Source: Eubacteriales bacterium
GTDB taxonomy: Bacteria > Bacillota > Clostridia > Oscillospirales > CAG-272
Assembly: GCA_045602325.1 (NCBI GenBank)
Contig: JAZSBH010000132.1
Location: 20,909 to 84,908 of the forward strand
Direction: 5' to 3'
DNA length: 64,000 bases
Shown: one piece after another, positions 1 to 64,000 of the stretch
Layout of the letters: every line of letters begins with the position of its first letter
Numbering within the stretch: the stretch's first letter is position 1
Notes under the pieces: generated by a model
Databases searched by the model: none
What the model saw: only the letters and a program-made list of their open reading frames with translations
What the model was told of the DNA's origin: nothing
Translations under genes and position numbers: made by a program

Positions 1-3
1 GCG

Positions 4-1320
4 TTGGAAAAGGTCATCACCGGGAAGGGCGCGATTTTGGAATTGCCCCGGGAGATCCGACGGTTCGGAAGTCGACGGGTCTTTATGCTGGCCGATGCGA
101 ACACCTATGCTGCCGCCGGATGCCGTGCGGAAGAACTTCTGATTCGTGAGGGGATCCCTTATTCTAAATTTATTTTTGAGGAATCTCCGGAGCCGGACGA
201 GGCCGCCGTTGGTGCTGTGGTCATGCATTTTGATCCCGCCTGCGATCTGATTTTGGCGGTCGGTTCGGGGGTGATTGGGGACGTATCAAAGATCCTGGCT
301 CATATCACGGGGGCAGAATACGTCATAGTTGCCACCGCCCCTTCCATGGATGGCTACGCATCGGCGACCTCGTCCATGACGCGGAATGGGTTGAAGGTGT
401 CCCTGCCATCCAAATGTGCGAGGGTCATCATCGGAGACACGGACGTGCTGAAGGATGCTCCCATGGAGATGCTGGTGTCGGGATTGGGGGATATGCTGGC
501 CAAGTATATCAGCATTGCCGAGTGGCGGCTCTCTCATCTGATTACGGGTGAATACTATTGCGAGACCATTGCGGAGCTCATTCGTTCATCTCTTAAAAAG
601 TGCGTTGACAACGCAGACGGCTTGATCCACCGTGACGAGACGGCGGTAGAGGCGGTCTTCAGCGGTCTGGTGACTGCAGGCGCGGCCATGAGTTATGCCG
701 GCGTGTCCCGTCCCGCCTCGGGCATTGAGCACTATTTTTCTCACGTATGGGATATGCGCGGGATCGAGTTCGGGGCGGGAACCTCCACCCACGGCATCCA
801 ATGCGCGGTTGCAACCCTTATCACGACGAGGCTGTACGAGCGAATGCTCGACGTCGTACCCGACAAAGAGAAAGGACGGGCATACGCCAGCCGTTTCGAC
901 GTGGAAGACTGGTCCGCGCAGCTTACACAATTTTTGGGCAAAGGCGCGCAGGATATGATCGTTCTGGAAAAAAAGGAGAAAAAATATTCCGTTGCCAAGC
1001 AGGAGGCGCGGCTCTGTACCATCCTGGAAACATGGGACGAGTTGATGGATGTGATCCGAACCGAAATTCCGACCTCTGCAGCCATTGAAGCATTGCTGGA
1101 GAAAATCGGATGCCCCACGACGCCCGAAGCCTGGGGGCTTTCCAAAGACGTGATTCCCATGACCTTCAAGGCGACCAAGGACATTCGGGATAAGTATATT
1201 CTGTCCAGGTTGGCGTTTGATCTGGGGATTCTTGACGAGCTTGCGGTAGGTTCCAGAGAAAAGAACTGTCATAAACGAAAATGTATCCGTGATGGGGGAC
1301 TTGTTCATGCAACCAATTGA
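4..1320 (+). CDS. sn-glycerol-1-phosphate dehydrogenase-like protein (Fe-dependent alcohol dehydrogenase superfamily, AraM/EgsA type); 5' end possibly incomplete
   Basis: 438-aa ORF with a GSGVIGD nucleotide loop and an ATAPSMDGYAS motif typical of bacterial AraM/EgsA-type enzymes. The frame stays open to base 1, so the TTG at 4 is only a candidate start. Confidence 0.6.
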   Translation: MEKVITGKGAILELPREIRRFGSRRVFMLADANTYAAAGCRAEELLIREGIPYSKFIFEESPEPDEAAVGAVVMHFDPACDLILAVGSGVIGDVSKILAHITGAEYVIVATAPSMDGYASATSSMTRNGLKVSLPSKCARVIIGDTDVLKDAPMEMLVSGLGDMLAKYISIAEWRLSHLITGEYYCETIAELIRSSLKKCVDNADGLIHRDETAVEAVFSGLVTAGAAMSYAGVSRPASGIEHYFSHVWDMRGIEFGAGTSTHGIQCAVATLITTRLYERMLDVVPDKEKGRAYASRFDVEDWSAQLTQFLGKGAQDMIVLEKKEKKYSVAKQEARLCTILETWDELMDVIRTEIPTSAAIEALLEKIGCPTTPEAWGLSKDVIPMTFKATKDIRDKYILSRLAFDLGILDELAVGSREKNCHKRKCIRDGGLVHATN

Positions 1321-1825
1321 AATCATCGGACAGATCGTCAGCATTGTTGCTGTCATTGTAACATTTATTACGTATCAAATGAAATCCAGTCGAGCGATTT
1401 TTGTGACGCTATCAATCGCAACCGGGATAGCCTGCGTCGCTTACGCTCTCCTTGGAGGGACGACTGCGTTGGGGCTTAACATCATGAGCATCGTCCGCAA
1501 TATTTGCTACTGTTTCCAAAAAAATAAGATTCTGTCCGGCAAGGCGGTTCCCGTAGTTTTGGCGCTCATTATGACTGTCATGAGTATTTTTTTGTGGGAG
1601 GGCTACCACAGTATTTTCTTTGTAATCGGTATTACCCTTAACACCCTTGCCATGGGTTATTTCAATCCTCAGAACCTTCGTAAGAGTATTTTGCTTACTT
1701 CTACCTTGATTTTGATCTATAATTTATTTATCCCTTCCATTGGGGGAACCATCAATGAGGTCGTTGCTATTGCCTCGGCAATAGTTGGAATCGTGCGGTA
1801 TCGAAAAAAAGAAGTGACTGAATAA
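1307..1825 (+). CDS. YgjV-family inner membrane protein
   Basis: Several hydrophobic helices. The C-terminal IPSIGGTINE...IVRY resembles the E. coli YgjV segment GSIGGTMIEG...IIRF. ATG 1307 follows a purine-rich GGGGGA stretch, whereas the ORF-track start 1289 has no RBS. Confidence 0.6.
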   Translation: MQPIEIIGQIVSIVAVIVTFITYQMKSSRAIFVTLSIATGIACVAYALLGGTTALGLNIMSIVRNICYCFQKNKILSGKAVPVVLALIMTVMSIFLWEGYHSIFFVIGITLNTLAMGYFNPQNLRKSILLTSTLILIYNLFIPSIGGTINEVVAIASAIVGIVRYRKKEVTE

Positions 1826-1878
1826 GAAGCTGGAAGCGACATTCGCTCGTACCAAGAAAGCGGAAAAAGGAATACGTA

Positions 1879-3027
1879 ATGAAAACCAAAAAACTAACGT
1901 TCATAGAATCATGGATGCTCGTAGCCGGCGCGGGTATCGGAACGGGTATCTTGACCATCCCGTATGCCGTACATACAATAGGCGTATTCGGAACACTTAC
2001 GGCGCTTGCACTTGCTTATGCTGTAAGCGTGGCAATGTATTTGATCATTGCAGATCTGACACGAAATTCCAAAAAATCCGATGACTTGATCGGCATTCTC
2101 GACGAGCACTTGTTTAACGGAAAAGGGAAAAAACGGCTGAAGACGCTTTTTTTCATTCTGCTCGTGCTGCTTTTGCTCGAAAACCTCGTGGTATATATTC
2201 TGTGTGCAGGGAATGTACTGGTGGATCTGTTGGGGCTCAACGGCATTCTTTCGAAAATACTGTTTTACCTGCTTGCGTCGGTGGTTATCGTATTTGGAAT
2301 AAAAGGTATGGGCGTGGGAGAGAAGATCTCGGTCGCGCTGATCGGCGGCGCGGTGCTGATCTTGACCGTTCTTTCCGGCTTCCATGCAAAAGGCTCGCTC
2401 GATTTTTCCTTCGGTGAGCCCGGTACGGTCTTTGCCGTGTACGGACTCTTCATGTTTGCCTTTTCCGCTATCTTTTCCATTATTCAGGTCTGCAATCATA
2501 TCGAAAAGCCCGAGCTTGCGGGCAGAGCCGTTGTCGGCGGACTTTCGCTCAATGCGATGATTACGATTGTTTTTGCGGTCGCCACGATTCTTGGTTCTGA
2601 AAACGTCACCGAAATTGCCACCATTGGTCTTTCTGACAGCATCGGTATTCCGGTTGTAAAGATGCTTTGTTCCATACTTGTTCTGTTTGCCATGTTCTCA
2701 TCCTTCTGGTCCAGCGGCTTTGCCTTTGCTGATGTTGTCAGTGAGCAATTCAGGATCCCGAAAAAGTGGGCATGGTTTCTTGCCACGATTCCCGCCGTGT
2801 TGATCGCTATGGTCCTGCCCCTGTCGGTATTGGATTACGTTCAGATCGGCGCGGGAGCCTTGTCGATCATTCTCGTCATCGTGGTGCTTCCTGCGTATTA
2901 TAATGCGGTGCGGCGAGCAGACAAGCCGCTTCTGCTCGGCAGAATCGCCAAAAGCAAGGTCCTGCTTTCCGCCGTCGCCGTTGCCATTATTCTGATGGCC
3001 ATATCCTCGCTCATCCCAATAAACTGA
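1879..3027 (+). CDS. polytopic amino-acid permease (HAAAP / Trp-Tyr-Ser permease-like)
   Basis: 382 aa with about 11 hydrophobic segments. The N-terminal WMLVAGAGIGTGILTIPYA motif is typical of this permease class. The stop lies only 16 nt before the next gene. Confidence 0.55.
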   Translation: MKTKKLTFIESWMLVAGAGIGTGILTIPYAVHTIGVFGTLTALALAYAVSVAMYLIIADLTRNSKKSDDLIGILDEHLFNGKGKKRLKTLFFILLVLLLLENLVVYILCAGNVLVDLLGLNGILSKILFYLLASVVIVFGIKGMGVGEKISVALIGGAVLILTVLSGFHAKGSLDFSFGEPGTVFAVYGLFMFAFSAIFSIIQVCNHIEKPELAGRAVVGGLSLNAMITIVFAVATILGSENVTEIATIGLSDSIGIPVVKMLCSILVLFAMFSSFWSSGFAFADVVSEQFRIPKKWAWFLATIPAVLIAMVLPLSVLDYVQIGAGALSIILVIVVLPAYYNAVRRADKPLLLGRIAKSKVLLSAVAVAIILMAISSLIPIN

Positions 3028-3043
3028 TCGGAGACAGATTTTT

Positions 3044-4417
3044 ATGAAAATCGCATTGCTTGCACCCGCAGGTGCCATGCACCGATACAACGGTATGTTT
3101 CATAAGGGTTTGCATTATGCGCCCATTACGTTGGCCCTGCTTGCAGCGCTTGTTCCGAAGGGGCTGAATGCCGACGTAGTCATCTACGATGAAACGGCCG
3201 AAGCGATCCCGCTGGATACCGACGCGGACGTAATCGCCATTACGTGTATCACGGGCACGTCATCCAGATGCTATAAATTTGCCGACTATTTTCGTAGCCT
3301 TGGGAAGACCGTTCTTCTCGGCGGCGTTCATCCCTCGCTTATGCCCGAAGAAGCGGCGGCTCACGCAGATGCGATCCTGCTCGGGCTCGGTGAAAAAACC
3401 TTCCCGCAGGCGCTTCTCGATATCCGTGACGGATGCTTGAAGGCAGTATATCGGGGGGAAGGCTGTGCGAATATCGCAGACCGACCTCTGCCCCGCAAGG
3501 ATCTTTTGAAAAAGAAAAAATATATTACCCTCAACACGGTTGAGGCAGTGCGAGGCTGTAATCATTCCTGCACCTTCTGCGCGTATCCTGCGGCCTTCGG
3601 CAAAGGAGTCATCACTCGTCCCGTGGAGGATGTGATCGCCGAGATCAAATCGTTCAAGGGCAAGGAGGTTATCTTTCCGGACGTCAATCTCATCGCCGAC
3701 GTGAAATATGCAAAAGAGCTTTTTACGGCTTTGATCCCGCTGAAAAAATGGTGGTTCGGACTCACTACAACTGCTATCGGTCACAACGACGAGCTGCTGG
3801 ATATCTTCAAAAAGAGTGGCTGCAAGGGACTCCTCGTCGGATTTGAATCGGTTAACCAAGAAACACAACAAGGCATCCATAAGGGAGTCAACCGCGTGGG
3901 TGAATATAAGGAGCTGATGGATAAGCTGCACCGCAAGGGCATCATGGTCATGGGGTGCTTTTCCTTCGGCGCGGATGAGGACGGGAAGGACGTCTTTAAA
4001 CGCACCGTTGATCTGTGTATCGAAGCCAAGATCGACCTGCCGAGATTTTCCATCATTACCCCCTTTCCCAATACGGAATTTTACCGCGAACTGGAAAGCG
4101 AAGGAAGGATTCTTGAACGAGACTGGGCGATGTACGACGTGGAGCATTGCGTCTATCAGCCAAAGCAGATGACCAAAGAAGAGCTTGAGGCAGGTATCGC
4201 GTGGGCGTGGAAGGAGACGTATTCTTGGAAAAATATCTTTAAGCGCCTTGATCTTACAAAGATCAAAACCATCAAGAGTATCTACATGCTTGTCAATATC
4301 GGATACAGAAAATACGCCAATGAATTTGAAATATTCGGTGCGGATATTATGTCGGACAATTCGGATATCCCGGAGGTGAAAACACTTGAAAATACTGTTC
4401 ATCACTCCGTACGATAA
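3044..4417 (+). CDS. B12-binding-domain radical SAM enzyme, paralog 1
   Basis: N-terminal Rossmann-like cobalamin-binding region (DVIAITCITGT...LLGGVHPSLMPEEA), a radical SAM cluster motif C-NHS-C-TF-C, and an amphipathic C-terminal tail as in DUF4070-type class B rSAM proteins. Confidence 0.85.
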   Translation: MKIALLAPAGAMHRYNGMFHKGLHYAPITLALLAALVPKGLNADVVIYDETAEAIPLDTDADVIAITCITGTSSRCYKFADYFRSLGKTVLLGGVHPSLMPEEAAAHADAILLGLGEKTFPQALLDIRDGCLKAVYRGEGCANIADRPLPRKDLLKKKKYITLNTVEAVRGCNHSCTFCAYPAAFGKGVITRPVEDVIAEIKSFKGKEVIFPDVNLIADVKYAKELFTALIPLKKWWFGLTTTAIGHNDELLDIFKKSGCKGLLVGFESVNQETQQGIHKGVNRVGEYKELMDKLHRKGIMVMGCFSFGADEDGKDVFKRTVDLCIEAKIDLPRFSIITPFPNTEFYRELESEGRILERDWAMYDVEHCVYQPKQMTKEELEAGIAWAWKETYSWKNIFKRLDLTKIKTIKSIYMLVNIGYRKYANEFEIFGADIMSDNSDIPEVKTLENTVHHSVR

Positions 4418-5705
4418 TAACTACCGTTATAAAAGTGCCTTCACGAGGTCGCTGAGCTATATGCCGCTGACTATGCCGTACCTCGCGGCACTCACGCCCG
4501 AAAAATACGGCGCGGAATGCAAGGCGATCGACGAGGGCGTGCAAAAATGCGACTATGAAAAGCTGGGGCATTACGATATCGTAGCCATTACGGCTGTGAC
4601 TTCTTCTGTAAAGCGGGGATACGAGCTCGCCGCATATTTTCAGAAAAAGGGAAGCTATATCGTCATGGGCGGTCACCACGTGACGCTTCTGCCCGACGAA
4701 GCGGCAGAGTACGCCAATACCGTTATGACGGGACCCGCCGACAGAATCTGGCGGGAGTTTATAGAGGATTTCGCAAACGGAACCCCCAAAAAACGTTATG
4801 ACGGCGAGCATTGCGATATTGGCTCTGCAAACGTTGTTCCCAAAAGAGAGCTGATGCAGAAAAATAAATACATCGGAGTGCCGACGGTTATTGCTAACTT
4901 CGGATGCACCAATCGATGCGAATTCTGTGTGATCAATTCCTTTTGGGGCGGGAAATATTCCGCGAGAAAAATTGAAGAGGTTATTCGCGAGATCCGGTCG
5001 CTGAAAAGCAAATACATTCTTTTTTTGGATCCCTCGCCGACGTCAAACCGTGCTTATGCAAAAGAGCTTTACCAAGCTCTCATTCCGCTGAAGATCAAAT
5101 GGGCGGGGCTCTGCACGACGGATATTTATGAGGATGACGAGCTTTTCGGCCTGATGATCAAAAGCGGCTGTATCGGTATCCTGATGGGCTTTGAAACCTT
5201 TTCCGAGGAGAGTCTCAAGGAGAGTCATAAGAAAAACACCGTGGAAACATACAAAGCGGTGGTAGAAAAATTTCATCGGTCGGGGGTTACCATCCTCGGC
5301 ACGTTCATGCTCGGCTTTGACGGCGATACCAAGGACAGCATCACGAAAATGCCCGACTACATCGAGGAGATCGGCGTGGATATCCCGCGATTTGCCATAC
5401 TTACGCCTTATCCCAATACGCCGACCTATAACAGATTTGCGTCTGACGGACGTATCACGTCGAGAAATTGGAATGACTACGACAGCATCCACGCAACTTT
5501 TTCTCCCAAAAACTTTACAGGGCAGGAGCTTGAGGAAATGCTGGTTCGGGTTTCAAACGAATGTTATACCTTCAAACGCATTTGGAAAAGGGCACTCCGA
5601 AACAGGTACGGCGGCGTACTGAAGCTTGGAGTGAATCTCGGATTCAGGATATACAACAAAAAAGTGGGAAAAACCTTGAAGAAGGAATGGAGCAAAGGAT
5701 CATGA
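4386..5705 (+). CDS. B12-binding-domain radical SAM enzyme, paralog 2
   Basis: Same architecture, with motif C-TNR-C-EF-C. The TTG start at 4386 is 9 nt after GGAGGTG and overlaps the upstream gene by 32 nt. Confidence 0.85.
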   Translation: MKILFITPYDNNYRYKSAFTRSLSYMPLTMPYLAALTPEKYGAECKAIDEGVQKCDYEKLGHYDIVAITAVTSSVKRGYELAAYFQKKGSYIVMGGHHVTLLPDEAAEYANTVMTGPADRIWREFIEDFANGTPKKRYDGEHCDIGSANVVPKRELMQKNKYIGVPTVIANFGCTNRCEFCVINSFWGGKYSARKIEEVIREIRSLKSKYILFLDPSPTSNRAYAKELYQALIPLKIKWAGLCTTDIYEDDELFGLMIKSGCIGILMGFETFSEESLKESHKKNTVETYKAVVEKFHRSGVTILGTFMLGFDGDTKDSITKMPDYIEEIGVDIPRFAILTPYPNTPTYNRFASDGRITSRNWNDYDSIHATFSPKNFTGQELEEMLVRVSNECYTFKRIWKRALRNRYGGVLKLGVNLGFRIYNKKVGKTLKKEWSKGS

Positions 5706-7042
5706 AAATCACGTTTATTTTGCCCGGTATGGGCAAGAAAAAGAACGAAAAATACTTGCGTACCTGGCTTATGGAGCCGCTGACCGTTGCAGTTCTCAAT
5801 TCCATGATTCCCGAAACGTACGAGCGGGAATTCTATGATGACAGAATCGAGAACATCAATTACGATACCGAGACCGATATCGTTTTGATCACAGTCGAAA
5901 CCTATACGGCCAAGAGAGCCTACTTTATCGCATCAGAATTCCAAAAGCGCGGCAAAAAGGTCATTATGGGCGGCTATCACGTCACACTTTGCCCCGAAGA
6001 AGCGGCAGAGCACGCAGACTCTATCATAGTCGGTAATGCGGACAAGATCATTTCAACCGTTCTCGCTGATATGGAAAACGGCACGCTTCAAAAGAGATAC
6101 GACGGAGTTACCTGTATCGCATATCGAATGCCCGACAGAAGCATCTATGCCGACAAGATGAAAAAGTATCTGCCCGTCTCTCTCGTGGAAACGGGGCGAG
6201 GCTGCTACCACAACTGCGAGTTTTGCTCCATCGCAGGCTATTATCATTCCCGCTATATACACCGAGACGTGGCAGATATCATCGCGGAGATCAAGGCTTG
6301 CAAGCACAAACTCTTTTTCTTCGTAGATGACAGCATTTTCTCGGACAAGGCGTTTGCAAAGGAGCTTTTTGAGGAGCTCAAAAAGCTCAAGATCGTGTGG
6401 ACGACGCAGATCACCCTGGATATCGCCCGTGACGATGAAATGCTGAAGCTGATGAAGGAGAGCGGTTGCGGCATGGTGCTCATCGGCTTTGAGTCTATCA
6501 ACTCCGATAATCTCAAGCAAATGAACAAGGGATGGACCGAGCGTTTGGGAGAGCAGGATGCGCTGATCCAAAAAATCCATGATGCGGGAATCAGCATTTA
6601 TGCCAGCTTCGTGTTCGGCTTTGACTCGGATACCGAGGAGACCTTCCAAAACACGCTGGCATTCAGCCAAAAGCATCAGTTCTTCGTGGTAGCCTTCAAC
6701 CATCTTTTGATCTTTCCCAGTACCAAGACCTATGAATCCTTTAAAGCAGATGACCGCTTGATCGCAGAGCAATGGTGGCTGCAGGAGGGATACACCTTTG
6801 GTACCGTCACCTTTACGCCTAAGCACATGACCCCCGAGGAGCTTCGCAGCTTTTGCAAATCCTACAAAAACGAGTTCTTCAAGTTTGGCTCCATTTTCAA
6901 GAGAGGCTTTACTCTGCTGAAACGCACGCGTGGTTTTTGGATCAATTTGGCGTATTGGGTCATCAACGTCGTCTTCCACTTTGAGGTCGACCGACGGGTG
7001 GGCATTCCCATTGGCGAAAATTTAGAGGAAAAGAAAAAATGA
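5702..7042 (+). CDS. B12-binding-domain radical SAM enzyme, paralog 3
   Basis: Same architecture, with motif C-YHN-C-EF-C. ATG 5702 overlaps the upstream stop (ATGA). The longer ORF-track start 5561 lies inside the previous gene. Confidence 0.85.
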   Translation: MKITFILPGMGKKKNEKYLRTWLMEPLTVAVLNSMIPETYEREFYDDRIENINYDTETDIVLITVETYTAKRAYFIASEFQKRGKKVIMGGYHVTLCPEEAAEHADSIIVGNADKIISTVLADMENGTLQKRYDGVTCIAYRMPDRSIYADKMKKYLPVSLVETGRGCYHNCEFCSIAGYYHSRYIHRDVADIIAEIKACKHKLFFFVDDSIFSDKAFAKELFEELKKLKIVWTTQITLDIARDDEMLKLMKESGCGMVLIGFESINSDNLKQMNKGWTERLGEQDALIQKIHDAGISIYASFVFGFDSDTEETFQNTLAFSQKHQFFVVAFNHLLIFPSTKTYESFKADDRLIAEQWWLQEGYTFGTVTFTPKHMTPEELRSFCKSYKNEFFKFGSIFKRGFTLLKRTRGFWINLAYWVINVVFHFEVDRRVGIPIGENLEEKKK

Positions 7043-8103
7043 ATCATTCCGAATATATCGCGACACCCGGCGACGGAGCAGATATGCTGCGTATTCTGGA
7101 AAGCTCGGCAGCTCAAGGGAGCATCGAGCTTCTGTATACCCGCCGTCCCGATGCCTACGACTCGTATATGAAAGAATCAGGCGAGGCACGTGTGTTCGTT
7201 TCCAAGGACGATGAACGTATCGTGGGCACCTGTGCGGAATTGATCCGAGACGTGTATATCCAAGGAGTCCCTTCCAAAGCTGCCTATGTGTGCGGATTGA
7301 AAAAAGATGCGAACTACGAGGGCACGGTGGGGTTTGGCATCAACTTGATCCGTTCTCTTCAAAGAGACGATATTGATTTTTACTATTGCTCGGTGGTGTC
7401 GGATAACACCGATGCGCAGAAAATGTTTGAAAAAAACCGGCGTATTATTTCGATGAAACCGATCGCCGAATATAAAACATATATTATAAACCCCAAGGTC
7501 AAAATAAACGTATCGAAGCATTCGCTCACTTTTCGACAAGTAACAGAAAATGATATCCCGAGGCTGATCGATTTTCTAAACATCGAGGGAAAGAATAAGG
7601 ATCTGTTTCCCGTGATACGTTCTCTGGATCAGTTTCATAACCTGAGCCATAAGGACTTTTATATGCTTGCAGATGGAGATAGCATAGTTGCAACTGCAGC
7701 GCTGTGGAATCAAGTGACGTACAAGCAGTACGTTGTGAAGAAATACAGGAAACTGATGAAATTTGCCGGTATTGCCAATCCGCTTCTTTCTACTTTGGGG
7801 TATATTCGACTACCGCGCGAAAACCAGCCTCTTGAGTTTCCTATGCTTTCATTCTGTATCAGCAAGAACGACAACGAGGAATATTACCGTATCTTATTGA
7901 ATGAGATCAAGCGAGAGATCGCAAAGTCATACGGAATGTTCGTCATAGGTCTGTCAAAAGAGCATTTCGCGGCACCCATACTCGATAAGTTGCCAAGTAT
8001 CTACTTTGAAACCAAACTGTATGAGATCGTATTTCCTTGGAGCGGCCAAAGCTATAAAACCCCGGATTCGCGCAAGATATATCCTGAGTGCGGATTATTA
8101 TAG
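7039..8103 (+). CDS. two-domain GNAT-family acyl/acetyltransferase-like protein
   Basis: The N-terminal half has GNAT-like features (ATPGDGADMLRIL..., VCGLKKDANYEGTVGFG CoA-loop region, NTDAQKMFEKN). The second half (LTFRQVTENDIPRLIDFL...) looks like a second GNAT-like repeat. The start overlaps the upstream stop by ATGA. Confidence 0.6.
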   Translation: MNHSEYIATPGDGADMLRILESSAAQGSIELLYTRRPDAYDSYMKESGEARVFVSKDDERIVGTCAELIRDVYIQGVPSKAAYVCGLKKDANYEGTVGFGINLIRSLQRDDIDFYYCSVVSDNTDAQKMFEKNRRIISMKPIAEYKTYIINPKVKINVSKHSLTFRQVTENDIPRLIDFLNIEGKNKDLFPVIRSLDQFHNLSHKDFYMLADGDSIVATAALWNQVTYKQYVVKKYRKLMKFAGIANPLLSTLGYIRLPRENQPLEFPMLSFCISKNDNEEYYRILLNEIKREIAKSYGMFVIGLSKEHFAAPILDKLPSIYFETKLYEIVFPWSGQSYKTPDSRKIYPECGLL

Positions 8104-8182
8104 TACAACCATCTCAAAAAAAGAGTCGGATCTTTTTTATAAGCTCTGTCTTTAAACACATACCGAAACAGATCCTCCAAAA

Positions 8183-8219
8183 CAGAAACGGTACTGCAAC
8201 GCAGTACCGTTTCTGTTTT
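8183..8219. terminator. bidirectional intrinsic terminator between convergent genes
   Basis: Perfect 15-bp stem (cagaaacggtactgc / gcagtaccgtttctg) with a 3-nt loop. It is flanked by an A-run upstream and TTTT downstream. Confidence 0.8.
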
Positions 8220-8290
8220 GGCGTATGAAAGATATTTCAATATTGTTTCTACCCGGCTGTGTCGGGGGCGAATTTTACCAAATTGCGAAA

Positions 8291-11200
8291 TTACATCAAC
8301 GCCCGATACAGGGTGGTCAGCACATCCTTATCCTCAATAGCCGTATTCGAGATCACCACCAGGCCGCCCTCCGAGATCGTGACGGTCTTACCTGCGGCGG
8401 TGATGGCCTCCGCGGGCATGACGTAGGTGATGCCGTAGTGGTCGAAGGTATCCAGTCCCGAACAGGACACACCGATGATCTCCTCCACAAAGGCCTTGGG
8501 GAGGAAGTATTGATCTCCTCGACCCAAAAGGACAGCCTTAGTGCTGGAGGCATCCAGTCTCACCTGTTTACCGCCGGCGAAAGCGTTATAAGAGCCGGCC
8601 TTCAGTACGATCATATCCTCGGTCAGACACTCGGGGAGCTTGACCTCGGTCTGCACGGTGGTGTAGCGGTAGTTGAAGCGATCGTTGGGCGCAACGTCAC
8701 CCTGATCCAGAAACTGCATGATGTCACCGTCCGAAACCGAGTTATCCGCCCACTTGAAATCAAAGGTCTCGCGCAGATTCATGACCGAGCGGGGAACCTT
8801 GATCTGAAGAATATTGCCACGGAGATTGTATTCAGCTTCACCAATCGTTTCCATTTCCCAGATATCGTTGCCTACGAACTTCTCTACCGAGACCTTGCCG
8901 CCGCTCTGGGAGCGGTTGATAATAAAGTCGTAGCCGTACCAACCGGTTTCGCCGTTGCAGTCAGCGTCGATGAAGAGGTTCATCCAGTTGGTGCCCTCGG
9001 GAGCGGTGATGTCCTCGGCGCACTCGGCGTAGAAGTACAGATGATCCGCGTCGGAAGAAACCTTACAGGTCACAAAATCGTTGCGCCCCGACGTGTTGAC
9101 GTAGCGGAAATCGCCCACGTAGGAGAAGTGGTCACGATCCACCGTGTCTCCCTGATAGTCGCGGTACTCGGGGCCTACGATGTGCCATTGACCCACGTCA
9201 CCCTCAATGTCGATGGCCCACTGCTCAAAGGCGGCCTCCTGGGCACGGGAGCCCTTATACTGACGGATGTTCTGCACCATCTGGTAGAAGTAGTTGTCGT
9301 TGTAGCCGCCGGTCATGGGCTCGATGTCGCGGGAATACTCGGTGTTGAAGGCATCTACGTAGTACCACTGGTATTTGGGATTCTTTTCGTCTACCTTGTA
9401 TTCGCCGGCGATGGTCTGTCCTTGGGCGGGGTTGCCCGCAGAGCCGCCCCAACGGCCGGCCCACCATTCGTTCCAGCCCGTGATCATGATGAGAGGCGGG
9501 TTGACCTCCATGGCGTAATCAAAATGCTCCTGGAAGGCCAGTCCCAGTCCCGAGGTGGTATTCATGAGGGCAAAGCCGAAGTCCCAGTTACCCTCGTGGG
9601 CGGGAATGCCGTTGGCGTGGGTGTAGCTACGGCCGGCGTTGGTACCGCCGCTACCGTTGGCCCAAAAGCCGGACATGACGATCATCTGTTCCAGATCACC
9701 GCTGGGAGAAAGACCGGGCTTCTGAGGGTACATATCAGCCCATGCCCAACGACCTTTACCGCGGCGAGAGGTATACCATTCATCATTTGTAAAGGCCCAG
9801 CTTTGACGGGCGGTGAAGAAATCAGTGATCTCGGTGGGTAACGTCTTTTTCAGAGAATCGGGATAGAAGATCAGCGGCTTGCCTGCCCAGTAAAACCACA
9901 TATCGGCGTATTTGCCGGTGGAATAGTAATTGTTCCAAAGGAAGTTCAACGACGCGGCGGCCAGGGAATCGGTGTTGCCGCAGTGGAAGCAGATCTGCGG
10001 CACCTGATAGCCTTCGGCGCGCATCTCGCTCCATACGCGGAGCAGAGCTTCCAGATTGCGCTCGTAGATGATGCCGTTGGTTGCATCCACGAAGATAAAG
10101 TCCACGCCTGCCTCGGCCAGCATATAGCCGTGCTTGCGGATGACCCATTCGTCGTCGGAATTATAGTAGCCGAAGTAGGGCTCTGCCCAGTAGTGGGCAA
10201 ATCCCATGGGACCCTGGGGAATCAGATCCCAGACCGCTTTTGCGCCACCCTCCAGATAAGCGGCGGTGTGATCAAAGAGGGGATTCTGCCCCTGCTCGGA
10301 GGCGTTGTGCCACATGAAGTAGAAGATACCCACCTTCTTATCCGTGGCGGTGGCGGTATTGCTTCCCGTAGGCGTGACGCGCCCCACGTCGTCGGTGGCG
10401 ACCCAGGTGTCGGCGAATACGTCACGGGAAGTGAGCATATCCACAGGACTCGTGGTGGTGACGGTGGTAGAACCCGAGACTTTGATGTCGGTGATGGATA
10501 CGGCGTTTTTCATATGATGTGTCCAAATGCGAGAGTAACCAGTGTCATTGACGGGCTCGGACAGAGGCTCGACGATATTTGGCTTCTCGCTTCCTTCCAA
10601 ATAGAATTCCATTTTTGTATCGCTGATCTCAAGGGTGGCCAGAGGAGTTTTTGTCCCGTCCTTGTCGTAGAACATGGAGACGGTATTGGTGATAGGATCG
10701 TCCTCCACGTACACCAGCACTCCCTCAGCAAAATCCACGGGAGATTCGATCATGGTGCAATTCGGCCAGGTACCCGTACGCAGGCCGATCTTTTTGTCCT
10801 TCATCAGGATCCAGACACGGGAGGACTCGTGGTTGGGGGCTGAACCCGTATTGGACAAGCGAAGCCCGAAGTAGGCGGCATTGTAATCAGCATCGGGATC
10901 CGAGGCGGTGAGCCTGAATTGATACTTGGCGACAGCGTCCTTGTTGAACTGAACACCTATGCTCAAGGAGGCTACCGTCTTGGGAGACAGAAGAACCGTG
11001 TTCCCGTTGGATCGTCCCTCGCCGATGGTGAATACGGCACCCGATTTCTGGGCGGAAACAAACTCGTATTCCTTGGTTACGGTCTTTTCGATCAGAACGG
11101 TGTCCTGCTTTTCAAAGGTCAACTCAGTGGTGGACGTAAACGGACCCGTTTGCGGCTGCGTGCGATCCACCTCGTCTACGGGAGCCGAGGTATCCGACGA

Positions 11201-11338
11201 AGTATCCGTCGGGGCTTCCGTGGCAGAAACGGCGGGGGCTTCCGTTTCCCGCGGTTTATCACCGGTACAGGCGATACTACCCAAAAGAAGAGAAGCCGTG
11301 AGTAAGCATAGGATGCATTTTTTAAATAAGACACGCAT
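8291..11338 (-). CDS. large secreted (lipoprotein-like) glycoside-hydrolase-like protein, paralog A
   Basis: 1015 aa. The signal peptide ends in LLGSIAC and is followed by a T/S/P/E-rich linker. Central block GVDFIFVDATNG...QICFHCGN...GWNEWWAGRW; C-proximal block ETGWYGYDFIINRS. Paralog of 14629-17784. Confidence 0.6.
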   Translation of the reverse strand: MRVLFKKCILCLLTASLLLGSIACTGDKPRETEAPAVSATEAPTDTSSDTSAPVDEVDRTQPQTGPFTSTTELTFEKQDTVLIEKTVTKEYEFVSAQKSGAVFTIGEGRSNGNTVLLSPKTVASLSIGVQFNKDAVAKYQFRLTASDPDADYNAAYFGLRLSNTGSAPNHESSRVWILMKDKKIGLRTGTWPNCTMIESPVDFAEGVLVYVEDDPITNTVSMFYDKDGTKTPLATLEISDTKMEFYLEGSEKPNIVEPLSEPVNDTGYSRIWTHHMKNAVSITDIKVSGSTTVTTTSPVDMLTSRDVFADTWVATDDVGRVTPTGSNTATATDKKVGIFYFMWHNASEQGQNPLFDHTAAYLEGGAKAVWDLIPQGPMGFAHYWAEPYFGYYNSDDEWVIRKHGYMLAEAGVDFIFVDATNGIIYERNLEALLRVWSEMRAEGYQVPQICFHCGNTDSLAAASLNFLWNNYYSTGKYADMWFYWAGKPLIFYPDSLKKTLPTEITDFFTARQSWAFTNDEWYTSRRGKGRWAWADMYPQKPGLSPSGDLEQMIVMSGFWANGSGGTNAGRSYTHANGIPAHEGNWDFGFALMNTTSGLGLAFQEHFDYAMEVNPPLIMITGWNEWWAGRWGGSAGNPAQGQTIAGEYKVDEKNPKYQWYYVDAFNTEYSRDIEPMTGGYNDNYFYQMVQNIRQYKGSRAQEAAFEQWAIDIEGDVGQWHIVGPEYRDYQGDTVDRDHFSYVGDFRYVNTSGRNDFVTCKVSSDADHLYFYAECAEDITAPEGTNWMNLFIDADCNGETGWYGYDFIINRSQSGGKVSVEKFVGNDIWEMETIGEAEYNLRGNILQIKVPRSVMNLRETFDFKWADNSVSDGDIMQFLDQGDVAPNDRFNYRYTTVQTEVKLPECLTEDMIVLKAGSYNAFAGGKQVRLDASSTKAVLLGRGDQYFLPKAFVEEIIGVSCSGLDTFDHYGITYVMPAEAITAAGKTVTISEGGLVVISNTAIEDKDVLTTLYRALM

Positions 11339-11503
11339 GATCGTACCTCCCGAAACTTTCCGAAATCCAAAGCAACCCGGCTTTTCGAGCGAGGCGCAGA
11401 ACTTTATGGTAACAATATACCATAAAACACTTTGCTTGTCAATATATATTTATGGAATCTATTGACAATATTGCATAAAAAGTTTATATGCGTGACGGCT
11501 TGC

Positions 11504-11668
11504 TACCCGCTGAAAGGGCTGATTCCCGACGCAGTCTACTCGATTACCGATATCGACACCCAGGAGACGGTGGAAATTGCAGGTAAGACTCTGATCTCGG
11601 AGGGCCTCACCGTGACCATTTCCGAAAAATATCAGAGCAAGATACTGCTCTACAGAATCAAACAGTAA
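11504..11668 (+). pseudogene. C-terminal remnant resembling GH36 alpha-galactosidase
   Basis: YPLKGLIPDAVYSITDIDTQETVEIAGKTLISEGLTV resembles GH36 C-terminal ends (L-x-G-L-D-P-x-A-x-Y ... G-x-x-L-M-x-x-G-L). There is no catalytic part upstream and no RBS. Confidence 0.35.
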
Positions 11669-11674
11669 AAAAAC

Positions 11675-11717
11675 GAACCCGACCGAGCCTCTGAAAGTGG
11701 GGGTTCGGTCGGGTTTT
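11675..11717. terminator. bidirectional intrinsic terminator
   Basis: 12-bp stem (gaacccgaccga / tcggtcgggttt) flanked by an A-run and a T-run, lying between the remnant and the convergent GH43 gene. Confidence 0.7.
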
Positions 11718-11722
11718 GCGTG

Positions 11723-12613
11723 TTATTCTATCCGTTTTACGATCTCAAATCCGTCGTCGGTTTCTCTCACTGTGAACAGACGGGGACGCTCATTCGGGTT
11801 GACGTTGGTGCTGTGCAGGATGAGGTAGGTCTCGCCGTCAAAGCCGTCAAAGAGCATACCGTGTCCGCCGTCGTCGTCGTAAATGAACTTGTCCGCGTGC
11901 CGCCAGGGGCCGAGAATATTGCCGCTGTCACTGATGGCCAGAGCCTGAACGTACCAATACTGGGGGCCTGCATGGAAGCCTGACCAAAGCATATACAGCT
12001 TGCCGTTTTTGCCCTTACGGAAGAAGGGGCCGTCGGTGACGAAGTTGCGGCCATTGGGGTCTATCAAGGAGTATGCCCAATCCGCATCCCCCGCACGCAG
12101 AATGACTTGGGACTCTCCCGCAGGGGCAGACAGATCCTTCGTCAAGGGCATAGCATCAATCGTGCCGTCCCCGATCTGGCTCCACTCGTGGCAGAAGGCC
12201 GTCCAGGGGGTGCCGTCCTCGTCCACGTAGAATGTGGCGTCCAGACAGGCCCAGCCTTCGGGAGTCATGGGACCGTCGGTAAAGGGCAGAAACGGACCCA
12301 TGGGACTGTCGCTTTTCAGAATCTGGGAGCAACGGAGACGGGTCTCGCTACGAAAGCTGGCGAACATATAGTAGGTATCTCCATAGTGATACACTTCGGG
12401 AGCAAAGAAATCCCGATCCGACCAGAAGTCGGCGGGACGGGTGAAGCACTCGTGCGGCTCGCTCCACTCCAGCAGATCGGTGGAGGTATATACATCCAGT
12501 CCCTGCCAGGGTATGATCTTGGTGGTAGCTCCTCTGCGGGTGCCATAGAGGTAGTAGACCCCGTTCTCGGCCAGAATGAAGGGATCGCGAAGGTGAATAT
12601 CATGTAATTTCAT
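11723..12613 (-). CDS. glycoside hydrolase family 43 protein (arabinanase/xylosidase-like)
   Basis: 296 aa with RDPFILAENGVYYLYGT, FFAPEVYHYGDTYYMFAS and repeated beta-propeller blade motifs typical of GH43. Confidence 0.8.
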   Translation of the reverse strand: MKLHDIHLRDPFILAENGVYYLYGTRRGATTKIIPWQGLDVYTSTDLLEWSEPHECFTRPADFWSDRDFFAPEVYHYGDTYYMFASFRSETRLRCSQILKSDSPMGPFLPFTDGPMTPEGWACLDATFYVDEDGTPWTAFCHEWSQIGDGTIDAMPLTKDLSAPAGESQVILRAGDADWAYSLIDPNGRNFVTDGPFFRKGKNGKLYMLWSGFHAGPQYWYVQALAISDSGNILGPWRHADKFIYDDDGGHGMLFDGFDGETYLILHSTNVNPNERPRLFTVRETDDGFEIVKRIE

Positions 12614-12816
12614 AGCATTTTTTCTTTCATAAATTCTTCATGGAAACCATGTTGCAGTTGTTAGTATAACACAAACCAATGGATTTGTCAAGGACAACTG
12701 CATAGGATAAGTGCATGCATTCAACGTGCGTCTGCAACTGATACAACCCACCTCAATCTGTTTTCAATATCTAAGTATTGAAAGTAAATCATTTCAACAT
12801 GGATTGAAGAATCATA

Positions 12817-12845
12817 TTGATTTTTTGTATCGATTATGATATAAT
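12817..12845 (+). promoter_or_regulatory. sigma-A type promoter for the GH43/secreted-protein genes
   Basis: TTGATT - 17 nt - TATAAT, about 95 nt upstream of the GTG start at 12941. Confidence 0.6.
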
Positions 12846-12940
12846 ACAATTTGAAATTCGTGTTCTGTTTTTATTATGGACATGAAAAAAGATGTGTTAC
12901 AAATAAAGTGGTATGAAATATTTTTACCAAGGAGTTTCGC

Positions 12941-14596
12941 GTGAAAATCAGGACAATTTGTAATCCCCTCAATATCAATTACCAATACCAAGCCCCCATG
13001 CTCTCCCGCGAGTCCGCCGATCCTGCCGTGGTTCTGTATAAAGACGAATACTACCTCTTCGCCTCCCACGGCTCGGGCTACTGGGTATCCTCCGACCTGG
13101 CCAATTGGGAATTCATCGAGGTGGATCTTTCCAAACAACCTGAATTCAACCTGTTTGCTCCCGCACCGCTGGTGATCGGAGACCGTATGTATATCACCCA
13201 TTGCCAGGGCGGGAGCATCCTCTACTCTGATACCCCCCGCGACCCCGATTCCTGGGTCCTCGTTGGCCGCCCCTACTACTGGGACGACCCCGCCCTGTTC
13301 GTGGACGACGATGGCTCGGTTTACGTTTATGAGGGTCTGAGTCCCGTCAACCCTTTGCATGTGGCCAAGCTGAATCCCGATAATCTGGCCGAGGTGCTGG
13401 CGGGCCCCATCGACATTTTCCAGAGCGACCGCGACACCCGCGGCTTTGAGCGGTACGGGGATATCAACCAGTTGAATGATGGCAAGACCCACCTGGAGGG
13501 CCCGTGGATGAACAAGATCCACGGAAAATACTATCTGACCTATGCTGTTCCCGGTACCGACGCCGCCGGATACTGCGACGGCTGCGCGGTTTCGGATTCG
13601 CCTATGGGGCCATTTACTTACTGTGAGAACAGTCCCGTGGTTTATAAGGCCACCGGCTTCATGCGCGGCGCGGGACACGGATGCCTGTTCCGGGACAAGA
13701 ACGGCCATTACTGGAAGATGGACACCGTGGCGGTCAGTGTCAACCACATATTCGAGCGCCGCCTCTGCCTGTTCCCGGCAAAGGTAGGGAAGGACGGTCG
13801 CATTTACACCAACACCTATCGCGGCGACTACCCCATGATCTGCCCCCATGACACCGAGGATCCCTTCACCATGTCCGATGCAGGCTGGCATCTCCTTTCC
13901 TATGCTAAGGAAACCAAGGCGTCTTCGGCGCTGGATGCACAACACACCCCCGCCAAGGCCTTCGACGAGAACCTCCGCACCTGGTGGAGCGCCGAGACCG
14001 GGAACCCCGGCGAGTGGTTGTGGACAGACCTCGGCAAGATCTACGACGTCTGCTCGGTGCAGGTCAATTTCGCGGATCAGGAAGTCGCGCCTGTTCACGG
14101 ACGTGGAAACGGCTTTGCCTACAAGTACACCCTGGAGGCCTCCGAGGACGGTGAGAACTGGTTCATGCTGGTGGATAGACGGAACAGCACAGACGATCTG
14201 TCTCACGACTACATCCAGCTGGACAAGGTGACCAAGCTCCGCTACCTCAAGCTTACCAACCACGGTGAGACCCCCGGTAAGGGCAAATTCGCCGTCAGCG
14301 GTCTGCGTTTGTTTGGATATGGCGGCGAGGAAGCACCTGCAAAGGCTCCCGACTTCAAGGCTGTCCGCTGTGAGGATGCGCGGAACATGACCGTCACCTG
14401 GGACCCTGTGGAGGGAGCCCAAGGCTACATGATCCGCTGGGGCATTCATCCCGACGAGCTGAACACCCATTGGCAGGTGATCGGGAACACCGAGGCCACG
14501 GTTCACTGTTTGACTAAAGGCGTGACCTACTACGTGACCGTGGACGCATACAACGAAAGCGGAATATCCTTTGGCGCGGATATTCAGAAAGTATGA
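12941..14596 (+). CDS. GH43 glycoside hydrolase with C-terminal F5/8 type C (discoidin) and fibronectin type III domains
   Basis: ADPAVVLYKDEYYLFASHG and EGPWMNKIHGKYYLTYA are GH43 motifs. WWSAETGNPGEWLWTDLGKIYDVCSVQVNF is discoidin-like. The terminal ~90 aa (TVTWDPVEGAQGY...YYVTVDAYNESG) is FN3-like. GTG start after AAGGAG. Confidence 0.8.
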   Translation: MKIRTICNPLNINYQYQAPMLSRESADPAVVLYKDEYYLFASHGSGYWVSSDLANWEFIEVDLSKQPEFNLFAPAPLVIGDRMYITHCQGGSILYSDTPRDPDSWVLVGRPYYWDDPALFVDDDGSVYVYEGLSPVNPLHVAKLNPDNLAEVLAGPIDIFQSDRDTRGFERYGDINQLNDGKTHLEGPWMNKIHGKYYLTYAVPGTDAAGYCDGCAVSDSPMGPFTYCENSPVVYKATGFMRGAGHGCLFRDKNGHYWKMDTVAVSVNHIFERRLCLFPAKVGKDGRIYTNTYRGDYPMICPHDTEDPFTMSDAGWHLLSYAKETKASSALDAQHTPAKAFDENLRTWWSAETGNPGEWLWTDLGKIYDVCSVQVNFADQEVAPVHGRGNGFAYKYTLEASEDGENWFMLVDRRNSTDDLSHDYIQLDKVTKLRYLKLTNHGETPGKGKFAVSGLRLFGYGGEEAPAKAPDFKAVRCEDARNMTVTWDPVEGAQGYMIRWGIHPDELNTHWQVIGNTEATVHCLTKGVTYYVTVDAYNESGISFGADIQKV

Positions 14597-14628
14597 TCCT
14601 TACCCTTTCTTAAAAAGGAGAATTTACC

Positions 14629-17600
14629 ATGTTCAAAAAAACACTTGTCCTTCTGCTCGCACTGACCATCAGCCTCAGCGCGGTGCCCTTTGTGGCATTT
14701 GCTGATAAGAGCATCGATGACGGAGGACTGACCGTGGTTGTGGATGAGAACTTTGAGTCCTGCAGGACGGACGCCGGCATCCCCGCTACCGCTATGTCGG
14801 GCTTTTTCGCCTATGAAGCCAACGGTATCGGAGACGGCTATATCAAGGTGCAGGAGACCGCTGACGGCGGCAAGCACCTGCAATCCCACGTCTTCACCCA
14901 GATCCACAACGAGACCCCCATCGTGGGTGCATACGAGTTCTCCTTGGACGTTTTGGCGGTGGGGGGAAGCGTTCCCCAGTGCGGTGTGTTCGTCCGTGCC
15001 CTCAAGACCGCCCCTGCTTTCTATGAGGCGGACGGTCACCCCGATACCTCTACCTGTCAGTCGGGTCTTTTGCTTTATCCCCGCGCGGATCAGTTGGGTG
15101 TGAACGTTAAGACCTACGACCCGAGCTGGACCGCATGCGAAGCCTACGTCCAAAACAACACCCATATGTTCGACCTGCCTGAAGGTGCGGCTTACTCCTA
15201 CAACCTGCGGGTCACCGACACTGCCGAGGAGATCTGCATCTACGTCAACGACACCCTGATGTGCCGCATCACGGTATCCGACCCGGGCAAGACCTACGAG
15301 AAGCACGCCTCCTCCGCCGGTTGCTATGCCGCCGCCACCATGTACGACGCTAAGGGTAACGAGTTGGGGGCGTATACCGATACTTTGTTGGGTAGTGATG
15401 GTGCAATCTTTGGTTGGGCTACCCGCGCCAATGATATGGCTGTTGACGACGTCTGCGTGAGGCTGGGAAAGCCCCAGCTGGCATGGATCGCCATCAACCA
15501 GATCCCCTCTTCTATTTCTGCCGCCAATCTTGCAAAGGTCAAAGAGCTGATATCCAACGCTCGCGCCATCTACGACGGATTGTCCTCGGATGATAAAACT
15601 CTCATTTCCAACTACGACAAGCTGACTCAAGCGGAAGCCAGCATCGCAGAGGTGGAGGCCTCCCTGAACGTCAACTGGCCCGATCCCACCTACAAAGAGA
15701 TGGAGACCACCCCCGAGGATACCGCCGAGGGAACTCTCCAATACACCGTATCCGAGGACGGTGCTACCGTGACCATTTCCTACACGGTCAACGGCAATAC
15801 CATCAGTCATACGGTGCCCAACAACGATAACTACCTCTTTGGCGGCTACGGAGCTACCGATGACCTTGGGCGCTCCATGTTCGATTCGGGCGAGGTGGGC
15901 AGCTACGGAGAAGGGAAGGAGCGCTATGTCGGCCTGTTCTACTTCCTCTGTCAAGGCGAACACGGCGATAACGGTGTCTCTGACCTGCAGAAGATCCTCG
16001 ACGAATTGGGGCCTGTGGCGGCGGGGAGCGCCGATTGCGATCGGTACAACGGCTCTTGCTGGTGGGGAGAACCCCTCTACGGCTACTACTACAGCAACGA
16101 TACGTGGGTCATGCGCAAGCACGCCGAGCTTCTGACTCTGGCGAATATCGACTTTCTGTATTTCGATGTAACCAATGCTTTTACCTATACCCACAATGCC
16201 ATCGCGCTCATGAGCATCCTCCACGAGCTCAACGAGCAGGGCTTTGATGCTCCCCAGGTGGTGTTCTACACCAATGCAAATTCGGAGGGCGTGATCGACC
16301 AACTGTACCGAGACATTTACGAAGCCGGTATGTACCCCGATACTTGGTTCCGTATCAACGGCAAGCCTGTCATCATCGGTCCTACCAACTACGACGCAAA
16401 TGGCTTTTTTACGGTCAAGAAAAAGCAATGGCCCACGGATGCCGCCGTGACCAACGGTTGGCCATGGATGGATTTCAACTGGCCTCAGCGCATTTTTAAA
16501 GCAAATAACGGAGATGGCTCTGCCATCAGCGTCTCTGTCGCCCAGCACAGCGGTACCGTGGTCTTTTCGGATTCTTCCCTTTATGGCGACTTCACCAACC
16601 GCGGTCGCTCCTACAGCAATCCCAATAACGTCGGTCATCGTTGGTCCGCTATGAAGCAGGACTACCGCCAGACTCTTCGCGACTCCTATGAAGCCTGGCA
16701 GGCGGATCAGAGCCTGACCATGCAAGGCATCAATTTCCAGAAGCAGTTCGACAACGCTGTAGAGTCGGATGCCATGTACGTCCTGGTCACGGGTTGGAAC
16801 GAGTGGACCGTGGGCAACAATGCCGCCGCTCACGACTACAGAGTACCCTTCGTCTTTACCGACTGCGCCTCCATGGAGTTCTCACGCGACTGCGAGATGA
16901 TGCGGGGCGGTTACTTCGACAATTACTATATCCAGCTTGCCTACAACGTCCAAAGACTCAAGGGTACCGCCCCTGTGGTTGTCCAGGACAGCCGCAAGCC
17001 CATCAACGTCACGGGCGGATTCGACCAGTGGGAGGACGTGACCGTAACCTACAAGGATACCGAGGGGGATATTCAAGACCGCAATGCCATTGGATTTGGC
17101 CATACCAACTATGTAAACACCTCGGGTCGTAACGATATAATCACCGCCAAGGTCACCTCCGACACGAAAAATCTCTACGTCTACGTGCAGACCGCTTACA
17201 ACATCACCATGTTCGATACCGACTCCTCGTGGATGCAGATCTACATGAACATAGATCGCGAGACCACGGGCTGGTACGGCTACGATTTTATCCTGAATCA
17301 CAAGGCCAAGGACGAGTTCACCACCACCGTTGCCAAGTATAACGGCACCGACGGAGCGTATGGCTTCGAGTCCTGCGGCGAGGTCTCCTACCGTGTCAAG
17401 AATAACGAAATGATGATTGCCGTGCCTCTGGAGATGCTGGGCATTGAGGGCTACAAGGAGATCAACGTCGAGTTCAAGCTGGCCGACAGCGATACCGTTT
17501 ACGACGAGATGGAGGACTTCTACATCGACGGTGATGTTGCTCCTCTGGGACGCATGAACTACATCTATCAGAACTATATCCCCGGCGTATCCGAAATCAC

Positions 17601-17784
17601 CTACCCCGAAACCGAGACTCAGAAGCCCGAGGCGCCCGAAGAGTCCACCGAGGCTCCCGTCGAGAGCGAAACCGAGGAGGGAAGCAAGAAGGGCTGTGGC
17701 TCGGTTCTGAACGTAGGGATGGCTGTGGTGATCCTTCCCATGGCTGTCGTTCTGCTGACTCGCAAGCGTAAGGAACGGAATTGA
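14629..17784 (+). CDS. large secreted glycoside-hydrolase-like protein, paralog B, with a C-terminal hydrophobic anchor
   Basis: 1051 aa with a Sec signal (…VAFA-DK). Central block IDFLYFDVTNA...QVVFYTNAN...GWNEWTVGNN; C-proximal TTGWYGYDFILNHK. It ends in an acidic linker, a hydrophobic helix and RKRKERN. Confidence 0.6.
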   Translation: MFKKTLVLLLALTISLSAVPFVAFADKSIDDGGLTVVVDENFESCRTDAGIPATAMSGFFAYEANGIGDGYIKVQETADGGKHLQSHVFTQIHNETPIVGAYEFSLDVLAVGGSVPQCGVFVRALKTAPAFYEADGHPDTSTCQSGLLLYPRADQLGVNVKTYDPSWTACEAYVQNNTHMFDLPEGAAYSYNLRVTDTAEEICIYVNDTLMCRITVSDPGKTYEKHASSAGCYAAATMYDAKGNELGAYTDTLLGSDGAIFGWATRANDMAVDDVCVRLGKPQLAWIAINQIPSSISAANLAKVKELISNARAIYDGLSSDDKTLISNYDKLTQAEASIAEVEASLNVNWPDPTYKEMETTPEDTAEGTLQYTVSEDGATVTISYTVNGNTISHTVPNNDNYLFGGYGATDDLGRSMFDSGEVGSYGEGKERYVGLFYFLCQGEHGDNGVSDLQKILDELGPVAAGSADCDRYNGSCWWGEPLYGYYYSNDTWVMRKHAELLTLANIDFLYFDVTNAFTYTHNAIALMSILHELNEQGFDAPQVVFYTNANSEGVIDQLYRDIYEAGMYPDTWFRINGKPVIIGPTNYDANGFFTVKKKQWPTDAAVTNGWPWMDFNWPQRIFKANNGDGSAISVSVAQHSGTVVFSDSSLYGDFTNRGRSYSNPNNVGHRWSAMKQDYRQTLRDSYEAWQADQSLTMQGINFQKQFDNAVESDAMYVLVTGWNEWTVGNNAAAHDYRVPFVFTDCASMEFSRDCEMMRGGYFDNYYIQLAYNVQRLKGTAPVVVQDSRKPINVTGGFDQWEDVTVTYKDTEGDIQDRNAIGFGHTNYVNTSGRNDIITAKVTSDTKNLYVYVQTAYNITMFDTDSSWMQIYMNIDRETTGWYGYDFILNHKAKDEFTTTVAKYNGTDGAYGFESCGEVSYRVKNNEMMIAVPLEMLGIEGYKEINVEFKLADSDTVYDEMEDFYIDGDVAPLGRMNYIYQNYIPGVSEITYPETETQKPEAPEESTEAPVESETEEGSKKGCGSVLNVGMAVVILPMAVVLLTRKRKERN

Positions 17785-18022
17785 ATGACGGAAGCTCGTG
17801 ATGCGAGGTTCCGTACCCAGGACAGCAACCTGGCCTCCCTCATCCTGGGTCAGAAAGGCATCTGGGGCGACCTGACCGCCATTTCCCCTTTTTATAAAAT
17901 AGGGCGGTAACCACTATTCCCGAAAAGGAGCCCGAGGTTTCTGAGACCCGGAGGCCCGAGATGTCCAAAGCGTCTGACGATGCTCCTGCCCCGAACTAAA
18001 TATATGGTTTCGAAAAGGAAAC

Positions 18023-18062
18023 GGCGCGCAACTCATTTTGAGCTGCGCGCCTACTTATTTTT
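18023..18062 (+). terminator. intrinsic terminator closing the glycan cluster
   Basis: GC-rich 12-bp stem (ggcgcgcaactc / gagctgcgcgcc, one mismatch) followed by a T-rich run. Confidence 0.7.
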
Positions 18063-18188
18063 GAAAGAAAAATACCTGCATATGCCGAGGTGTTCGACAT
18101 ATGCAGGTAATGGTGAGCCAACTTCAAACTAAATCGAATTCAATATTATGCAAAAAAGGACGCTCGAATCCCCGCAATTTCAAATTGC

Positions 18189-18217
18189 TTGACTATTTCA
18201 TTCTAACATGTTATAAT
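18189..18217 (+). promoter_or_regulatory. sigma-A type promoter of the XRE/zinc-ribbon gene
   Basis: TTGACT - 17 nt - TATAAT. Its -10 box overlaps the ORF-track start 18216, which argues for the downstream ATG 18249. Confidence 0.65.
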
Positions 18218-18248
18218 GAGCGCAAATCTATTCAAGGAGGAATCTGAT

Positions 18249-18704
18249 ATGGATTCTAAGGAAATGCTACGAAAGATCCGGGAAGCCAATCACCTGACAC
18301 AGGATGAAATGGCAGCCAGATTATTCGTTACCAGACAGGCAGTATCCCGATGGGAAACCGGGGAAGCCATTCCAAGCACGGATACCCTCAAACAGATCGC
18401 CAAAGAATTTGGGGTAAGTGTTGATGACATTCTTGGCGTGGAACGAGGAAGAAGATGCCAGAGCTGTACGTATCCGTTGCACAATCCCGAAGAATACGGC
18501 ACCAATGCCGATGGAACATGGAACACAGACTACTGCATCAACTGCTGGAAAGACGGAGCATGGGTGAAGCCTGACGAAACTGTGCAAGGGATCATTGACT
18601 ACACAATCCCCTTTATGACCTCCCCCACGTTTTCCAAGGAACAAGCTCGTGAATATCTGGAGAAGCTTGTACCGACTTTGAAACGCTGGAAAGAGCATCC
18701 ATGA
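18249..18704 (+). CDS. XRE-family HTH protein fused to a Cys-rich zinc-ribbon-like domain
   Basis: LTQDEMAARLFVTRQAVSRWETGEAIPSTDTLKQIAKEF is a classic XRE HTH, followed by C-QS-C ... C-IN-C. ATG 18249 lies 10 nt after AGGAGG. Confidence 0.75.
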   Translation: MDSKEMLRKIREANHLTQDEMAARLFVTRQAVSRWETGEAIPSTDTLKQIAKEFGVSVDDILGVERGRRCQSCTYPLHNPEEYGTNADGTWNTDYCINCWKDGAWVKPDETVQGIIDYTIPFMTSPTFSKEQAREYLEKLVPTLKRWKEHP

Positions 18705-18742
18705 AATTGGGACAGTAGAATTCAGGAATCTCACATTGACGA

Positions 18743-18791
18743 AACACCTGCCGATATGGTATAAAAGATACCGTAAAAGCAGGTGTTTTTT
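18743..18791 (+). terminator. intrinsic terminator
   Basis: Stem aacacctgc / gcaggtgtt enclosing an inner hairpin, followed by TTTTT. Confidence 0.65.
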
Positions 18792-18880
18792 GAACCATTT
18801 TTATCCAATTGATGGCTCAAATCGTAGAAGGAGTAGGAGGTTGTTTTCATAACAACTAATACGTCATTGAAACAATGTGA

Positions 18881-19248
18881 CTCTTATGGGGTGATTATGT
18901 TTCTGCGGAGAAAGTATACAGAGACGCGTTGTTGATTTATCCAAACAAACCCGGAATGATATTGGGACTTGCAGGAGTGTTGGCTTTGCGAGAAAAACAG
19001 AGGAAGCAATTGAGTTAATGGAACGTGGATTGTCTCTATCTGTTAACGAGAAGCAAAAAGCGACAATGCGTGCTGTTCTTTGTTTTTTGTATCTGAAGTG
19101 CGGAAATGCCGACAAAGCAAACGCACTGACTTCTGAACTCCTACACACAAGAGAAAGCCGAGAAGTGATTCAACCTTTAATTCATAAAGGGCTTGACGAT
19201 TCTGAAATAAATGCAAAGATCCGAAGTATTCTCTTGGGGACGGAATGA
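18881..19248 (+). pseudogene. 5'-truncated, frameshifted TPR-repeat gene remnant
   Basis: Two frames read through as ...AEKVYRDALLIYPNKPGMILGLAGVLALREKQ / EEAIELMERGLSLSVNEKQKATMRAVLCFLYLKCGNADKANALT..., with the shift near the A-run at ~18990. No start codon or RBS. Confidence 0.5.
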
Positions 19249-19354
19249 TATGTTCCATGAAAGATAAATCATCTTCGTCTGTATTATCCTACTGTCATCG
19301 AAATTGGCTCACAACGAAAAACCAAATTAAGAAACAAATAATGCGTTAAAAGCC

Positions 19355-19383
19355 TTGACAAAATAGAACATACGTGCTATAAT
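19355..19383 (+). promoter_or_regulatory. consensus sigma-A promoter heading the GyrI-like gene array
   Basis: TTGACA - 17 nt - TATAAT exactly. Confidence 0.7.
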
Positions 19384-19436
19384 ATTCCGAAATCGGAACA
19401 ATCAGATGTCGAAACTGATCTGTTTTCAAAAAGCTG

Positions 19437-19781
19437 TTGCGACGAACAACAGCATATGGACAATTTAATAAGCATTACCGAGATAAGAAACGGCCATGGT
19501 ATCCCTTGTGGTACTATTGGCTGTGTCTGTCGGAAATGCCGTTTGAGATAGCGAAGCCTGACCTTGACCGCTACAAGCCCGAAATTGTGAATTGGCTTGC
19601 AAACAAAAGCGCTGTTATGAACCGTGAAGACGATAAGATCATACACCCCGTACTCTTCTCCATCCTGCGGAATGCTCTGTGCCGATATGACGAATTTGCG
19701 TATATCAAGGACAGAAAGCCGTTTGTGAACGAGAAGGACGGGCGATTGTATTTCAATATGAAAAAGGAGGATCACACATGA
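19437..19781 (+). CDS. hypothetical protein (start uncertain)
   Basis: 114-aa ORF from a TTG without a clear RBS. Its stop overlaps the next start (ATGA), suggesting co-translation. I recognise no family. Confidence 0.4.
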   Translation: MRRTTAYGQFNKHYRDKKRPWYPLWYYWLCLSEMPFEIAKPDLDRYKPEIVNWLANKSAVMNREDDKIIHPVLFSILRNALCRYDEFAYIKDRKPFVNEKDGRLYFNMKKEDHT

Positions 19782-20287
19782 CCAACGAGAAAAATTCCAT
19801 CCGCATTATCACTCTCCCACCCATGACGGTGGCCGCCTGCCAATTTGTTGGCGACAACCCCGAGATGATCACGGGACAGATGCTGGATGAATTCGTCCTT
19901 TCCACCAACCTGCCCCAAATCAAGCCCGATCTCCGTCACTTCGGCTTCAACGCTCCCAACCCGGTGGATGCAAGCGGCTACCATGGCTACGAGCGCTGGG
20001 TCACCATCCCCGACGACATGGAGGTGCCTGCGCCTCTGGTCAAAAAGCATATTAACGGCGGTATTTTCGCTGCCCTCAAGATCGCCATGGGAGACTTCGA
20101 CGAATGGGGTAGGATGGACGACTGGGTACACAATAACCCCGACTACGAGGAGAACATCGTGTGCCGCGACGGCGGTTACGTGGACGGCATTTTAGAGGAG
20201 CATTTGGACTACGCCAATTACGTGACCGTTGAGGGCGCGGATGTGGCTGAGCTTGATCTGCTGTATGCGGTCAAGGCGAAGGCATGA
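19778..20287 (+). CDS. GyrI-like / AraC-effector-binding-domain small-molecule binding protein (copy 1)
   Basis: IRIITLPPMTVAA..., FGFNAPNP...GYHGYERWVTIPDDMEVPAPLVKK...GG pattern typical of stand-alone GyrI-like domains. Close paralog of the N-terminus of 21287-22828. Confidence 0.65.
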   Translation: MTNEKNSIRIITLPPMTVAACQFVGDNPEMITGQMLDEFVLSTNLPQIKPDLRHFGFNAPNPVDASGYHGYERWVTIPDDMEVPAPLVKKHINGGIFAALKIAMGDFDEWGRMDDWVHNNPDYEENIVCRDGGYVDGILEEHLDYANYVTVEGADVAELDLLYAVKAKA

Positions 20288-20309
20288 GGATATTAAGAAA
20301 GGACTACAG

Positions 20310-21290
20310 ATGTTTTTTCATCCGAATGAGACAGAATTCATAAACGATTTTCAGCGTAACGTCTGGCAACTGGGTATCCATGTCGTTCCGCTTGACGTAT
20401 CGCTCCCCTATTTATCGGATCCCGAAATGATCGAAGGATGCACGCAGGTATACGCGTGTACGATGGAGATTTTGCGTGATATGTATGAAAATCCCTGCTT
20501 GTATCAGGAAACCGGCCTGCTTGATTATGTTTTGTGGTTTTTCGAATGGCAAGATGGGATGCGAAAGGTGCCGGCCGGTATTCAGAAACGGAAAGGTCTG
20601 TATGACCGTATCAAGGCGCGGATGGCAAAATTCGGGTTTGTTCATAACGGAGAAGAGCTGATCAATCACAGGTATCCGCTGTTCATGAAATATTGGAGAC
20701 TGCTGCGTTCTCATAGTTCAAAATATATAGGTACCCAGTTTTGCGATTTTCGTATTTTGAACAGTAAGCCCGGAAAGCTTTGCGGGAAAGAAGATCTACT
20801 GCGTCCGCTACCGGATAAGGATCAGGCATACGCCGCCGAGCTGTACGATTATGCGCTGTCACTGGGGGCGAAGCGGATCCCGTATAACCAATACCGCAAG
20901 TATTGCTTTGCTTATCAGAAAAAACATATCATTCAGTTTGATCATGGCTGCGGGCTTTATGCCTCTGTCCCTTATAAAAATCAATATACAGGCGGTAGTG
21001 ATTCCATCACCGAGCTGCAAAGATTTGTTGAGATCGCAAAAGCTCAGCCTGACAGGGATGAATTGATACCGTACATACAGCAGGGCGTTATCCAATGTGG
21101 GAAATGTGGAAACTGCAACCGTCCTTTTGTTGATGTTGAAGGCAAACAAATTCAGCCTGCGGTATGTGTGACTGAAATCGGCAAAGAACGCACAGGAGGT
21201 CAAAGCCGTCATTACACCGATTACGATATCGCCATGCTGAAACGTATGATGGATATCAGAATGATACATATTGAAGGAGAAAATTTATGA
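20310..21290 (+). CDS. hypothetical protein, unknown family X (C-terminal Cys cluster), copy 1
   Basis: Homologous along its length to 26256-27266 (M-x-F-x-x-N-x-TEF...VWQ-G-H...PLDVSL...DPE..EGC). C-terminal C-GK-C-GN-C ... C. ATG 20310 preferred over ORF-track start 20229, which would overlap the preceding gene. Confidence 0.55.
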   Translation: MFFHPNETEFINDFQRNVWQLGIHVVPLDVSLPYLSDPEMIEGCTQVYACTMEILRDMYENPCLYQETGLLDYVLWFFEWQDGMRKVPAGIQKRKGLYDRIKARMAKFGFVHNGEELINHRYPLFMKYWRLLRSHSSKYIGTQFCDFRILNSKPGKLCGKEDLLRPLPDKDQAYAAELYDYALSLGAKRIPYNQYRKYCFAYQKKHIIQFDHGCGLYASVPYKNQYTGGSDSITELQRFVEIAKAQPDRDELIPYIQQGVIQCGKCGNCNRPFVDVEGKQIQPAVCVTEIGKERTGGQSRHYTDYDIAMLKRMMDIRMIHIEGENL

Positions 21291-22828
21291 GCAACGAAAA
21301 ATATCCCGTCCGCATCATCACCCTCCCCTCCATGACGGTGGCCGCCATTCACGTGGTCGGTCAGGATGAAAACGGCAACCACGCCGAGCATACGGGCGGA
21401 GTCTTGATGGAGGATTTCATTCGGGAAACCAATCTGAAATCCGTATATCCAGCAGCCAGACGGTTCGGCTTCAATAATCCCGACGGCATCCCCGATGACG
21501 ATCCCGCCCACGGTTACGAAAACTGGGTCTCCATTCCCGAGGACATGGAGGTGCCTGCGCCCTTTGTCAAAAAGCGTTTGGAAGGGGGGCTTTACGCCGC
21601 CAAAACCATTCCGGACGGTGCATGGGACGAGGGCTGGCTCCCGCTGCATGGCTGGGTCGATGCCAGCGACACCTATGATTTCCGCTGGGAGACGGTGGAA
21701 GGTGTGTGCGGCTGGCTGGAGGAGCCCATCGATCATTGGAATTGGGACAGCCAACAGGAGAAAAAGATCGATCTTTTGATGCCTGTGACGCAGAGAGGTT
21801 CATGCTTGGATGTAATTGACGCACAAGACACGACCGTGAAAATGGTAAGTGATGTGAGTGGCGGAAGCAAGCGCATACAAGGGATTCTTTGCGACGGTAT
21901 GAAAGGTGAAAACTACTGGCTCCACGGCTGTATGAAATACATAGCGGCGTGTCTGGATCTGCCGGCACAATACAATTATCAATTTTTTAACTGTTATTCA
22001 GGTGATAGTGTTATGCAAATATTCGCCAAAAATCCGAGCGTAGAAGCGTGGTCATATTCGCATGAATGTACCCGCGAGGCACTGGAGCGTTGCTTTTTTG
22101 CTATTGGCCATGATTTTACTTATATTGCATCGGTGGATAATGCAGTAGATTGGCTGCCCAGGATTCGTGAATCCATTGATCGCGGACTGCCGGTTATTGC
22201 AAGAGGGGGCGGAAAGACCGATGGACTGCAAATTGATTTCAATTGTATTGTTGGATATGATGACGGGGCATTGTATTATTTATTCTGCGACAAAGAACAG
22301 CCATCCCCTGCGACCGAATATGATTTTACGGAGCTTGTATTTATCGGTGAAAAAATTTCTGACCCGATCGCGCTTGCTGAAGGATATATGGAGGCATTGT
22401 GTCGCGTTCCCTCTTTGTTGACGAAGCCTGCTACCGAAAAACTGTCCTTCGGTATACAAGCATTTGAGGACTGGGCAGATCAACTGTCTGACGGTTCTCT
22501 TGCAGATTATGACAATCACAATGTATGGTCGGTTCACGGAACGTATCTGTGTATGCTTGGCTCAAACGACGGCGGGTTTGGTTTATTTGATAAGGTGATG
22601 GAATATCACCCCGAAATGACGTGGCTTGCGGACGTGAAAAAGCAGTATGATGAGCTTTCGGACATTTTCCAGACTCTTGCATATCGTGACGGCGGTGTGT
22701 GCGGCGGATTCGATATGAAACCGGAAGATGTTCGGGATCCGGAAAAGATGAGGCCAGCATGTGAGCTGATTCGTCGCGCGGCGGAAGTGACAAGAACGAT
22801 TGCCGAATGTATCAAAGATCATATGTGA
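21287..22828 (+). CDS. GyrI-like domain (copy 2) fused to a ~330-aa C-terminal domain of unknown function
   Basis: The first ~165 aa align with 19778-20287 (RIITLPSMTVAA..., HGYENWVSIPEDMEVPAPFVKK). I recognise no motif in the remainder. The start overlaps the upstream stop. Confidence 0.6.
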   Translation: MSNEKYPVRIITLPSMTVAAIHVVGQDENGNHAEHTGGVLMEDFIRETNLKSVYPAARRFGFNNPDGIPDDDPAHGYENWVSIPEDMEVPAPFVKKRLEGGLYAAKTIPDGAWDEGWLPLHGWVDASDTYDFRWETVEGVCGWLEEPIDHWNWDSQQEKKIDLLMPVTQRGSCLDVIDAQDTTVKMVSDVSGGSKRIQGILCDGMKGENYWLHGCMKYIAACLDLPAQYNYQFFNCYSGDSVMQIFAKNPSVEAWSYSHECTREALERCFFAIGHDFTYIASVDNAVDWLPRIRESIDRGLPVIARGGGKTDGLQIDFNCIVGYDDGALYYLFCDKEQPSPATEYDFTELVFIGEKISDPIALAEGYMEALCRVPSLLTKPATEKLSFGIQAFEDWADQLSDGSLADYDNHNVWSVHGTYLCMLGSNDGGFGLFDKVMEYHPEMTWLADVKKQYDELSDIFQTLAYRDGGVCGGFDMKPEDVRDPEKMRPACELIRRAAEVTRTIAECIKDHM

Positions 22829-22865
22829 AATCTTATCACATTCAAGGTCAACTTATGGTATCCCC

Positions 22866-22922
22866 ATGCTGAAACGTATGATGGATATCAGGATGATACA
22901 TATAAGAGAGGAAAACTTATAA
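22866..22922 (+). pseudogene. orphan 3' end of a family-X gene (duplicate of 21234-21290)
   Basis: atgctgaaacgtatgatggatatcag(g/a)atgatacata... encodes MLKRMMDIRMIHI..., the same peptide as the last 18 codons of 20310-21290. No upstream coding body. Confidence 0.6.
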
Positions 22923-22944
22923 ACAGAGAAAGGAACCATGAACC

Positions 22945-23499
22945 ATGAGAAAATTACACCCCCAGGAAACGCTGATCGAGACTTTCCAATATAAAGGCAT
23001 TTCCGTTGATCTTGTCAAGTGGGAGAAGTCTATCTGGTGCGGCAGCCTGGGATACGCGGATAACCCGGAGGACGAGCTGGATGTCGGTGCCATTTCGGAC
23101 GCATTTCTGGCCATAGATACCGCATCGATTCGCGGGCGCCTGGAGCCGGAAGGAAACGTTTGCATGAATATCCATCATATTCAGCAGACCCCTCCGGTGG
23201 GGGTCATGTTCGCGTATCTTGTGGACACCGAACAGCAGCCCGAGGACTTGGACGTGTTCAAGCTGCCGGCAGGGCAGTATATGTGCATCCCCCTGGGTGA
23301 TAACAGCATTGCGACAGACATCGGTGTCGAGCCCTGGTATGGAGGCCCTCCTCCTCACGAGTGGGTAGGAGAGCATATTGCCCCTCACTTCGGATATGCC
23401 TGTGCGGGAGACGCTTTACCCGTGATCGAGTATTATGCCTGTGAAAACGGAGAGTGGCATGCCTGGATGTATGTGCCCGTGGAAAAAGGCTTGCGGTGA
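22945..23499 (+). CDS. probable GyrI-like / Cass2-like ligand-binding protein (copy 3)
   Basis: 184 aa. Size, beta-rich pattern and FKLPAGQYMCIPL ... EYYACENGEWHAWMYVPVEK resemble GyrI-like folds. Weaker call than copies 1, 2 and 4. Confidence 0.4.
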   Translation: MRKLHPQETLIETFQYKGISVDLVKWEKSIWCGSLGYADNPEDELDVGAISDAFLAIDTASIRGRLEPEGNVCMNIHHIQQTPPVGVMFAYLVDTEQQPEDLDVFKLPAGQYMCIPLGDNSIATDIGVEPWYGGPPPHEWVGEHIAPHFGYACAGDALPVIEYYACENGEWHAWMYVPVEKGLR

Positions 23500-23618
23500 A
23501 AATGTGCCCCCAACTGTACTCTGTTATAAAACCGTGCAGAAAATCTTGGAAATTGCAAGGTGTTTGATGCTTCCATATGCTATAATTATCTCATATTTTA
23601 TCAGGAGGTAAGAGAAAC

Positions 23619-24566
23619 ATGGAATGGATCAATCAACTCAATCAAGTCGTTTCTTACATCGAACAGCATCTGGAGGATGAAATTTCATACTCCGAGATGG
23701 AGAAAATGTGCCACTGCTCACTTCCCAAGCTTCAGCAGATGTTTTTGACCGCTTGCGGAATCTCTGTGAGCGAATACATCCGCAATCGGCGAATGACGGT
23801 GGCGGCGGAAGAACTGCTGAACACCGATACCAAGATCATCGATCTGGCTTTGAAGCTGGGCTATGATTCCCCGGAGGCTTTCACAAGAGCCTACCGAGTA
23901 TTTCACGGCGTAACGCCCTCGGAAACGCGAAAAACAGGGACTCGTGAGACCTATTTTCCCATATCCTTACAGATTCACGTCTATGGAGGCAAATATAAGG
24001 TGGGCTCTGAGGCGGTCATGCGCTTTGAAACGGAAAGGCTCATCATCCGTAGATTTAAGACCGAGGATTGGAAGGATTTGCAGGAGATTGCCGTGACCAA
24101 CGCATATTCTGAGTTCGGTGACTGTGATGAGCAGTGGCCGCTGGATGATGACGGTGTCAAGGATATGTGCGCCTACATCGCAGGGGAAAACGAGATTTGG
24201 GCGGTGGAGGTAAAAGCCTTGAAAAAGGTGGTCTGCTTTATCAACTTCAACGGTATCAATGAAAAGCATAGCCTGAATATCGGCCACGTTATCAATCTGG
24301 ACTATTTGGGAAACGATTATGAATATGAGGCGCTGAAAGCCTTGTATAATTATGGCTTTTTAGAGCTTGGCGTACAAGATATTTCTGCTACCTGGACACT
24401 GGCAGACCGAGAAAAACGGATGCCTCTTGAAAAATTGGGCATGAAGGTGGTTCACACCTTTATGGCGGACAAGTTCAGACCCAATGCGGACGGTACGGTT
24501 TCGCAATTTGAGGCCTGCCGCCTTGTGGTGACCAAGCATGATTGGATCACCCATCCGGTTTCGTAA
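23619..24566 (+). CDS. AraC-family HTH domain fused to a GNAT (RimJ/RimL-like) acetyltransferase domain
   Basis: N-terminal AraC double HTH (ISYSEMEKMCHCSLPKLQQMF...IIDLALKLGYDSPEAFTRAYRVFHGVTPSETRK). C-terminal FETERLIIRRFKTEDWKDL... is GNAT-like. Confidence 0.7.
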   Translation: MEWINQLNQVVSYIEQHLEDEISYSEMEKMCHCSLPKLQQMFLTACGISVSEYIRNRRMTVAAEELLNTDTKIIDLALKLGYDSPEAFTRAYRVFHGVTPSETRKTGTRETYFPISLQIHVYGGKYKVGSEAVMRFETERLIIRRFKTEDWKDLQEIAVTNAYSEFGDCDEQWPLDDDGVKDMCAYIAGENEIWAVEVKALKKVVCFINFNGINEKHSLNIGHVINLDYLGNDYEYEALKALYNYGFLELGVQDISATWTLADREKRMPLEKLGMKVVHTFMADKFRPNADGTVSQFEACRLVVTKHDWITHPVS

Positions 24567-24597
24567 GAAAATTACATATGAAGAAGGAGGACAAACC

Positions 24598-25110
24598 ATG
24601 ATCCTTACCCAGCTGGAAGAAAAATGCGCTGATTTTATCCGTGCCGAGGACAAGGAATTTGTTGTCGCCGTTACGCAGGCGCTGAAAGAACTGGGCTACA
24701 CCCACAACGGCCTTGAAAAAGGTTATATGTGGGGAAAGTACATGATGATTTTTCGCAAGGCGGGGGTGAAATCCAAAAAAGTGTACGCCAGAATGTACAT
24801 ACAGGAAAACCATATTGTCCTGCGGATGTATTTCAGCAACGTGACTAAGCACGCTGCCTACATCGAGGGCTGTCCGGATTTTATCAAGAATGTGTTTGTG
24901 GGTGAATACGCCAACTGCGGGCATTGCAGCGGCGAGGATTGCGTCCACCGCAAACGCTACGAAATCAGCGGCGTGAAATACGAAAAATGTGACGGCTATA
25001 CCTTTGAATTTCACGATACAACTATGGAAAATCTGCCCGATTATCTGGGGCTGTTCTGTGAGTTTTTTCCGCCCAAGAAAACCGTAAAAGGAGATTCTCA
25101 TGACCTTTGA
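24598..25110 (+). CDS. hypothetical Cys-rich protein resembling the C-terminal half of family X
   Basis: ATG 24598 follows GAAGGAGG. C-GH-C-SGED-C ... C motif. Its first 34 codons are duplicated at 29004. Confidence 0.5.
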   Translation: MILTQLEEKCADFIRAEDKEFVVAVTQALKELGYTHNGLEKGYMWGKYMMIFRKAGVKSKKVYARMYIQENHIVLRMYFSNVTKHAAYIEGCPDFIKNVFVGEYANCGHCSGEDCVHRKRYEISGVKYEKCDGYTFEFHDTTMENLPDYLGLFCEFFPPKKTVKGDSHDL

Positions 25111-26179
25111 CCGCAACCAAGCCGTAGAGAAAGAGACTATGAAAGCCAAAATGATTGCGTTTCTGTTGGAACATGCGAATCCTTCCATTAAAATGCGTGT
25201 AAAACAGGAAGTTTTACATACGTGTACAAGTGACGAAGTGGAAGCATATCAAAAACAAATCATGAGCGAACCCATTGTTCAAAAGATCATTTCTCTTCAA
25301 CAAGAAAATGGCTGGATCGGAAACGGACTCCATGGTTCCTTTGACTCACAGGAGGGCGCCACCAAGTACCTTGCAGAAAAAGGCATGGATAGAAATAGCC
25401 ATGTTATGCAACACGCCATGGACGCATTTGCTACCACTCCGCTCGATCATCCATACTATACGTCCACAGGGCGTATCTTAGATGTATATCAGTATCCCAC
25501 TGTGGGCAATAACCTGATACGCGCAGCTTGTGTGGCTCGTGCCGGGTATGATGACATGATAGACATAGAACCACTCATACAGTTGTCCTTAGACTCCTTC
25601 CGTCGAGTGCTGGAGGTTGATTCGATTCTGGGTGTTTCGCATATCGCACAGGGAAACCGCCGCGTATTCAATGAGTATGAAAAATGGCCTTGCCGTTACC
25701 ATCTTGATATTCTGGCGCACACGGATTGCTGGAAAAACGAAAGAAATATCAAAATGCTTGCCGATTCCTTCACGAAAATAATGAAAAACGACAGACAGGA
25801 ATTGATTGGTTTGAAAGCCGATGTCTGGGTAGGACATATTTTAGGTGCTTGCGAATGCTTTCCCTCGCAAGGGTTCAGCCTGAAAAGAATAGAGCAGAAA
25901 ACCGGCAATCCCTATTTTCATATGGAGTATATCGAATGGCTTGCACGATGCGGCGTTATTCCTTATATACCCGTTATGCGTGATATAGTCCACGAAATAA
26001 CCTGTGCCGTTGATGCAAATGGCGTGTGTCAAACATATCCTGGTGAGTTTATGTTTCGGAAATGGGGACCGTATGCCGGATTGCAATTAGAAATTGATTG
26101 GAAGTCCCGTGTGAGAAGAGCGTGTGACGTAACCTTCCGCGCTCTTATGATCCTGCATTACGCAGATCATGCAAATTGA
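25100..26179 (+). CDS. hypothetical protein (helical, possible alpha/alpha-toroid); N-terminus chimeric
   Basis: 359-aa ORF. The RBS plus first 6 codons (MTFDRN) match those of 26256-27266, after which the sequences are unrelated. The true start could be the internal MKAKM. Confidence 0.45.
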   Translation: MTFDRNQAVEKETMKAKMIAFLLEHANPSIKMRVKQEVLHTCTSDEVEAYQKQIMSEPIVQKIISLQQENGWIGNGLHGSFDSQEGATKYLAEKGMDRNSHVMQHAMDAFATTPLDHPYYTSTGRILDVYQYPTVGNNLIRAACVARAGYDDMIDIEPLIQLSLDSFRRVLEVDSILGVSHIAQGNRRVFNEYEKWPCRYHLDILAHTDCWKNERNIKMLADSFTKIMKNDRQELIGLKADVWVGHILGACECFPSQGFSLKRIEQKTGNPYFHMEYIEWLARCGVIPYIPVMRDIVHEITCAVDANGVCQTYPGEFMFRKWGPYAGLQLEIDWKSRVRRACDVTFRALMILHYADHAN

Positions 26180-26255
26180 TGTTGATATATGCGAGACACT
26201 GCTATCACAATTATTTGTTATGCAAAGTTAAAACTAAAGTAAAAAGGAGACTCTC

Positions 26256-27266
26256 ATGACCTTTGACCGCAACAAAACCGAGTTCGCCTCCCCTCTCCAA
26301 AGGGAGGTCTGGCAGCAGGGTGTCCACATCATGCCCCTTGACGTTTCCTTGGCCGACGTGACTGACCCCGAGACCCGTGAGGGATGTAGACAGATCTACG
26401 ACTGCATCATGGAGATCCTCGCGGATATGTACGAGCATACCGAGGCATACAGCCAGAGTCCCCGTTGCTACACAGGAGACTATCTTGTGTGGCTGACGAG
26501 CGGATTAAAGCCTCTGAAAAAGTATACAGAGGAATACGATCGCTATCTGCAAAGACTCCCGCAGTTCGGCTTCGTTTGCGAGGAAGTCAGCGGCGAATGG
26601 TCAAACCCGCGCTACCCGCTGTTCTTTGCTTATTATCCCCGAATGGCACAGCTTTGGAGGGAGCGCAAGAAGAATCTGGGCGGTTACTTGGAGCGCCTGG
26701 ACTTTCGCCTGTTCGCACCCAAGATCAAGCTGTCCTTGGACGACATCCTCCGTCCCTTGTCGGATGCAGATCGGAAAGTATGTCTTGATCTGCACGAATT
26801 TGCCCTGTCCAAGGGGTTGAAGCCGGAGCTGAAGAACCCGTATACGATCCGCTATCTCTACAAGAAGCTCTATTCCTTCGAGCTTCACAATCACCCCTTC
26901 CGCGTGCAGGTCATCTATCGGCTGGATAACAAAAGGGTTCTCATTGAATCTCTGGATCGCTTCCTGCAAGTGGCGCGGGAACAGTTCGACCGTGATGAAC
27001 TGATCGCCTACATCCAAGGCGGTATTTGCGTATGTAACGCCTGCAACGGTGCAAGGGCATTTGATAATCGTTGCGGCGTTTGGGTGGATATTGACGGTGT
27101 GCGGCGGTTGGCCGCCATGCCCTGTAGCTCTGCCATCGACAAGTACCGCAGAGGGAAGGATACCTGCTACACCGAAGAGGATGTGCGAGCGCTGAAACGG
27201 CTGTTGGAGGTGCGCGTGGAGCAGGTAGATGCGTATGTGGACAGAGCACAACCAAATAAAGTTTAA
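26256..27266 (+). CDS. hypothetical protein, unknown family X, copy 2
   Basis: Full-length homolog of 20310-21290 with C-NA-C ... C ... C in the C-terminal part. GGAGA RBS. Confidence 0.55.
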   Translation: MTFDRNKTEFASPLQREVWQQGVHIMPLDVSLADVTDPETREGCRQIYDCIMEILADMYEHTEAYSQSPRCYTGDYLVWLTSGLKPLKKYTEEYDRYLQRLPQFGFVCEEVSGEWSNPRYPLFFAYYPRMAQLWRERKKNLGGYLERLDFRLFAPKIKLSLDDILRPLSDADRKVCLDLHEFALSKGLKPELKNPYTIRYLYKKLYSFELHNHPFRVQVIYRLDNKRVLIESLDRFLQVAREQFDRDELIAYIQGGICVCNACNGARAFDNRCGVWVDIDGVRRLAAMPCSSAIDKYRRGKDTCYTEEDVRALKRLLEVRVEQVDAYVDRAQPNKV

Positions 27267-27341
27267 CATAAGAAACATATGGACGAATAGTAAACGAGTA
27301 ACAAAAAACATTGCTTGCTAAGTAACTTAAAGGAGATTTAC

Positions 27342-27935
27342 ATGGGTAAAAGAACACCAAAATTAAAGCATCACTACGAAGTGTTTCCCGTTCTGGAAAC
27401 CGAGCGTTTGGTCTTGCGGCAGATCGTTCCCGCCGACGCAGAGGCGGTCAATGAGTTGATTACAGACCCCGAAATGTACCGCTATTGGGGTGCGCCTCTT
27501 TCAAACAATGAAAAAAGCGGAGACCGTTACATCCGCCGAAATCTTACCCCCAAGCCCCATCAAACCCCTAATGGCATTACGTGGGGGATCGCTTTCAAAG
27601 AGGACGACCGCATCATCGGGGAGATATTCATCATCAAAATTGAAGAAAACCGTCAAGCCGACATCGGTTATCGCATTACTATGAAGTGTCAGAATCAAGG
27701 CATCGCCTCGGAGGCTGTCGGTGCCGTGGTTCGCTTCTGCTTTGAGCAGACCGAACTACAACGGCTTCAGGCTACGGTTGCCCTTGAAAATGAAGCATCG
27801 TATAAGGTGCTTGAGAAAAACGGCTTTGTGCGTGAAGGACTTTTGAGACAAGCCAAGTTTGTTCGTGAATGGAGAGACTATTATATTTACAGCTTTTTGC
27901 GTGAGGATTATATGGCATTGGCGAAAAGCGAATAA
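27342..27935 (+). CDS. GNAT-family N-acetyltransferase (RimJ/RimL-like)
   Basis: LETERLVLRQIVPADAEAV, QNQGIASEAVGAVVRFCF, ENEASYKVLEKNGF. ATG 27342 is 7 nt after AAGGAG. Confidence 0.8.
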   Translation: MGKRTPKLKHHYEVFPVLETERLVLRQIVPADAEAVNELITDPEMYRYWGAPLSNNEKSGDRYIRRNLTPKPHQTPNGITWGIAFKEDDRIIGEIFIIKIEENRQADIGYRITMKCQNQGIASEAVGAVVRFCFEQTELQRLQATVALENEASYKVLEKNGFVREGLLRQAKFVREWRDYYIYSFLREDYMALAKSE

Positions 27936-28002
27936 AAAAAGGAAAGAAGACTCACACTTGACAGTACAAAATGGTTATGAAAATACTTATGAAGAGGAGA
28001 GA

Positions 28003-29007
28003 ATGGAAATAAACAAATACGATTTTTGTACAAGTATAAAGAATGATTATAAGCTGGAGATATCTGATATATCCTTGCTTGACAGTCATTTTGGCACAGA
28101 GATATATCTGATGATTGCCAACAATCAAAAATATATAGTAAAAAAACTCCCGCTTTGTTTTGAGAATGTCAACAATGAGGGCGTTGTTAGCGATTATCTT
28201 GCAAGTCACGGGATTAAGGTCGCGCGACTTCTGCAGAATAATACCGGACATTATGTTTTGAAAACATCCGAATACCAACTTACGGTTCAAGAGTATATTG
28301 AAGGGGAAATACTTCAAGTGAATCGTGCTCCAAAATGGCTTATGGGTCGTTTGGCAGAGTATCTTGGGAGAGCAACCTTGGTGCTAAAAGATTTTGAACA
28401 GTTGCCCTTGCGATTTGGAAAAGAGTTTTTTTCGCCGGGTCATGCGATTGCGAAGAAAGAACAATACGTAACGGAGCTGGCAAGAACAAAGGATCGGGGT
28501 GATTCAACCACGATTCCCATATGGGAAGAGCAAATACGGCACCTTGAAAAGATTTCAACATTTCACATTGATACCGATAAGCTCACATATACCAATTCAC
28601 ACGGGGATTATCATATTGGTCAGGTGATTGTACAAGATAAGGATATTACGGTCATTGATTGGACATCGGCTTGCCAACTGCCGATATGCTTCGAGATCAT
28701 TACTTCATATGTATTTACCGCTCCGTCCTGTTCGGAAGGTGTTATTGATGCAGAAGGATTAAAAAGATATATTCAGACTTTTACGAAATATTTTCCGCTT
28801 ACGGAGTATGATATAAAAGCGATGCCATATGTCCTGTATTTTTGGCATTGTATGTGCAATTATCGCCCTGATGAAATTGCATGTATTGCTCCCAAATATC
28901 AGCCGATCGCAAATCTGCTAACAAATATGTTAAATTGGCTATATGAGCATGTAGATGAGTTGTCAGATCGGCTTACCTTATCATCCCCGAAAGGAGCCCG
29001 CCCATGA
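28003..29007 (+). CDS. APH/choline-kinase-family phosphotransferase
   Basis: Kinase-fold motifs HGDYHIGQVIV (catalytic loop) and ITVIDWTSA (D-x-x metal-binding). ATG 28003 after GAGGAGAG. The longer ORF-track start overlaps the GNAT gene. Confidence 0.7.
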   Translation: MEINKYDFCTSIKNDYKLEISDISLLDSHFGTEIYLMIANNQKYIVKKLPLCFENVNNEGVVSDYLASHGIKVARLLQNNTGHYVLKTSEYQLTVQEYIEGEILQVNRAPKWLMGRLAEYLGRATLVLKDFEQLPLRFGKEFFSPGHAIAKKEQYVTELARTKDRGDSTTIPIWEEQIRHLEKISTFHIDTDKLTYTNSHGDYHIGQVIVQDKDITVIDWTSACQLPICFEIITSYVFTAPSCSEGVIDAEGLKRYIQTFTKYFPLTEYDIKAMPYVLYFWHCMCNYRPDEIACIAPKYQPIANLLTNMLNWLYEHVDELSDRLTLSSPKGARP

Positions 29008-29126
29008 TCCTTACCCAACCGGAAGAAAAATGCGCCGATTTTATCCGTGCCGAGGACAAGAAATTTTTTGTCGCCGTTACGCAAGCGCTGAATGAACTGG
29101 GCTACCAGAATGGTTTTATGAATTGA
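29004..29126 (+). pseudogene. truncated duplicate of the 5' end of 24598-25110
   Basis: MILTQPEEKCADFIRAEDKKFFVAVTQALNELGY then a premature stop. Near-identical DNA over ~100 nt to 24598-24699. Confidence 0.65.
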
Positions 29127-29144
29127 AAGGAGATTAACAATTTT

Positions 29145-29642
29145 ATGATGAAATCAGAATCTTTTATCTATCACAACACCGGGAAAATGCGCTTCATCGG
29201 TATTGACGCATGGCGAACAGGAGATGATTGGGGCGGCCTTTGGGAGCGTTCTTCGGACTTCCTGCCGCGTCTGGAAGCTTTGAAAGCCGAGTATGCTACA
29301 GAGATTCCTGAAGCCGCGTCCCTTATCCACTCCGGTGGCAAGGAGGTAGGTGTGGAAGAACATTTCCTGGCAGGATATTTCTTCAAAGAAGGCACGCCTG
29401 TACCCGAAGGCTTTGATTATTATGATATTGAAACAGAGCGTGTTGGTTATGCCATCTATGTCAGCGATAACATTGGCGAGGACATGGAGAGTGCATATGC
29501 TCAGACAAGAGATAGAATTTTGGGAGACGGTTATCTGGTTCCGTATCCCCAGGGATATTGGCACGCTGAGATCTATACCAACGGTCGCCCCCATGATGGT
29601 GAGTACCGCTTTGGATATATGTTCCCCATGATTGATAAATGA
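29145..29642 (+). CDS. GyrI-like / integron-cassette Cass2-like ligand-binding protein (copy 4)
   Basis: MRFIGIDAW...WGGLWERS...HFLAGYFFKEGTPVPEGFDYYDIE...YWHAEIY pattern typical of this fold. Confidence 0.6.
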   Translation: MMKSESFIYHNTGKMRFIGIDAWRTGDDWGGLWERSSDFLPRLEALKAEYATEIPEAASLIHSGGKEVGVEEHFLAGYFFKEGTPVPEGFDYYDIETERVGYAIYVSDNIGEDMESAYAQTRDRILGDGYLVPYPQGYWHAEIYTNGRPHDGEYRFGYMFPMIDK

Positions 29643-29727
29643 TTGAATAATTATGTCTGTGGTACATAGTACTTACTGCCGAAATTTCGGAGCTGTTCTA
29701 TCTCGGAAACGCTGAAAGGAAAACTAA

Positions 29728-30849
29728 ATGAGTAACACACTGGAAACTAAAACCCTCGATCAGCTGCACGACGCATTGGTCTCCTACAACAGCTATATGT
29801 GCGAAATCCCGGAAACCTTCCCGATACTGTCGGAATATCTCCATGGTCTGTCGGAATCCGAGTTCTGCAGGGCATTCGCAAAGCTTGAAAAGAGCATTAT
29901 TGACCTCTATACATATCTCACCGACTATCCGGAATCTATCGGTCTGACTGTGAGGGACAAAAAGACCGGGGAGTGGAAAATCCAATCCTCCCAGCACATC
30001 AGTTGTGTAAAGAAACTACTGTATGTTCTCGGCAGACATGGTACAATCAATGGGGATTGCCTCCATATCTCCATGAATGACCTGATGAACGCGTACATGA
30101 CCTATTACCCCAATTCCTCCGTGGAGCTGTCGGATACCGTGAAGGAATTTGAGAAGGAAAAGCAGGATAAATTTTTCACTTCCAAGCATATGCAAATGGT
30201 ATTCGATTGTTTGGCCAAGTTCGGTTTTACCTTTGACGGATTGGACGCATTGGAAACACAGGTCATAGAAGTACGTTACCCGGAAAATCCTGCGGTATTG
30301 ACGGTGCTCCATAGCTTTGCACAGGCGAAAATCTGCCGGATCAACTTTGGATTTGATTTCACCAAGTGCAATTACAGAGTGTTTGCCCATCCTACATATG
30401 GGAAACTGCCGCTTCAAGATCTGTACAGTTATCAACTGCTGTCTGAGAAGAACAAGGCCTTTCTCTTAAAGCTGAATGCGGAACTGGAAAAGATCGGCAC
30501 GACTTACGGTGAATGTGCAGGAGGATGGTACAATGGTACGCTCCCCTGCGATTACAACTACAAAAACAAACTCCGCCTCCTGCAGAACATGGAAAGCGGA
30601 TTGGTCCCTCATGTGGTACTACGATTCGGAAAAAAAGCCGAAAAAATGGCGGCATTGATTGAATCCCTCCCGGAGGAATACAAAGGGTTGGTACAGAAAT
30701 GCCGAGGCTGCAGAAAGGGTGAGTGCGACCACCGGATCCCTGTAGCGGCGGAGGGTAAAACGCAGATGATCTGTAATGTGGCTTGGTGGTACTTCCCGCC
30801 GGAAGAAAAAGCAATTCCGTATATTGTGGCGGCGTATCGGATTTCATAA
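29728..30849 (+). CDS. hypothetical protein, possibly a distant family-X relative (C-terminal C-RG-C-RKGE-C)
   Basis: 373-aa ORF with an AAGGAAAA RBS. Shares the central FGF(T/V) element and a terminal Cys cluster with family X, but similarity is weak. Confidence 0.45.
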   Translation: MSNTLETKTLDQLHDALVSYNSYMCEIPETFPILSEYLHGLSESEFCRAFAKLEKSIIDLYTYLTDYPESIGLTVRDKKTGEWKIQSSQHISCVKKLLYVLGRHGTINGDCLHISMNDLMNAYMTYYPNSSVELSDTVKEFEKEKQDKFFTSKHMQMVFDCLAKFGFTFDGLDALETQVIEVRYPENPAVLTVLHSFAQAKICRINFGFDFTKCNYRVFAHPTYGKLPLQDLYSYQLLSEKNKAFLLKLNAELEKIGTTYGECAGGWYNGTLPCDYNYKNKLRLLQNMESGLVPHVVLRFGKKAEKMAALIESLPEEYKGLVQKCRGCRKGECDHRIPVAAEGKTQMICNVAWWYFPPEEKAIPYIVAAYRIS

Positions 30850-31027
30850 CCCCCGCTTTTTGCCTTCCGTCTGGTCCAGTGTAGCATAGCTCTCGCAGCT
30901 GTCAACGTGACCGAAAAATGAAATACAACCGAGAAAGTCAAGAAGCAATACTTGGCTTTTTCTTTATCCATAAGAAGAAAGTATCCGTTCCATCAAGTGA
31001 ATCCCGTGTACATACCTGCACTTGACA
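30850..31027 (+). repeat. junction repeat, copy A (full length)
   Basis: Aligns with 38959-39141 through core ggtc(c/t)agtgtagcatagctctcgcagctgtcaacgtg ... atccataag ... cgtgtac ... ttgaca. Starts at the base after a stop codon. Confidence 0.8.
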
Positions 31028-31050
31028 TTTTTTTCTTTTTTTGCTATAAT
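31022..31050 (+). promoter_or_regulatory. consensus sigma-A promoter of the glycyl-radical enzyme operon
   Basis: TTGACA - 17 nt (T-rich) - TATAAT exactly. The -35 box is the last element of repeat A. Confidence 0.75.
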
Positions 31051-31105
31051 TACCCTCAACCCATGAACAAATCACAAATATGGTTAAAGCCACGGAGGAC
31101 AACGT

Positions 31106-32008
31106 ATGACAGGTACTATTTTCAATATCCAGCGCTTTTCCCTGTTTGACGGTCCCGGGGTGCGGACTGTTGTCTTTCTCAAAGGATGCCCGCTGCGGTG
31201 CAGGTGGTGCCACAACCCGGAGGGGCTTTCTTCCGCGCGGCAGATCATGTATAATCCCGAGCGCTGCATAGGCTGCGGTGCTTGCATAGAAGCTTGCGAT
31301 TTTGATTGCCACGCCATCAAGGACGGCATTCACACTTACGACCGTCACCACTGCATCTCCTGCGGTAGGTGCGCCGAGGTCTGCTACAGCCGAGCGCTGA
31401 CCACCGTGGGGCAGGTCGTGACCGTAGACGAGATCATGGAAACAGTTTTGAAGGACAAAGCCGTTTATCTTGAAAGCGGCGGAGGGCTGACCCTTTCAGG
31501 AGGAGAGCCGCTTTTGCAAGGTGAATTTGCCATAGCGCTGCTGAAATCCGCAAAATCTCATGGGCTGCACACCTGCGTGGAGACCTCGGGCTTTGGTAAA
31601 ACCGAGATCCTTGCAGACATGGCCCAATATGTCGATCTGTTTTTATTCGACTATAAAATAACCGGCGATGATGCGCACCGCGAGCTTTGCGGTGTGCCGC
31701 AGACCCCCATCCTGGATCATTTGACCCTTTTGGACACGCTTGGGGCTAAGGTCATTTTGCGCTGTCCTCTTCTCCCCTTTAACCGCAACGACAATCATGC
31801 CGAAGGGATCGCGAGAACCGTTCTGTCCCATCCTTCTGTCACTGAAGTGCAGATCATGCCCTATCACCGTCTCGGTATTGCCAAGTCGGAGCAGCTTGGT
31901 ATGATCCCGGAATACGAAGGGGAGGTAGAGGATCGCGCCCTCGCAGAAGCATTCGTCCGCGATGTGCAAAAAAAATGCGGAGGACGGGTTAAAGTTTCGA
32001 TAGGATAA
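31106..32008 (+). CDS. glycyl-radical enzyme activating protein (radical SAM)
   Basis: C-PLR-C-RW-C radical SAM motif near the N-terminus, plus two ferredoxin-like motifs C-IG-C-GA-C-IEA-C and C-IS-C-GR-C-AEV-C, as in PFL2/glycerol-dehydratase-type activases. Confidence 0.9.
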   Translation: MTGTIFNIQRFSLFDGPGVRTVVFLKGCPLRCRWCHNPEGLSSARQIMYNPERCIGCGACIEACDFDCHAIKDGIHTYDRHHCISCGRCAEVCYSRALTTVGQVVTVDEIMETVLKDKAVYLESGGGLTLSGGEPLLQGEFAIALLKSAKSHGLHTCVETSGFGKTEILADMAQYVDLFLFDYKITGDDAHRELCGVPQTPILDHLTLLDTLGAKVILRCPLLPFNRNDNHAEGIARTVLSHPSVTEVQIMPYHRLGIAKSEQLGMIPEYEGEVEDRALAEAFVRDVQKKCGGRVKVSIG

Positions 32009-32030
32009 TTTACCACACCAAGGAGCCATC

Positions 32031-34337
32031 ATGTATAACACGAAAGAAAAACTCATTTTCACTGACCGCATGGAAGCGGTTAAAGCTGACATCCACCCCC
32101 GTCTGCGGCTGCGCAACGCCCGCGAGGACACCTTTATAGAGCCCATTCCCCGCGACGGACGCGATCCCTTTGCCGACGTGTTTGAGGAAATGCCGGATGC
32201 GCCTTATGTTATCACGCTCGCGCACGCCATCGTCCGCTCCTGGCTGACCCTTCCCTGTGTCATTTATCCCCACGAAGCGGTGGTGGGCATTACAAGACCC
32301 ATCTATCCCGCTATGGAGCATTTCAGCTGGGGCGTCCGTTTTTTGGATCACCCCTTGCATGACAGCAGTTATCCCGAGACCGAGCGCGCCCGTATTGATG
32401 CACTTTATGACCGCATGACGCCTCTGGACTACCGCCACATCCATAAAGCCGGTCACACCATGCTCACCGAAGAAATCTACAATGCGCTTGGCAGGGAAGG
32501 AATGTTCAATGCGGGTGGCTATCAGGGTCATACCATCCCCAACTACACAACGCTGCTTACAAACGGCCTGGACGGCATGCTTGCAATTATCGACAAGTAT
32601 GCTGCCATCAACAGCCGTGATGAGGAAACGGTGGATTTCTACGAGGCAAATCGCATTTTGGTGCGCGGCATGATCGCCCATATGGAGCAGTATGCACAGC
32701 ACGCGGCGCGCCTTGCTGAAAATGAAACCGATCCTGAGCAAAAGCGTTATTACAAAGACATTGCAGCAAACTGCGCGCACGTAGCGCACAAGCCCCCCGT
32801 CACACTGTATCAGGCCGTGCAGCTGACCTGGCTTTTGTCCTTGTGGGATTGGGTGGATTGCCTTGGCCGCGTGGATCAGTTCCTTTACCCCTTCTACGAA
32901 TACTCCCGTGAGCACGGTGACGTGATCTCCCCCGAGGAGTCCATCACCTCTCTGATGTTCAAAATCTGGGAGTGCGGTGCGCACAATACCACGATTGGAG
33001 GCTGTCATCCCGAGGACGGAAGTGACGCCACTAATGATCTTTCCTATCTGTTTTTGCAGATACTGCGCAACATTCACGATACGCATCCCCGCATGGTGGT
33101 GCGAGTTGGCGAGCAGACTCCCGCCGATCTGCTCCTTCTGGCATCTACTCTGTGGGCTGAAGGAATGTGCGATCCTACCGTGGTCAGCGACGAGACGGTG
33201 ATCCCCGGTCTCCTCAAGTTGGGCGTGACCTTGGAGGATGCACGCAATTACGCTACTCTTGGCTGCCAGGAGATCGAGGTGCCCGGCAAGAGCAACACGG
33301 GCTGCGAGGATGGCTCGATGAACCTTGCCAAGATCTTTGAGATCGCCATGAGGGGAGGAAAGGCGACGCATGATCGCACCACGCAGCTGGGGCCTGTTAC
33401 CAAACCCTTTGCCGAATGCGAGACCTTTGACGAGCTGTTTGACGGCTTTGTGACCCAGATGAAATTCTTCACCGAGGTACATTGTTATCTCTGCCGTGTG
33501 GGGCAAGAGATCCGCGCCGCCAACCACGCAAAGCTGCTCAAGGGTATCTTTACCGACGGTTGCCTGGAGCGCGGCATTCCTCATGACGCAGGTGGACCTA
33601 TCTACGGCTACGGTGTCATTGAGACCGCGGGACTTGCCGCTACCGCCGATGCGTTGACCGCGATCAAAAAGCTGATATATGAGGAAAAACGCATGACCAA
33701 GGAAACCCTCCTGGCGGCTTTGGATGCCAACTTCGAGGGCTACGAGCGAGAGCGTCAGATGCTTCTCAACGCCGCTCCCAAGTTCGGCAACGACGACCCC
33801 GAGGCTGACGAAATGGCAGTTCGCGTGCTGACGCTTTACTGGGATGAGATCGCCAAGTACCAATCGGGGCGTGGCGGGGTCTACACAGGAGCTTGCTCGC
33901 TGTTGACAGCGGGTATTGCGTACGGCAAGACGCTCGGTGCATTCCCTGACGGACGCTTTGCGGGAGAACCGCTTGGCAACTCCATGGGGCCCCGTCCGGG
34001 AGCGGATAAGAGCGGACTGACCGCCATGCTCAATTCGGTCACAAAGCTCCCCATGGAAAAGGGTGTGGGCGGTACGACCCTGAACGTCATCCTGACCACA
34101 CGCATGCTATCCACTCCCGCTCTTCGCACAAGTGTATCGACGACAATCAAAACGTTCCTGACTCACGGTGGCTGCATGGCGCAGATCACCACTGCCAACA
34201 AGGACGATCTTCTGGACGCCAAGTGCCATCCCGATCGCCACGGAGATCTCACCGTCCGTGTGGGCGGCTACAGCATTCAGTTCGTGCAGCTCGACAGCGA
34301 GACCCAGGATGAAATCATCAGTCGATATTGTTCATAA
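32031..34337 (+). CDS. glycyl radical enzyme, PFL2 / dehydratase-lyase branch, substrate unknown
   Basis: 768 aa with the C-terminal glycyl radical motif TVRVGGYSIQF and a Cys loop LGCQEIEV (Cys-x-Glu). AGGAG RBS. Confidence 0.85.
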   Translation: MYNTKEKLIFTDRMEAVKADIHPRLRLRNAREDTFIEPIPRDGRDPFADVFEEMPDAPYVITLAHAIVRSWLTLPCVIYPHEAVVGITRPIYPAMEHFSWGVRFLDHPLHDSSYPETERARIDALYDRMTPLDYRHIHKAGHTMLTEEIYNALGREGMFNAGGYQGHTIPNYTTLLTNGLDGMLAIIDKYAAINSRDEETVDFYEANRILVRGMIAHMEQYAQHAARLAENETDPEQKRYYKDIAANCAHVAHKPPVTLYQAVQLTWLLSLWDWVDCLGRVDQFLYPFYEYSREHGDVISPEESITSLMFKIWECGAHNTTIGGCHPEDGSDATNDLSYLFLQILRNIHDTHPRMVVRVGEQTPADLLLLASTLWAEGMCDPTVVSDETVIPGLLKLGVTLEDARNYATLGCQEIEVPGKSNTGCEDGSMNLAKIFEIAMRGGKATHDRTTQLGPVTKPFAECETFDELFDGFVTQMKFFTEVHCYLCRVGQEIRAANHAKLLKGIFTDGCLERGIPHDAGGPIYGYGVIETAGLAATADALTAIKKLIYEEKRMTKETLLAALDANFEGYERERQMLLNAAPKFGNDDPEADEMAVRVLTLYWDEIAKYQSGRGGVYTGACSLLTAGIAYGKTLGAFPDGRFAGEPLGNSMGPRPGADKSGLTAMLNSVTKLPMEKGVGGTTLNVILTTRMLSTPALRTSVSTTIKTFLTHGGCMAQITTANKDDLLDAKCHPDRHGDLTVRVGGYSIQFVQLDSETQDEIISRYCS

Positions 34338-34364
34338 CGTCAACTATTCTGATGAAAAATGTTC

Positions 34365-34412
34365 CCGATTTTTCACCTTTCGTCCGTGTCCAGTGTAGCA
34401 TAGCTCTCGCAA
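34365..34412 (+). repeat. junction repeat, copy B (5' part only)
   Basis: cccgatttttcacctttcgtccgtgtccagtgtagcatagctctcgca matches the first ~50 nt of copies A and C, then diverges. Confidence 0.8.
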
Positions 34413-34529
34413 AAGTATATTGATTCGAAAGAATGGATACCAAAGATACGAGTGGTCAATCTCAGATTTGGAAATATTAAAAATATAATTCTTTTACTCA
34501 GGACTTGAAATAGGCTTCTGGGAGAGTGT

Positions 34530-34600
34530 TTCAACCGCCATTAGAAATTTTCTCTCCAAACAAGTTATTGCTTTTCTATTCGTTTATGCTATAATATAAT
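34530..34600 (+). promoter_or_regulatory. promoter/operator repeat, copy 1 (upstream of XRE-TPR regulator)
   Basis: ttcaacc..ttagaaa..tctctccaaacaagttattg.ttttct.ttcgtt ending in an extended -10 (tgcTATAAT). Near-identical copy at 35609-35677. Confidence 0.65.
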
Positions 34601-34640
34601 CAGGACAAGCGCTGATCCTAAAACAATACGGAGGAAAGCA

Positions 34641-35456
34641 ATGATTAAGATTGGAGAAAAGATAAAGTTTTTAAGAAAGCAGAAAAATATATCCCAAGAA
34701 GTACTTGCCAACTATCTTGGTGTATCATTTCAAGCCGTTTCAAAGTGGGAGAACGGCAGTACAATGCCGGATGTTACCCTAATTCCTGCTATCGCATCAT
34801 TTTTCGGCGTTACTACCGATGAGATTTTTGATTTCAATCTGATGGAAATGGAAAAACAGGTGGATGCAATCTGTGATGAAGCATTAGAATACCGCCTAAG
34901 TGATTCAGAAAGAGCTGAGCGTATCCTGCGTGAAGGATTACGAAAATTCCCTGGGAACGACACAATACTGAATAACTTGCTTTACACATTAGATATGCAT
35001 ATGAGAGCAGACGAGGTTATAACTCTCTGTAAATCTCTCATAGAGGCAACGAAGGACGATTCGATTAAATACGATGTTTGCCGGATTCTTGCAACGTGCT
35101 ACAAGGAAAACGGAGAACGTGAACTGGTTAAATCAACCTTGGAAATGATTCCGGAGTTTTATTTCTCAAAGCTGGGGCTTGCGGCATCGCTATTGGATGG
35201 CGAGGACAGCTATGAAGCTGCGCAGAAACAGAAGAATATTTCTGCGGAAGACTTAATCGATATGCTGATGATTACAGGCAAACGCTTGCAGGAAATAGGA
35301 GAAAACGATAAAGCCATTTCCCAATTCAGAATAGCGCAAAAGGTCATGGATGCTTTTGCCGAGGATTTTCTGGAAACCAAGTGGTTCGAGGCAACGGTCT
35401 ATGAGTACACAAGCGCGCAACGGAAGGAAATCGAACAACTCATTAATGAAGCATAA
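34641..35456 (+). CDS. XRE-family HTH regulator with C-terminal TPR-like helical domain (RNPP-like architecture)
   Basis: ISQEVLANYLGVSFQAVSKWENGSTMPDVTLIPAIASFF is an XRE HTH. It is followed by ~200 aa of helical-repeat sequence. Confidence 0.75.
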   Translation: MIKIGEKIKFLRKQKNISQEVLANYLGVSFQAVSKWENGSTMPDVTLIPAIASFFGVTTDEIFDFNLMEMEKQVDAICDEALEYRLSDSERAERILREGLRKFPGNDTILNNLLYTLDMHMRADEVITLCKSLIEATKDDSIKYDVCRILATCYKENGERELVKSTLEMIPEFYFSKLGLAASLLDGEDSYEAAQKQKNISAEDLIDMLMITGKRLQEIGENDKAISQFRIAQKVMDAFAEDFLETKWFEATVYEYTSAQRKEIEQLINEA

Positions 35457-35491
35457 CCTTCGCCTCAAGCGGCTGATACTAAATACGGACA

Positions 35492-35521
35492 AAGGGTTCA
35501 GGATGAAAGTTCTGAACCCTT
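35492..35521 (+). terminator. hairpin terminator after the regulator gene
   Basis: Perfect 10-bp stem aagggttcag / ctgaaccctt, but the T-run is short. Confidence 0.5.
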
Positions 35522-35608
35522 TGCCGTGTTTATAGGTGGAATGTAAGATGTAAGTAGAAATTATACAATCACGATTTTCGGTTATGATATATATAGTCAT
35601 ACCCGATA

Positions 35609-35677
35609 TTCAACCTGCGTTAGAAAAAATCTCTCCAAACAAGTTATTGTTTTCTCTTCGTTGCTGTGGTATCATAG
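35609..35677 (+). promoter_or_regulatory. promoter/operator repeat, copy 2 (upstream of ABC exporter genes)
   Basis: Same ~70-nt block as 34530-34600, ending in an extended -10 (tggTATCAT). Confidence 0.65.
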
Positions 35678-35749
35678 TGCTGGTGAAAGTTGATACGGTC
35701 ATAGGGCTCTTTCACTCGTCTACGCCGGTATAGGAGGAAAATATAAGAA

Positions 35750-37342
35750 ATGAAACTAAAAGATCTCACACGTTTTATAAGAAATAAGTTTCGATTTTAT
35801 ATCTTTTTTACGTGTATGAAAGAGTTGATACGCACCTTTATTAGCATTTTTATCCCCATTTTGTTATCAAAAATTATATTGAAAGCTACAGCGGGAAATG
35901 TGAATGAGGTGTTGTTTTTTGCTATCATCATTCTTTCGATCAAACTTGTAGAATTGATTATTTTCTGCATAACTGATATTCAGCTTCAAAAAAACTTATC
36001 AAAAAACAAACATGTCTGCAAATTGGAGTTTTATAAGTTCTTCTTCGACAGACCCCTACATGAGTTGTTTTCCCTTAAAGTTGGAGACACGAAAGAAAAA
36101 CTAAACGACGATTTTGAGACTATAACGAAAAAATATACCTCAACCTACCCCAAAACCATCACATCCCTGTTGTCCGCCATTGCATATTTTCTATATTTGG
36201 TTTCCTTGAGTCCATGGATCGCGCTTATTTTCTTTGCGATCTCGCTGCTGCAAGTGATCCCTCCTATATTGATTCGAAAGTATCTTCAGGTAAATTATGA
36301 TGACTGCCGAGATATAGAGGCAGAATTAACAGACTTCGTTATTGGAGGATATCGGGCATTTTTGCTGATTAAGCTATATAAGCTGGACAACTGGTGGAAG
36401 AAAAAGCTCGCCGGACTTCACAAGAAGTATTCGAAAATCGGAAGAAAAAGCATCTACACGGGAACCGCAGAAAGTGTACTTAATGATATTATCAACAGTA
36501 TTCTTACATATGTTACATACGGTATTATCGGTTTGCTTGTTTTGAACGGTGTTGTCACACTTGAAGTTGGTATTCAGGCAATCGCCGTATCCGGAAGTGT
36601 TTTCGGATTGGTCAAGACCATATTTGAGGTGATTCGTGATGTTGCCGTGAGCAGAGCAGCCGAAATTCGACTTTCCGATTCGTCCATGTCAACTGAATCA
36701 ACCGAAGCCCATATACGCACAGGCAATATCAACGTTTCGGATTTAACTTTTTCGTATGATGAAAATGTGCTGATTTCAAACCTGAGCCTTTCCATGGATC
36801 ATCCCAAAATATCTGTCATGAAAGGAGCCAACGGAAGCGGTAAAACGACCTTGCTTCATTTGATTGCCGGTGTTTTGAAAAGCAACACGGGAGAAGTATC
36901 CATAGATGGCATTTCTTCGTCTGCTCTTTCTTCCTTCAACTATCCAAGGAATTTGTTCTTCCTTCCGCAAGAAGATGCCGTATTCAATTTCACGGCAATA
37001 GAGTTGTTTTCCATGATGCTTCCTGACCGTAAGGACAAGGTTTTGGAGCAAGCAAAAAGATTTGGCTTGAATGAAAACTTATTGCATGGCGCCCAAATAA
37101 GTGAGCTGTCCGGCGGAGAGCGAAAAAAGGTCTTTCTTTCAATTGCGTTTGTGATAAATCCCATATTGATGATATTAGATGAACCAACAAATTCGTTGGA
37201 TATGGAGGGAAAAGCTCAGCTCAAAGAATTATTGCGTCAGAGAGAAGGACATACGCTGCTTGTGACACATGACGGATTTATGGATGATATGGCAGGGTAC
37301 ACATACGAGATCAATAAAGGAGCCAATGATGAACACATATAA
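35750..37342 (+). CDS. ABC exporter, fused permease-ATPase subunit 1
   Basis: N-terminal ~300 aa with six hydrophobic helices. Walker A GANGSGKTT, signature LSGGERKK, Walker B LMILDEPT. Confidence 0.85.
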   Translation: MKLKDLTRFIRNKFRFYIFFTCMKELIRTFISIFIPILLSKIILKATAGNVNEVLFFAIIILSIKLVELIIFCITDIQLQKNLSKNKHVCKLEFYKFFFDRPLHELFSLKVGDTKEKLNDDFETITKKYTSTYPKTITSLLSAIAYFLYLVSLSPWIALIFFAISLLQVIPPILIRKYLQVNYDDCRDIEAELTDFVIGGYRAFLLIKLYKLDNWWKKKLAGLHKKYSKIGRKSIYTGTAESVLNDIINSILTYVTYGIIGLLVLNGVVTLEVGIQAIAVSGSVFGLVKTIFEVIRDVAVSRAAEIRLSDSSMSTESTEAHIRTGNINVSDLTFSYDENVLISNLSLSMDHPKISVMKGANGSGKTTLLHLIAGVLKSNTGEVSIDGISSSALSSFNYPRNLFFLPQEDAVFNFTAIELFSMMLPDRKDKVLEQAKRFGLNENLLHGAQISELSGGERKKVFLSIAFVINPILMILDEPTNSLDMEGKAQLKELLRQREGHTLLVTHDGFMDDMAGYTYEINKGANDEHI

Positions 37343-38918
37343 AAAACGAGTTGTCCGGGATTGCGCAAGGACAGTTTTTCCTTCTGCTGTATTTAACGTA
37401 TTGGATGCGGTCATTGGAGCATTGCTGACCGTGTATATTTCAAGCATTCTGGCCAAGTTTGCCGATGCCATATTTGCAATGGATATAACTTACGGCATGG
37501 AGAATTTCGGGATACTGATCATATGCGTTCTTATCTCGCTGTTTGTTATGCCCTTGTTTGGTACCGTAAAGGAAATTCTTCTCTTTGACAATTCTTTAAA
37601 GCATGACCGCATGATCTACGGAAGATATCTGAATAAAAGATTCAAAGAGGCTCGGCAATTTTCTGAAGGAGAAGTTCAATATCGGCTTGAACAGGATGCT
37701 ATAGACGTGCGTTGTATGTGGCTCGATTTGGTTACGAAAAGCATAGCCACGCCGATCATGCTCGGATATTTGCTCTATCATTCTATACGGATCAGTCTGC
37801 TGTATACGGTCATAATTTTTCTCGTTTCAGCGCTGAAATTGGTTATACCGGTCGTAACAAAAAAGCTGAACACTAAATACGATAAAGAAGTCCGAGAGTA
37901 TCAGACGCAAGTGCGATCCTACGAATTTGAAGTGCTGGATCAACCACATAAAGTAAAAATGTACGGGCTGACATCACCGCTACTGCAAAGATTCGACCAA
38001 ATTTATTTGCGCTTTTTCCGTGATACATTGAGAAAAAGCATTCGACTGTCCTCCATAACATCAAATCTATCCGGCACGCTTGATACATTTTGCACGATCA
38101 TCATTCTATTGTCCGGAGCCATCCTGGTTGCCAAAGGCGAAATGACAGCGGGAGGTATCGCAGCCGCGTTCGGATTCCTTTCGATTTTCAATACGTTGTT
38201 TGAAAATATTTCTTCCTTTATTCGTGATTATCCCGTTTTCGGAACGCTGGTTGACCGATTGACCATCTTTTATACTCACGAAGAAAAATCTTCCGGCGCA
38301 CAAGTGTCTTCCCTAAATGAAATATCTGTCAGCGACCTTTCTTTTTCCTATGATGAAAAATCTGTATTTCAAAATGTGAATTTTACGATACACCAAGGAG
38401 ATAAGGTTGCGATATGTGGCCAAAACGGAAGCGGCAAATCGACTTTGATCAAGCTGCTATGCGGAGTTTTAAAAGATTATTCCGGGCAAATTAAGATTGA
38501 CGGGCAAGAATTGTCGGAATTATCTGCTCTTAACTGGTACGATTGCATTGCCTATACCGAACAGGATCCATACCTGTTCCCGATGAGTATAAAAGAGAAC
38601 ATTCGCATTGGAAATCTTAACGCATCTGATGAGGAGCTTGATGAAGCCATTCGAAAACTTGAACTAGAATATCTCATCGACCGCGATATTCATTCGGAAA
38701 AACAGCAGTTGTCAGGAGGAGAAAAACAGAAGATTTCCATAGCGCGAGCATTGCTGAAAAATACGCCCATCATCATAATGGATGAGCCAAGCAACAATTT
38801 AGATACGGGGGCTTTGGCGTGGCTTGGTGATTTTATCCGCCATTCGTCTAAGACGATTGTTTTCGTGTCCCACGATTCGGATCTGATATCTTGTGCTGAT
38901 TATACGGTTTGTTTGTAA
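37326..38918 (+). CDS. ABC exporter, fused permease-ATPase subunit 2
   Basis: Walker A GQNGSGKST, signature LSGGEKQK, Walker B IIIMDEPS. ATG 37326 follows AAGGAG and overlaps subunit 1 by 17 nt. Confidence 0.85.
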   Translation: MMNTYKKRVVRDCARTVFPSAVFNVLDAVIGALLTVYISSILAKFADAIFAMDITYGMENFGILIICVLISLFVMPLFGTVKEILLFDNSLKHDRMIYGRYLNKRFKEARQFSEGEVQYRLEQDAIDVRCMWLDLVTKSIATPIMLGYLLYHSIRISLLYTVIIFLVSALKLVIPVVTKKLNTKYDKEVREYQTQVRSYEFEVLDQPHKVKMYGLTSPLLQRFDQIYLRFFRDTLRKSIRLSSITSNLSGTLDTFCTIIILLSGAILVAKGEMTAGGIAAAFGFLSIFNTLFENISSFIRDYPVFGTLVDRLTIFYTHEEKSSGAQVSSLNEISVSDLSFSYDEKSVFQNVNFTIHQGDKVAICGQNGSGKSTLIKLLCGVLKDYSGQIKIDGQELSELSALNWYDCIAYTEQDPYLFPMSIKENIRIGNLNASDEELDEAIRKLELEYLIDRDIHSEKQQLSGGEKQKISIARALLKNTPIIIMDEPSNNLDTGALAWLGDFIRHSSKTIVFVSHDSDLISCADYTVCL

Positions 38919-38958
38919 CTCATTATGATTAGGCATATGTGTATGAGTTGCAACGAAT

Positions 38959-39141
38959 CCCCCGATTTTTCACCTTTCGTCCTGGTCTAGTGTAGCATAG
39001 CTCTCGCAGCTGTCAACGTGAAAAATTATCGCTGAAAAATGAAATAAGATACAGAATAGCCAGGTAGCAATACCTGGTTTTTCTATATCCATAAGCAATA
39101 TTTTTTCGTGTACTGGCAAGGGACTATACCTCTCGTTGACA
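38959..39141 (+). repeat. junction repeat, copy C (full length, with intact hairpin)
   Basis: Aligns with copy A over ~180 nt. Contains a perfect hairpin ccaggta-gcaa-tacctgg followed by TTTTT, probably the terminator of the ABC operon, and ends at a TTGACA. Confidence 0.8.
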
Positions 39142-39236
39142 TCTGCACACTTCACTCGCAAGGATCTCGATTTCCTCCCGACCTATGCTCCCCCGACCCT
39201 GCCGAAAGGCGAAATAAAAATCGGGAGGTATAGAAA

Positions 39237-39875
39237 ATGAAAACCCAAACCAAAGAAAGAATCACCAACGAAAACGTAAGGATCACCGAGAACAATGTCC
39301 AGCATATCGGTGAGTGCATCGCGCTATCTGCCATCAAGAAAATGATGCGTTTCGCACACCATCCACGTTCTCTTGACAAGCTGTATGCCGGATTGGTCGA
39401 GGATATCTACCACAGCAAAGGCTACAACACGACCTTCTCGGATGGCTATGATCTCGCATCCGAAGTGATATGCTTCCTCTGTCATTACATTGGTCATAAC
39501 TTGGATGATTTGGCTTGTCAAAATCGTAAAGGTGAGCTACTTACTGTCCGCTTTGCCTGCTACCGTTACGCCCTGCGGTACATCGAGAAGGAATATCTGT
39601 CCGCGTTCAAGACCATCAGTATCGAAGAATGCTCGCAGGCCGATGCTTCCATTGACTTCGAGACCCAGTATGAGATTGAGGACTATACCAAGGTCGATAC
39701 GATCATCCATCAAATGCGGTTGACCATTGCAGAAAAAGAGACTTTGAACTACTACATGGCGGGACTCGGATTCGTGGCGATCGCGCAGATGCAGAATGTC
39801 AATAACACGACTGTCTGGCGCAGAAGAAAGAGCATTCAGAAGAAGTATCTGCGATATGTGGTCATGCAAGGCTGA
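39237..39875 (+). CDS. sigma-70 region-4-like HTH protein of mobile elements
   Basis: The C-terminal LTIAEKETLNYYMAGLGFVAIAQMQNVNNTTVWRRRKSIQKKY resembles a sigma region 4 / LuxR-like HTH. GGGAGG RBS. Confidence 0.5.
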   Translation: MKTQTKERITNENVRITENNVQHIGECIALSAIKKMMRFAHHPRSLDKLYAGLVEDIYHSKGYNTTFSDGYDLASEVICFLCHYIGHNLDDLACQNRKGELLTVRFACYRYALRYIEKEYLSAFKTISIEECSQADASIDFETQYEIEDYTKVDTIIHQMRLTIAEKETLNYYMAGLGFVAIAQMQNVNNTTVWRRRKSIQKKYLRYVVMQG

Positions 39876-39896
39876 CTACTCTTACCATAATAATAA

Positions 39897-39930
39897 CGCC
39901 GAGAGTAACCGTAATTGGTCGTTCCCGGCG
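39897..39930 (+). repeat. conserved-loop hairpin H1
   Basis: Stem cgccgaga / tcccggcg around an exact 17-nt core, gtaaccgtaattggtcg, repeated in H2. No T-run follows. Confidence 0.7.
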
Positions 39931-39937
39931 ACAACTG

Positions 39938-39962
39938 ATAGTTGACAATATTTATCAACTAT
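39938..39962. promoter_or_regulatory. palindromic operator candidate
   Basis: ATAGTTGA-N9-TCAACTAT (10 of 12 arm positions pair), immediately upstream of the promoter at 39966. Confidence 0.5.
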
Positions 39963-39965
39963 CTC

Positions 39966-39994
39966 TTTACATTTGGGCTGTTCTGTGATATAAT
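39966..39994 (+). promoter_or_regulatory. promoter of XRE gene 40038
   Basis: TTTACA - 17 nt - TATAAT with TG extended -10. Confidence 0.6.
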
Positions 39995-40037
39995 AAAAAC
40001 AGTTCCGGAGCAATTTACCTTTTGGAGGGAAATTTAC

Positions 40038-40649
40038 ATGGCAAATCTAAAGATAGGTGAAAAAATCAAAGTAAAAAGGCGCGAGCGTGAACTAACACAA
40101 GAGGAGCTTGCCAGTATGCTCGGTGTAAGCAAAGCAGCAGTCAGCAAGTGGGAAAATGAAGAAAGCTACCCCGATATAACCATGCTTCCACAAATAGCGA
40201 AACTATTCCATATAACGATGGATGAACTTTTCGACTATACTTTGGAGTACAAACCGTTAGTTATCGTGAATGAATATCATTTTGGGCTGTCTCTTGACAC
40301 TGTCGATAAGCGTGTTTTGGATCACGGAACCGTGAAATCTTGCGGTGTATATAAAACCGAACGTCTGGTTGGTGAGAATATCGAATCCACATGGGAAACG
40401 CGGGTTGAATTTATCTCCACGGAAGAGAATTTTCCGTATATACTTCAGCAATATATAAAACCCGGTCATCTGACAGATGGATACAGTATGAGACTCGCGG
40501 ACGGCAAGATAATCGACGATGACAAACCAAACAAGCATTTTGTTTGTAAGGAGAAAGTGTGGGAGTACAGAACAACCGATCGCAAATATTTGCGTCAAAT
40601 GCTGAAAGAACTGCGCGAAATGGGATTTTCGGATGAAGATGATGTGTAA
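40038..40649 (+). CDS. XRE-family HTH protein with unknown C-terminal domain
   Basis: LTQEELASMLGVSKAAVSKWENEESYPDITMLPQIAKLF. ATG 40038 follows GGAGGGA. The ORF-track start 39942 would lie upstream of the promoter. Confidence 0.75.
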   Translation: MANLKIGEKIKVKRRERELTQEELASMLGVSKAAVSKWENEESYPDITMLPQIAKLFHITMDELFDYTLEYKPLVIVNEYHFGLSLDTVDKRVLDHGTVKSCGVYKTERLVGENIESTWETRVEFISTEENFPYILQQYIKPGHLTDGYSMRLADGKIIDDDKPNKHFVCKEKVWEYRTTDRKYLRQMLKELREMGFSDEDDV

Positions 40650-40715
40650 ATCAACTTCATAATTAGCCGCTGTCGGCTTTCTAGAAAAATACTTCATACC
40701 ATATCAAAAAGAATG

Positions 40716-40751
40716 CCGCCGAAGGTAACCGTAATTGGTCGCCCTCGGCGG
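40716..40751 (+). repeat. conserved-loop hairpin H2
   Basis: Stem ccgccgaagg / ccctcggcgg around the same 17-nt core gtaaccgtaattggtcg (40725-40741). Confidence 0.7.
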
Positions 40752-40786
40752 TGATTGTTTAACATGAGTAGTAACAAAGCTACGCT

Positions 40787-41314
40787 TTATGCAATTGAAT
40801 ACTTCTTGGCATATTCAAGAACAACGTTTCGAAAATGTTCATGCTTAAAGTTATGCCTGATATCCGTAATGTCTACATACATCCCCTGCATTAAACTCTG
40901 AATAATTGTTTCTGCCAAAAAAGCCTCAAAAACATAGTCATCCGTAAACGCTTGCTCAATATCAGTATTCATTCCGTTGTTAATACCTTCAATAGCATAA
41001 CGATAGATTAAACTCTCCCGTCCCAATTTCTGCTCCATAATCTTCAAACAATTAAGGCCGTCAATAAGATCGGATATCTTGACTTTCCCCTTAAAAGATA
41101 GGGTGGACTCCCCACAGCGCAAAATATAATCAATAGTTGTTTCAAAAACATCGGCAAGTGTCGGTAAAATTGATATATCAGGCAAAGTTTCGCCCCGTTC
41201 CCATTTACTAACTGCTTGGAAAGTAACGCCGAGCCGATCACCTAGATCGGCTTGCGTCATGTTTTTACTGGTACGTAGCATGGCAATAGTAGCCCCGATT
41301 TTCTTACTGTCCAT
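40787..41314 (-). CDS. XRE-family HTH protein with helical C-terminal domain
   Basis: MTQADLGDRLGVTFQAVSKWERGETLPDISILPTLADVF. The only minus-strand gene in the island. Confidence 0.75.
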   Translation of the reverse strand: MDSKKIGATIAMLRTSKNMTQADLGDRLGVTFQAVSKWERGETLPDISILPTLADVFETTIDYILRCGESTLSFKGKVKISDLIDGLNCLKIMEQKLGRESLIYRYAIEGINNGMNTDIEQAFTDDYVFEAFLAETIIQSLMQGMYVDITDIRHNFKHEHFRNVVLEYAKKYSIA

Positions 41315-41488
41315 AGTTCATCTGCTCCTTTATAGAATATGTAAAGCCGGCTTCCAAAGATATTATAGCAGAATACCACGGATAAATCAATAACCCGTAA
41401 AGTTAGTTTTCAACACTCAAACTCAACGTGATAGGTTTTTGTAAATTGTCCACGAAAAAGCTCTTTTTTCCCCCTTTGGCACCCTAAC

Positions 41489-41639
41489 GTGTGCTTGTCT
41501 TATACAAGTCGGCTCGCTGCGCTCGCCGAGACAAGCACACGCCCGCGCCGTAAACAAACGAAAAAGAAAAATCCAAAGCCGAGCGGTCGCGGAGTCGCCC
41601 GCTGAGCCGCTTGGGCGTACGTCCGCGATCACGCTCGGC
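41489..41639. other. GC-rich block with two long hairpins (candidate origin of transfer/replication)
   Basis: Hairpin 41489-41540 has perfect 12-bp arms (gtgtgcttgtct / agacaagcacac). Hairpin 41578-41639 has ~16-bp imperfect arms (gccgagcggtcgcgga / tccgcgatcacgctcggc). The surrounding DNA is AT-rich. Confidence 0.4.
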
Positions 41640-41820
41640 GGCTTATTGGATAGATTTCGTTTTTGGACGTTTGTTGGAGCATCGCTTGGTCAGATCGTCA
41701 GCCTTCGCATCAGCTCTGTCAGTCTCCGAGTGAGATTTGTCCAGTAGATTATCAAAATCCGCCAGTTCCGTAAGTTGACATTAAGATTTCGGTGTGCTAT
41801 CCTGTTTATGCACCATGGAT

Positions 41821-41864
41821 GCTTGGGAAAAGTTGGGGTAAACTTGGGGTAAAGTTTTGGTTTT
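41821..41864 (+). repeat. tandem 11-bp iteron-like repeats
   Basis: gcttgggaaaa gttggggtaaa cttggggtaaa gttttggtttt: two exact and two degenerate units with one-helical-turn spacing. Confidence 0.6.
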
Positions 41865-41899
41865 TACTAAAAGATGTGGAAAAATATAGGTTTAGTTGC

Positions 41900-41928
41900 T
41901 TGTTTTTTCCTTGCATTTATGGTACAAT
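41900..41928 (+). promoter_or_regulatory. promoter upstream of the rep module
   Basis: TTGTTT - 17 nt - TACAAT with TG extended -10. Confidence 0.5.
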
Positions 41929-42066
41929 AGCACCGCATTTCACAGAAAAAGGAATAGTCACAGTATAGTTAGTTCGTATGCAAAGTGTCAAGCCAAGAAT
42001 GATGATGCCTAATTGAAAAGGCCGAGCCTGTGTTCCGAGGGCGAAATCGGAAGGTTGCACTTAAAG

Positions 42067-42109
42067 GCGTAATACGTTTTCATGACAGAAAAGCGTATTG
42101 CGCTTTTTT
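42067..42109 (+). terminator. intrinsic terminator / attenuator inside the rep leader
   Basis: ~14-bp stem (gcgtaatacgtttt / aaaagcgtattgcgc, one bulge) followed by TTTTTT, 40 nt before the small ORF. Confidence 0.65.
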
Positions 42110-42151
42110 GTGCCTTTTTCTCTGGAAAATACGAATTAAGGAGAAAAAAGA

Positions 42152-42304
42152 TTGAAAAAAAGAGAGGTCAACATCATCACAAACGGCGGCTTTGAGGTCA
42201 AGCAACTGAGCGCATCGGAACGAGAGGCATTCATGTCGGCTCTACTGGAGCGCATCTTGGAGCTTCGGCGCAAGCGAAAGGAGGCAGACGGTCATGCCAC
42301 ATGA
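42152..42304 (+). CDS. small basic/acidic helical protein encoded just upstream of rep (50 aa)
   Basis: TTG start 7 nt after AAGGAGAAAAAAG. Its 3' end overlaps the rep start by 11 nt. Too short for the ORF track. Confidence 0.4.
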   Translation: MKKREVNIITNGGFEVKQLSASEREAFMSALLERILELRRKRKEADGHAT

Positions 42305-43169
42305 GAAAGCAAAAATCTACTTCGATGGCAGCCACTACATCGCCATCCCACAAAACGAGGGCAAGAGTCCCGGGAAGGGCGGCTTCCACGGCAACGAAAA
42401 TGACGAAATGAGAACGGCTTTTGAAAAGGCATACAAGGGCGCAAAGGCCAAACGGCGAAAGGAAAAGGTAACGGAAATCGTAGCGGAATTGAAACCGAAA
42501 TTTGAGAGTGAGGAACAGGCGACCGAATATGTCAAGGCCGAGATGGAACGAATCCAACGGAATCTGATCGTGAGGCGGAAGAGGCTGGTGAGGAAAATCA
42601 ACCTTGGAAATTGGAATTACTTTTGTACGTTCACCTACGACGATCAGAAGCATACAGAGGTATCATTCAAAGCGAAACTGCGAGATTGCTTTAAGAAGAT
42701 GTGCCATCGTAGGAATTGGATCTATATCGGCGTATGGGAACGATCACCGAACAGCAATCGGCTACACTTTCACGGGTTATTCAACATCCCCGAAAACGCA
42801 ATGGTCGGCGAGCTGATGGAACATCGGGATTACAGCACCAAGAACCACAGGATGCAGACAACATTGCAGAATAGTTACTTCACGGAGCGCTTCGGCAGAA
42901 ACGATTTCGAGCCAATCAATAAGCAGGAGCTACCCAACGCCACAGCCTACCTGATGAAGTACATCGAGAAATCGGGCGAGAGAATCGTTTACTCCAAGAA
43001 CACACCGGCATATTTCATATCCGACATTCTGGACGATGATGTGGTATGTACCATCGGGCAAGAGGACAGAAAGCTCTTGCTATTCGATAATTTCATCTGT
43101 TTTGATGACGGAGTGTACGTTGGAGAAGTCAGCCCCGAGGTCATCAAGCAAATGCCAAAAAAGAATTAA
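42294..43169 (+). CDS. HUH-superfamily rolling-circle replication initiator-like protein (possible relaxase)
   Basis: Ordered motifs FCTFTY (motif I-like), RLHFHGLF (HUH) and AYLMKYIEK (Y-x-x-x-Y), as in phiX174 gpA / phage-plasmid Rep proteins. Confidence 0.7.
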   Translation: MPHEKAKIYFDGSHYIAIPQNEGKSPGKGGFHGNENDEMRTAFEKAYKGAKAKRRKEKVTEIVAELKPKFESEEQATEYVKAEMERIQRNLIVRRKRLVRKINLGNWNYFCTFTYDDQKHTEVSFKAKLRDCFKKMCHRRNWIYIGVWERSPNSNRLHFHGLFNIPENAMVGELMEHRDYSTKNHRMQTTLQNSYFTERFGRNDFEPINKQELPNATAYLMKYIEKSGERIVYSKNTPAYFISDILDDDVVCTIGQEDRKLLLFDNFICFDDGVYVGEVSPEVIKQMPKKN

Positions 43170-43177
43170 CAAATTAG

Positions 43178-43334
43178 TCTTTCGCCTCTGTGGAGCGTAA
43201 ACGAAACCGCCGTCGAGGTCAAGGGGTCAAAAATATCGCTGAAAATCAGGAACCGACCGACATGAATGCAATATTTTCGCCTGTTTCCCTTGACCTCTTT
43301 GGGCGGTTCCGTTTGGTTCGCTCCCGTCGAAAGA
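43178..43334. repeat. long imperfect inverted repeat between rep and the recombinase gene
   Basis: The left arm (tctttcgcctctgtggagcgtaaacgaaaccgccgtcgaggtcaagggg) and right arm (cccttgacctctttgggcggttccgtttggttcgctcccgtcgaaaga) are partly complementary, with a ~60-nt spacer. Confidence 0.55.
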
Positions 43335-43369
43335 CAAATCTAAAGACAAATCAGAAAGGAAAAAAGAGA

Positions 43370-44872
43370 ATGAAAACAGCAGTTATTTATGCAAGATATT
43401 CTTGCGATGCTCAAACCGAGCAGTCGATTGAAGGTCAGCTTCGTGTGTGTGAGGACTATGCCAAGATGCACGATATTCTGATCCTGGATACCTACATCGA
43501 CAGAGCCATGTCGGGAACCAACGATATGCGTCCCGATTTCCAGCGCATGATCCGGGATAGCGCAAAACGCCAATGGAGTTACGTACTCGTCTACAAGCTT
43601 GACAGGTTTTCTCGTAACAAGTATGAGGCAACAATCCACAAGAATACATTGAAAAACAACGGTGTGAAGGTGGTATCAGCTATGGAGAATATCCCCGATT
43701 CGCCCGAGGGTATTATCCTTGAATCGCTCTTGGAGGGTATGAATCAGTATTACTCCGCCGAGCTTGCTCAAAAAGTTCGCAGAGGCATGAGAGAGACCCG
43801 CCTGAAGGGAAACTACCAGGGCGGTATATTGCCTTACGGTTATAGGGCGGCTGACCGTAAAGTCGTGATCGACGAAGAAAAAGCCGAAATCGTGCGATTC
43901 ATGTTCGATCAGTACGCTAAGGGCGTTACCGTTAAAGAGATCATCGCGACGCTTACGGCGCATGGAATTCTGTATAAAGGCAGACAATTCCCGATGAACA
44001 CCGTATATGGCATCCTCAGAAACGAAAAGTATTCGGGGACTTATATGCACGGTGACGAGGTGGTGGACAAGATCTATCCGCCTATCGTAGAGCCGGAGAT
44101 CTTCGCCAAAGTCCGAGCCAAGGTAACCGACAACAAGATTGGAAAGCACAGTAACGCGGTGGTCTACCTACTCCGTCATAAGATGAAGTGCGGCTACTGC
44201 GGTGAGAATATGATCGGTGAGTGCGGCACATCCAAGCAGGGCGAGCGTACCTATTACTACAAATGCCACGGAAGAAAAAACTTGCGGAACGGATGCAAGC
44301 AACAACCGTACCGCAAGGAAATTCTGGAAAAGTTTGTGCTGGACAGCATCATCGCCGAACTGAAAAAGCCTGGGCAAATGGACTATATCGTTCAAGGCCT
44401 TTTGGCTCTACAGGAATCCCAGATCAAAGCCAACTCCACATTGAGTATCCTTGAACGAGAGAAGAAGCAAAACGAAAGCGCGATGGAGAACATCATGACC
44501 GCCGTCGAGCGTGGCTTCTATACCGCCGCCGCAAACAAGCGTATGAAGGAGCTTGAAGATAGACAAGCCGAGCTGGAACGCCTGATCATTATCGAGCGTA
44601 GCAAGATGCAGGTCAAGGTGAGTGAGAAGGAAATCCGCGCCTACTATGAGGCAGCCTTGTTACAAGAGCCCAAGATGCTCATAAACTTCATTATACGCGA
44701 GATCACCGTGTTCGACGACGAAATACACATCTACTTCAATCACCCTTTACAGACGGGTCCTGACGCAAGTCAGGGCCTTTCTGTTTGCGACAGGGAAACA
44801 ACGATACCCGTGCACATTCAGAACTCGTATGAGCTGAGACGGAAGAACGTAAGGCTGACGATCACCATCTGA
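43370..44872 (+). CDS. large serine recombinase
   Basis: N-terminal resolvase domain AVIYARYSCDAQTEQSIEGQ with the catalytic Ser context, a recombinase domain, a zinc ribbon C-GY-C ... C-HG ... C, and a C-terminal coiled coil. ATG 43370 preferred over 43190. Confidence 0.85.
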   Translation: MKTAVIYARYSCDAQTEQSIEGQLRVCEDYAKMHDILILDTYIDRAMSGTNDMRPDFQRMIRDSAKRQWSYVLVYKLDRFSRNKYEATIHKNTLKNNGVKVVSAMENIPDSPEGIILESLLEGMNQYYSAELAQKVRRGMRETRLKGNYQGGILPYGYRAADRKVVIDEEKAEIVRFMFDQYAKGVTVKEIIATLTAHGILYKGRQFPMNTVYGILRNEKYSGTYMHGDEVVDKIYPPIVEPEIFAKVRAKVTDNKIGKHSNAVVYLLRHKMKCGYCGENMIGECGTSKQGERTYYYKCHGRKNLRNGCKQQPYRKEILEKFVLDSIIAELKKPGQMDYIVQGLLALQESQIKANSTLSILEREKKQNESAMENIMTAVERGFYTAAANKRMKELEDRQAELERLIIIERSKMQVKVSEKEIRAYYEAALLQEPKMLINFIIREITVFDDEIHIYFNHPLQTGPDASQGLSVCDRETTIPVHIQNSYELRRKNVRLTITI

Positions 44873-44885
44873 AAACGCTTTGAGA

Positions 44886-44928
44886 CAAAAAGAAAAACAA
44901 CCTAAACCGAATAATTCGATTTAGGTTG
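44886..44928 (-). terminator. intrinsic terminator of tRNA-Glu
   Basis: 14-bp stem (caacctaaaccgaa / ttcgatttaggttg, one mismatch). On the minus strand it is followed by a T-rich run. Confidence 0.7.
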
Positions 44929-44932
44929 TTAA

Positions 44933-45007
44933 TGGTGACCCGTACGGGAATCGAACCCATGTTTCCAGCGTGAGAGGCTAGCGTCTTAACCGCTTGACCA
45001 ACGGGCC
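44933..45007 (-). tRNA. tRNA-Glu (anticodon CUC), CCA encoded
   Basis: The reverse complement GGCCCGTTGGTCAAGCGGTTAAGACGCTAGCCTCTCACGCTGGAAACATGGGTTCGATTCCCGTACGGGTCACCA folds by hand into a cloverleaf. It has a 7-bp acceptor stem, anticodon loop CTCTCAC and T-loop GGTTCGATTCC. Confidence 0.9.
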
Positions 45008-45026
45008 GTGTCGCAACGACCTGCAT

Positions 45027-45055
45027 ATTATAGCACATCGAAATGGGTTTGTCAA
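45027..45055 (-). promoter_or_regulatory. consensus promoter of tRNA-Glu
   Basis: The minus strand reads TTGACA - 17 nt - TATAAT. Confidence 0.7.
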
Positions 45056-45117
45056 GCCTTTTTTGAAAAAAATTTAAAAACTTGTCTTGTCTCTCGCTCC
45101 CATGGGAAGTTAAACCG

Positions 45118-45146
45118 TTGACAAATGTGAGCAGGTGTGTTATAAT
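45118..45146 (+). promoter_or_regulatory. consensus promoter of the 727-aa orphan gene
   Basis: TTGACA - 17 nt - TATAAT exactly. It lies inside the ORF-track N-terminal extension, which argues for ATG 45199. Confidence 0.7.
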
Positions 45147-45198
45147 GGTACAAAAGATATATATGGAGTATCCTCATCTTTGGAAAGGAGTGTTTGTC

Positions 45199-47382
45199 AT
45201 GGAAGTAACGGGAAGAGCAGAATCCGTGAGTGCACACGACGCCTTCGGTATGCCTGAATCGGAACTTTTGAGACCCGAAATGGCCTTTTTGGCCGAGAAT
45301 CCCGAGGCTTTCGGGCTGGTTCCTGACGCCTGTCCGCTGACCACCAAGCACCTGCTGATCGCCGCCAATGGGCATGGTACCGAGGGCGGAGTCAATTCTC
45401 CGGCATATGAGCTGGAGTCCAAAGGGGTGGAAGGCTTGTTTACGTTATACGGTGATCTTCTGCCCCATACAGAGGAGGTAGCAGAGGCTTTGCAATCGGC
45501 TTTCGGTGAGAACAACAGTTTGAAAGAACATCCCGTTTCCCGCTACTGCGCCACGTTGGCTGAGGTGACGGCTCTGCATATTTTGCGTGGCGCGGCCTTT
45601 GACGCTTCTTTTGAGCAGACCCGTGTGATGTTGAACGATAGGATCCAACACAATTTGAGCGTTCTGAGAGAGGTTTTCTGCAGTGAGGAAGGTGAGCCTC
45701 TTTGGGCCAAGGAGTTCTTCACGGTTTCCCTGGGAATTTGCCGTATACGGGAAACAGGGGACGGGAACTATCTGGCAGATGTGTTTACTGCGGGCGATTT
45801 CCGACTTTACTTAATTGATGACAAGGGTATGGCTCCGCTCTGGGATCTGGCAACCCCTGTCTTTTCTCCATACGAAGGGGAGATGCTGACGGGGAAGCGC
45901 ATCAGCTTTTGCCATCCGGAGCCCTTCGCATTGCTTCTGGTTTCCGAAAGTATCTGTGCTCTCAACGCCGCGGAACACCGCAGTTTGCGAAGTAACCCCG
46001 GCTTGATCTGGCGCTACCGTATGCGCCTGGAAGATTATTTTTTGCGGCTTATTGCGGATTGCGTACGGGAACACGAGTTCGGCGAACGCGCTATGCGATT
46101 CTTCCTGGGACGCTCCCATGGACGTGACAGCGCGTCGGGGGCGATGACGGTTTTACGGGACGGCATCTCCTACGAGGTCTTCCGTTTGCAGTGCCAAAAT
46201 CGACTGATCGCGTTGGAAAATCTAATGGAGCTTCTCCCGGACGGTTACGACCCGCACAATGTCCCCAAACAAGAGAGCCGCACGAATATTGAGTTGACGT
46301 ATATTCACCGTTTGTTGGAGCATGATGCAGATTTGAACGATCGCATCGCCGACGCCTTGCGTCTGTGTGTACTGGACAAGCTGGAGCAGGGGATCTCTGC
46401 CGAAGCCACGGCACCCCCCGCAGATGTGCCGGATTATACCCGCTTGAAATGGGAAGAGATCAGCCGAACCTATCGTCGCTTTGACAGCGAAAACGACGAA
46501 GATCGTCTCCGCATTGAAAATAACGCCCGTATGCTCCGCGAAACGTTATCCGAGCATTGGATCACGCTCCGTCCGGTGCTGGCTGACACGAAGCACAGTC
46601 TTCCCCGCAACGTGCAGGCATATCGCGATGCCTGTGAACGCCAATACGGTTCTTGCCTGGAAATGAATAGCCGTTTGGCCGAACTGTTGGGTGACCGACG
46701 CAAAGCCGTGACCGAGCTGGGGCACATGCTTTCCGACAGCCTGGATATACTGGATGCGGAAGGGAACGACTGGATCTGTGGCCGTGCCGGAGCTGACAGA
46801 ACCGACGTTTGGGTGGACGCACTGATTCACCGTTTGCCTGCATTGCTGGCTTATCTGCGAACCGATTGGAAGAAAGATACCGAGCAATACCGGTCTCTCT
46901 TAACGGCCTACACCGCCGAACGGGAAGCTCTGTTCAGACGGGACACGCACCCTGAATATGGATGCTTCGCCTCGGATTGGCATGCCATCCGGGAGGGGCG
47001 TATGTCCGAGGGACGATGGGAGCTTTTGCACGAACGCTTATTGGATACGCCGGAAACTGCTTCTTTTTCGGATCTGTTTGAATCGTTACACCGCATATCC
47101 CGCGGAACGGGGGCGCTCCGAAACCGCATCCGTTCACGTGCCGCCGAAAGCCGTATGGCGCGCGAGCTGGCGGCTCGTGCCGATCTTCGGGTCGCCGCCC
47201 TCCGCGGTGCCGCTTACGAGGATCTCGATTGGGGTGACGGCGTGATCGCAGTTATGGACACCGCGACACGGAACGACTTTCGTGCCACGGTGCGGAGGTG
47301 GCAGGAACGCTGTGAGCTGGCCGAACGGCAAAAGCAGGCATATGAGGAGTACCGCACCATGTACGGCGCCTATGTCCAATAA
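45199..47382 (+). CDS. hypothetical 727-aa protein; N-terminal PP2C-phosphatase-like region, long Arg/Glu/Leu-rich helical C-terminus
   Basis: ATG 45199 is 8 nt after GGAAAGGAG. NYLADVFTAGDFRLYLIDDKGMAPLWDL and FALLLVSESICALN resemble PP2C strands (v-a-n-v-G-D-S-R-x-Y-l and l-l-L-c-S-D-G-l). I recognise nothing in the rest. Confidence 0.55.
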   Translation: MEVTGRAESVSAHDAFGMPESELLRPEMAFLAENPEAFGLVPDACPLTTKHLLIAANGHGTEGGVNSPAYELESKGVEGLFTLYGDLLPHTEEVAEALQSAFGENNSLKEHPVSRYCATLAEVTALHILRGAAFDASFEQTRVMLNDRIQHNLSVLREVFCSEEGEPLWAKEFFTVSLGICRIRETGDGNYLADVFTAGDFRLYLIDDKGMAPLWDLATPVFSPYEGEMLTGKRISFCHPEPFALLLVSESICALNAAEHRSLRSNPGLIWRYRMRLEDYFLRLIADCVREHEFGERAMRFFLGRSHGRDSASGAMTVLRDGISYEVFRLQCQNRLIALENLMELLPDGYDPHNVPKQESRTNIELTYIHRLLEHDADLNDRIADALRLCVLDKLEQGISAEATAPPADVPDYTRLKWEEISRTYRRFDSENDEDRLRIENNARMLRETLSEHWITLRPVLADTKHSLPRNVQAYRDACERQYGSCLEMNSRLAELLGDRRKAVTELGHMLSDSLDILDAEGNDWICGRAGADRTDVWVDALIHRLPALLAYLRTDWKKDTEQYRSLLTAYTAEREALFRRDTHPEYGCFASDWHAIREGRMSEGRWELLHERLLDTPETASFSDLFESLHRISRGTGALRNRIRSRAAESRMARELAARADLRVAALRGAAYEDLDWGDGVIAVMDTATRNDFRATVRRWQERCELAERQKQAYEEYRTMYGAYVQ

Positions 47383-47391
47383 AAAAAGGAA

Positions 47392-47427
47392 TTCCCACGG
47401 GTACGTATCGGGCGTCACCCGTGGGAA
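47392..47427 (+). terminator. hairpin terminator
   Basis: Perfect 11-bp stem ttcccacgggt / acccgtgggaa, but the T-run is weak. Confidence 0.45.
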
Positions 47428-47502
47428 GAACCATTTGATGACCTTTGAGGACATTCGGAATTCGGAAATTCAGGAATTTTCAAAAAAACTTTTCAAAAAC
47501 CC

Positions 47503-47531
47503 TTGACAAACCCATTGGGTTGTGGTATAAT
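47503..47531 (+). promoter_or_regulatory. promoter of the infC-rpmI-rplT operon
   Basis: TTGACA - 17 nt - TATAAT with TG extended -10. Confidence 0.7.
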
Positions 47532-47669
47532 ACCCGAGTAAATGAAGCGAAACCGCCCGGTTTCCACCCTGCCGTCCATGAACGAGCACGGGTCAATAGA
47601 TGTATCCGCTCAAAGAAATGGGTGGGTATCTGTGTGCCGGGGCTGTCGCTTCGGTACGATTTTTATTTT
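47532..47669 (+). ncRNA. probable L20-responsive leader with terminator/attenuator
   Basis: ~140-nt untranslated leader ending in a 10-bp hairpin (47634-47657, gtgccggggc / gcttcggtac) plus TTTTTATTTT, directly before the infC RBS. The position matches the Firmicute L20 leader. Confidence 0.45.
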
Positions 47670-47684
47670 AGGAGGTGTTTACCT

Positions 47685-48218
47685 ATCGCCACGAATGCTA
47701 AAGAAGCCCAAACGCTCCTGAACGAGGACATCAACCTCAAGGAGATCCGGGTCGTCACTGCCGACGGAGAGCCTCTCGGGATCATGAGTTCCAAGGAAGC
47801 CCTCAAGATCGCGTATGAGAAAGAATTGGATCTGGTCATGATCGCCCCCCAGGCCACACCCCCCGTGTGCAAGATCATGGACTACGGCAAGTTCTGCTTT
47901 GAGAAGCAGAAGCGAGAGAAGGAAGCCAAGAAGAAGCAGCAGACGGTTGAACTCAAAGAGATTCAGCTCTCCTGCCGTATCGACACCCACGACTACGAGA
48001 CCAAGATGAACCAGGCCAAGAAATTCCTGACCTCGGGCAACAAGGTTCGCGTTGTCATGAAGTTCCGCGGCCGCGAGATGAGCCACATGGCCATCGGTCG
48101 TGATCTCCTGGAGAAATTCCTGGAGGACGTCAAGGAGGTCGGCTCCTGCGACAAGAAGCCCGTGCTTGACGGTCGCTTCATGAGCATGGTGATCAATCCC
48201 CTCTCGAACAAGAAATAA
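47685..48218 (+). CDS. infC: translation initiation factor IF-3, non-AUG (ATC) start
   Basis: LNEDINLKEIRVV...PPVCKIMDYGKF...RFRGREM is unmistakable IF-3. The only start candidate at the right distance (7 nt) from GGAGGTG is ATC 47685. Confidence 0.9.
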   Translation: MATNAKEAQTLLNEDINLKEIRVVTADGEPLGIMSSKEALKIAYEKELDLVMIAPQATPPVCKIMDYGKFCFEKQKREKEAKKKQQTVELKEIQLSCRIDTHDYETKMNQAKKFLTSGNKVRVVMKFRGREMSHMAIGRDLLEKFLEDVKEVGSCDKKPVLDGRFMSMVINPLSNKK

Positions 48219-48431
48219 GCATCGTGTGCTGCAGACGTAAGAACCGCCTGCATCGATCGGTAATCCTATCGGTATGCGGGTCACACCCGCCGCACATCCC
48301 CGTTACCCCACTCTGTTCATGAATCCGCCTTGCGCGGTCTGCATGATATATGCGGCACAGCCGCAAAAAAGGGTGAGCCGTGCGAACCCCATTGCGCGGC
48401 CATCTAGTACAATGAAAGAAGGAAAAGAAAA

Positions 48432-48626
48432 ATGGGAAAGGTTAAGACACACAAGGCATCTGCCAAGAGATTTTCCGTGACCGGTACCGGTAAGGTGAAG
48501 ATCAACCACTGCCACCACCGCCACAACCTGGGTAAGAAACCCTCCAAGAGAAAGAGACATCTGCGCTCCAGCGCCATTCTGAGTGAGGCAATGACTGCCA
48601 ACATCAGAGCTATGATCCAGAAGTAA
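48432..48626 (+). CDS. rpmI: 50S ribosomal protein L35
   Basis: MGKVKTHKASAKRF..TGTGK.K, 64 aa. Confidence 0.95.
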   Translation: MGKVKTHKASAKRFSVTGTGKVKINHCHHRHNLGKKPSKRKRHLRSSAILSEAMTANIRAMIQK

Positions 48627-48657
48627 TCGACTGAAAGAGATTTAGGAGGAAAGAAAA

Positions 48658-49011
48658 ATGGCAAGAATTAAGGGCGCAATGATGACGCGCAAGAGAAGAA
48701 ATAAGGTTCTGAAGGCTGCTAAGGGTTACTGGGGCAGCAAGTCCAAGCATTTTAAGATGGCTAAGGAAGCCGTCATGAAGAGCGGCAACTACGCATTCGC
48801 CGGCCGTCGCATGAAGAAGCGCGACTTCCGCCGTCTGTGGATCACCCGTATCTCCGCCGGTTGCAAGGCTAACGGTATGAACTACTCCACCTTCATGAAC
48901 GGTCTGAAGAAGGCAGGCATCACCCTCAACCGCAAGATGCTGTCTGAGATCGCTATTTCCGACAAGGAAGCTTTCACCGCTCTCTGCGAGCAGGCTAAGG
49001 CTGCCCTGTAA
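48658..49011 (+). CDS. rplT: 50S ribosomal protein L20
   Basis: [29 protein letters not shown]...RRLWITRI. Confidence 0.95.
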
Positions 49012-49022
49012 TGTGATCACAT

Positions 49023-49058
49023 AAAAACCCGATGGTCGTACGGCCACTCGGGTTTTTA
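49023..49058 (+). terminator. intrinsic terminator after rplT
   Basis: Stem aaaaacccgatgg / ccactcgggttttt (one bulge) followed by a T-run. Confidence 0.75.
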
Positions 49059-49164
49059 TCATTGAAAGCGGTCTTTGGGCTGGACCATAATTGGCCGAAA
49101 TTGACCCCTTTTGAAGGCTTTTCGACGGATTTTTACCCCATATTTCCCCCAACGGAGGTGTTGT

Positions 49165-50067
49165 ATGTCCGAAAAAATACGCTTTGATGGCGATGTCATT
49201 ACGTCCCGTCAAAACCGCCGCATCGTCGAGCTTGTGAAGCTGGACGATCGCCGCGCCCGTGAAAAGAGCCGCCTTTTTCGCTTTGACGGTGTCAAGCTTT
49301 TGTGCGAAGCCATCCGCCGTGGGGTGGAAGTGGATAGAGTGTTTCTGCGCGCAGGGACTGCCGGAAAGGTGGCTGAGCGTATGGCAGAACTGTACGGGTG
49401 TACCCTTGCACAGGTCGGTTGCCCCATCTTTGGTGTTGAGGACGGGCTTTTTGATAAAATTTCGCAAGAAAATGCCCCCGAAGGGGTGATAACTGTGGCA
49501 AAATATATTGACAAACGCCACAAAAATATTATAATATATAATAAAGATGAGTTTGAACTACGCCGCGAAGCGGCGGTGATCCTTCTTGAATCGGTGCGCG
49601 ACCCCCTCAACGTGGGCGCTATCATCCGCAGTGCCGCCGCGCTGGGTGTAGGTCACCTCATCCTCAGCGCTGATTGCGCCGACATCTATCATCCCCGCGC
49701 CGTCCGTGCAGCCATGGGTCCCCTGTTTTCCATGCCCATCACCCGGGTGGAGGATCTGGCGGGAACCATCCGCGCTCTCCGTGCCGACGGTCGTAAGGTC
49801 TACGCCGCTGCCCTGGACGATACGGCGATCCGCCTGGGCTCTCCCGAGCTGGTGGAGGAGCAGGGAAGCGCGATGCCCTGCGTGGCGCCTTGCGCGGCGC
49901 CCTGCGCGGCGCCCTGCGCGGTGATCGGTAACGAAGGCCACGGCCTCTCTGAAGCCGTTATCAGCGCTTGCGACCGTAGTATCTATATCCCTATGGAGGC
50001 CGGTACCGAATCCCTCAATGCGGGGGTCGCGGCCGCCCTCATCATGTGGGAGCTTTGTAAAAAGTAA
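49165..50067 (+). CDS. TrmH/SpoU-family RNA 2'-O-methyltransferase
   Basis: N-terminal substrate-binding domain (ITSRQNRRIVELVKL), and SpoU motifs DPLNVGAIIRSAAALG, IGNEGHGLS, ESLNAGVAAAL. ATG 49165 after GGAGGTG. Confidence 0.85.
   Translation: MSEKIRFDGDVITSRQNRRIVELVKLDDRRAREKSRLFRFDGVKLLCEAIRRGVEVDRVFLRAGTAGKVAERMAELYGCTLAQVGCPIFGVEDGLFDKISQENAPEGVITVAKYIDKRHKNIIIYNKDEFELRREAAVILLESVRDPLNVGAIIRSAAALGVGHLILSADCADIYHPRAVRAAMGPLFSMPITRVEDLAGTIRALRADGRKVYAAALDDTAIRLGSPELVEEQGSAMPCVAPCAAPCAAPCAVIGNEGHGLSEAVISACDRSIYIPMEAGTESLNAGVAAALIMWELCKK
49875..49922 (+). repeat. in-frame 12-bp tandem repeat x4 inside the methyltransferase gene
   Basis: gccctgcgtggc gccttgcgcggc gccctgcgcggc gccctgcgcggt encodes PCVA PCAA PCAA PCAV just before the IGNEGHG motif. 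Confidence 0.85.
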
Positions 50068-50090
50068 TCATCACCCGAAAGGAGCCGCCC

Positions 50091-51449
50091 ATGAAAGACA
50101 GACTGTTTGAGATCTGGTTCGCTCTGCGATGTGGGATCGCCAATAAGGAATTCCAGCCGTTGTTGGAAACCTACGGCACGCCTTACGATCTGTTCAATGC
50201 CGACGAGGCCGAGCTGGAAAAACTGCCTTGCTCGCAAACCCTCAAGAACCGTTTGGCAGATAAATCCCTGCGGGAAGCCACCCAAATCATGGAATACTGC
50301 AAGACAAACGGGGTCAGTCTTCTGTTCTGGCAGGACGAAAGCTATCCCGTCAGCCTCCGACCTCTCCGCGATCCTCCCGTCCTGCTTTACTATAAGGGCA
50401 AGCTCCCCGATCTCTCCCGCCGTTTGTGCATTAGTGTGGTCGGTACCCGCAGTATGAGCGAATACGGAAAACGAATGGCGTATAAAATAGGCTATGAGCT
50501 GGCGGCCGCCGGTACTGTGGTGATCTCGGGCATGGCTTTGGGAAATGACAGCGTAGCCGCCACAGGAGCCATCGCCGCAGGCGGTCAGACCGTGGCAGTG
50601 TTGGGCTGTGGGATTGATATCGTCTATCCCCGGGAGCACGACAGGCTCTTTGCGGAAATCCTCAAGCGCGGTGCAGTCATGACCGAATATCCCCCGACCA
50701 CGCCCCCCGAAGGGCGGAATTTCCCCGTCCGCAACCGTCTCATCAGCGGACTTTCCCAAGGAACTGTAGTGGTGGAGGGTGATCTCCGCTCGGGTTCCAT
50801 GATCACCGCTAAAACCGCCATTCTCCAAGGACGTGATATTTACGCCTTTCCCGGCAACGTAGGCGAGACTAACTCCGCGGGAACCAACCAACTCATCAGC
50901 GACGGCGCTGCCATCGTGCTGAAGGCACGGGACGTGCTGGAGAATTACACCTTTCTGTACCGCGATGCATTGGATATGGTACGGCTGCTCAAGGCCGAGA
51001 CCCGATCCGAACCCGATGAAGATCTCTTGGCACGGCTGGAGGTCAGTGTCCGTACCGTCCCCACACGTAAATCCGAAGCCACGGCGGATCATCAGGCCGT
51101 GTCCCCATCATCGGCGCAGGGAAGACCTCGCGGCCCGCGCGGTGGTTCTCCCGTGAACCGTCCGCAATCCTCCGACTCCCGTAAAACGACTCCCGAAAGG
51201 AGCACGTCCCCCGCCAAAGACCCCGCTCCCTCGGTGCCTGCCCACGGCGACGCATCCGAGCGCATCCTGAAGAAACTGACCGATACCCAAAGACGGATCT
51301 TTGAAACTCTCCCTCTGGATCACGCCGTTCCCATCGACGCCATCACTCGCGAGGGCTTCTCGGTGGGCGAGGTCATGGCCGCTATGACCATTTTGGAGAT
51401 CCACGGCTTGACGGTCACTCTGCCCGGCGGGCTTTACGCAAGAAAATAA
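50091..51449 (+). CDS. dprA: DNA-processing protein DprA (with long Pro/Ser/Arg-rich linker)
   Basis: VVGTRSMSEYG, GMALGNDSVA, VLGCGIDIVYPREH, SGLSQGTVVVEG are Rossmann-like DprA motifs. C-terminal winged-helix segment; ~90-aa low-complexity insert. Confidence 0.9.
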   Translation: MKDRLFEIWFALRCGIANKEFQPLLETYGTPYDLFNADEAELEKLPCSQTLKNRLADKSLREATQIMEYCKTNGVSLLFWQDESYPVSLRPLRDPPVLLYYKGKLPDLSRRLCISVVGTRSMSEYGKRMAYKIGYELAAAGTVVISGMALGNDSVAATGAIAAGGQTVAVLGCGIDIVYPREHDRLFAEILKRGAVMTEYPPTTPPEGRNFPVRNRLISGLSQGTVVVEGDLRSGSMITAKTAILQGRDIYAFPGNVGETNSAGTNQLISDGAAIVLKARDVLENYTFLYRDALDMVRLLKAETRSEPDEDLLARLEVSVRTVPTRKSEATADHQAVSPSSAQGRPRGPRGGSPVNRPQSSDSRKTTPERSTSPAKDPAPSVPAHGDASERILKKLTDTQRRIFETLPLDHAVPIDAITREGFSVGEVMAAMTILEIHGLTVTLPGGLYARK

Positions 51450-51483
51450 TCGAAAGAAATCAATCGAAAGGAATATAGATCCC

Positions 51484-53793
51484 ATGGCAAAGACGAATCT
51501 GGTCATTGTGGAGTCGCCCTCCAAGGCGAGCACCATCAAAGGCTATCTCGGTTCTAATTACAAGGTAATCGCTTCGGTGGGCCACGTCCGCGACCTGCCC
51601 AAGAGTACCCTGGGTGTGGATATTGAAAACAATTTTGCCGCCCACTATATCAATATCCGCGGAAAGGGCGATATCATCAAGGAGATCAAGAAGGAAGCCA
51701 AGAACGCAAACAAAATCTTCCTCGCGACCGACCCTGATCGCGAGGGTGAGGCTATTTCCTGGCACCTGGCGACTGCTCTCGGCATCCCCGTGGAGCAGGT
51801 TCAGCGCGTGACCTTTAACGAGGTCACCAAGCCGGTGGTCAAGGCCGCTATTAAGCAGCCCCGTCCCATCGATATGCATCTGGTCAACGCCCAGCAGACC
51901 CGCCGTATCCTGGACCGTATCGTGGGCTATAAGCTCTCTCCCTTCCTGTGGAAGACGGTGCGGAGCGGTCTGTCCGCAGGTCGCGTTCAGTCGGTGGCAA
52001 CCAAGATCCTGGTGGATCGCGAGAACGAGATCCGTGCTTTCAAGCCCGAGGAATACTGGACCATTGACGCCACCCTGATCTCTCCCGATAAGAAGACCTT
52101 TACCGCACGCTTTTACGGAAACCACAAGGGAAAGATCCGCCTCACGGACGAAGCCGCCGCCATGAAGGTGGTGCATGCCGTTGAGGGCCAGCCCTTCACC
52201 GTGGATAGCGTCAAGCGCTCTACCCGAAAGAAGAATCCCGCGCCTCCCTTCACCACCTCCACCATGCAGCAGGAGGCTTCCCGTAAGCTGAACTTCCAGT
52301 CCCAGCGTGTCATGCGGGTGGCGCAGGAGTTGTACGAAGGCGTGAACCTCGGCTCGGAATTCGGCGGCGTACAGGGTTTGATCACCTACATGCGTACCGA
52401 CTCCCTCCGCGTATCGGCCGACGCTCAGGCCGCCGCCGCTACCCTCATCCGCGAGAAGTACGGCGACAACTATTATCCCGATACCCCTCGTGTGTATAAA
52501 ACCCGCGCTTCGGCACAGGATGCTCACGAGGCCATCCGTCCTGCCCGCGTGGAGATCGAGCCTGCCATGGTTCGTAAGCAGCTCACCTCGGATCAGTACC
52601 GCCTCTACAAGCTCATTTGGGAGCGCTTCATCGCCAGCCAGATGGAGTCGGCGGATATCGCTACCCTGACCGTGGATTTTGACTGCCAAAGCTATCTGTT
52701 CCGCACCAGCGGCTATACCGTGACCTTCCCCGGCTACATGGCCGTGTATGAGGAATCGGTAGATGAAGGGCACCGTGCTCCCATGGCCGACGAGCCCGAG
52801 GAGCAGAGAGACCTCCGCATTCCCGCCCTGGAGGCCGGACAGGTATTGAAGTCGGATAAAATCGATCCCAACCGTCATTTCACCGAGCCTCCCCTCCGTT
52901 ATACCGAGGCATCTCTCATCAAGCTGCTTGAGGAGAAAGGCATCGGCCGTCCCTCTACCTTTGCCACCATCATCACCACCATCATCTCCCGCGGCTACGT
53001 CAAGCGGGAGGCCAAGTCCTTGGTGCCCACCGAACTGGGTGAGGTGACCAATACCATTATGATCCAAAACTTCTCCACGGTCGTGGATGAGCAATTCACC
53101 GCCCGTATGGAGGATGAGTTGGATAATATCGAGGCCGGTGATATTGAGATGGAAGCCGTACTGGGGCGGTTCTGGGGGAACTTTGAAAAGCAACTCATCG
53201 CCGCCGAGGAGACCATTGGCAGTATCAACGTGTCGGTACCCGTGGAGACTACGGATATCGTCTGCGACAAATGCGGCGCTCTGATGGTTGTCAAGAACGG
53301 CCGTTTCGGTAAGTTTGCCGCTTGCCCCAACTATCCTACCTGTAAGAATACCAAGCCCCTGACTCCCGAGGCCGATCCCGCCGCCGAGAGCAAGACCGCC
53401 GCTACGGAAAAGAAGCCCGAGGCTACGGTCACCGACATGGTCTGCGAAAAGTGCGGTGCGCCCATGGTGCTTCGCAACGGCCGTTACGGCAGCTTCTACG
53501 CTTGCTCGGCTTATCCCACCTGTAAGTTCACCAAGCCCAAGACCCGTGACATCGGCGTGGCTTGCCCCAAGTGCTCTGCCAAGCTGGTCATGAAGACCGG
53601 TCGCAACAAGACCGTGTTCTATAGCTGTGAGCGGTATCCCGACTGTGATTTCTCCTCCTGGGATATGCCCACAAACGAGAAGTGCCCTACCTGCGGCCAG
53701 ATGCTGTTCCGCAAGAAGGGCAAGGCTCTGTTGGTCTGCCACGATAAGGCTTGTGGGTACTCCCGTGAGACCGAGCCCGAGGTGCAGGAGTAA
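51484..53793 (+). CDS. topA: DNA topoisomerase I
   Basis: LVIVESPSKASTIKGYLG, ATDPDREGEAISWH, ITYMRTDS active-site Tyr context, and C-terminal C-x2-C zinc fingers. Confidence 0.97.
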   Translation: MAKTNLVIVESPSKASTIKGYLGSNYKVIASVGHVRDLPKSTLGVDIENNFAAHYINIRGKGDIIKEIKKEAKNANKIFLATDPDREGEAISWHLATALGIPVEQVQRVTFNEVTKPVVKAAIKQPRPIDMHLVNAQQTRRILDRIVGYKLSPFLWKTVRSGLSAGRVQSVATKILVDRENEIRAFKPEEYWTIDATLISPDKKTFTARFYGNHKGKIRLTDEAAAMKVVHAVEGQPFTVDSVKRSTRKKNPAPPFTTSTMQQEASRKLNFQSQRVMRVAQELYEGVNLGSEFGGVQGLITYMRTDSLRVSADAQAAAATLIREKYGDNYYPDTPRVYKTRASAQDAHEAIRPARVEIEPAMVRKQLTSDQYRLYKLIWERFIASQMESADIATLTVDFDCQSYLFRTSGYTVTFPGYMAVYEESVDEGHRAPMADEPEEQRDLRIPALEAGQVLKSDKIDPNRHFTEPPLRYTEASLIKLLEEKGIGRPSTFATIITTIISRGYVKREAKSLVPTELGEVTNTIMIQNFSTVVDEQFTARMEDELDNIEAGDIEMEAVLGRFWGNFEKQLIAAEETIGSINVSVPVETTDIVCDKCGALMVVKNGRFGKFAACPNYPTCKNTKPLTPEADPAAESKTAATEKKPEATVTDMVCEKCGAPMVLRNGRYGSFYACSAYPTCKFTKPKTRDIGVACPKCSAKLVMKTGRNKTVFYSCERYPDCDFSSWDMPTNEKCPTCGQMLFRKKGKALLVCHDKACGYSRETEPEVQE

Positions 53794-53796
53794 GCC

Positions 53797-55122
53797 ATGA
53801 GTCAGATCAATGTATTGGGCGCAGGTCTGGCGGGCTGTGAAGCCGCCTGGCAAGCCGCGCAGAGAGGAGTTTCCGTCACTCTCTACGAGATGAAGCCGCA
53901 TAAATATACTCCCGCCCACCACGGCGAGGGCTACGCCGAGCTGGTTTGCTCCAACTCCCTGCGATCCGACCGTGTGACCAACGCCGTCGGATTGCTCAAG
54001 GAGGAGCTTTCCCGCATGGGCTCCCTCATCATGGAGGCCGCCCGCGCCACCCAGGTTCCCGCCGGCTCTGCTTTGGCGGTGGATCGGGATAAATTCTCGG
54101 CCTATATTACCGAAAAGATTAAGAATCACCCTCTTATTACCATTGTGGAGGAGGAAGTGACCGCACTGCCAACCGAGGGGATCACCGTGGTGGCCACGGG
54201 ACCTCTCACCTCGGATGCTTTCGCTGATTGGCTGAAGGACAATCTGGTGGGGGAAGGACTCCACTTCTTTGATGCGGTGGCACCCATCGTGGACGCTTCC
54301 TCCATCAATATGGACGTGGCTTTCTTTGCCTCCCGCTACAATAAGGGCGACGCCGACTACATCAACTGCCCCATGACGAGGGAGCAGTACGATGCCTTCT
54401 ACAACGCCCTGATCACTGCCGAGGAGGCTCAGCTCAAGGATTTCGACAAGGATCTCAAGGTCTTCGAGGGCTGTATGCCGGTGGAGGTCATGGCCAAGCG
54501 GGGGTACGACACCCTGCGCTACGGCCCGCTGAAGCCCGTGGGTCTGGTGGACAGCCGTACCGACGCCCGCTCCTACGCCGTGGTTCAGCTTCGCCGCGAG
54601 GACGAGGAGGGAAGTATGTATAACCTGGTGGGCTTCCAGACCCACCTGACCTTCCCCGCACAGAAGCGTGTGTTTTCCATGATCCCCGGACTGGAGAACG
54701 CCGACTTCCTCCGTTACGGTGTCATGCATCGCAACACCTACCTGCCCTCTCCCGACCTTCTGGATGCCGACTATCGTCTCCGTAAGGGTTTTGGTGATGG
54801 TGAGGTCTACTTCGCCGGGCAGATGACGGGTGTGGAGGGCTACATCGAGTCCACCGGCTCGGGCTTTGTGGCGGGACTCAACGCCGCACGCAGAGCCTTG
54901 GGACAGGCTCCCATTCTGTTTCCTGAGGTTACCATGATCGGTGCCATGGCGCACTACATCAGCCACGGAGGGCTGGGCGAATTCGTCCCCATGAACGCCA
55001 ATTTCGGCATCATCCCCTCTTTGGATCACCGTGTCAAGGGCGGTAAGATCGCCCGCTATGAGGTCTACGCAAGTCGCGCTCTGGAGGCCATCGATGGACT
55101 CTTGGAAACCGTCAAGGCCTGA
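53797..55122 (+). CDS. trmFO: methylenetetrahydrofolate--tRNA-(uracil-5-)-methyltransferase TrmFO
   Basis: INVLGAGLAGCEAAWQ FAD fold, LVCSNSLRS, GQMTGVEGYIES. Confidence 0.95.
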   Translation: MSQINVLGAGLAGCEAAWQAAQRGVSVTLYEMKPHKYTPAHHGEGYAELVCSNSLRSDRVTNAVGLLKEELSRMGSLIMEAARATQVPAGSALAVDRDKFSAYITEKIKNHPLITIVEEEVTALPTEGITVVATGPLTSDAFADWLKDNLVGEGLHFFDAVAPIVDASSINMDVAFFASRYNKGDADYINCPMTREQYDAFYNALITAEEAQLKDFDKDLKVFEGCMPVEVMAKRGYDTLRYGPLKPVGLVDSRTDARSYAVVQLRREDEEGSMYNLVGFQTHLTFPAQKRVFSMIPGLENADFLRYGVMHRNTYLPSPDLLDADYRLRKGFGDGEVYFAGQMTGVEGYIESTGSGFVAGLNAARRALGQAPILFPEVTMIGAMAHYISHGGLGEFVPMNANFGIIPSLDHRVKGGKIARYEVYASRALEAIDGLLETVKA

Positions 55123-55284
55123 AAGCCCCCCGATAGACCGCAACCCCAACGGAACCCGCCCTGCGGGGCGAGTTCCGGGCTCACAAAAGTTTTTAATGAA
55201 ACCAATCCGCCTTAAAGACCTTTGCGAGCGCCGTAACTGCGGATGGGGCTTTCCCAATACAAACGAAAGGAATCGGATACGAAC

Positions 55285-56289
55285 ATGAAGATTATCGTTG
55301 ATTGCATGGGCGGCGACAAAGCCCCCCTGGAAATGCTCAAGGGCGTCATCGACGCAAAGGCCGAGCTGGGCGGGGACTATTTGCTGGTTGGGCACAAGAC
55401 CCGGCTGGAGACCCTAGCCAAGGAAAAAGGGCTGGATATCTCGAGCTTTGAGATCCTCCACGCCGAGACCGTCATTACCATGGAGGACGATTCCATGGCC
55501 TTCCGTGAGAAGAAGGATTCCTCTATGACCCTTGCCCTCCGCGCTTTGGCCAATGGGGAAGGTGACGCCATGGTGTCCTGCGGCAATACGGGCGCCCTGT
55601 TCGCAGGCGCATCTCTGACCGTCCGCCGCATTAAGGGAGTGCACCGCGCCGCCCTGGCTGCCATGCTACCCTTCGATCCCCCTGCCCTTCTTCTGGACTG
55701 CGGTGCCAACGTGACCGTACAGCCTGACTTCCTGGTGCAGTTCGCCACCATGGGTTCTGCCTACATGAAGGCGCTCTACGGTCTGGACAATCCCCGCGTG
55801 GGACTCCTCAACAACGGCGCTGAAGAACATAAGGGTACTCCTATTCAGACCGAAGCCTATCAGCTTCTGAAAGCCTGTCCCGACATCAACTTTGTGGGCA
55901 ACGTGGAGGGCAACGCCGCCCCCTTCGGTGTCTGTGACATACTGGTGGCCGATGGCTATACGGGGAACGTTCTGCTCAAGACCATGGAGGGCATGGGCAA
56001 GCTGTTCATGACCCGTATGAAGGGTATCTTTTATGCCTCCATCATATCCAAGCTGGCGGCATTGACCGTGAAAAAGTCCTTCATGCAGTTCAAAAAGGAC
56101 ATGGACGTCAAGGAGCACGGCGGCAGTCCCATTCTGGGTCTGCGCAAGCCCGTCATCAAGGCACACGGCTCCTCGGATGCCCGGGCCTTCAAGAACGCCA
56201 TCCGTCAGGCTATGCGCTTTGTTGAATCGGGAGCTACCGAGACCATTGAAGGTCTCCTGGGCATCCAAGCACAGGCGGAGAAGGAGTGA
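55285..56289 (+). CDS. plsX: phosphate acyltransferase PlsX
   Basis: MKIIVDCMGGDKAP... and VADGYTGNVLLKT. ATG 55285 chosen because homologs begin at MKI. Confidence 0.93.
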   Translation: MKIIVDCMGGDKAPLEMLKGVIDAKAELGGDYLLVGHKTRLETLAKEKGLDISSFEILHAETVITMEDDSMAFREKKDSSMTLALRALANGEGDAMVSCGNTGALFAGASLTVRRIKGVHRAALAAMLPFDPPALLLDCGANVTVQPDFLVQFATMGSAYMKALYGLDNPRVGLLNNGAEEHKGTPIQTEAYQLLKACPDINFVGNVEGNAAPFGVCDILVADGYTGNVLLKTMEGMGKLFMTRMKGIFYASIISKLAALTVKKSFMQFKKDMDVKEHGGSPILGLRKPVIKAHGSSDARAFKNAIRQAMRFVESGATETIEGLLGIQAQAEKE

Positions 56290-56292
56290 CCC

Positions 56293-57039
56293 ATGCCACG
56301 CGATCAAATAATGACGATCACTCGTGATCGTACCGCCGCCATGGATCGTCTGGAGGCCGCCATCGGGTACAATTTCCACGACCGTGCCCTGCTCCACCGC
56401 GCCATGACCCACTCTTCCCACTCCAACGAGACGGGGGAGCGGAATCATCACCTGCTGTGTAATGAGCGGTTGGAGTTTCTGGGAGACTCGGTGCTGTCCA
56501 TCGTGGTCAGCCGCTACCTATTTACGACCTATCAGCAGGAAGGTGAGGGAGTCCTCACCAACATGCGCAAGGATGTGGTCTGCGCAGAGGCACTGTCCCG
56601 CTATGCCCGCCGTATCGGCATCGGAGATTGTCTCTATCTGGGCAACGGAGAAGAACTCTCGGGCGGCCGAGATAAGGAGAACATACTGGCCGACGCTTTT
56701 GAAGCCCTCCTAGCCGCTATCTATCTGGACGCGGGGGATAAGGGCATGGAGATCATTGCGGATTTCCTGTTGCCTCTGGTACGAAAGGATCTGTCTGAAC
56801 TAGAATCCCGCGGTATTGACGGAGACTACAAGACGCCTCTCCAGCAGTTCGTCCAGCAGACCGAGGGTGACGTGCTGGAATACATCCTCATCCGTGCCGA
56901 CGGTCCCGATCATTGCAAGACCTTTGAGGTGGAGGTGCGTATCAACTCCAATCCCTGCGGACGCGGGGTAGGCTCCTCCAAGCGCAAAGCCGAGCAGGCC
57001 GCCGCCAAGGCCGCACTCAAGGTCTTTGGTATTTGTTAA
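56293..57039 (+). CDS. rnc: ribonuclease III
   Basis: NERLEFLGDSVL signature and a C-terminal dsRBD (GRGVGSSKRKAEQAAAKAAL). Confidence 0.95.
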   Translation: MPRDQIMTITRDRTAAMDRLEAAIGYNFHDRALLHRAMTHSSHSNETGERNHHLLCNERLEFLGDSVLSIVVSRYLFTTYQQEGEGVLTNMRKDVVCAEALSRYARRIGIGDCLYLGNGEELSGGRDKENILADAFEALLAAIYLDAGDKGMEIIADFLLPLVRKDLSELESRGIDGDYKTPLQQFVQQTEGDVLEYILIRADGPDHCKTFEVEVRINSNPCGRGVGSSKRKAEQAAAKAALKVFGIC

Positions 57040-57083
57040 GTGTTTTATCGTACGTTTTCAAATAAAAGAACAGGAGAAAATCC

Positions 57084-60000
57084 GTGTACTTAAAATCCAT
57101 TGAAATGCAGGGCTTTAAGTCCTTTCCCGACCGCACCAAGCTGGTCTTTGATCCCGGACATAAGGGCGGCGATCAGGTGGTCGCCGATGGCATTTCCGCC
57201 GGCGTGACCGTCATCGTCGGCCCCAACGGAAGCGGTAAATCCAATATTGCCGACGCCATGCGCTGGGTGCTGGGGGAAATCTCCTCCAAGACTCTGCGTG
57301 GCAGTAAGATGGAGGACGTCATTTTCGGTGGTGCCGACAGCCGTCGTCCCATGGGTTACGCCGAGGTATCGGTCACCTTTGATAACACCTCGGATTTCGG
57401 TAAGCTGGACTGTCCCTACGACGAGGTTACCGTCACCCGCCGCTATTTTCGCGCGGGGGAGAGTGAATATCTCATCAACCGTAAGGCCGTCCGCCTGAAG
57501 GATATTTACGAGCTGTTTCTGAATACGGGTATCGGCCGAGACGGATACTCCATCATCGGTCAGGGCCGTATCGCCGACATGGTCTCCCGTAAGAGCGAGG
57601 AGAGACGAAGCATCTTTGAGGACGCCTCGGGTATCGCCAAGTACCGAGTCAAGAAGAACGAGGCCGAGCGTAAGTTGAATGCCACCGAGAATAACCTGAT
57701 ACGCATCCGCGACATTTTTGCCGAGGTGGAGGCTCAGGTGGGGCCTCTAGAAAAGGAAGCAAACAAGGCTCGTAAGGGTATTGCCCTTCTGGAAACCAAG
57801 AAGCGTGCCGACATCAGCCTGTGGCTCTACGATACAGAGCATTTGAGTAGCCAGATCGCCGAAGCGACTGAATTGCGCAGTCACGCCGACTTTGATCTGA
57901 AGCAAGCAGAGGATGCTTTGCAGTCCCTGGACGTACAGCGTGAACGTCTCACCGAGATGAGTCAGGGTAGCCGTGCTACCTCCGAGGAACTTCAGACTCG
58001 CATTACCGAGCTTACCGAGACCCAGCATAAGCTGGACAGCCAATACAGAGTCACCGAGACTACCATGGCCCATACCGAGGAAATGATCGCCGCTGCCGGG
58101 GAGACCCGTGCCACCCTTCTTCGTCAGTTGGATACCGACCGTGCCGAACTCAATACCCACCGATCCCGTTGTGCCGAGTTGGGAGAGACCCTTGCGAGAC
58201 TGGAAGGGGAATCCAACGCTAATGCCGATGAGATCGAGGCGCTGAACCAAAAGATCAACACCCTGTCGGATATGATCGACCAAGCCGCCGATGACATCCA
58301 TACCCGTGAGCAGGAGCTCATAGATATTCGGGTCAGTATCTCGGTGCTGGAATCCGCCCGCAATTCCGACAGCGACCGCAACAGCGGTATCCTGTCCGAG
58401 ATCGAAGAGTACGAGAACACATCCCGCGCTCTGCAAAAGGAAGTGGACGATTACCAGCGGGTGGTGGATGGCTATACTGAAAAGATCAACACCATAGGCG
58501 AGGAGATCGCGGAGGCGGACAAGAAGCTTACCGAGCTCAACCAGTCCTACGGCGACCTGCATGAGGCTCATAATTCTGCTGTTCTCCGTCGCGATTCGGT
58601 GACCCAGCGTATCAATACCTACCGCGCCATGGAAGCACAGCTTTCGGGCTACGCCGATGCCGTTAAGTTTGTCATGAAGCAGTACAAGGAAGGGAACATC
58701 ACCGCCTTCGGCGGCCGTCCCTGCGGCAAGATCTACGGCCCCCTGTCCCAGCTCATTTCGGTGGAGCAGACCTACGTCACTGCTGTGGAGACGGCTCTCG
58801 GAAGCAGCCTCCAGAACATTGTGGTGGAGGACGAGGATACCGCCAAGGCCGCCATGTACGCTCTTAAGCGAGCCAATGCGGGACGGACCACCTTCTATCC
58901 CCTGTCCTCCATCCGCGGGTCTGTGGAGACCAACGAGATGAAGCAGGCCGCAGGCTTTGAGGGCTATGTTGCTGTGGCTGATACTCTTGTCGCCTGTGAC
59001 GACCGCTATCGCGACGTGCTGTCCTTCCTCCTTGGCCGCACTTTGGTGTTCGATACCATCGACCACGCCAACGTCATGGCCAAGGCTCTTCGCTACCGCG
59101 TCCGCGTGGTGACCCTGGACGGTCAGCAGATCAACGTGGGTGGTTCCTTCACGGGAGGCTCGGTGGGGCAAAAGAACGGCTCTCTGTCCCGTGCCGCCGA
59201 GATCAAGCGCATGGAGGGCGACCTTGTCGATCTGGACAAGAAGGTGGCAGAAGCCGAAAAGGCGCTTACCACCCTCCGCGAGGATATCAAGAAGACCGAC
59301 GAGGAGAAAAATTCCCTGGAGGATAAACGGGATCTCATCCGCGTTATTATGGCAGGAGAAGTGGAACGCCTCAATCGCGCCAAGGCTAACCTGGAAGCCA
59401 ACGAGACCCTTCTCACCCGTGTGAAGGAGGATTCCGAGCAGATCCTGCGTCAAAACGAGCAGAACGAGGAAAGCATGGCCTCTCTCCGTGCCGAGGAAAA
59501 GGGATTGGACAATACGGTTGCCGAGCTTCGCCAGTTCCGTACCGACAAGGCCGCCGAGCGCGGTGATGCTGAGGATCGGGTGGATCAGCTGGAGACCGAG
59601 CAGACCCGCCTGCTCATCGCCGTATCCGCCGCCCGCAAGGATGTGGAGACCGAGGAGACCCTGGCCCGTATGTGCGAGGAACGCATGGCGGTTACCAATA
59701 ATGACATCCGAATCAATGACGAGCGCGTGGCCGCCCATAGGCAAAAGCTCAAGGAATCCGCCGAGGCACAGACCGAGAACCGCCGTCTCTTTGCCGAGGG
59801 AGAGCGGGCTTTGGCCGCATTGACCAACGATCGTGCTCGAGCCGAGGAAAACAATGCTTCCTACGAGGCCAAGCTGAACTCCCTGAATACCAAGCTTCGC
59901 GAGCAAATGGAGCACAAGGAAAATCTGTTCCGCGAATTTACGACAGCGGATGCAAAATTGACTTCCTTGCAGGATGAAATGGATAAACTGTCGGGCAAGC

Positions 60001-60761
60001 TATGGGATGACTATGAGCTCAGCCGTGCCGATGCGCTGGCATTGGGCTATCCCCCCGTTACCCCCGAAAACCGTCAGGAAACGGTGGCCACCCAGACCGA
60101 TTGCCGCAACAAGCTTCGCTTCATCGGTCACTTCGACCCTGATGCGGTGGAGAAGTACAATGAGATCAAGGTGCGGTACGAGACCATGGGTGCCCAACTG
60201 AATGACCTGGAGAAATCCAAGAACGAGCTTCTGGGCATCATCGGCCGCCTGGAAGGGGAGATGGAGACCTCCTTTGTGTCTGCCTTCAACGACATCAACG
60301 AGCATTTCGGACAGACCTTCTCCGAGCTTTTCGGTGGCGGCTCTGCCGAGTTGTCCCTGACCGACCCCGACAACGTACTGGAGAGCGGCATCGAGATCAA
60401 GGCCGCCCCTCCCGGCAAGATCATCAAAAACCTCATGCAGCTCTCGGGCGGCGAGCAGGCCTTCATCGGCGTTGCGTTGTTCTTCGCCATTCTGAAGGTC
60501 AATCCCACCCCCTTCTGCATCTTGGATGAGATCGAGGCCGCCCTGGACGAGGTCAACGTGGAACGTCTCGCCCAATACATCAAACGTTACTCCGATGAGA
60601 CCCAGTTCATCATGATCACCCACCGCCGCGGTACCATGGCCGCCGCCACCAGACTGTACGGCGTGACCATGCCCGAGCGGGGTATCTCCAAGGTGCTGAC
60701 CCTGGACGTCGGAGATATTTCCAAGAATAAGGAGAATGACTGGAATGGCCTTTTTAGCTAA
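57084..60761 (+). CDS. smc: chromosome segregation protein SMC
   Basis: GTG start. GPNGSGKSN Walker A, long coiled coils, a hinge, and C-terminal LSGGEQAF and FCILDEIEAALD. Confidence 0.97.
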   Translation: MYLKSIEMQGFKSFPDRTKLVFDPGHKGGDQVVADGISAGVTVIVGPNGSGKSNIADAMRWVLGEISSKTLRGSKMEDVIFGGADSRRPMGYAEVSVTFDNTSDFGKLDCPYDEVTVTRRYFRAGESEYLINRKAVRLKDIYELFLNTGIGRDGYSIIGQGRIADMVSRKSEERRSIFEDASGIAKYRVKKNEAERKLNATENNLIRIRDIFAEVEAQVGPLEKEANKARKGIALLETKKRADISLWLYDTEHLSSQIAEATELRSHADFDLKQAEDALQSLDVQRERLTEMSQGSRATSEELQTRITELTETQHKLDSQYRVTETTMAHTEEMIAAAGETRATLLRQLDTDRAELNTHRSRCAELGETLARLEGESNANADEIEALNQKINTLSDMIDQAADDIHTREQELIDIRVSISVLESARNSDSDRNSGILSEIEEYENTSRALQKEVDDYQRVVDGYTEKINTIGEEIAEADKKLTELNQSYGDLHEAHNSAVLRRDSVTQRINTYRAMEAQLSGYADAVKFVMKQYKEGNITAFGGRPCGKIYGPLSQLISVEQTYVTAVETALGSSLQNIVVEDEDTAKAAMYALKRANAGRTTFYPLSSIRGSVETNEMKQAAGFEGYVAVADTLVACDDRYRDVLSFLLGRTLVFDTIDHANVMAKALRYRVRVVTLDGQQINVGGSFTGGSVGQKNGSLSRAAEIKRMEGDLVDLDKKVAEAEKALTTLREDIKKTDEEKNSLEDKRDLIRVIMAGEVERLNRAKANLEANETLLTRVKEDSEQILRQNEQNEESMASLRAEEKGLDNTVAELRQFRTDKAAERGDAEDRVDQLETEQTRLLIAVSAARKDVETEETLARMCEERMAVTNNDIRINDERVAAHRQKLKESAEAQTENRRLFAEGERALAALTNDRARAEENNASYEAKLNSLNTKLREQMEHKENLFREFTTADAKLTSLQDEMDKLSGKLWDDYELSRADALALGYPPVTPENRQETVATQTDCRNKLRFIGHFDPDAVEKYNEIKVRYETMGAQLNDLEKSKNELLGIIGRLEGEMETSFVSAFNDINEHFGQTFSELFGGGSAELSLTDPDNVLESGIEIKAAPPGKIIKNLMQLSGGEQAFIGVALFFAILKVNPTPFCILDEIEAALDEVNVERLAQYIKRYSDETQFIMITHRRGTMAAATRLYGVTMPERGISKVLTLDVGDISKNKENDWNGLFS

Positions 60762-61983
60762 ACTGTTTGGAAAAAAGAAAGATAACACCCCCTCCGAGGA
60801 GGCTTTGCCCGAGGAAGAGGAGGGGCTGACCCCGGAGGAAGAATCTGCCGCCGAGGCCGCTGAAGCTGCTCTGTTGAGCGGAGAGGATGCGGTAGAGGAG
60901 CCCGTTGAGGAACCCGTTGAGGAGCCCATCACGAAGTCTGTTGAGGAATCCGTTGAGGAACTCGTCGAGGAATCTGTCGCAGAGCCTGTTGAGGAATCCG
61001 TCGTGGAGTTTGTGGACCAGCCTGCCCCTGTTTTTGTTGAGTCCGCCGAACCCGAGGAAGACACAACAACCAAAAAGTCCTTCTGGGGACGACTGAAATC
61101 CGGTCTGTCCAAGACCCGTAGCGCCCTGTTTTCCCCCGTGGATAACCTGCTCAAGGCCTTCACCAAGGTAGATGAAGATCTCCTGGAGGAGCTGGAAGAG
61201 ATCCTCATTAGCGGCGACGTGGGCTTCACCGCCACCGAGGAGATCATGGACGAGCTCCGTGAGCGCATTAAGGATGGCCGCTTGAAGGAGAAAGAGCAGG
61301 TTATGGACGCCCTTCGCGAGATCATGACCGACATGATCGGAGAGAGTGAGCCTTTGCATCTGGACACCACCCCCAGTGTTCTTTTGGTCATCGGTGTCAA
61401 CGGTGCGGGTAAGACCACCTCCATCGGTAAGATCTCCAAACGCCTCCGCCTGCAAGGCAAAAAGGTGGTGGTTGCCGCCGCCGATACCTTCCGTGCCGCC
61501 GCTATCGACCAGCTCGCCGTGTGGTGCGAGCGCGCTCAAGTGGATATGGTCAAGCAGAGCGAGGGCAGTGACCCTGCCGCCGTGGTCTTTGACGCCATTG
61601 CCGTGGCCAAGAAGAAGCAGGCCGACGTGCTCATCATCGACACCGCAGGCCGTCTGCAGAATAAGAAGAACCTCATGAATGAGTTGGCCAAGATCGACCG
61701 CGTCATTGACCGTGAGCTTCCAGGTGCCGCCCGCGAGACTCTCCTCGTGCTGGACGCCACCACCGGTCAAAACGCCGTATCCCAGGCCAAGGAGTTCAGC
61801 AATGCCGCCAAGATCACGGGGATTACCCTCAACAAGTTAGACGGCACCGCCAAGGGAGGTATCATCGTCTCCATCAAGCGTGAGCTGGGTATTCCCGTTA
61901 AGTTCATCGGTGTGGGCGAGAAGATCGACGACATGCAGGAATTCGACGCCGAGGATTTTGTCCGCGCGCTGTTTGGAGAGTAA
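60745..61983 (+). CDS. ftsY: signal recognition particle receptor FtsY
   Basis: Acidic repeat A-domain, NG domain [36 protein letters not shown] 60745 is better spaced from AAGGAG than 60736. Confidence 0.95.
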
Positions 61984-61986
61984 GCC

Positions 61987-62586
61987 ATGAACATCATTCT
62001 TGCCTCCCGCAACAAGAAAAAGATCAAGGAGATGGAGACCATCCTCGCCCAAAACATTCCCGACATCCGCATTTTGTCCTTGGATGACATTGGCTTTGAG
62101 GGAGACATTGAGGAGGACGGTTCCACCTTTGAGGAAAACGCCCTCATTAAAGCCCGTACCGCCATGGAAGCCTCGGGGAACCGAATCGCTGCTATCGCGG
62201 ATGACTCGGGGTTAGCTGTAGATGCATTGGACGGTGCTCCCGGGGTCTATTCCGCCCGCTATGCCGGTGGTCACGGTGACGATGCCGCCAATAACGCCCT
62301 ACTCCTGATGAATCTGGCTGACGTGCCCGTCAGTGAGCGTACCGCCCGCTTCGTCTGCTGTATCGCCTGCGTGTTCCCGGATGGCACCGAGATCACGGTT
62401 CGCGGTGAGACCGAAGGCCTCATCATCGACGACGCAAGAGGGAACGGTGGCTTCGGCTACGACCCCTACTTCTACTACGAGCCCTACGGCAAGACCTTCT
62501 CCGAGCTAACCGCCGATGAGAAGAACGCCATCAGCCACCGCGGCAAGGCCATCGCCAAGCTGGCCGAGAAGTTGAAAACCATCTGA
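61987..62586 (+). CDS. rdgB: XTP/dITP diphosphatase (RdgB/HAM1 family)
   Basis: [46 protein letters not shown]. Confidence 0.93.
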
Positions 62587-62612
62587 TACGCAAAGAAAAT
62601 TGGAGTCATTAT

Positions 62613-62936
62613 ATGAACAACGAAAGAATTTACCCCGCCCCCCCCGTGCTGACCTCCCAGCAGCGAGCCAAGCTTCGCTCCCTGGCCTCCACTATGTCCC
62701 CCGTGACCCAGATCGGCAAGGGCGGTGTCAGCGAAAATTTCCTCATCACGGTTTGTGACGCCCTGGAAGCCCGCGAGCTTATCAAGCTTTCGGTGCTGGG
62801 GACCTCAGAATACACCCCCCGCGAACCCGCCGAGGGCATTGCCGACGCCCTCAATGCCGCTGTGGTGGGCGTGATCGGGCGCAAGATCATCCTCTACCGC
62901 CGTTCTCTCAACGGGAAGCGGCACATTGAACTGTAA
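62613..62936 (+). CDS. yhbY: ribosome assembly RNA-binding protein YhbY (CRM domain)
   Basis: LTSQQRAKLRSLA....VTQIGKGGVSENF...ELIKL. Confidence 0.88.
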   Translation: MNNERIYPAPPVLTSQQRAKLRSLASTMSPVTQIGKGGVSENFLITVCDALEARELIKLSVLGTSEYTPREPAEGIADALNAAVVGVIGRKIILYRRSLNGKRHIEL

Positions 62937-62937
62937 T

Positions 62938-63543
62938 ATGCGGGTCGGCATTTACGGCGGGACCTTTTCCCCCGTCCACAACGGCCACGTAGCCGCCGCC
63001 AAGGCTTTCATGGAGCAGATGTGGCTGGATATTCTCTACGTCATTCCAACGGGAGTCACGCCCCACAAAACCATGAAGGGAGATGCCACCGCCAAGGATC
63101 GCCTGGAGATGTGTCGTCTGGCCTTCTCGAACATGGACGGCGTCATCGTCAGCGACCTGGAAATGAGACGGGAAGGGAAGAGCTACACCGTGGATACCCT
63201 CCGCGAGCTTTACGACCCGGCGGGCCGCCTGTTCTTCCTCATGGGGACGGATATGCTCCTGACTCTGGATACCTGGCGGGAGCCCGAGGAGATCTTCAAG
63301 CTCTGCTATCCCGTCTATATCCGCCGCGAGACAGATGCCGCGCTGGACGGTCGTATCGTAGAAAAGATCACGTCCTACCACCGTCGGTTTGGTAAAATGG
63401 TGCCGCGTATTGTTGCCCCGGCCATTGAACTATCCTCCAGTGACGTGCGGAAAGCCGTGTCGGACGGAACCCCTATTGACGGCCTGGTTCCCCCTGATGT
63501 CGCACGGTATATTCAAGAAAATAAGCTCTATCGCAACACCTGA
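62938..63543 (+). CDS. nadD: nicotinate-nucleotide adenylyltransferase
   Basis: MRVGIYGGTFSPVHNGH and ISSSDVR. ATG 62938 matches the homolog N-terminus. Confidence 0.93.
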   Translation: MRVGIYGGTFSPVHNGHVAAAKAFMEQMWLDILYVIPTGVTPHKTMKGDATAKDRLEMCRLAFSNMDGVIVSDLEMRREGKSYTVDTLRELYDPAGRLFFLMGTDMLLTLDTWREPEEIFKLCYPVYIRRETDAALDGRIVEKITSYHRRFGKMVPRIVAPAIELSSSDVRKAVSDGTPIDGLVPPDVARYIQENKLYRNT

Positions 63544-63577
63544 TACGGGGATACGCTCCGTACGGAAAGGACACACT

Positions 63578-64000
63578 ATGTACCAGGATCAACCCTTTGG
63601 AGAGCAGGAACTGACCGCCCTGCGCGAGACTGTGATCGGTCAAATATCGTCCAAGAGATACACCCATACCGCCGCCGTAGAGGATATGGTAGCCCGTCTT
63701 GCCGCGCTGTACTGTCCCGATGAGACCTCCGCACTTCGCGCCGCCGCTCTGCTGCACGACGTCACCAAGGAATACGATATTCCCACCCACGTGAGTATTC
63801 TCCGGGAAGCCGGTGAAACGGTCAAGGCAGGGGATGAGCTTTCCCATAAGACCTTCCACGCCCGTACTGCCGCCATCATTATTCCACGGAAATACGCTGA
63901 GTTTGCCACCGAGACTGTGGTTTCCGCCGTCCGCTGGCACACTACGGGACGGGAGGGAATGACACTTACTGAAAAACTGCTCTACTTGGCGGATTACATC
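63578..64000 (+). CDS. yqeK: HD-domain protein YqeK (bis(5'-nucleosyl)-tetraphosphatase type), 3'-truncated by the window edge
   Basis: Not in the ORF track because no stop is reached. RYTHTAAVEDMV...LLHDVTKE...WHTTGR...LYLADYI is the YqeK HD pattern. Conserved position after nadD. Confidence 0.85.
   Translation, partial: MYQDQPFGEQELTALRETVIGQISSKRYTHTAAVEDMVARLAALYCPDETSALRAAALLHDVTKEYDIPTHVSILREAGETVKAGDELSHKTFHARTAAIIIPRKYAEFATETVVSAVRWHTTGREGMTLTEKLLYLADYI

Follow-up and report, generated by a model that had tools for sequence, protein, structure and literature searches.

A repeated left end of a tRNA-side serine-recombinase element family delimits cargo modules in a Eubacteriales genomic island

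SCC and SCCmec elements, which carry CcrAB or CcrC, use one chromosomal site and stack there in tandem, and the pseudo-SCC and ACME units among them lie between repeated attachment sequences without a recombinase of their own; their recombinases fall into divergent allotypes with a common site specificity. ACME has been described in tandem with SCCmec (PMC5964201). In Dehalococcoides, several ssrA islands with the serine integrase DsiB lie in tandem downstream of ssrA; some of these stacked islands lack an integration module and are read as cis-mobilizable units acquired through accretion, and the phylogeny of the cargo disagrees with that of the integration module (McMurdie et al. 2011, PMC3146451). 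Further, the small integrative elements known as IMEs and CIMEs in Firmicutes bring along a recombinase and a rolling-circle-type Rep or relaxase; they often lie in tandem with relatives or remnants and often at tRNA 3′ ends, and they carry adaptive cargo (Guedon et al. 2017, PMC5704250; Faecalibacterium mobilome, PMC12084326). Accretion of stacked elements is a known mode of genomic island growth. A literature search found no description of the element family reported here, of the module formed by its left end (LE) and first gene (ORF212), or of its position next to a terminator.

The window, which is the whole 64-kb stretch of DNA analysed, contains three direct copies (A, B and C) of a repeat, all on the plus strand and in the same direction, with cargo genes between them.

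30850-31027, plus strand: LE copy A, an older, diverged left-end copy whose LE-homologous head spans 30850-30971
31022-31050, plus strand: sigma-70 consensus promoter TTGACA-17-TATAAT with TG, scoring 12/12, 5′ of the activase gene and the GRE operon
31106-34337, plus strand: cargo module 1, with activase (31106-32008) and glycyl radical enzyme, GRE (32031-34337), by Pfam/NCBIfam
34364-34411, plus strand: LE copy B, a 48-nt head only
34412-38958, plus strand: cargo module 2, with XRE-type HTH regulator (34641-35456) and ABC exporters (35750-37342 and 37269-38918)
38959-39236, plus strand: LE copy C, an intact left end

The 20-mer AGTGTAGCATAGCTCTCGCA is found exactly at 30878, 34392 and 38989, with matches in 0 of 100 shuffles, and the repeat search places the common head at 30850-30897 (A), 34364-34411 (B) and 38961-39008 (C). 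Copies A and C are 87.6% identical, ungapped, over about 122 nt (A1-122 and C1-134), and A has a 10-nt deletion relative to C that removes 'aaaattatcg'. Their last ~55 nt, up to TTGACA, are only 66% identical yet score above 500 of 500 shuffles, so that the ~180-nt homology holds with a weak tail. Copy B equals C at 45 of 48 positions and diverges abruptly past ...CTCGCA. The distance from the preceding stop codon is 0 nt for A (stop at 30847-30849), 26-27 nt for B (GRE stop at 34335-34337) and 40 nt for C (ABC exporter stop at 38916-38918). Divergence is greatest in the tRNA-distal copy A, which has lost the 15-nt motif described below, retains a weakened hairpin and is fused through its tail to the GRE promoter; copy B has lost the −35 of an outward promoter, and the tRNA-proximal copy C is intact. 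The TTGACA of A and that of C both lie in the poorly conserved tail, and only that of A is followed by a good −10. The first-pass annotation had claimed three direct copies, an A/C alignment of ~180 nt, a copy B of only ~50 nt, starts 0-40 nt past stop codons (here 0, 26 and 40 nt), a hairpin plus T-run in copy C and a role for the TTGACA of copy A as the −35 box of the GRE promoter; these claims are all borne out by the measurements given here, and Pfam/NCBIfam searches confirm the gene identities (GRE activase, GRE, HTH, two ABC exporters and large serine recombinase).

An exact scan with the 20-mer retrieved 45 contigs from Clostridia/Eubacteriales metagenome-assembled genomes (MAGs) of ruminant and human gut, with up to 8 contigs and at least eight sites in one MAG; because the loci (L numbers below) were collected by exact match, the sample is biased towards intact heads, and MAG contigs may be mis-assembled. 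In most copies, the repeat continues, conserved, into the gene found at 39237-39875 of the window (ORF212), which makes copy C the LE of an element some 5.9 kb long. Conservation of LE sets in at a single nucleotide, (Y)C|CCGATTTTT, and the 35 left flanks beyond it are distinct and unrelated; these flanks are A/T-rich and show no common motif or target tetranucleotide. The genes neighbouring LE belong to more than 30 unrelated families and lie on both strands. The repeat is the left terminus conserved in a family of small mobile elements that occur in many copies per genome. Truncated copies are in the minority, and solo LE copies are truncations at varied points (about 48, 60, 70, 85, 105, 115, 160 and 230 nt of the ~280-nt LE). 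Moreover, L012 and L035 have internal deletions joining LE to the ORF212 terminator, L011 is an apparent miniature derivative consisting of LE(1-112) and a right end, and L023 carries two inverted LE copies. Behind several LE-ORF212 copies lie unrelated genes, and no large serine recombinase (LSR) occurs within 4-7 kb. The copy A variant recurs with the same flank in L013 and with a different flank in L017.

The element headed by copy C, its working left end, is intact and runs from 38959 to about 44885, inserted beside tRNA-Glu(CTC). Its features are as follows.

38959-39236, plus strand: copy C, which includes the LE terminus (Y)C|CCGATTTTT, the boundary against the 35 flanks
39016 to 38989, minus strand: outward promoter-like site within the conserved core
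39024-39038, plus strand: 15-nt motif
39058-39079, plus strand: terminator hairpin and T-run
39136-39141, plus strand: TTGACA
39237-39875, plus strand: ORF212, the first gene after LE in most copies, about 90% conserved in amino acids
39876-41469, no strand assigned: variable region, with HTH regulators at 39942-40649 (plus) and 40787-41314 (minus)
39889-39930, in the variable region: ORF212 terminator hairpin motif
41470-42293, plus strand: conserved stretch without a long plus-strand ORF, 84-91% identical in nucleotides elsewhere, at least over 41470-41810
42294-43169, plus strand: rolling-circle Rep, PF23343, ORF2/G2P family (E = 5e-10)
43170-43345, plus strand: long imperfect inverted repeat (single-stranded DNA fold −36 kcal/mol, z −5.6)
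43370-44872, plus strand: LSR with Pfam Resolvase, Recombinase and Zn_ribbon_recom domains (PHROG integrase, 1e-107)
44873-44885, plus strand: inferred right end, between the LSR stop codon and the tRNA terminator
44886-45007, minus strand: tRNA-Glu(CTC) at 44933-45007 with its own hairpin and T-run terminator at 44886-44932

The gene order is thus LE, the sigma-like ORF212, XRE HTH regulators, the rolling-circle Rep, the conserved hairpin and the LSR. The ORF212 C-terminus weakly resembles a sigma-70 region 4 or LuxR-type HTH, a 5′ leader in copy C is predicted to sequester a ribosome-binding site, and the conserved stretch at 41470-42293 is possibly an oriT or origin. The order LE-ORF212-Rep-LSR recurs in L046, L040, L007, L025, L032 and L034, and also in the metagenome relatives L077, L110 and L119, whose LSRs are only 46-58% identical. 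Rep is ~93% conserved in amino acids among element copies, the LE head is nearly constant where LSRs are only 45-62% identical, and the inverted repeat is 90-95% conserved in nucleotides even beside divergent recombinases; LE travels with the ORF212/Rep module and not with the LSR. Overall, the LSR domains lie at one end of an element that has discrete ends and varied flanks on both sides, as in serine-recombinase integrative elements.

On the right, the element is flanked by the chromosomal tRNA-Glu(CTC) gene and its terminator, the candidate target region. Each right end within range borders a convergent gene for tRNA or tmRNA on that gene's 3′ side, namely tRNA-Glu (window, L001 and L046), tRNA-Glu-TTC (L012), tRNA-Ser (L040), tRNA-Leu (L029) and tmRNA (L036 and L041). 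In about 30 of 80 LSR relatives, a minus-strand tRNA lies no more than ~560 nt from the end of the LSR match, and LSRs at 58-59% identity consistently have a tRNA-Ser ~310 nt downstream. In relatives, tRNA-Glu, a 7xx-aa gene and infC remain syntenic. L127/L128 have the same terminator hairpin by tRNA-Glu but no LSR beside it, and the right end is accordingly located no more than ~15 nt from the LSR stop codon. Among the matches listed, there was no excised circle joining the right end to LE, no empty target site and no crossover point, and no copy of the tRNA 3′ end was found flanking the LE copies.

Neither the GRE unit nor the ABC unit contains a recombinase, and both turn up in different combinations in other genomes. 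A full LE follows the GRE gene (97-99% identical in amino acids) in L006 and L023. In particular, contig JAGARU010000138 (L013 and L006) is collinear with window positions 18020-34411 at 94-99.7% identity and runs from GRE plus 27 nt straight into a full LE; it therefore lacks exactly LE(1-48) and 34412-38958. The GRE flank is ~95% identical in nucleotides between the window and L006/L023, against only ~87% for the LE-ORF212 behind it, and by these alignments the GRE-to-LE boundary is a site of turnover behind a fixed junction. MAG JAZSFA (L017 and L023) has the order LE_A-GRE-GRE-LE (GRE 98.8% in amino acids); its left flank differs from that of the window, with the divergence falling exactly at the LE_A terminus. 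The tRNA-Ser element L040 has the 3′ end of the ABC module with an identical junction to LE, and L038 is a second array, with three direct LE copies (~60 nt, ~85 nt and full) and cargo genes between them. In L081 and L082, which are distant relatives, an LE homologue begins ~30 nt and ~7 nt past an LSR stop codon; these junctions are the one indirect hint of a circle with joined ends.

The reading best supported, with a probability of about 0.65, is that sibling mobile elements accreted side by side, copies A and B being truncated LE heads and C intact. Elements arriving side by side would have produced a tandem; A and B would be the heads left by siblings stacked on the tRNA-distal side, each now fronting cargo (the GRE operon behind A and the HTH plus ABC exporter operon behind B). 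Recombination at the LE terminus may then add or remove whole units, and an outermost LE head paired with the single right end at the recombinase would allow the whole stack to move as a composite. We infer the action of the LSR on the LE head, as well as the crossover position and the route by which the inner cores were lost. If this account is correct, the island in the window grew by stacking of sibling elements, as known islands have. Comparison of the sequences documents that the repeat is an element end, as well as the multi-copy distribution, the tRNA-side anchoring, the reshuffling of modules between genomes and the tandem LSR-to-LE junctions in relatives; the repeated direct ends delimit units, some recombinase-free, and the units recur in other combinations. 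Suggestions in the first-pass annotation that the copies delimit modules, that they are mobile-element ends and that they are relics of related elements in tandem have all gained ground: modules recur in L006, L023, L040 and L017, with the ABC unit missing from JAGARU010000138; the LE boundary is sharp against 35 flanks and continuous into a recombinase-bearing element; and tandem relics are the preferred reading here.

Several observations count against accretion, among them the LE-ORF212 copies with no LSR nearby and the failure to find a circle, empty site or crossover among the matches listed. A right-end relic was not found at the right boundary of each unit: the short spacers that separate the cargo stop codons from LE_B (26-27 nt) and LE_C (40 nt) do not resemble 44873-44885, the element right end. 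Because the module right ends are unlike the element right end, simple tandem insertion followed by decay needs deletions that end exactly at the next LE. Further, the LE head stays nearly constant despite LSR divergence, and in L127/L128 and L004 an LE copy adjoins a tRNA terminator in the opposite orientation. Canonical large serine recombinases join attP to attB, and not attP to attL or attR.

Compared with the described systems, the arrangement of sibling elements proposed here resembles the Dehalococcoides islands in having a large serine recombinase at the island end beside a tmRNA- or tRNA-type gene. Those islands are bounded by direct repeats, 20 bp long, of the ssrA 3′ end and insert in the T-loop; in contrast, the element here ends outside the tRNA, past its terminator, with no flanking copy of the tRNA 3′ end, and its repeated boundary is 48-280 nt of its own left arm. 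The accessory genes also differ, with Rep and a sigma-like ORF here and DsiA, ParB and Mom homologues in Dehalococcoides. Like SCC composites, the array has stacked serine-recombinase elements and recombinase-free units set apart by repeats that bear attachment sequences; its probable target is a tRNA/tmRNA terminator rather than rlmH, and SCC boundaries are 15-18-bp repeats at both unit ends, whereas here the left arm alone is repeated. The LSR has weak similarity to CcrB/CcrA; it was rejected as a Ccr because its score is far below the family cut-off (125 vs 900 bits). IMEs and CIMEs share the small size, the combination of recombinase and Rep, the tRNA-side position and the tandems with relatives or remnants, although their described accretion involves mostly tyrosine integrases and identical att cores at each boundary.

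Homologous recombination by itself is unlikely to account for the array, while being the alternative that fares best. RecA-dependent exchange among the ~8 element copies per genome would shuffle the DNA upstream of LE plus ORF212, their longest conserved stretch, and the three copies would record past unequal crossovers rather than recombinase sites. LE-ORF212 is 85-93% identical among copies whose adjacent recombinases are 45-62% identical, which indicates an exchange of modules, the conserved hairpin being a second breakpoint; moreover, exchange between two direct 48-nt heads could yield the presence or absence of the ABC unit, and the inverted copies in L023 are a substrate for inversion. 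However, such exchange explains neither the stop of homology at one nucleotide against 35 flanks, nor the origin of a 48-nt head before unrelated cargo, nor LSR-to-LE junctions of only 7-30 nt.

A more ambitious proposal, which we consider distinctly doubtful, is that the first 48 nt or less of LE form a minimal reusable attachment site, and that the locus is a serine-recombinase cassette platform at tRNA/tmRNA terminators. Units composed of an LE head, its own terminator and promoter and one operon would be added or removed singly on the tRNA-distal side, making the platform a serine-recombinase counterpart of the integron with the whole stack mobile as a composite; Rep and the common 15-nt motif might supply single-stranded or multimeric substrates. 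As an explanation of the window, single insertion and excision of LE-headed units by the serine recombinase, in the manner of an integron, is less probable still. The exact one-unit polymorphism between collinear contigs fits it, as do the LE-headed cargo arrays in the window and L038, the GRE-to-LE junction in three genomes and the ABC-to-LE junction at both tRNA-Glu and tRNA-Ser elements, and the shortest heads kept (48-60 nt) are long enough for a serine-recombinase half-site. Against it, the varied LE truncation points and the internal deletions in L012 and L035 suggest decay more than a defined cassette boundary, free cassette circles were not seen, and the known arrays number two.

The array is similar to an integron in that direct repeats part single-operon modules upstream of a recombinase platform, with presence or absence of one unit; unlike an integron, it has no IntI, no attC-type folded site and no common Pc promoter, and its repeat lies 5′ of each module with its own terminator and promoter. 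An integron proper was rejected on the 5′ position of the repeat, a conserved core with no attC-like imperfect palindrome, and the finding of no tyrosine recombinase among the ORFs scanned (about 8200-48200). Two Cass2 Pfam matches, at 19778 and 21287, correspond to GyrI-like domain proteins.

The 12-mer TATCGCTGAAAA occurs at 39027-39038 in copy C and at 43234-43245 in the hairpin, where about 1.3 such matches common to a 180-nt segment and 64 kb are expected by chance. Its extended form, AAWTATCGCTGAAAA, is conserved throughout the element family at the two sites, which lie on the same strand, and the loop of the inverted repeat carries it as AAATATCGCTGAAAA (43231-43245). The first-pass annotation had linked the two sites through this 12-nt match, and the motif itself stands. 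Since the hairpin with the motif co-varies with the Rep module (90-95% in nucleotides) and not with the recombinase (45-62% in amino acids), the motif probably serves Rep or a regulator rather than the recombinase. Mobility driven by Rep, with the 15-nt motif as a rolling-circle nick site, LE as an origin or terminus of replication or transfer, and the sharp LE end and captured DNA resulting from one-ended events of the HUH type, as in IS91/ISCR, is very improbable. In its favour are an HUH-type Rep and a motif found twice on one strand, with one of the two in the loop of a stable hairpin of 165 nt; the motif is conserved at both sites, and LE and hairpin alike co-vary with Rep and not with the recombinase. 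The motif, however, lies ~65 nt inside LE and off the terminus, copies A and B lack it and are still module boundaries, the target tetranucleotide is absent at the flanks, and the tRNA-terminator anchoring tracks the recombinase clade.

A generic intergenic repeat or reused terminator-promoter block of the REP/MITE type, unlinked to the mobility of its neighbours, is scarcely credible and largely refuted: the many intergenic copies per genome, the terminator and promoter-like sites within them and the L011 miniature would fit, but most copies are continuous with ORF212 and the Rep-recombinase element, an Rfam search gave 0 matches, truncated copies are a minority, and in the arrays of the window and L038 the repeats lie in direct orientation, upstream of a full copy. 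Genome-wide occurrence, named by the first-pass annotation as the mark of a REP-like repeat, is formally observed (about 8 copies per MAG), and arises because the element itself is multi-copy, not because the repeat is REP-like.

The low-GC region beside tRNA-Glu, which begins where GC falls from about 18000 onward, is best read as a system of serine-recombinase integrative elements with accretion. Its architecture is explained by a glycyl radical enzyme (GRE) operon and an ABC exporter operon carried as cargo on stacked, related elements, whose left-end sequence (LE) is present in three direct copies.

Features of the array in the window
30850-31027, + strand: LE_A, heading the GRE module
32031-34337: GRE
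34364-34411, + strand: LE_B, heading the ABC module
34412-38958: ABC module (HTH regulator and two ABC exporters)
38959-39236, + strand: LE_C
39237-39875: ORF212, a sigma-like gene
42294-43169: Rep, a rolling-circle replication protein
43370-44872: LSR, a large serine recombinase
44886-44932: terminator of tRNA-Glu
44933-45007, minus strand: tRNA-Glu(CTC), adjoining the right end of the element

The three-copy repeat is a real and well-delimited feature. In particular, a scan of the window finds the 20-mer AGTGTAGCATAGCTCTCGCA exactly at 30878, 34392 and 38989, all on the + strand, with matches in 0/100 shuffles, and a repeat search places the shared head of the copies at 30850, 34364 and 38961. 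LE_A, the copy most distal from the tRNA, is the most diverged: it is 87.6% identical to LE_C across about 122/134 nt, carries a 10-nt deletion, and drops to 66% identity over the final ~55 nt, which yet scores above all 500 shuffles. LE_B is a 48-nt head that matches LE_C at 45/48 positions and ends abruptly after CTCGCA. The first-pass annotation had described the three direct copies, and its details are borne out; the distances from the preceding stop codon are 0, 26 and 40 nt (A, B and C), LE_C has a hairpin and T-run at 39058-39079, and TTGACA-17-TATAAT at 31022-31050 is a perfect promoter match. Pfam and NCBIfam identify the GRE activase, GRE, HTH, two ABC exporters, Rep and large serine recombinase. 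The tRNA is the sole match of an Rfam scan of the whole window at the gathering threshold, so the LE belongs to no known RNA family. The D2 repeat (24596/29002), considered as a further junction repeat, was ruled out because it proved to be the first part of a paralogous gene; in the block of tandem paralogues at 19778-29105, two genes are Cass2/GyrI-like and gene starts recur as repeats D2, D4, D6, D7 and D9.

The accompanying idea that the copies are element ends or tandem relics is essentially right, as the repeat has a sharp left boundary and a conserved continuation into the element. An exact scan of one genome per species finds the 20-mer in 45 contigs, with up to eight in one MAG (JAZSFA), all from Clostridia/Eubacteriales/Oscillospiraceae MAGs and mostly from ruminant gut; the 20-mer matches no viral contigs, and there is no sign of phage. 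Copies were aligned on the 20-mer, and the loci (L numbers, from other contigs or MAGs) were then compared by BLAST and tblastn. In most copies, homology extends rightwards for hundreds of bases into ORF212, and the recurrent order is an LE of ~280 nt, ORF212, ~2 kb of variable XRE-type regulators, a conserved stretch without a long + strand ORF, Rep (PF23343), a 165-nt inverted repeat and the LSR. Because this LE-ORF212-Rep-LSR order recurs in other copies, LE_C is an intact left end belonging to an intact ~5.9-kb element. The ORF-poor stretch, at 41470-41810 in the window, is 84-91% conserved in many element copies (L001, L029, L036, L039 and others).

When metagenomes were searched with the LSR, one close relative emerged (L046; 91% aa), which likewise adjoins tRNA-Glu(CTC). 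Further, three loci whose LSRs have 46-58% identity (L077, L110 and L119) keep the same gene order and a recognisable LE homologue. The LE varies in step with ORF212 and Rep (about 90-94% aa), not with the LSR, and its head is almost unchanged among elements whose LSRs share only 45-62% identity; LE, sigma-like gene, Rep and hairpin are a conserved module paired with divergent recombinases. A comparison by eye of LE positions 11-24 in ~11 copies revealed no correlation with recombinase type or tRNA. The system is not an integron, nor is the LE a REP-like repeat; the element family is apparently undescribed, yet abundant, with many copies per genome and a consistent anchorage at tRNA/tmRNA terminators.

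Several LE-ORF212 copies are relics with unrelated genes behind them, and solo LEs are truncated at variable points. Two loci, L012 and L035, are internal deletions in which the LE is fused to the ORF212 terminator motif, a hairpin CGCCGAGAGTAACC...GGTCGCYCTCGGCG predicted to be a terminator behind ORF212 (39889-39930); its fusion to a truncated LE indicates that ORF212 was deleted internally. The hairpin recurs in L001, L012, L035, L041 and L126, and the window has a related copy with 81% identity at 40709-40750, close to where both HTH genes end. At L011 (~7169-7400), LE(1-112) runs into the final codons of an L040-type recombinase gene, followed by that gene's downstream hairpin, 'ttacTGGC' and then non-tRNA sequence; this miniature represents either a deletion derivative of MITE type or a tRNA-Ser locus that has been rearranged. 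L075 (184-3779) contains two convergent recombinase genes ~450 nt apart with an LE homologue only ~200 nt upstream of the second, a possible minimal LE-recombinase element.

Both borders of the element are constrained by these comparisons. Across 35 non-redundant left flanks, the information content is about zero up to position -3 and then jumps at (Y)C followed directly by CCGATTTTT; position-frequency analysis of the 35 flanks found no conserved half-site. The left-neighbour genes belong to >30 unrelated families on both strands, including surface proteins, regulators, defence-like proteins and a tyrosine recombinase. On the other side, each right end inside the fetched DNA adjoins the 3′ side of a convergent tRNA or tmRNA gene. 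A minus-strand tRNA lies at most ~560 nt past the end of the LSR match in ~30/80 LSR relatives, and the LSR group with 58-59% identity consistently has tRNA-Ser ~310 nt downstream. The 80 loci (L046-L125) represent an LSR clade with 45-74% identity to the window LSR and a convergent tRNA typically within about 120-560 nt; these tRNAs are Ser, Glu, Gln, Lys, Met, Arg, Ile and Leu, and their identity tracks the recombinase subgroup. Such tRNA-adjacent targeting is commoner among tyrosine integrases.

Sequence comparison places the right end of the window element within ~15 nt between the LSR stop (44872) and an A-run. The order tRNA-Glu(CTC), 7xx-aa gene, infC, rpmI and rplT is conserved among homologues of the window's right-flank gene. 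The 'aacctaaa...tttaggtt' hairpin and T-run also stand behind tRNA-Glu with no LSR alongside in L127/L128, which makes the hairpin the terminator of tRNA-Glu itself and rules it out as part of the element's right end, although L011 is awkward for this rejection. An ssrA-GI-type boundary, with T-loop integration and direct repeats, is rejected because the window has no second copy of the tRNA-Glu 3′ end at ≤3 mismatches in 26. The A-run and T-run in the window suggest dyad symmetry of the right end with the LE head, but L040, L036 and L029 do not reproduce it. An A-run followed by ...CTAA(G/A)CC... is common to tRNA-side sequences at Glu, Ser, Leu and tmRNA sites; it would fit a family with shared site preferences, like Ccr allotypes, but is only suggestive. 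Two LE copies close to tRNA terminators, one in L127/L128 and one in L004, are inverted. Moreover, inserts of ~100-170 nt separate some tRNAs (Glu or Gln) from a displaced 20-27-nt copy of the tRNA 3′ end; the displaced copies have one extra T-loop base, each insert has its own terminator, and the inserts resemble att relics left by another element, one that targets the T-loop.

Inserts between a tRNA and a displaced copy of its 3′ end
L046, 11563-11735
L129, ~9590-9744
L004, ~4640-4800, minus strand

The cargo modules differ between genomes in whole units. For example, contig JAGARU010000138 (L013+L006) aligns collinearly with window 18020-34411, with identities of 94-99.7%, and there GRE plus 27 nt leads directly into a full LE and ORF212, so that one exact unit, LE(1-48) plus 34412-38958, is absent. 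Window 22823-28954 is also absent from collinear L013, a second indel between the two genomes, without a bounding LE. At the GRE-LE junction, the GRE flank is ~95% identical between genomes and the LE-ORF212 behind it only ~87%; the junction is occupied by different element copies. At a tRNA-Ser site with a 62% identical LSR (L040), the ABC 3′ end, with an identical 40-nt spacer and junction, again lies ahead of an LE. JAZSFA (L017+L023) contains an A-type LE, activase, GRE (98.8% aa) and then a full LE, and its left flank (L017) is unlike the window's, with divergence beginning exactly at the LE_A terminus. Further, L038 is an independent array of three direct LE copies (~60 nt, ~85 nt and full) with cargo genes between them, and LE homologues that lie ~30 nt (L081) and ~7 nt (L082) after an LSR stop codon show elements arranged head to tail.

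The GRE is mobile cargo that two other MAGs (L006 and L023) also carry, at 97-99% aa identity. It scores under all the NCBIfam equivalog cut-offs, those for hydroxyproline dehydratase, sulfopropanediol dehydratase and CutC among them. With the GRE and ABC operons as cargo, movement between ruminant and human gut Clostridia is likely. A 45-nt direct repeat with 84% identity lies upstream of the HTH gene (34530-34574) and of the first ABC exporter gene (35609-35653), and probably provides paired operator/promoter sites for the HTH regulator.

Accretion of sibling elements is the best-supported reading of the three-copy array. Sibling elements would arrive side by side at the tRNA-terminator site; their inner cores would be lost or replaced, while the LE heads stay ahead of cargo; and the outermost LE head could, together with the single recombinase-side end, mobilise the entire stack. 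The comparisons establish what the repeat is, how it is distributed and anchored, the unit polymorphism and the tandem junctions; we infer both the action of the LSR on the LE head and the position of the crossover. Several points sit uneasily with this reading. Canonical serine integrases are not known to recombine attP with attL or attR, the loci compared yielded no excised circle or empty site, and the right ends of the GRE and ABC modules have no right-end relic. The near-constant LE head beside divergent LSRs, the inverted LE copies near tRNA terminators, the LE-ORF212 relics and the variable truncation points of solo LEs are further difficulties. The alternative that the ABC module is a sibling's variable region is unsupported, since relatives of HTH271 occur there but on the opposite strand.

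Accretion itself has been described before, in SCC, ssrA islands and ICE/IME systems. The closest precedents include SCC composite islands, ICE/IME tandems and remnants in Firmicutes (PMC5704250 and PMC12084326) and the Dehalococcoides ssrA islands, for which PMC3146451 describes a serine integrase and tandem islands, some without an integration module, read as accretion. Unlike these, the present element ends past the tRNA terminator and not in the T-loop, is without short att direct repeats, and repeats its own left arm, complete with terminator and promoters, as the boundary. If the recombinases truly share one short element-side site yet choose different terminators, they would be useful for studies of serine-integrase specificity and as integration tools.

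The 12-nt link that the first-pass annotation drew between LE_C and the recombinase-side inverted repeat stands in part. The 12-mer by itself is at chance level (~1 occurrence expected), but a 15-nt motif, AAWTATCGCTGAAAA, defined post hoc, has only two window sites, both on the + strand, and is conserved family-wide in the LE and in the inverted-repeat loop. This long, imperfect inverted repeat (43170-43345, between Rep and LSR) folds as an ssDNA hairpin (z = -5.6) and retains 90-95% nt conservation even beside an LSR of 45% identity, exceeding the adjoining LSR gene; its conservation is independent of the LSR, and it therefore belongs to the Rep module. AAWTATCGCTGAAAA is more likely a Rep nick site, origin or regulator site than a recombinase site, and the inverted repeat is a candidate origin (sso/dso or oriT) that also appears to be a breakpoint for recombinase-module swaps.

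The most conserved part of the LE is an outward promoter-like site, TTGACA-16-TGcTACACT, on the minus strand at 38989-39016 (also 30878-30905), reading out of the left end. It is identical in 48 copies, with variants including TTGACT/TACCAT and TTTACT/CATACT; distant LE homologues keep the -35, TG and TAnnnT -10 with a varying spacer. In the RNA fold of the ORF212 leader (39150-39236; z -2.5), the ribosome-binding site UCGGGAGG is paired with a C-rich stretch, and the leader inserts take two alternative forms among copies, '...ggcgaaataaaaa...' or '...tggctcgcgaacagcgaagctgttcagaaaa...'.
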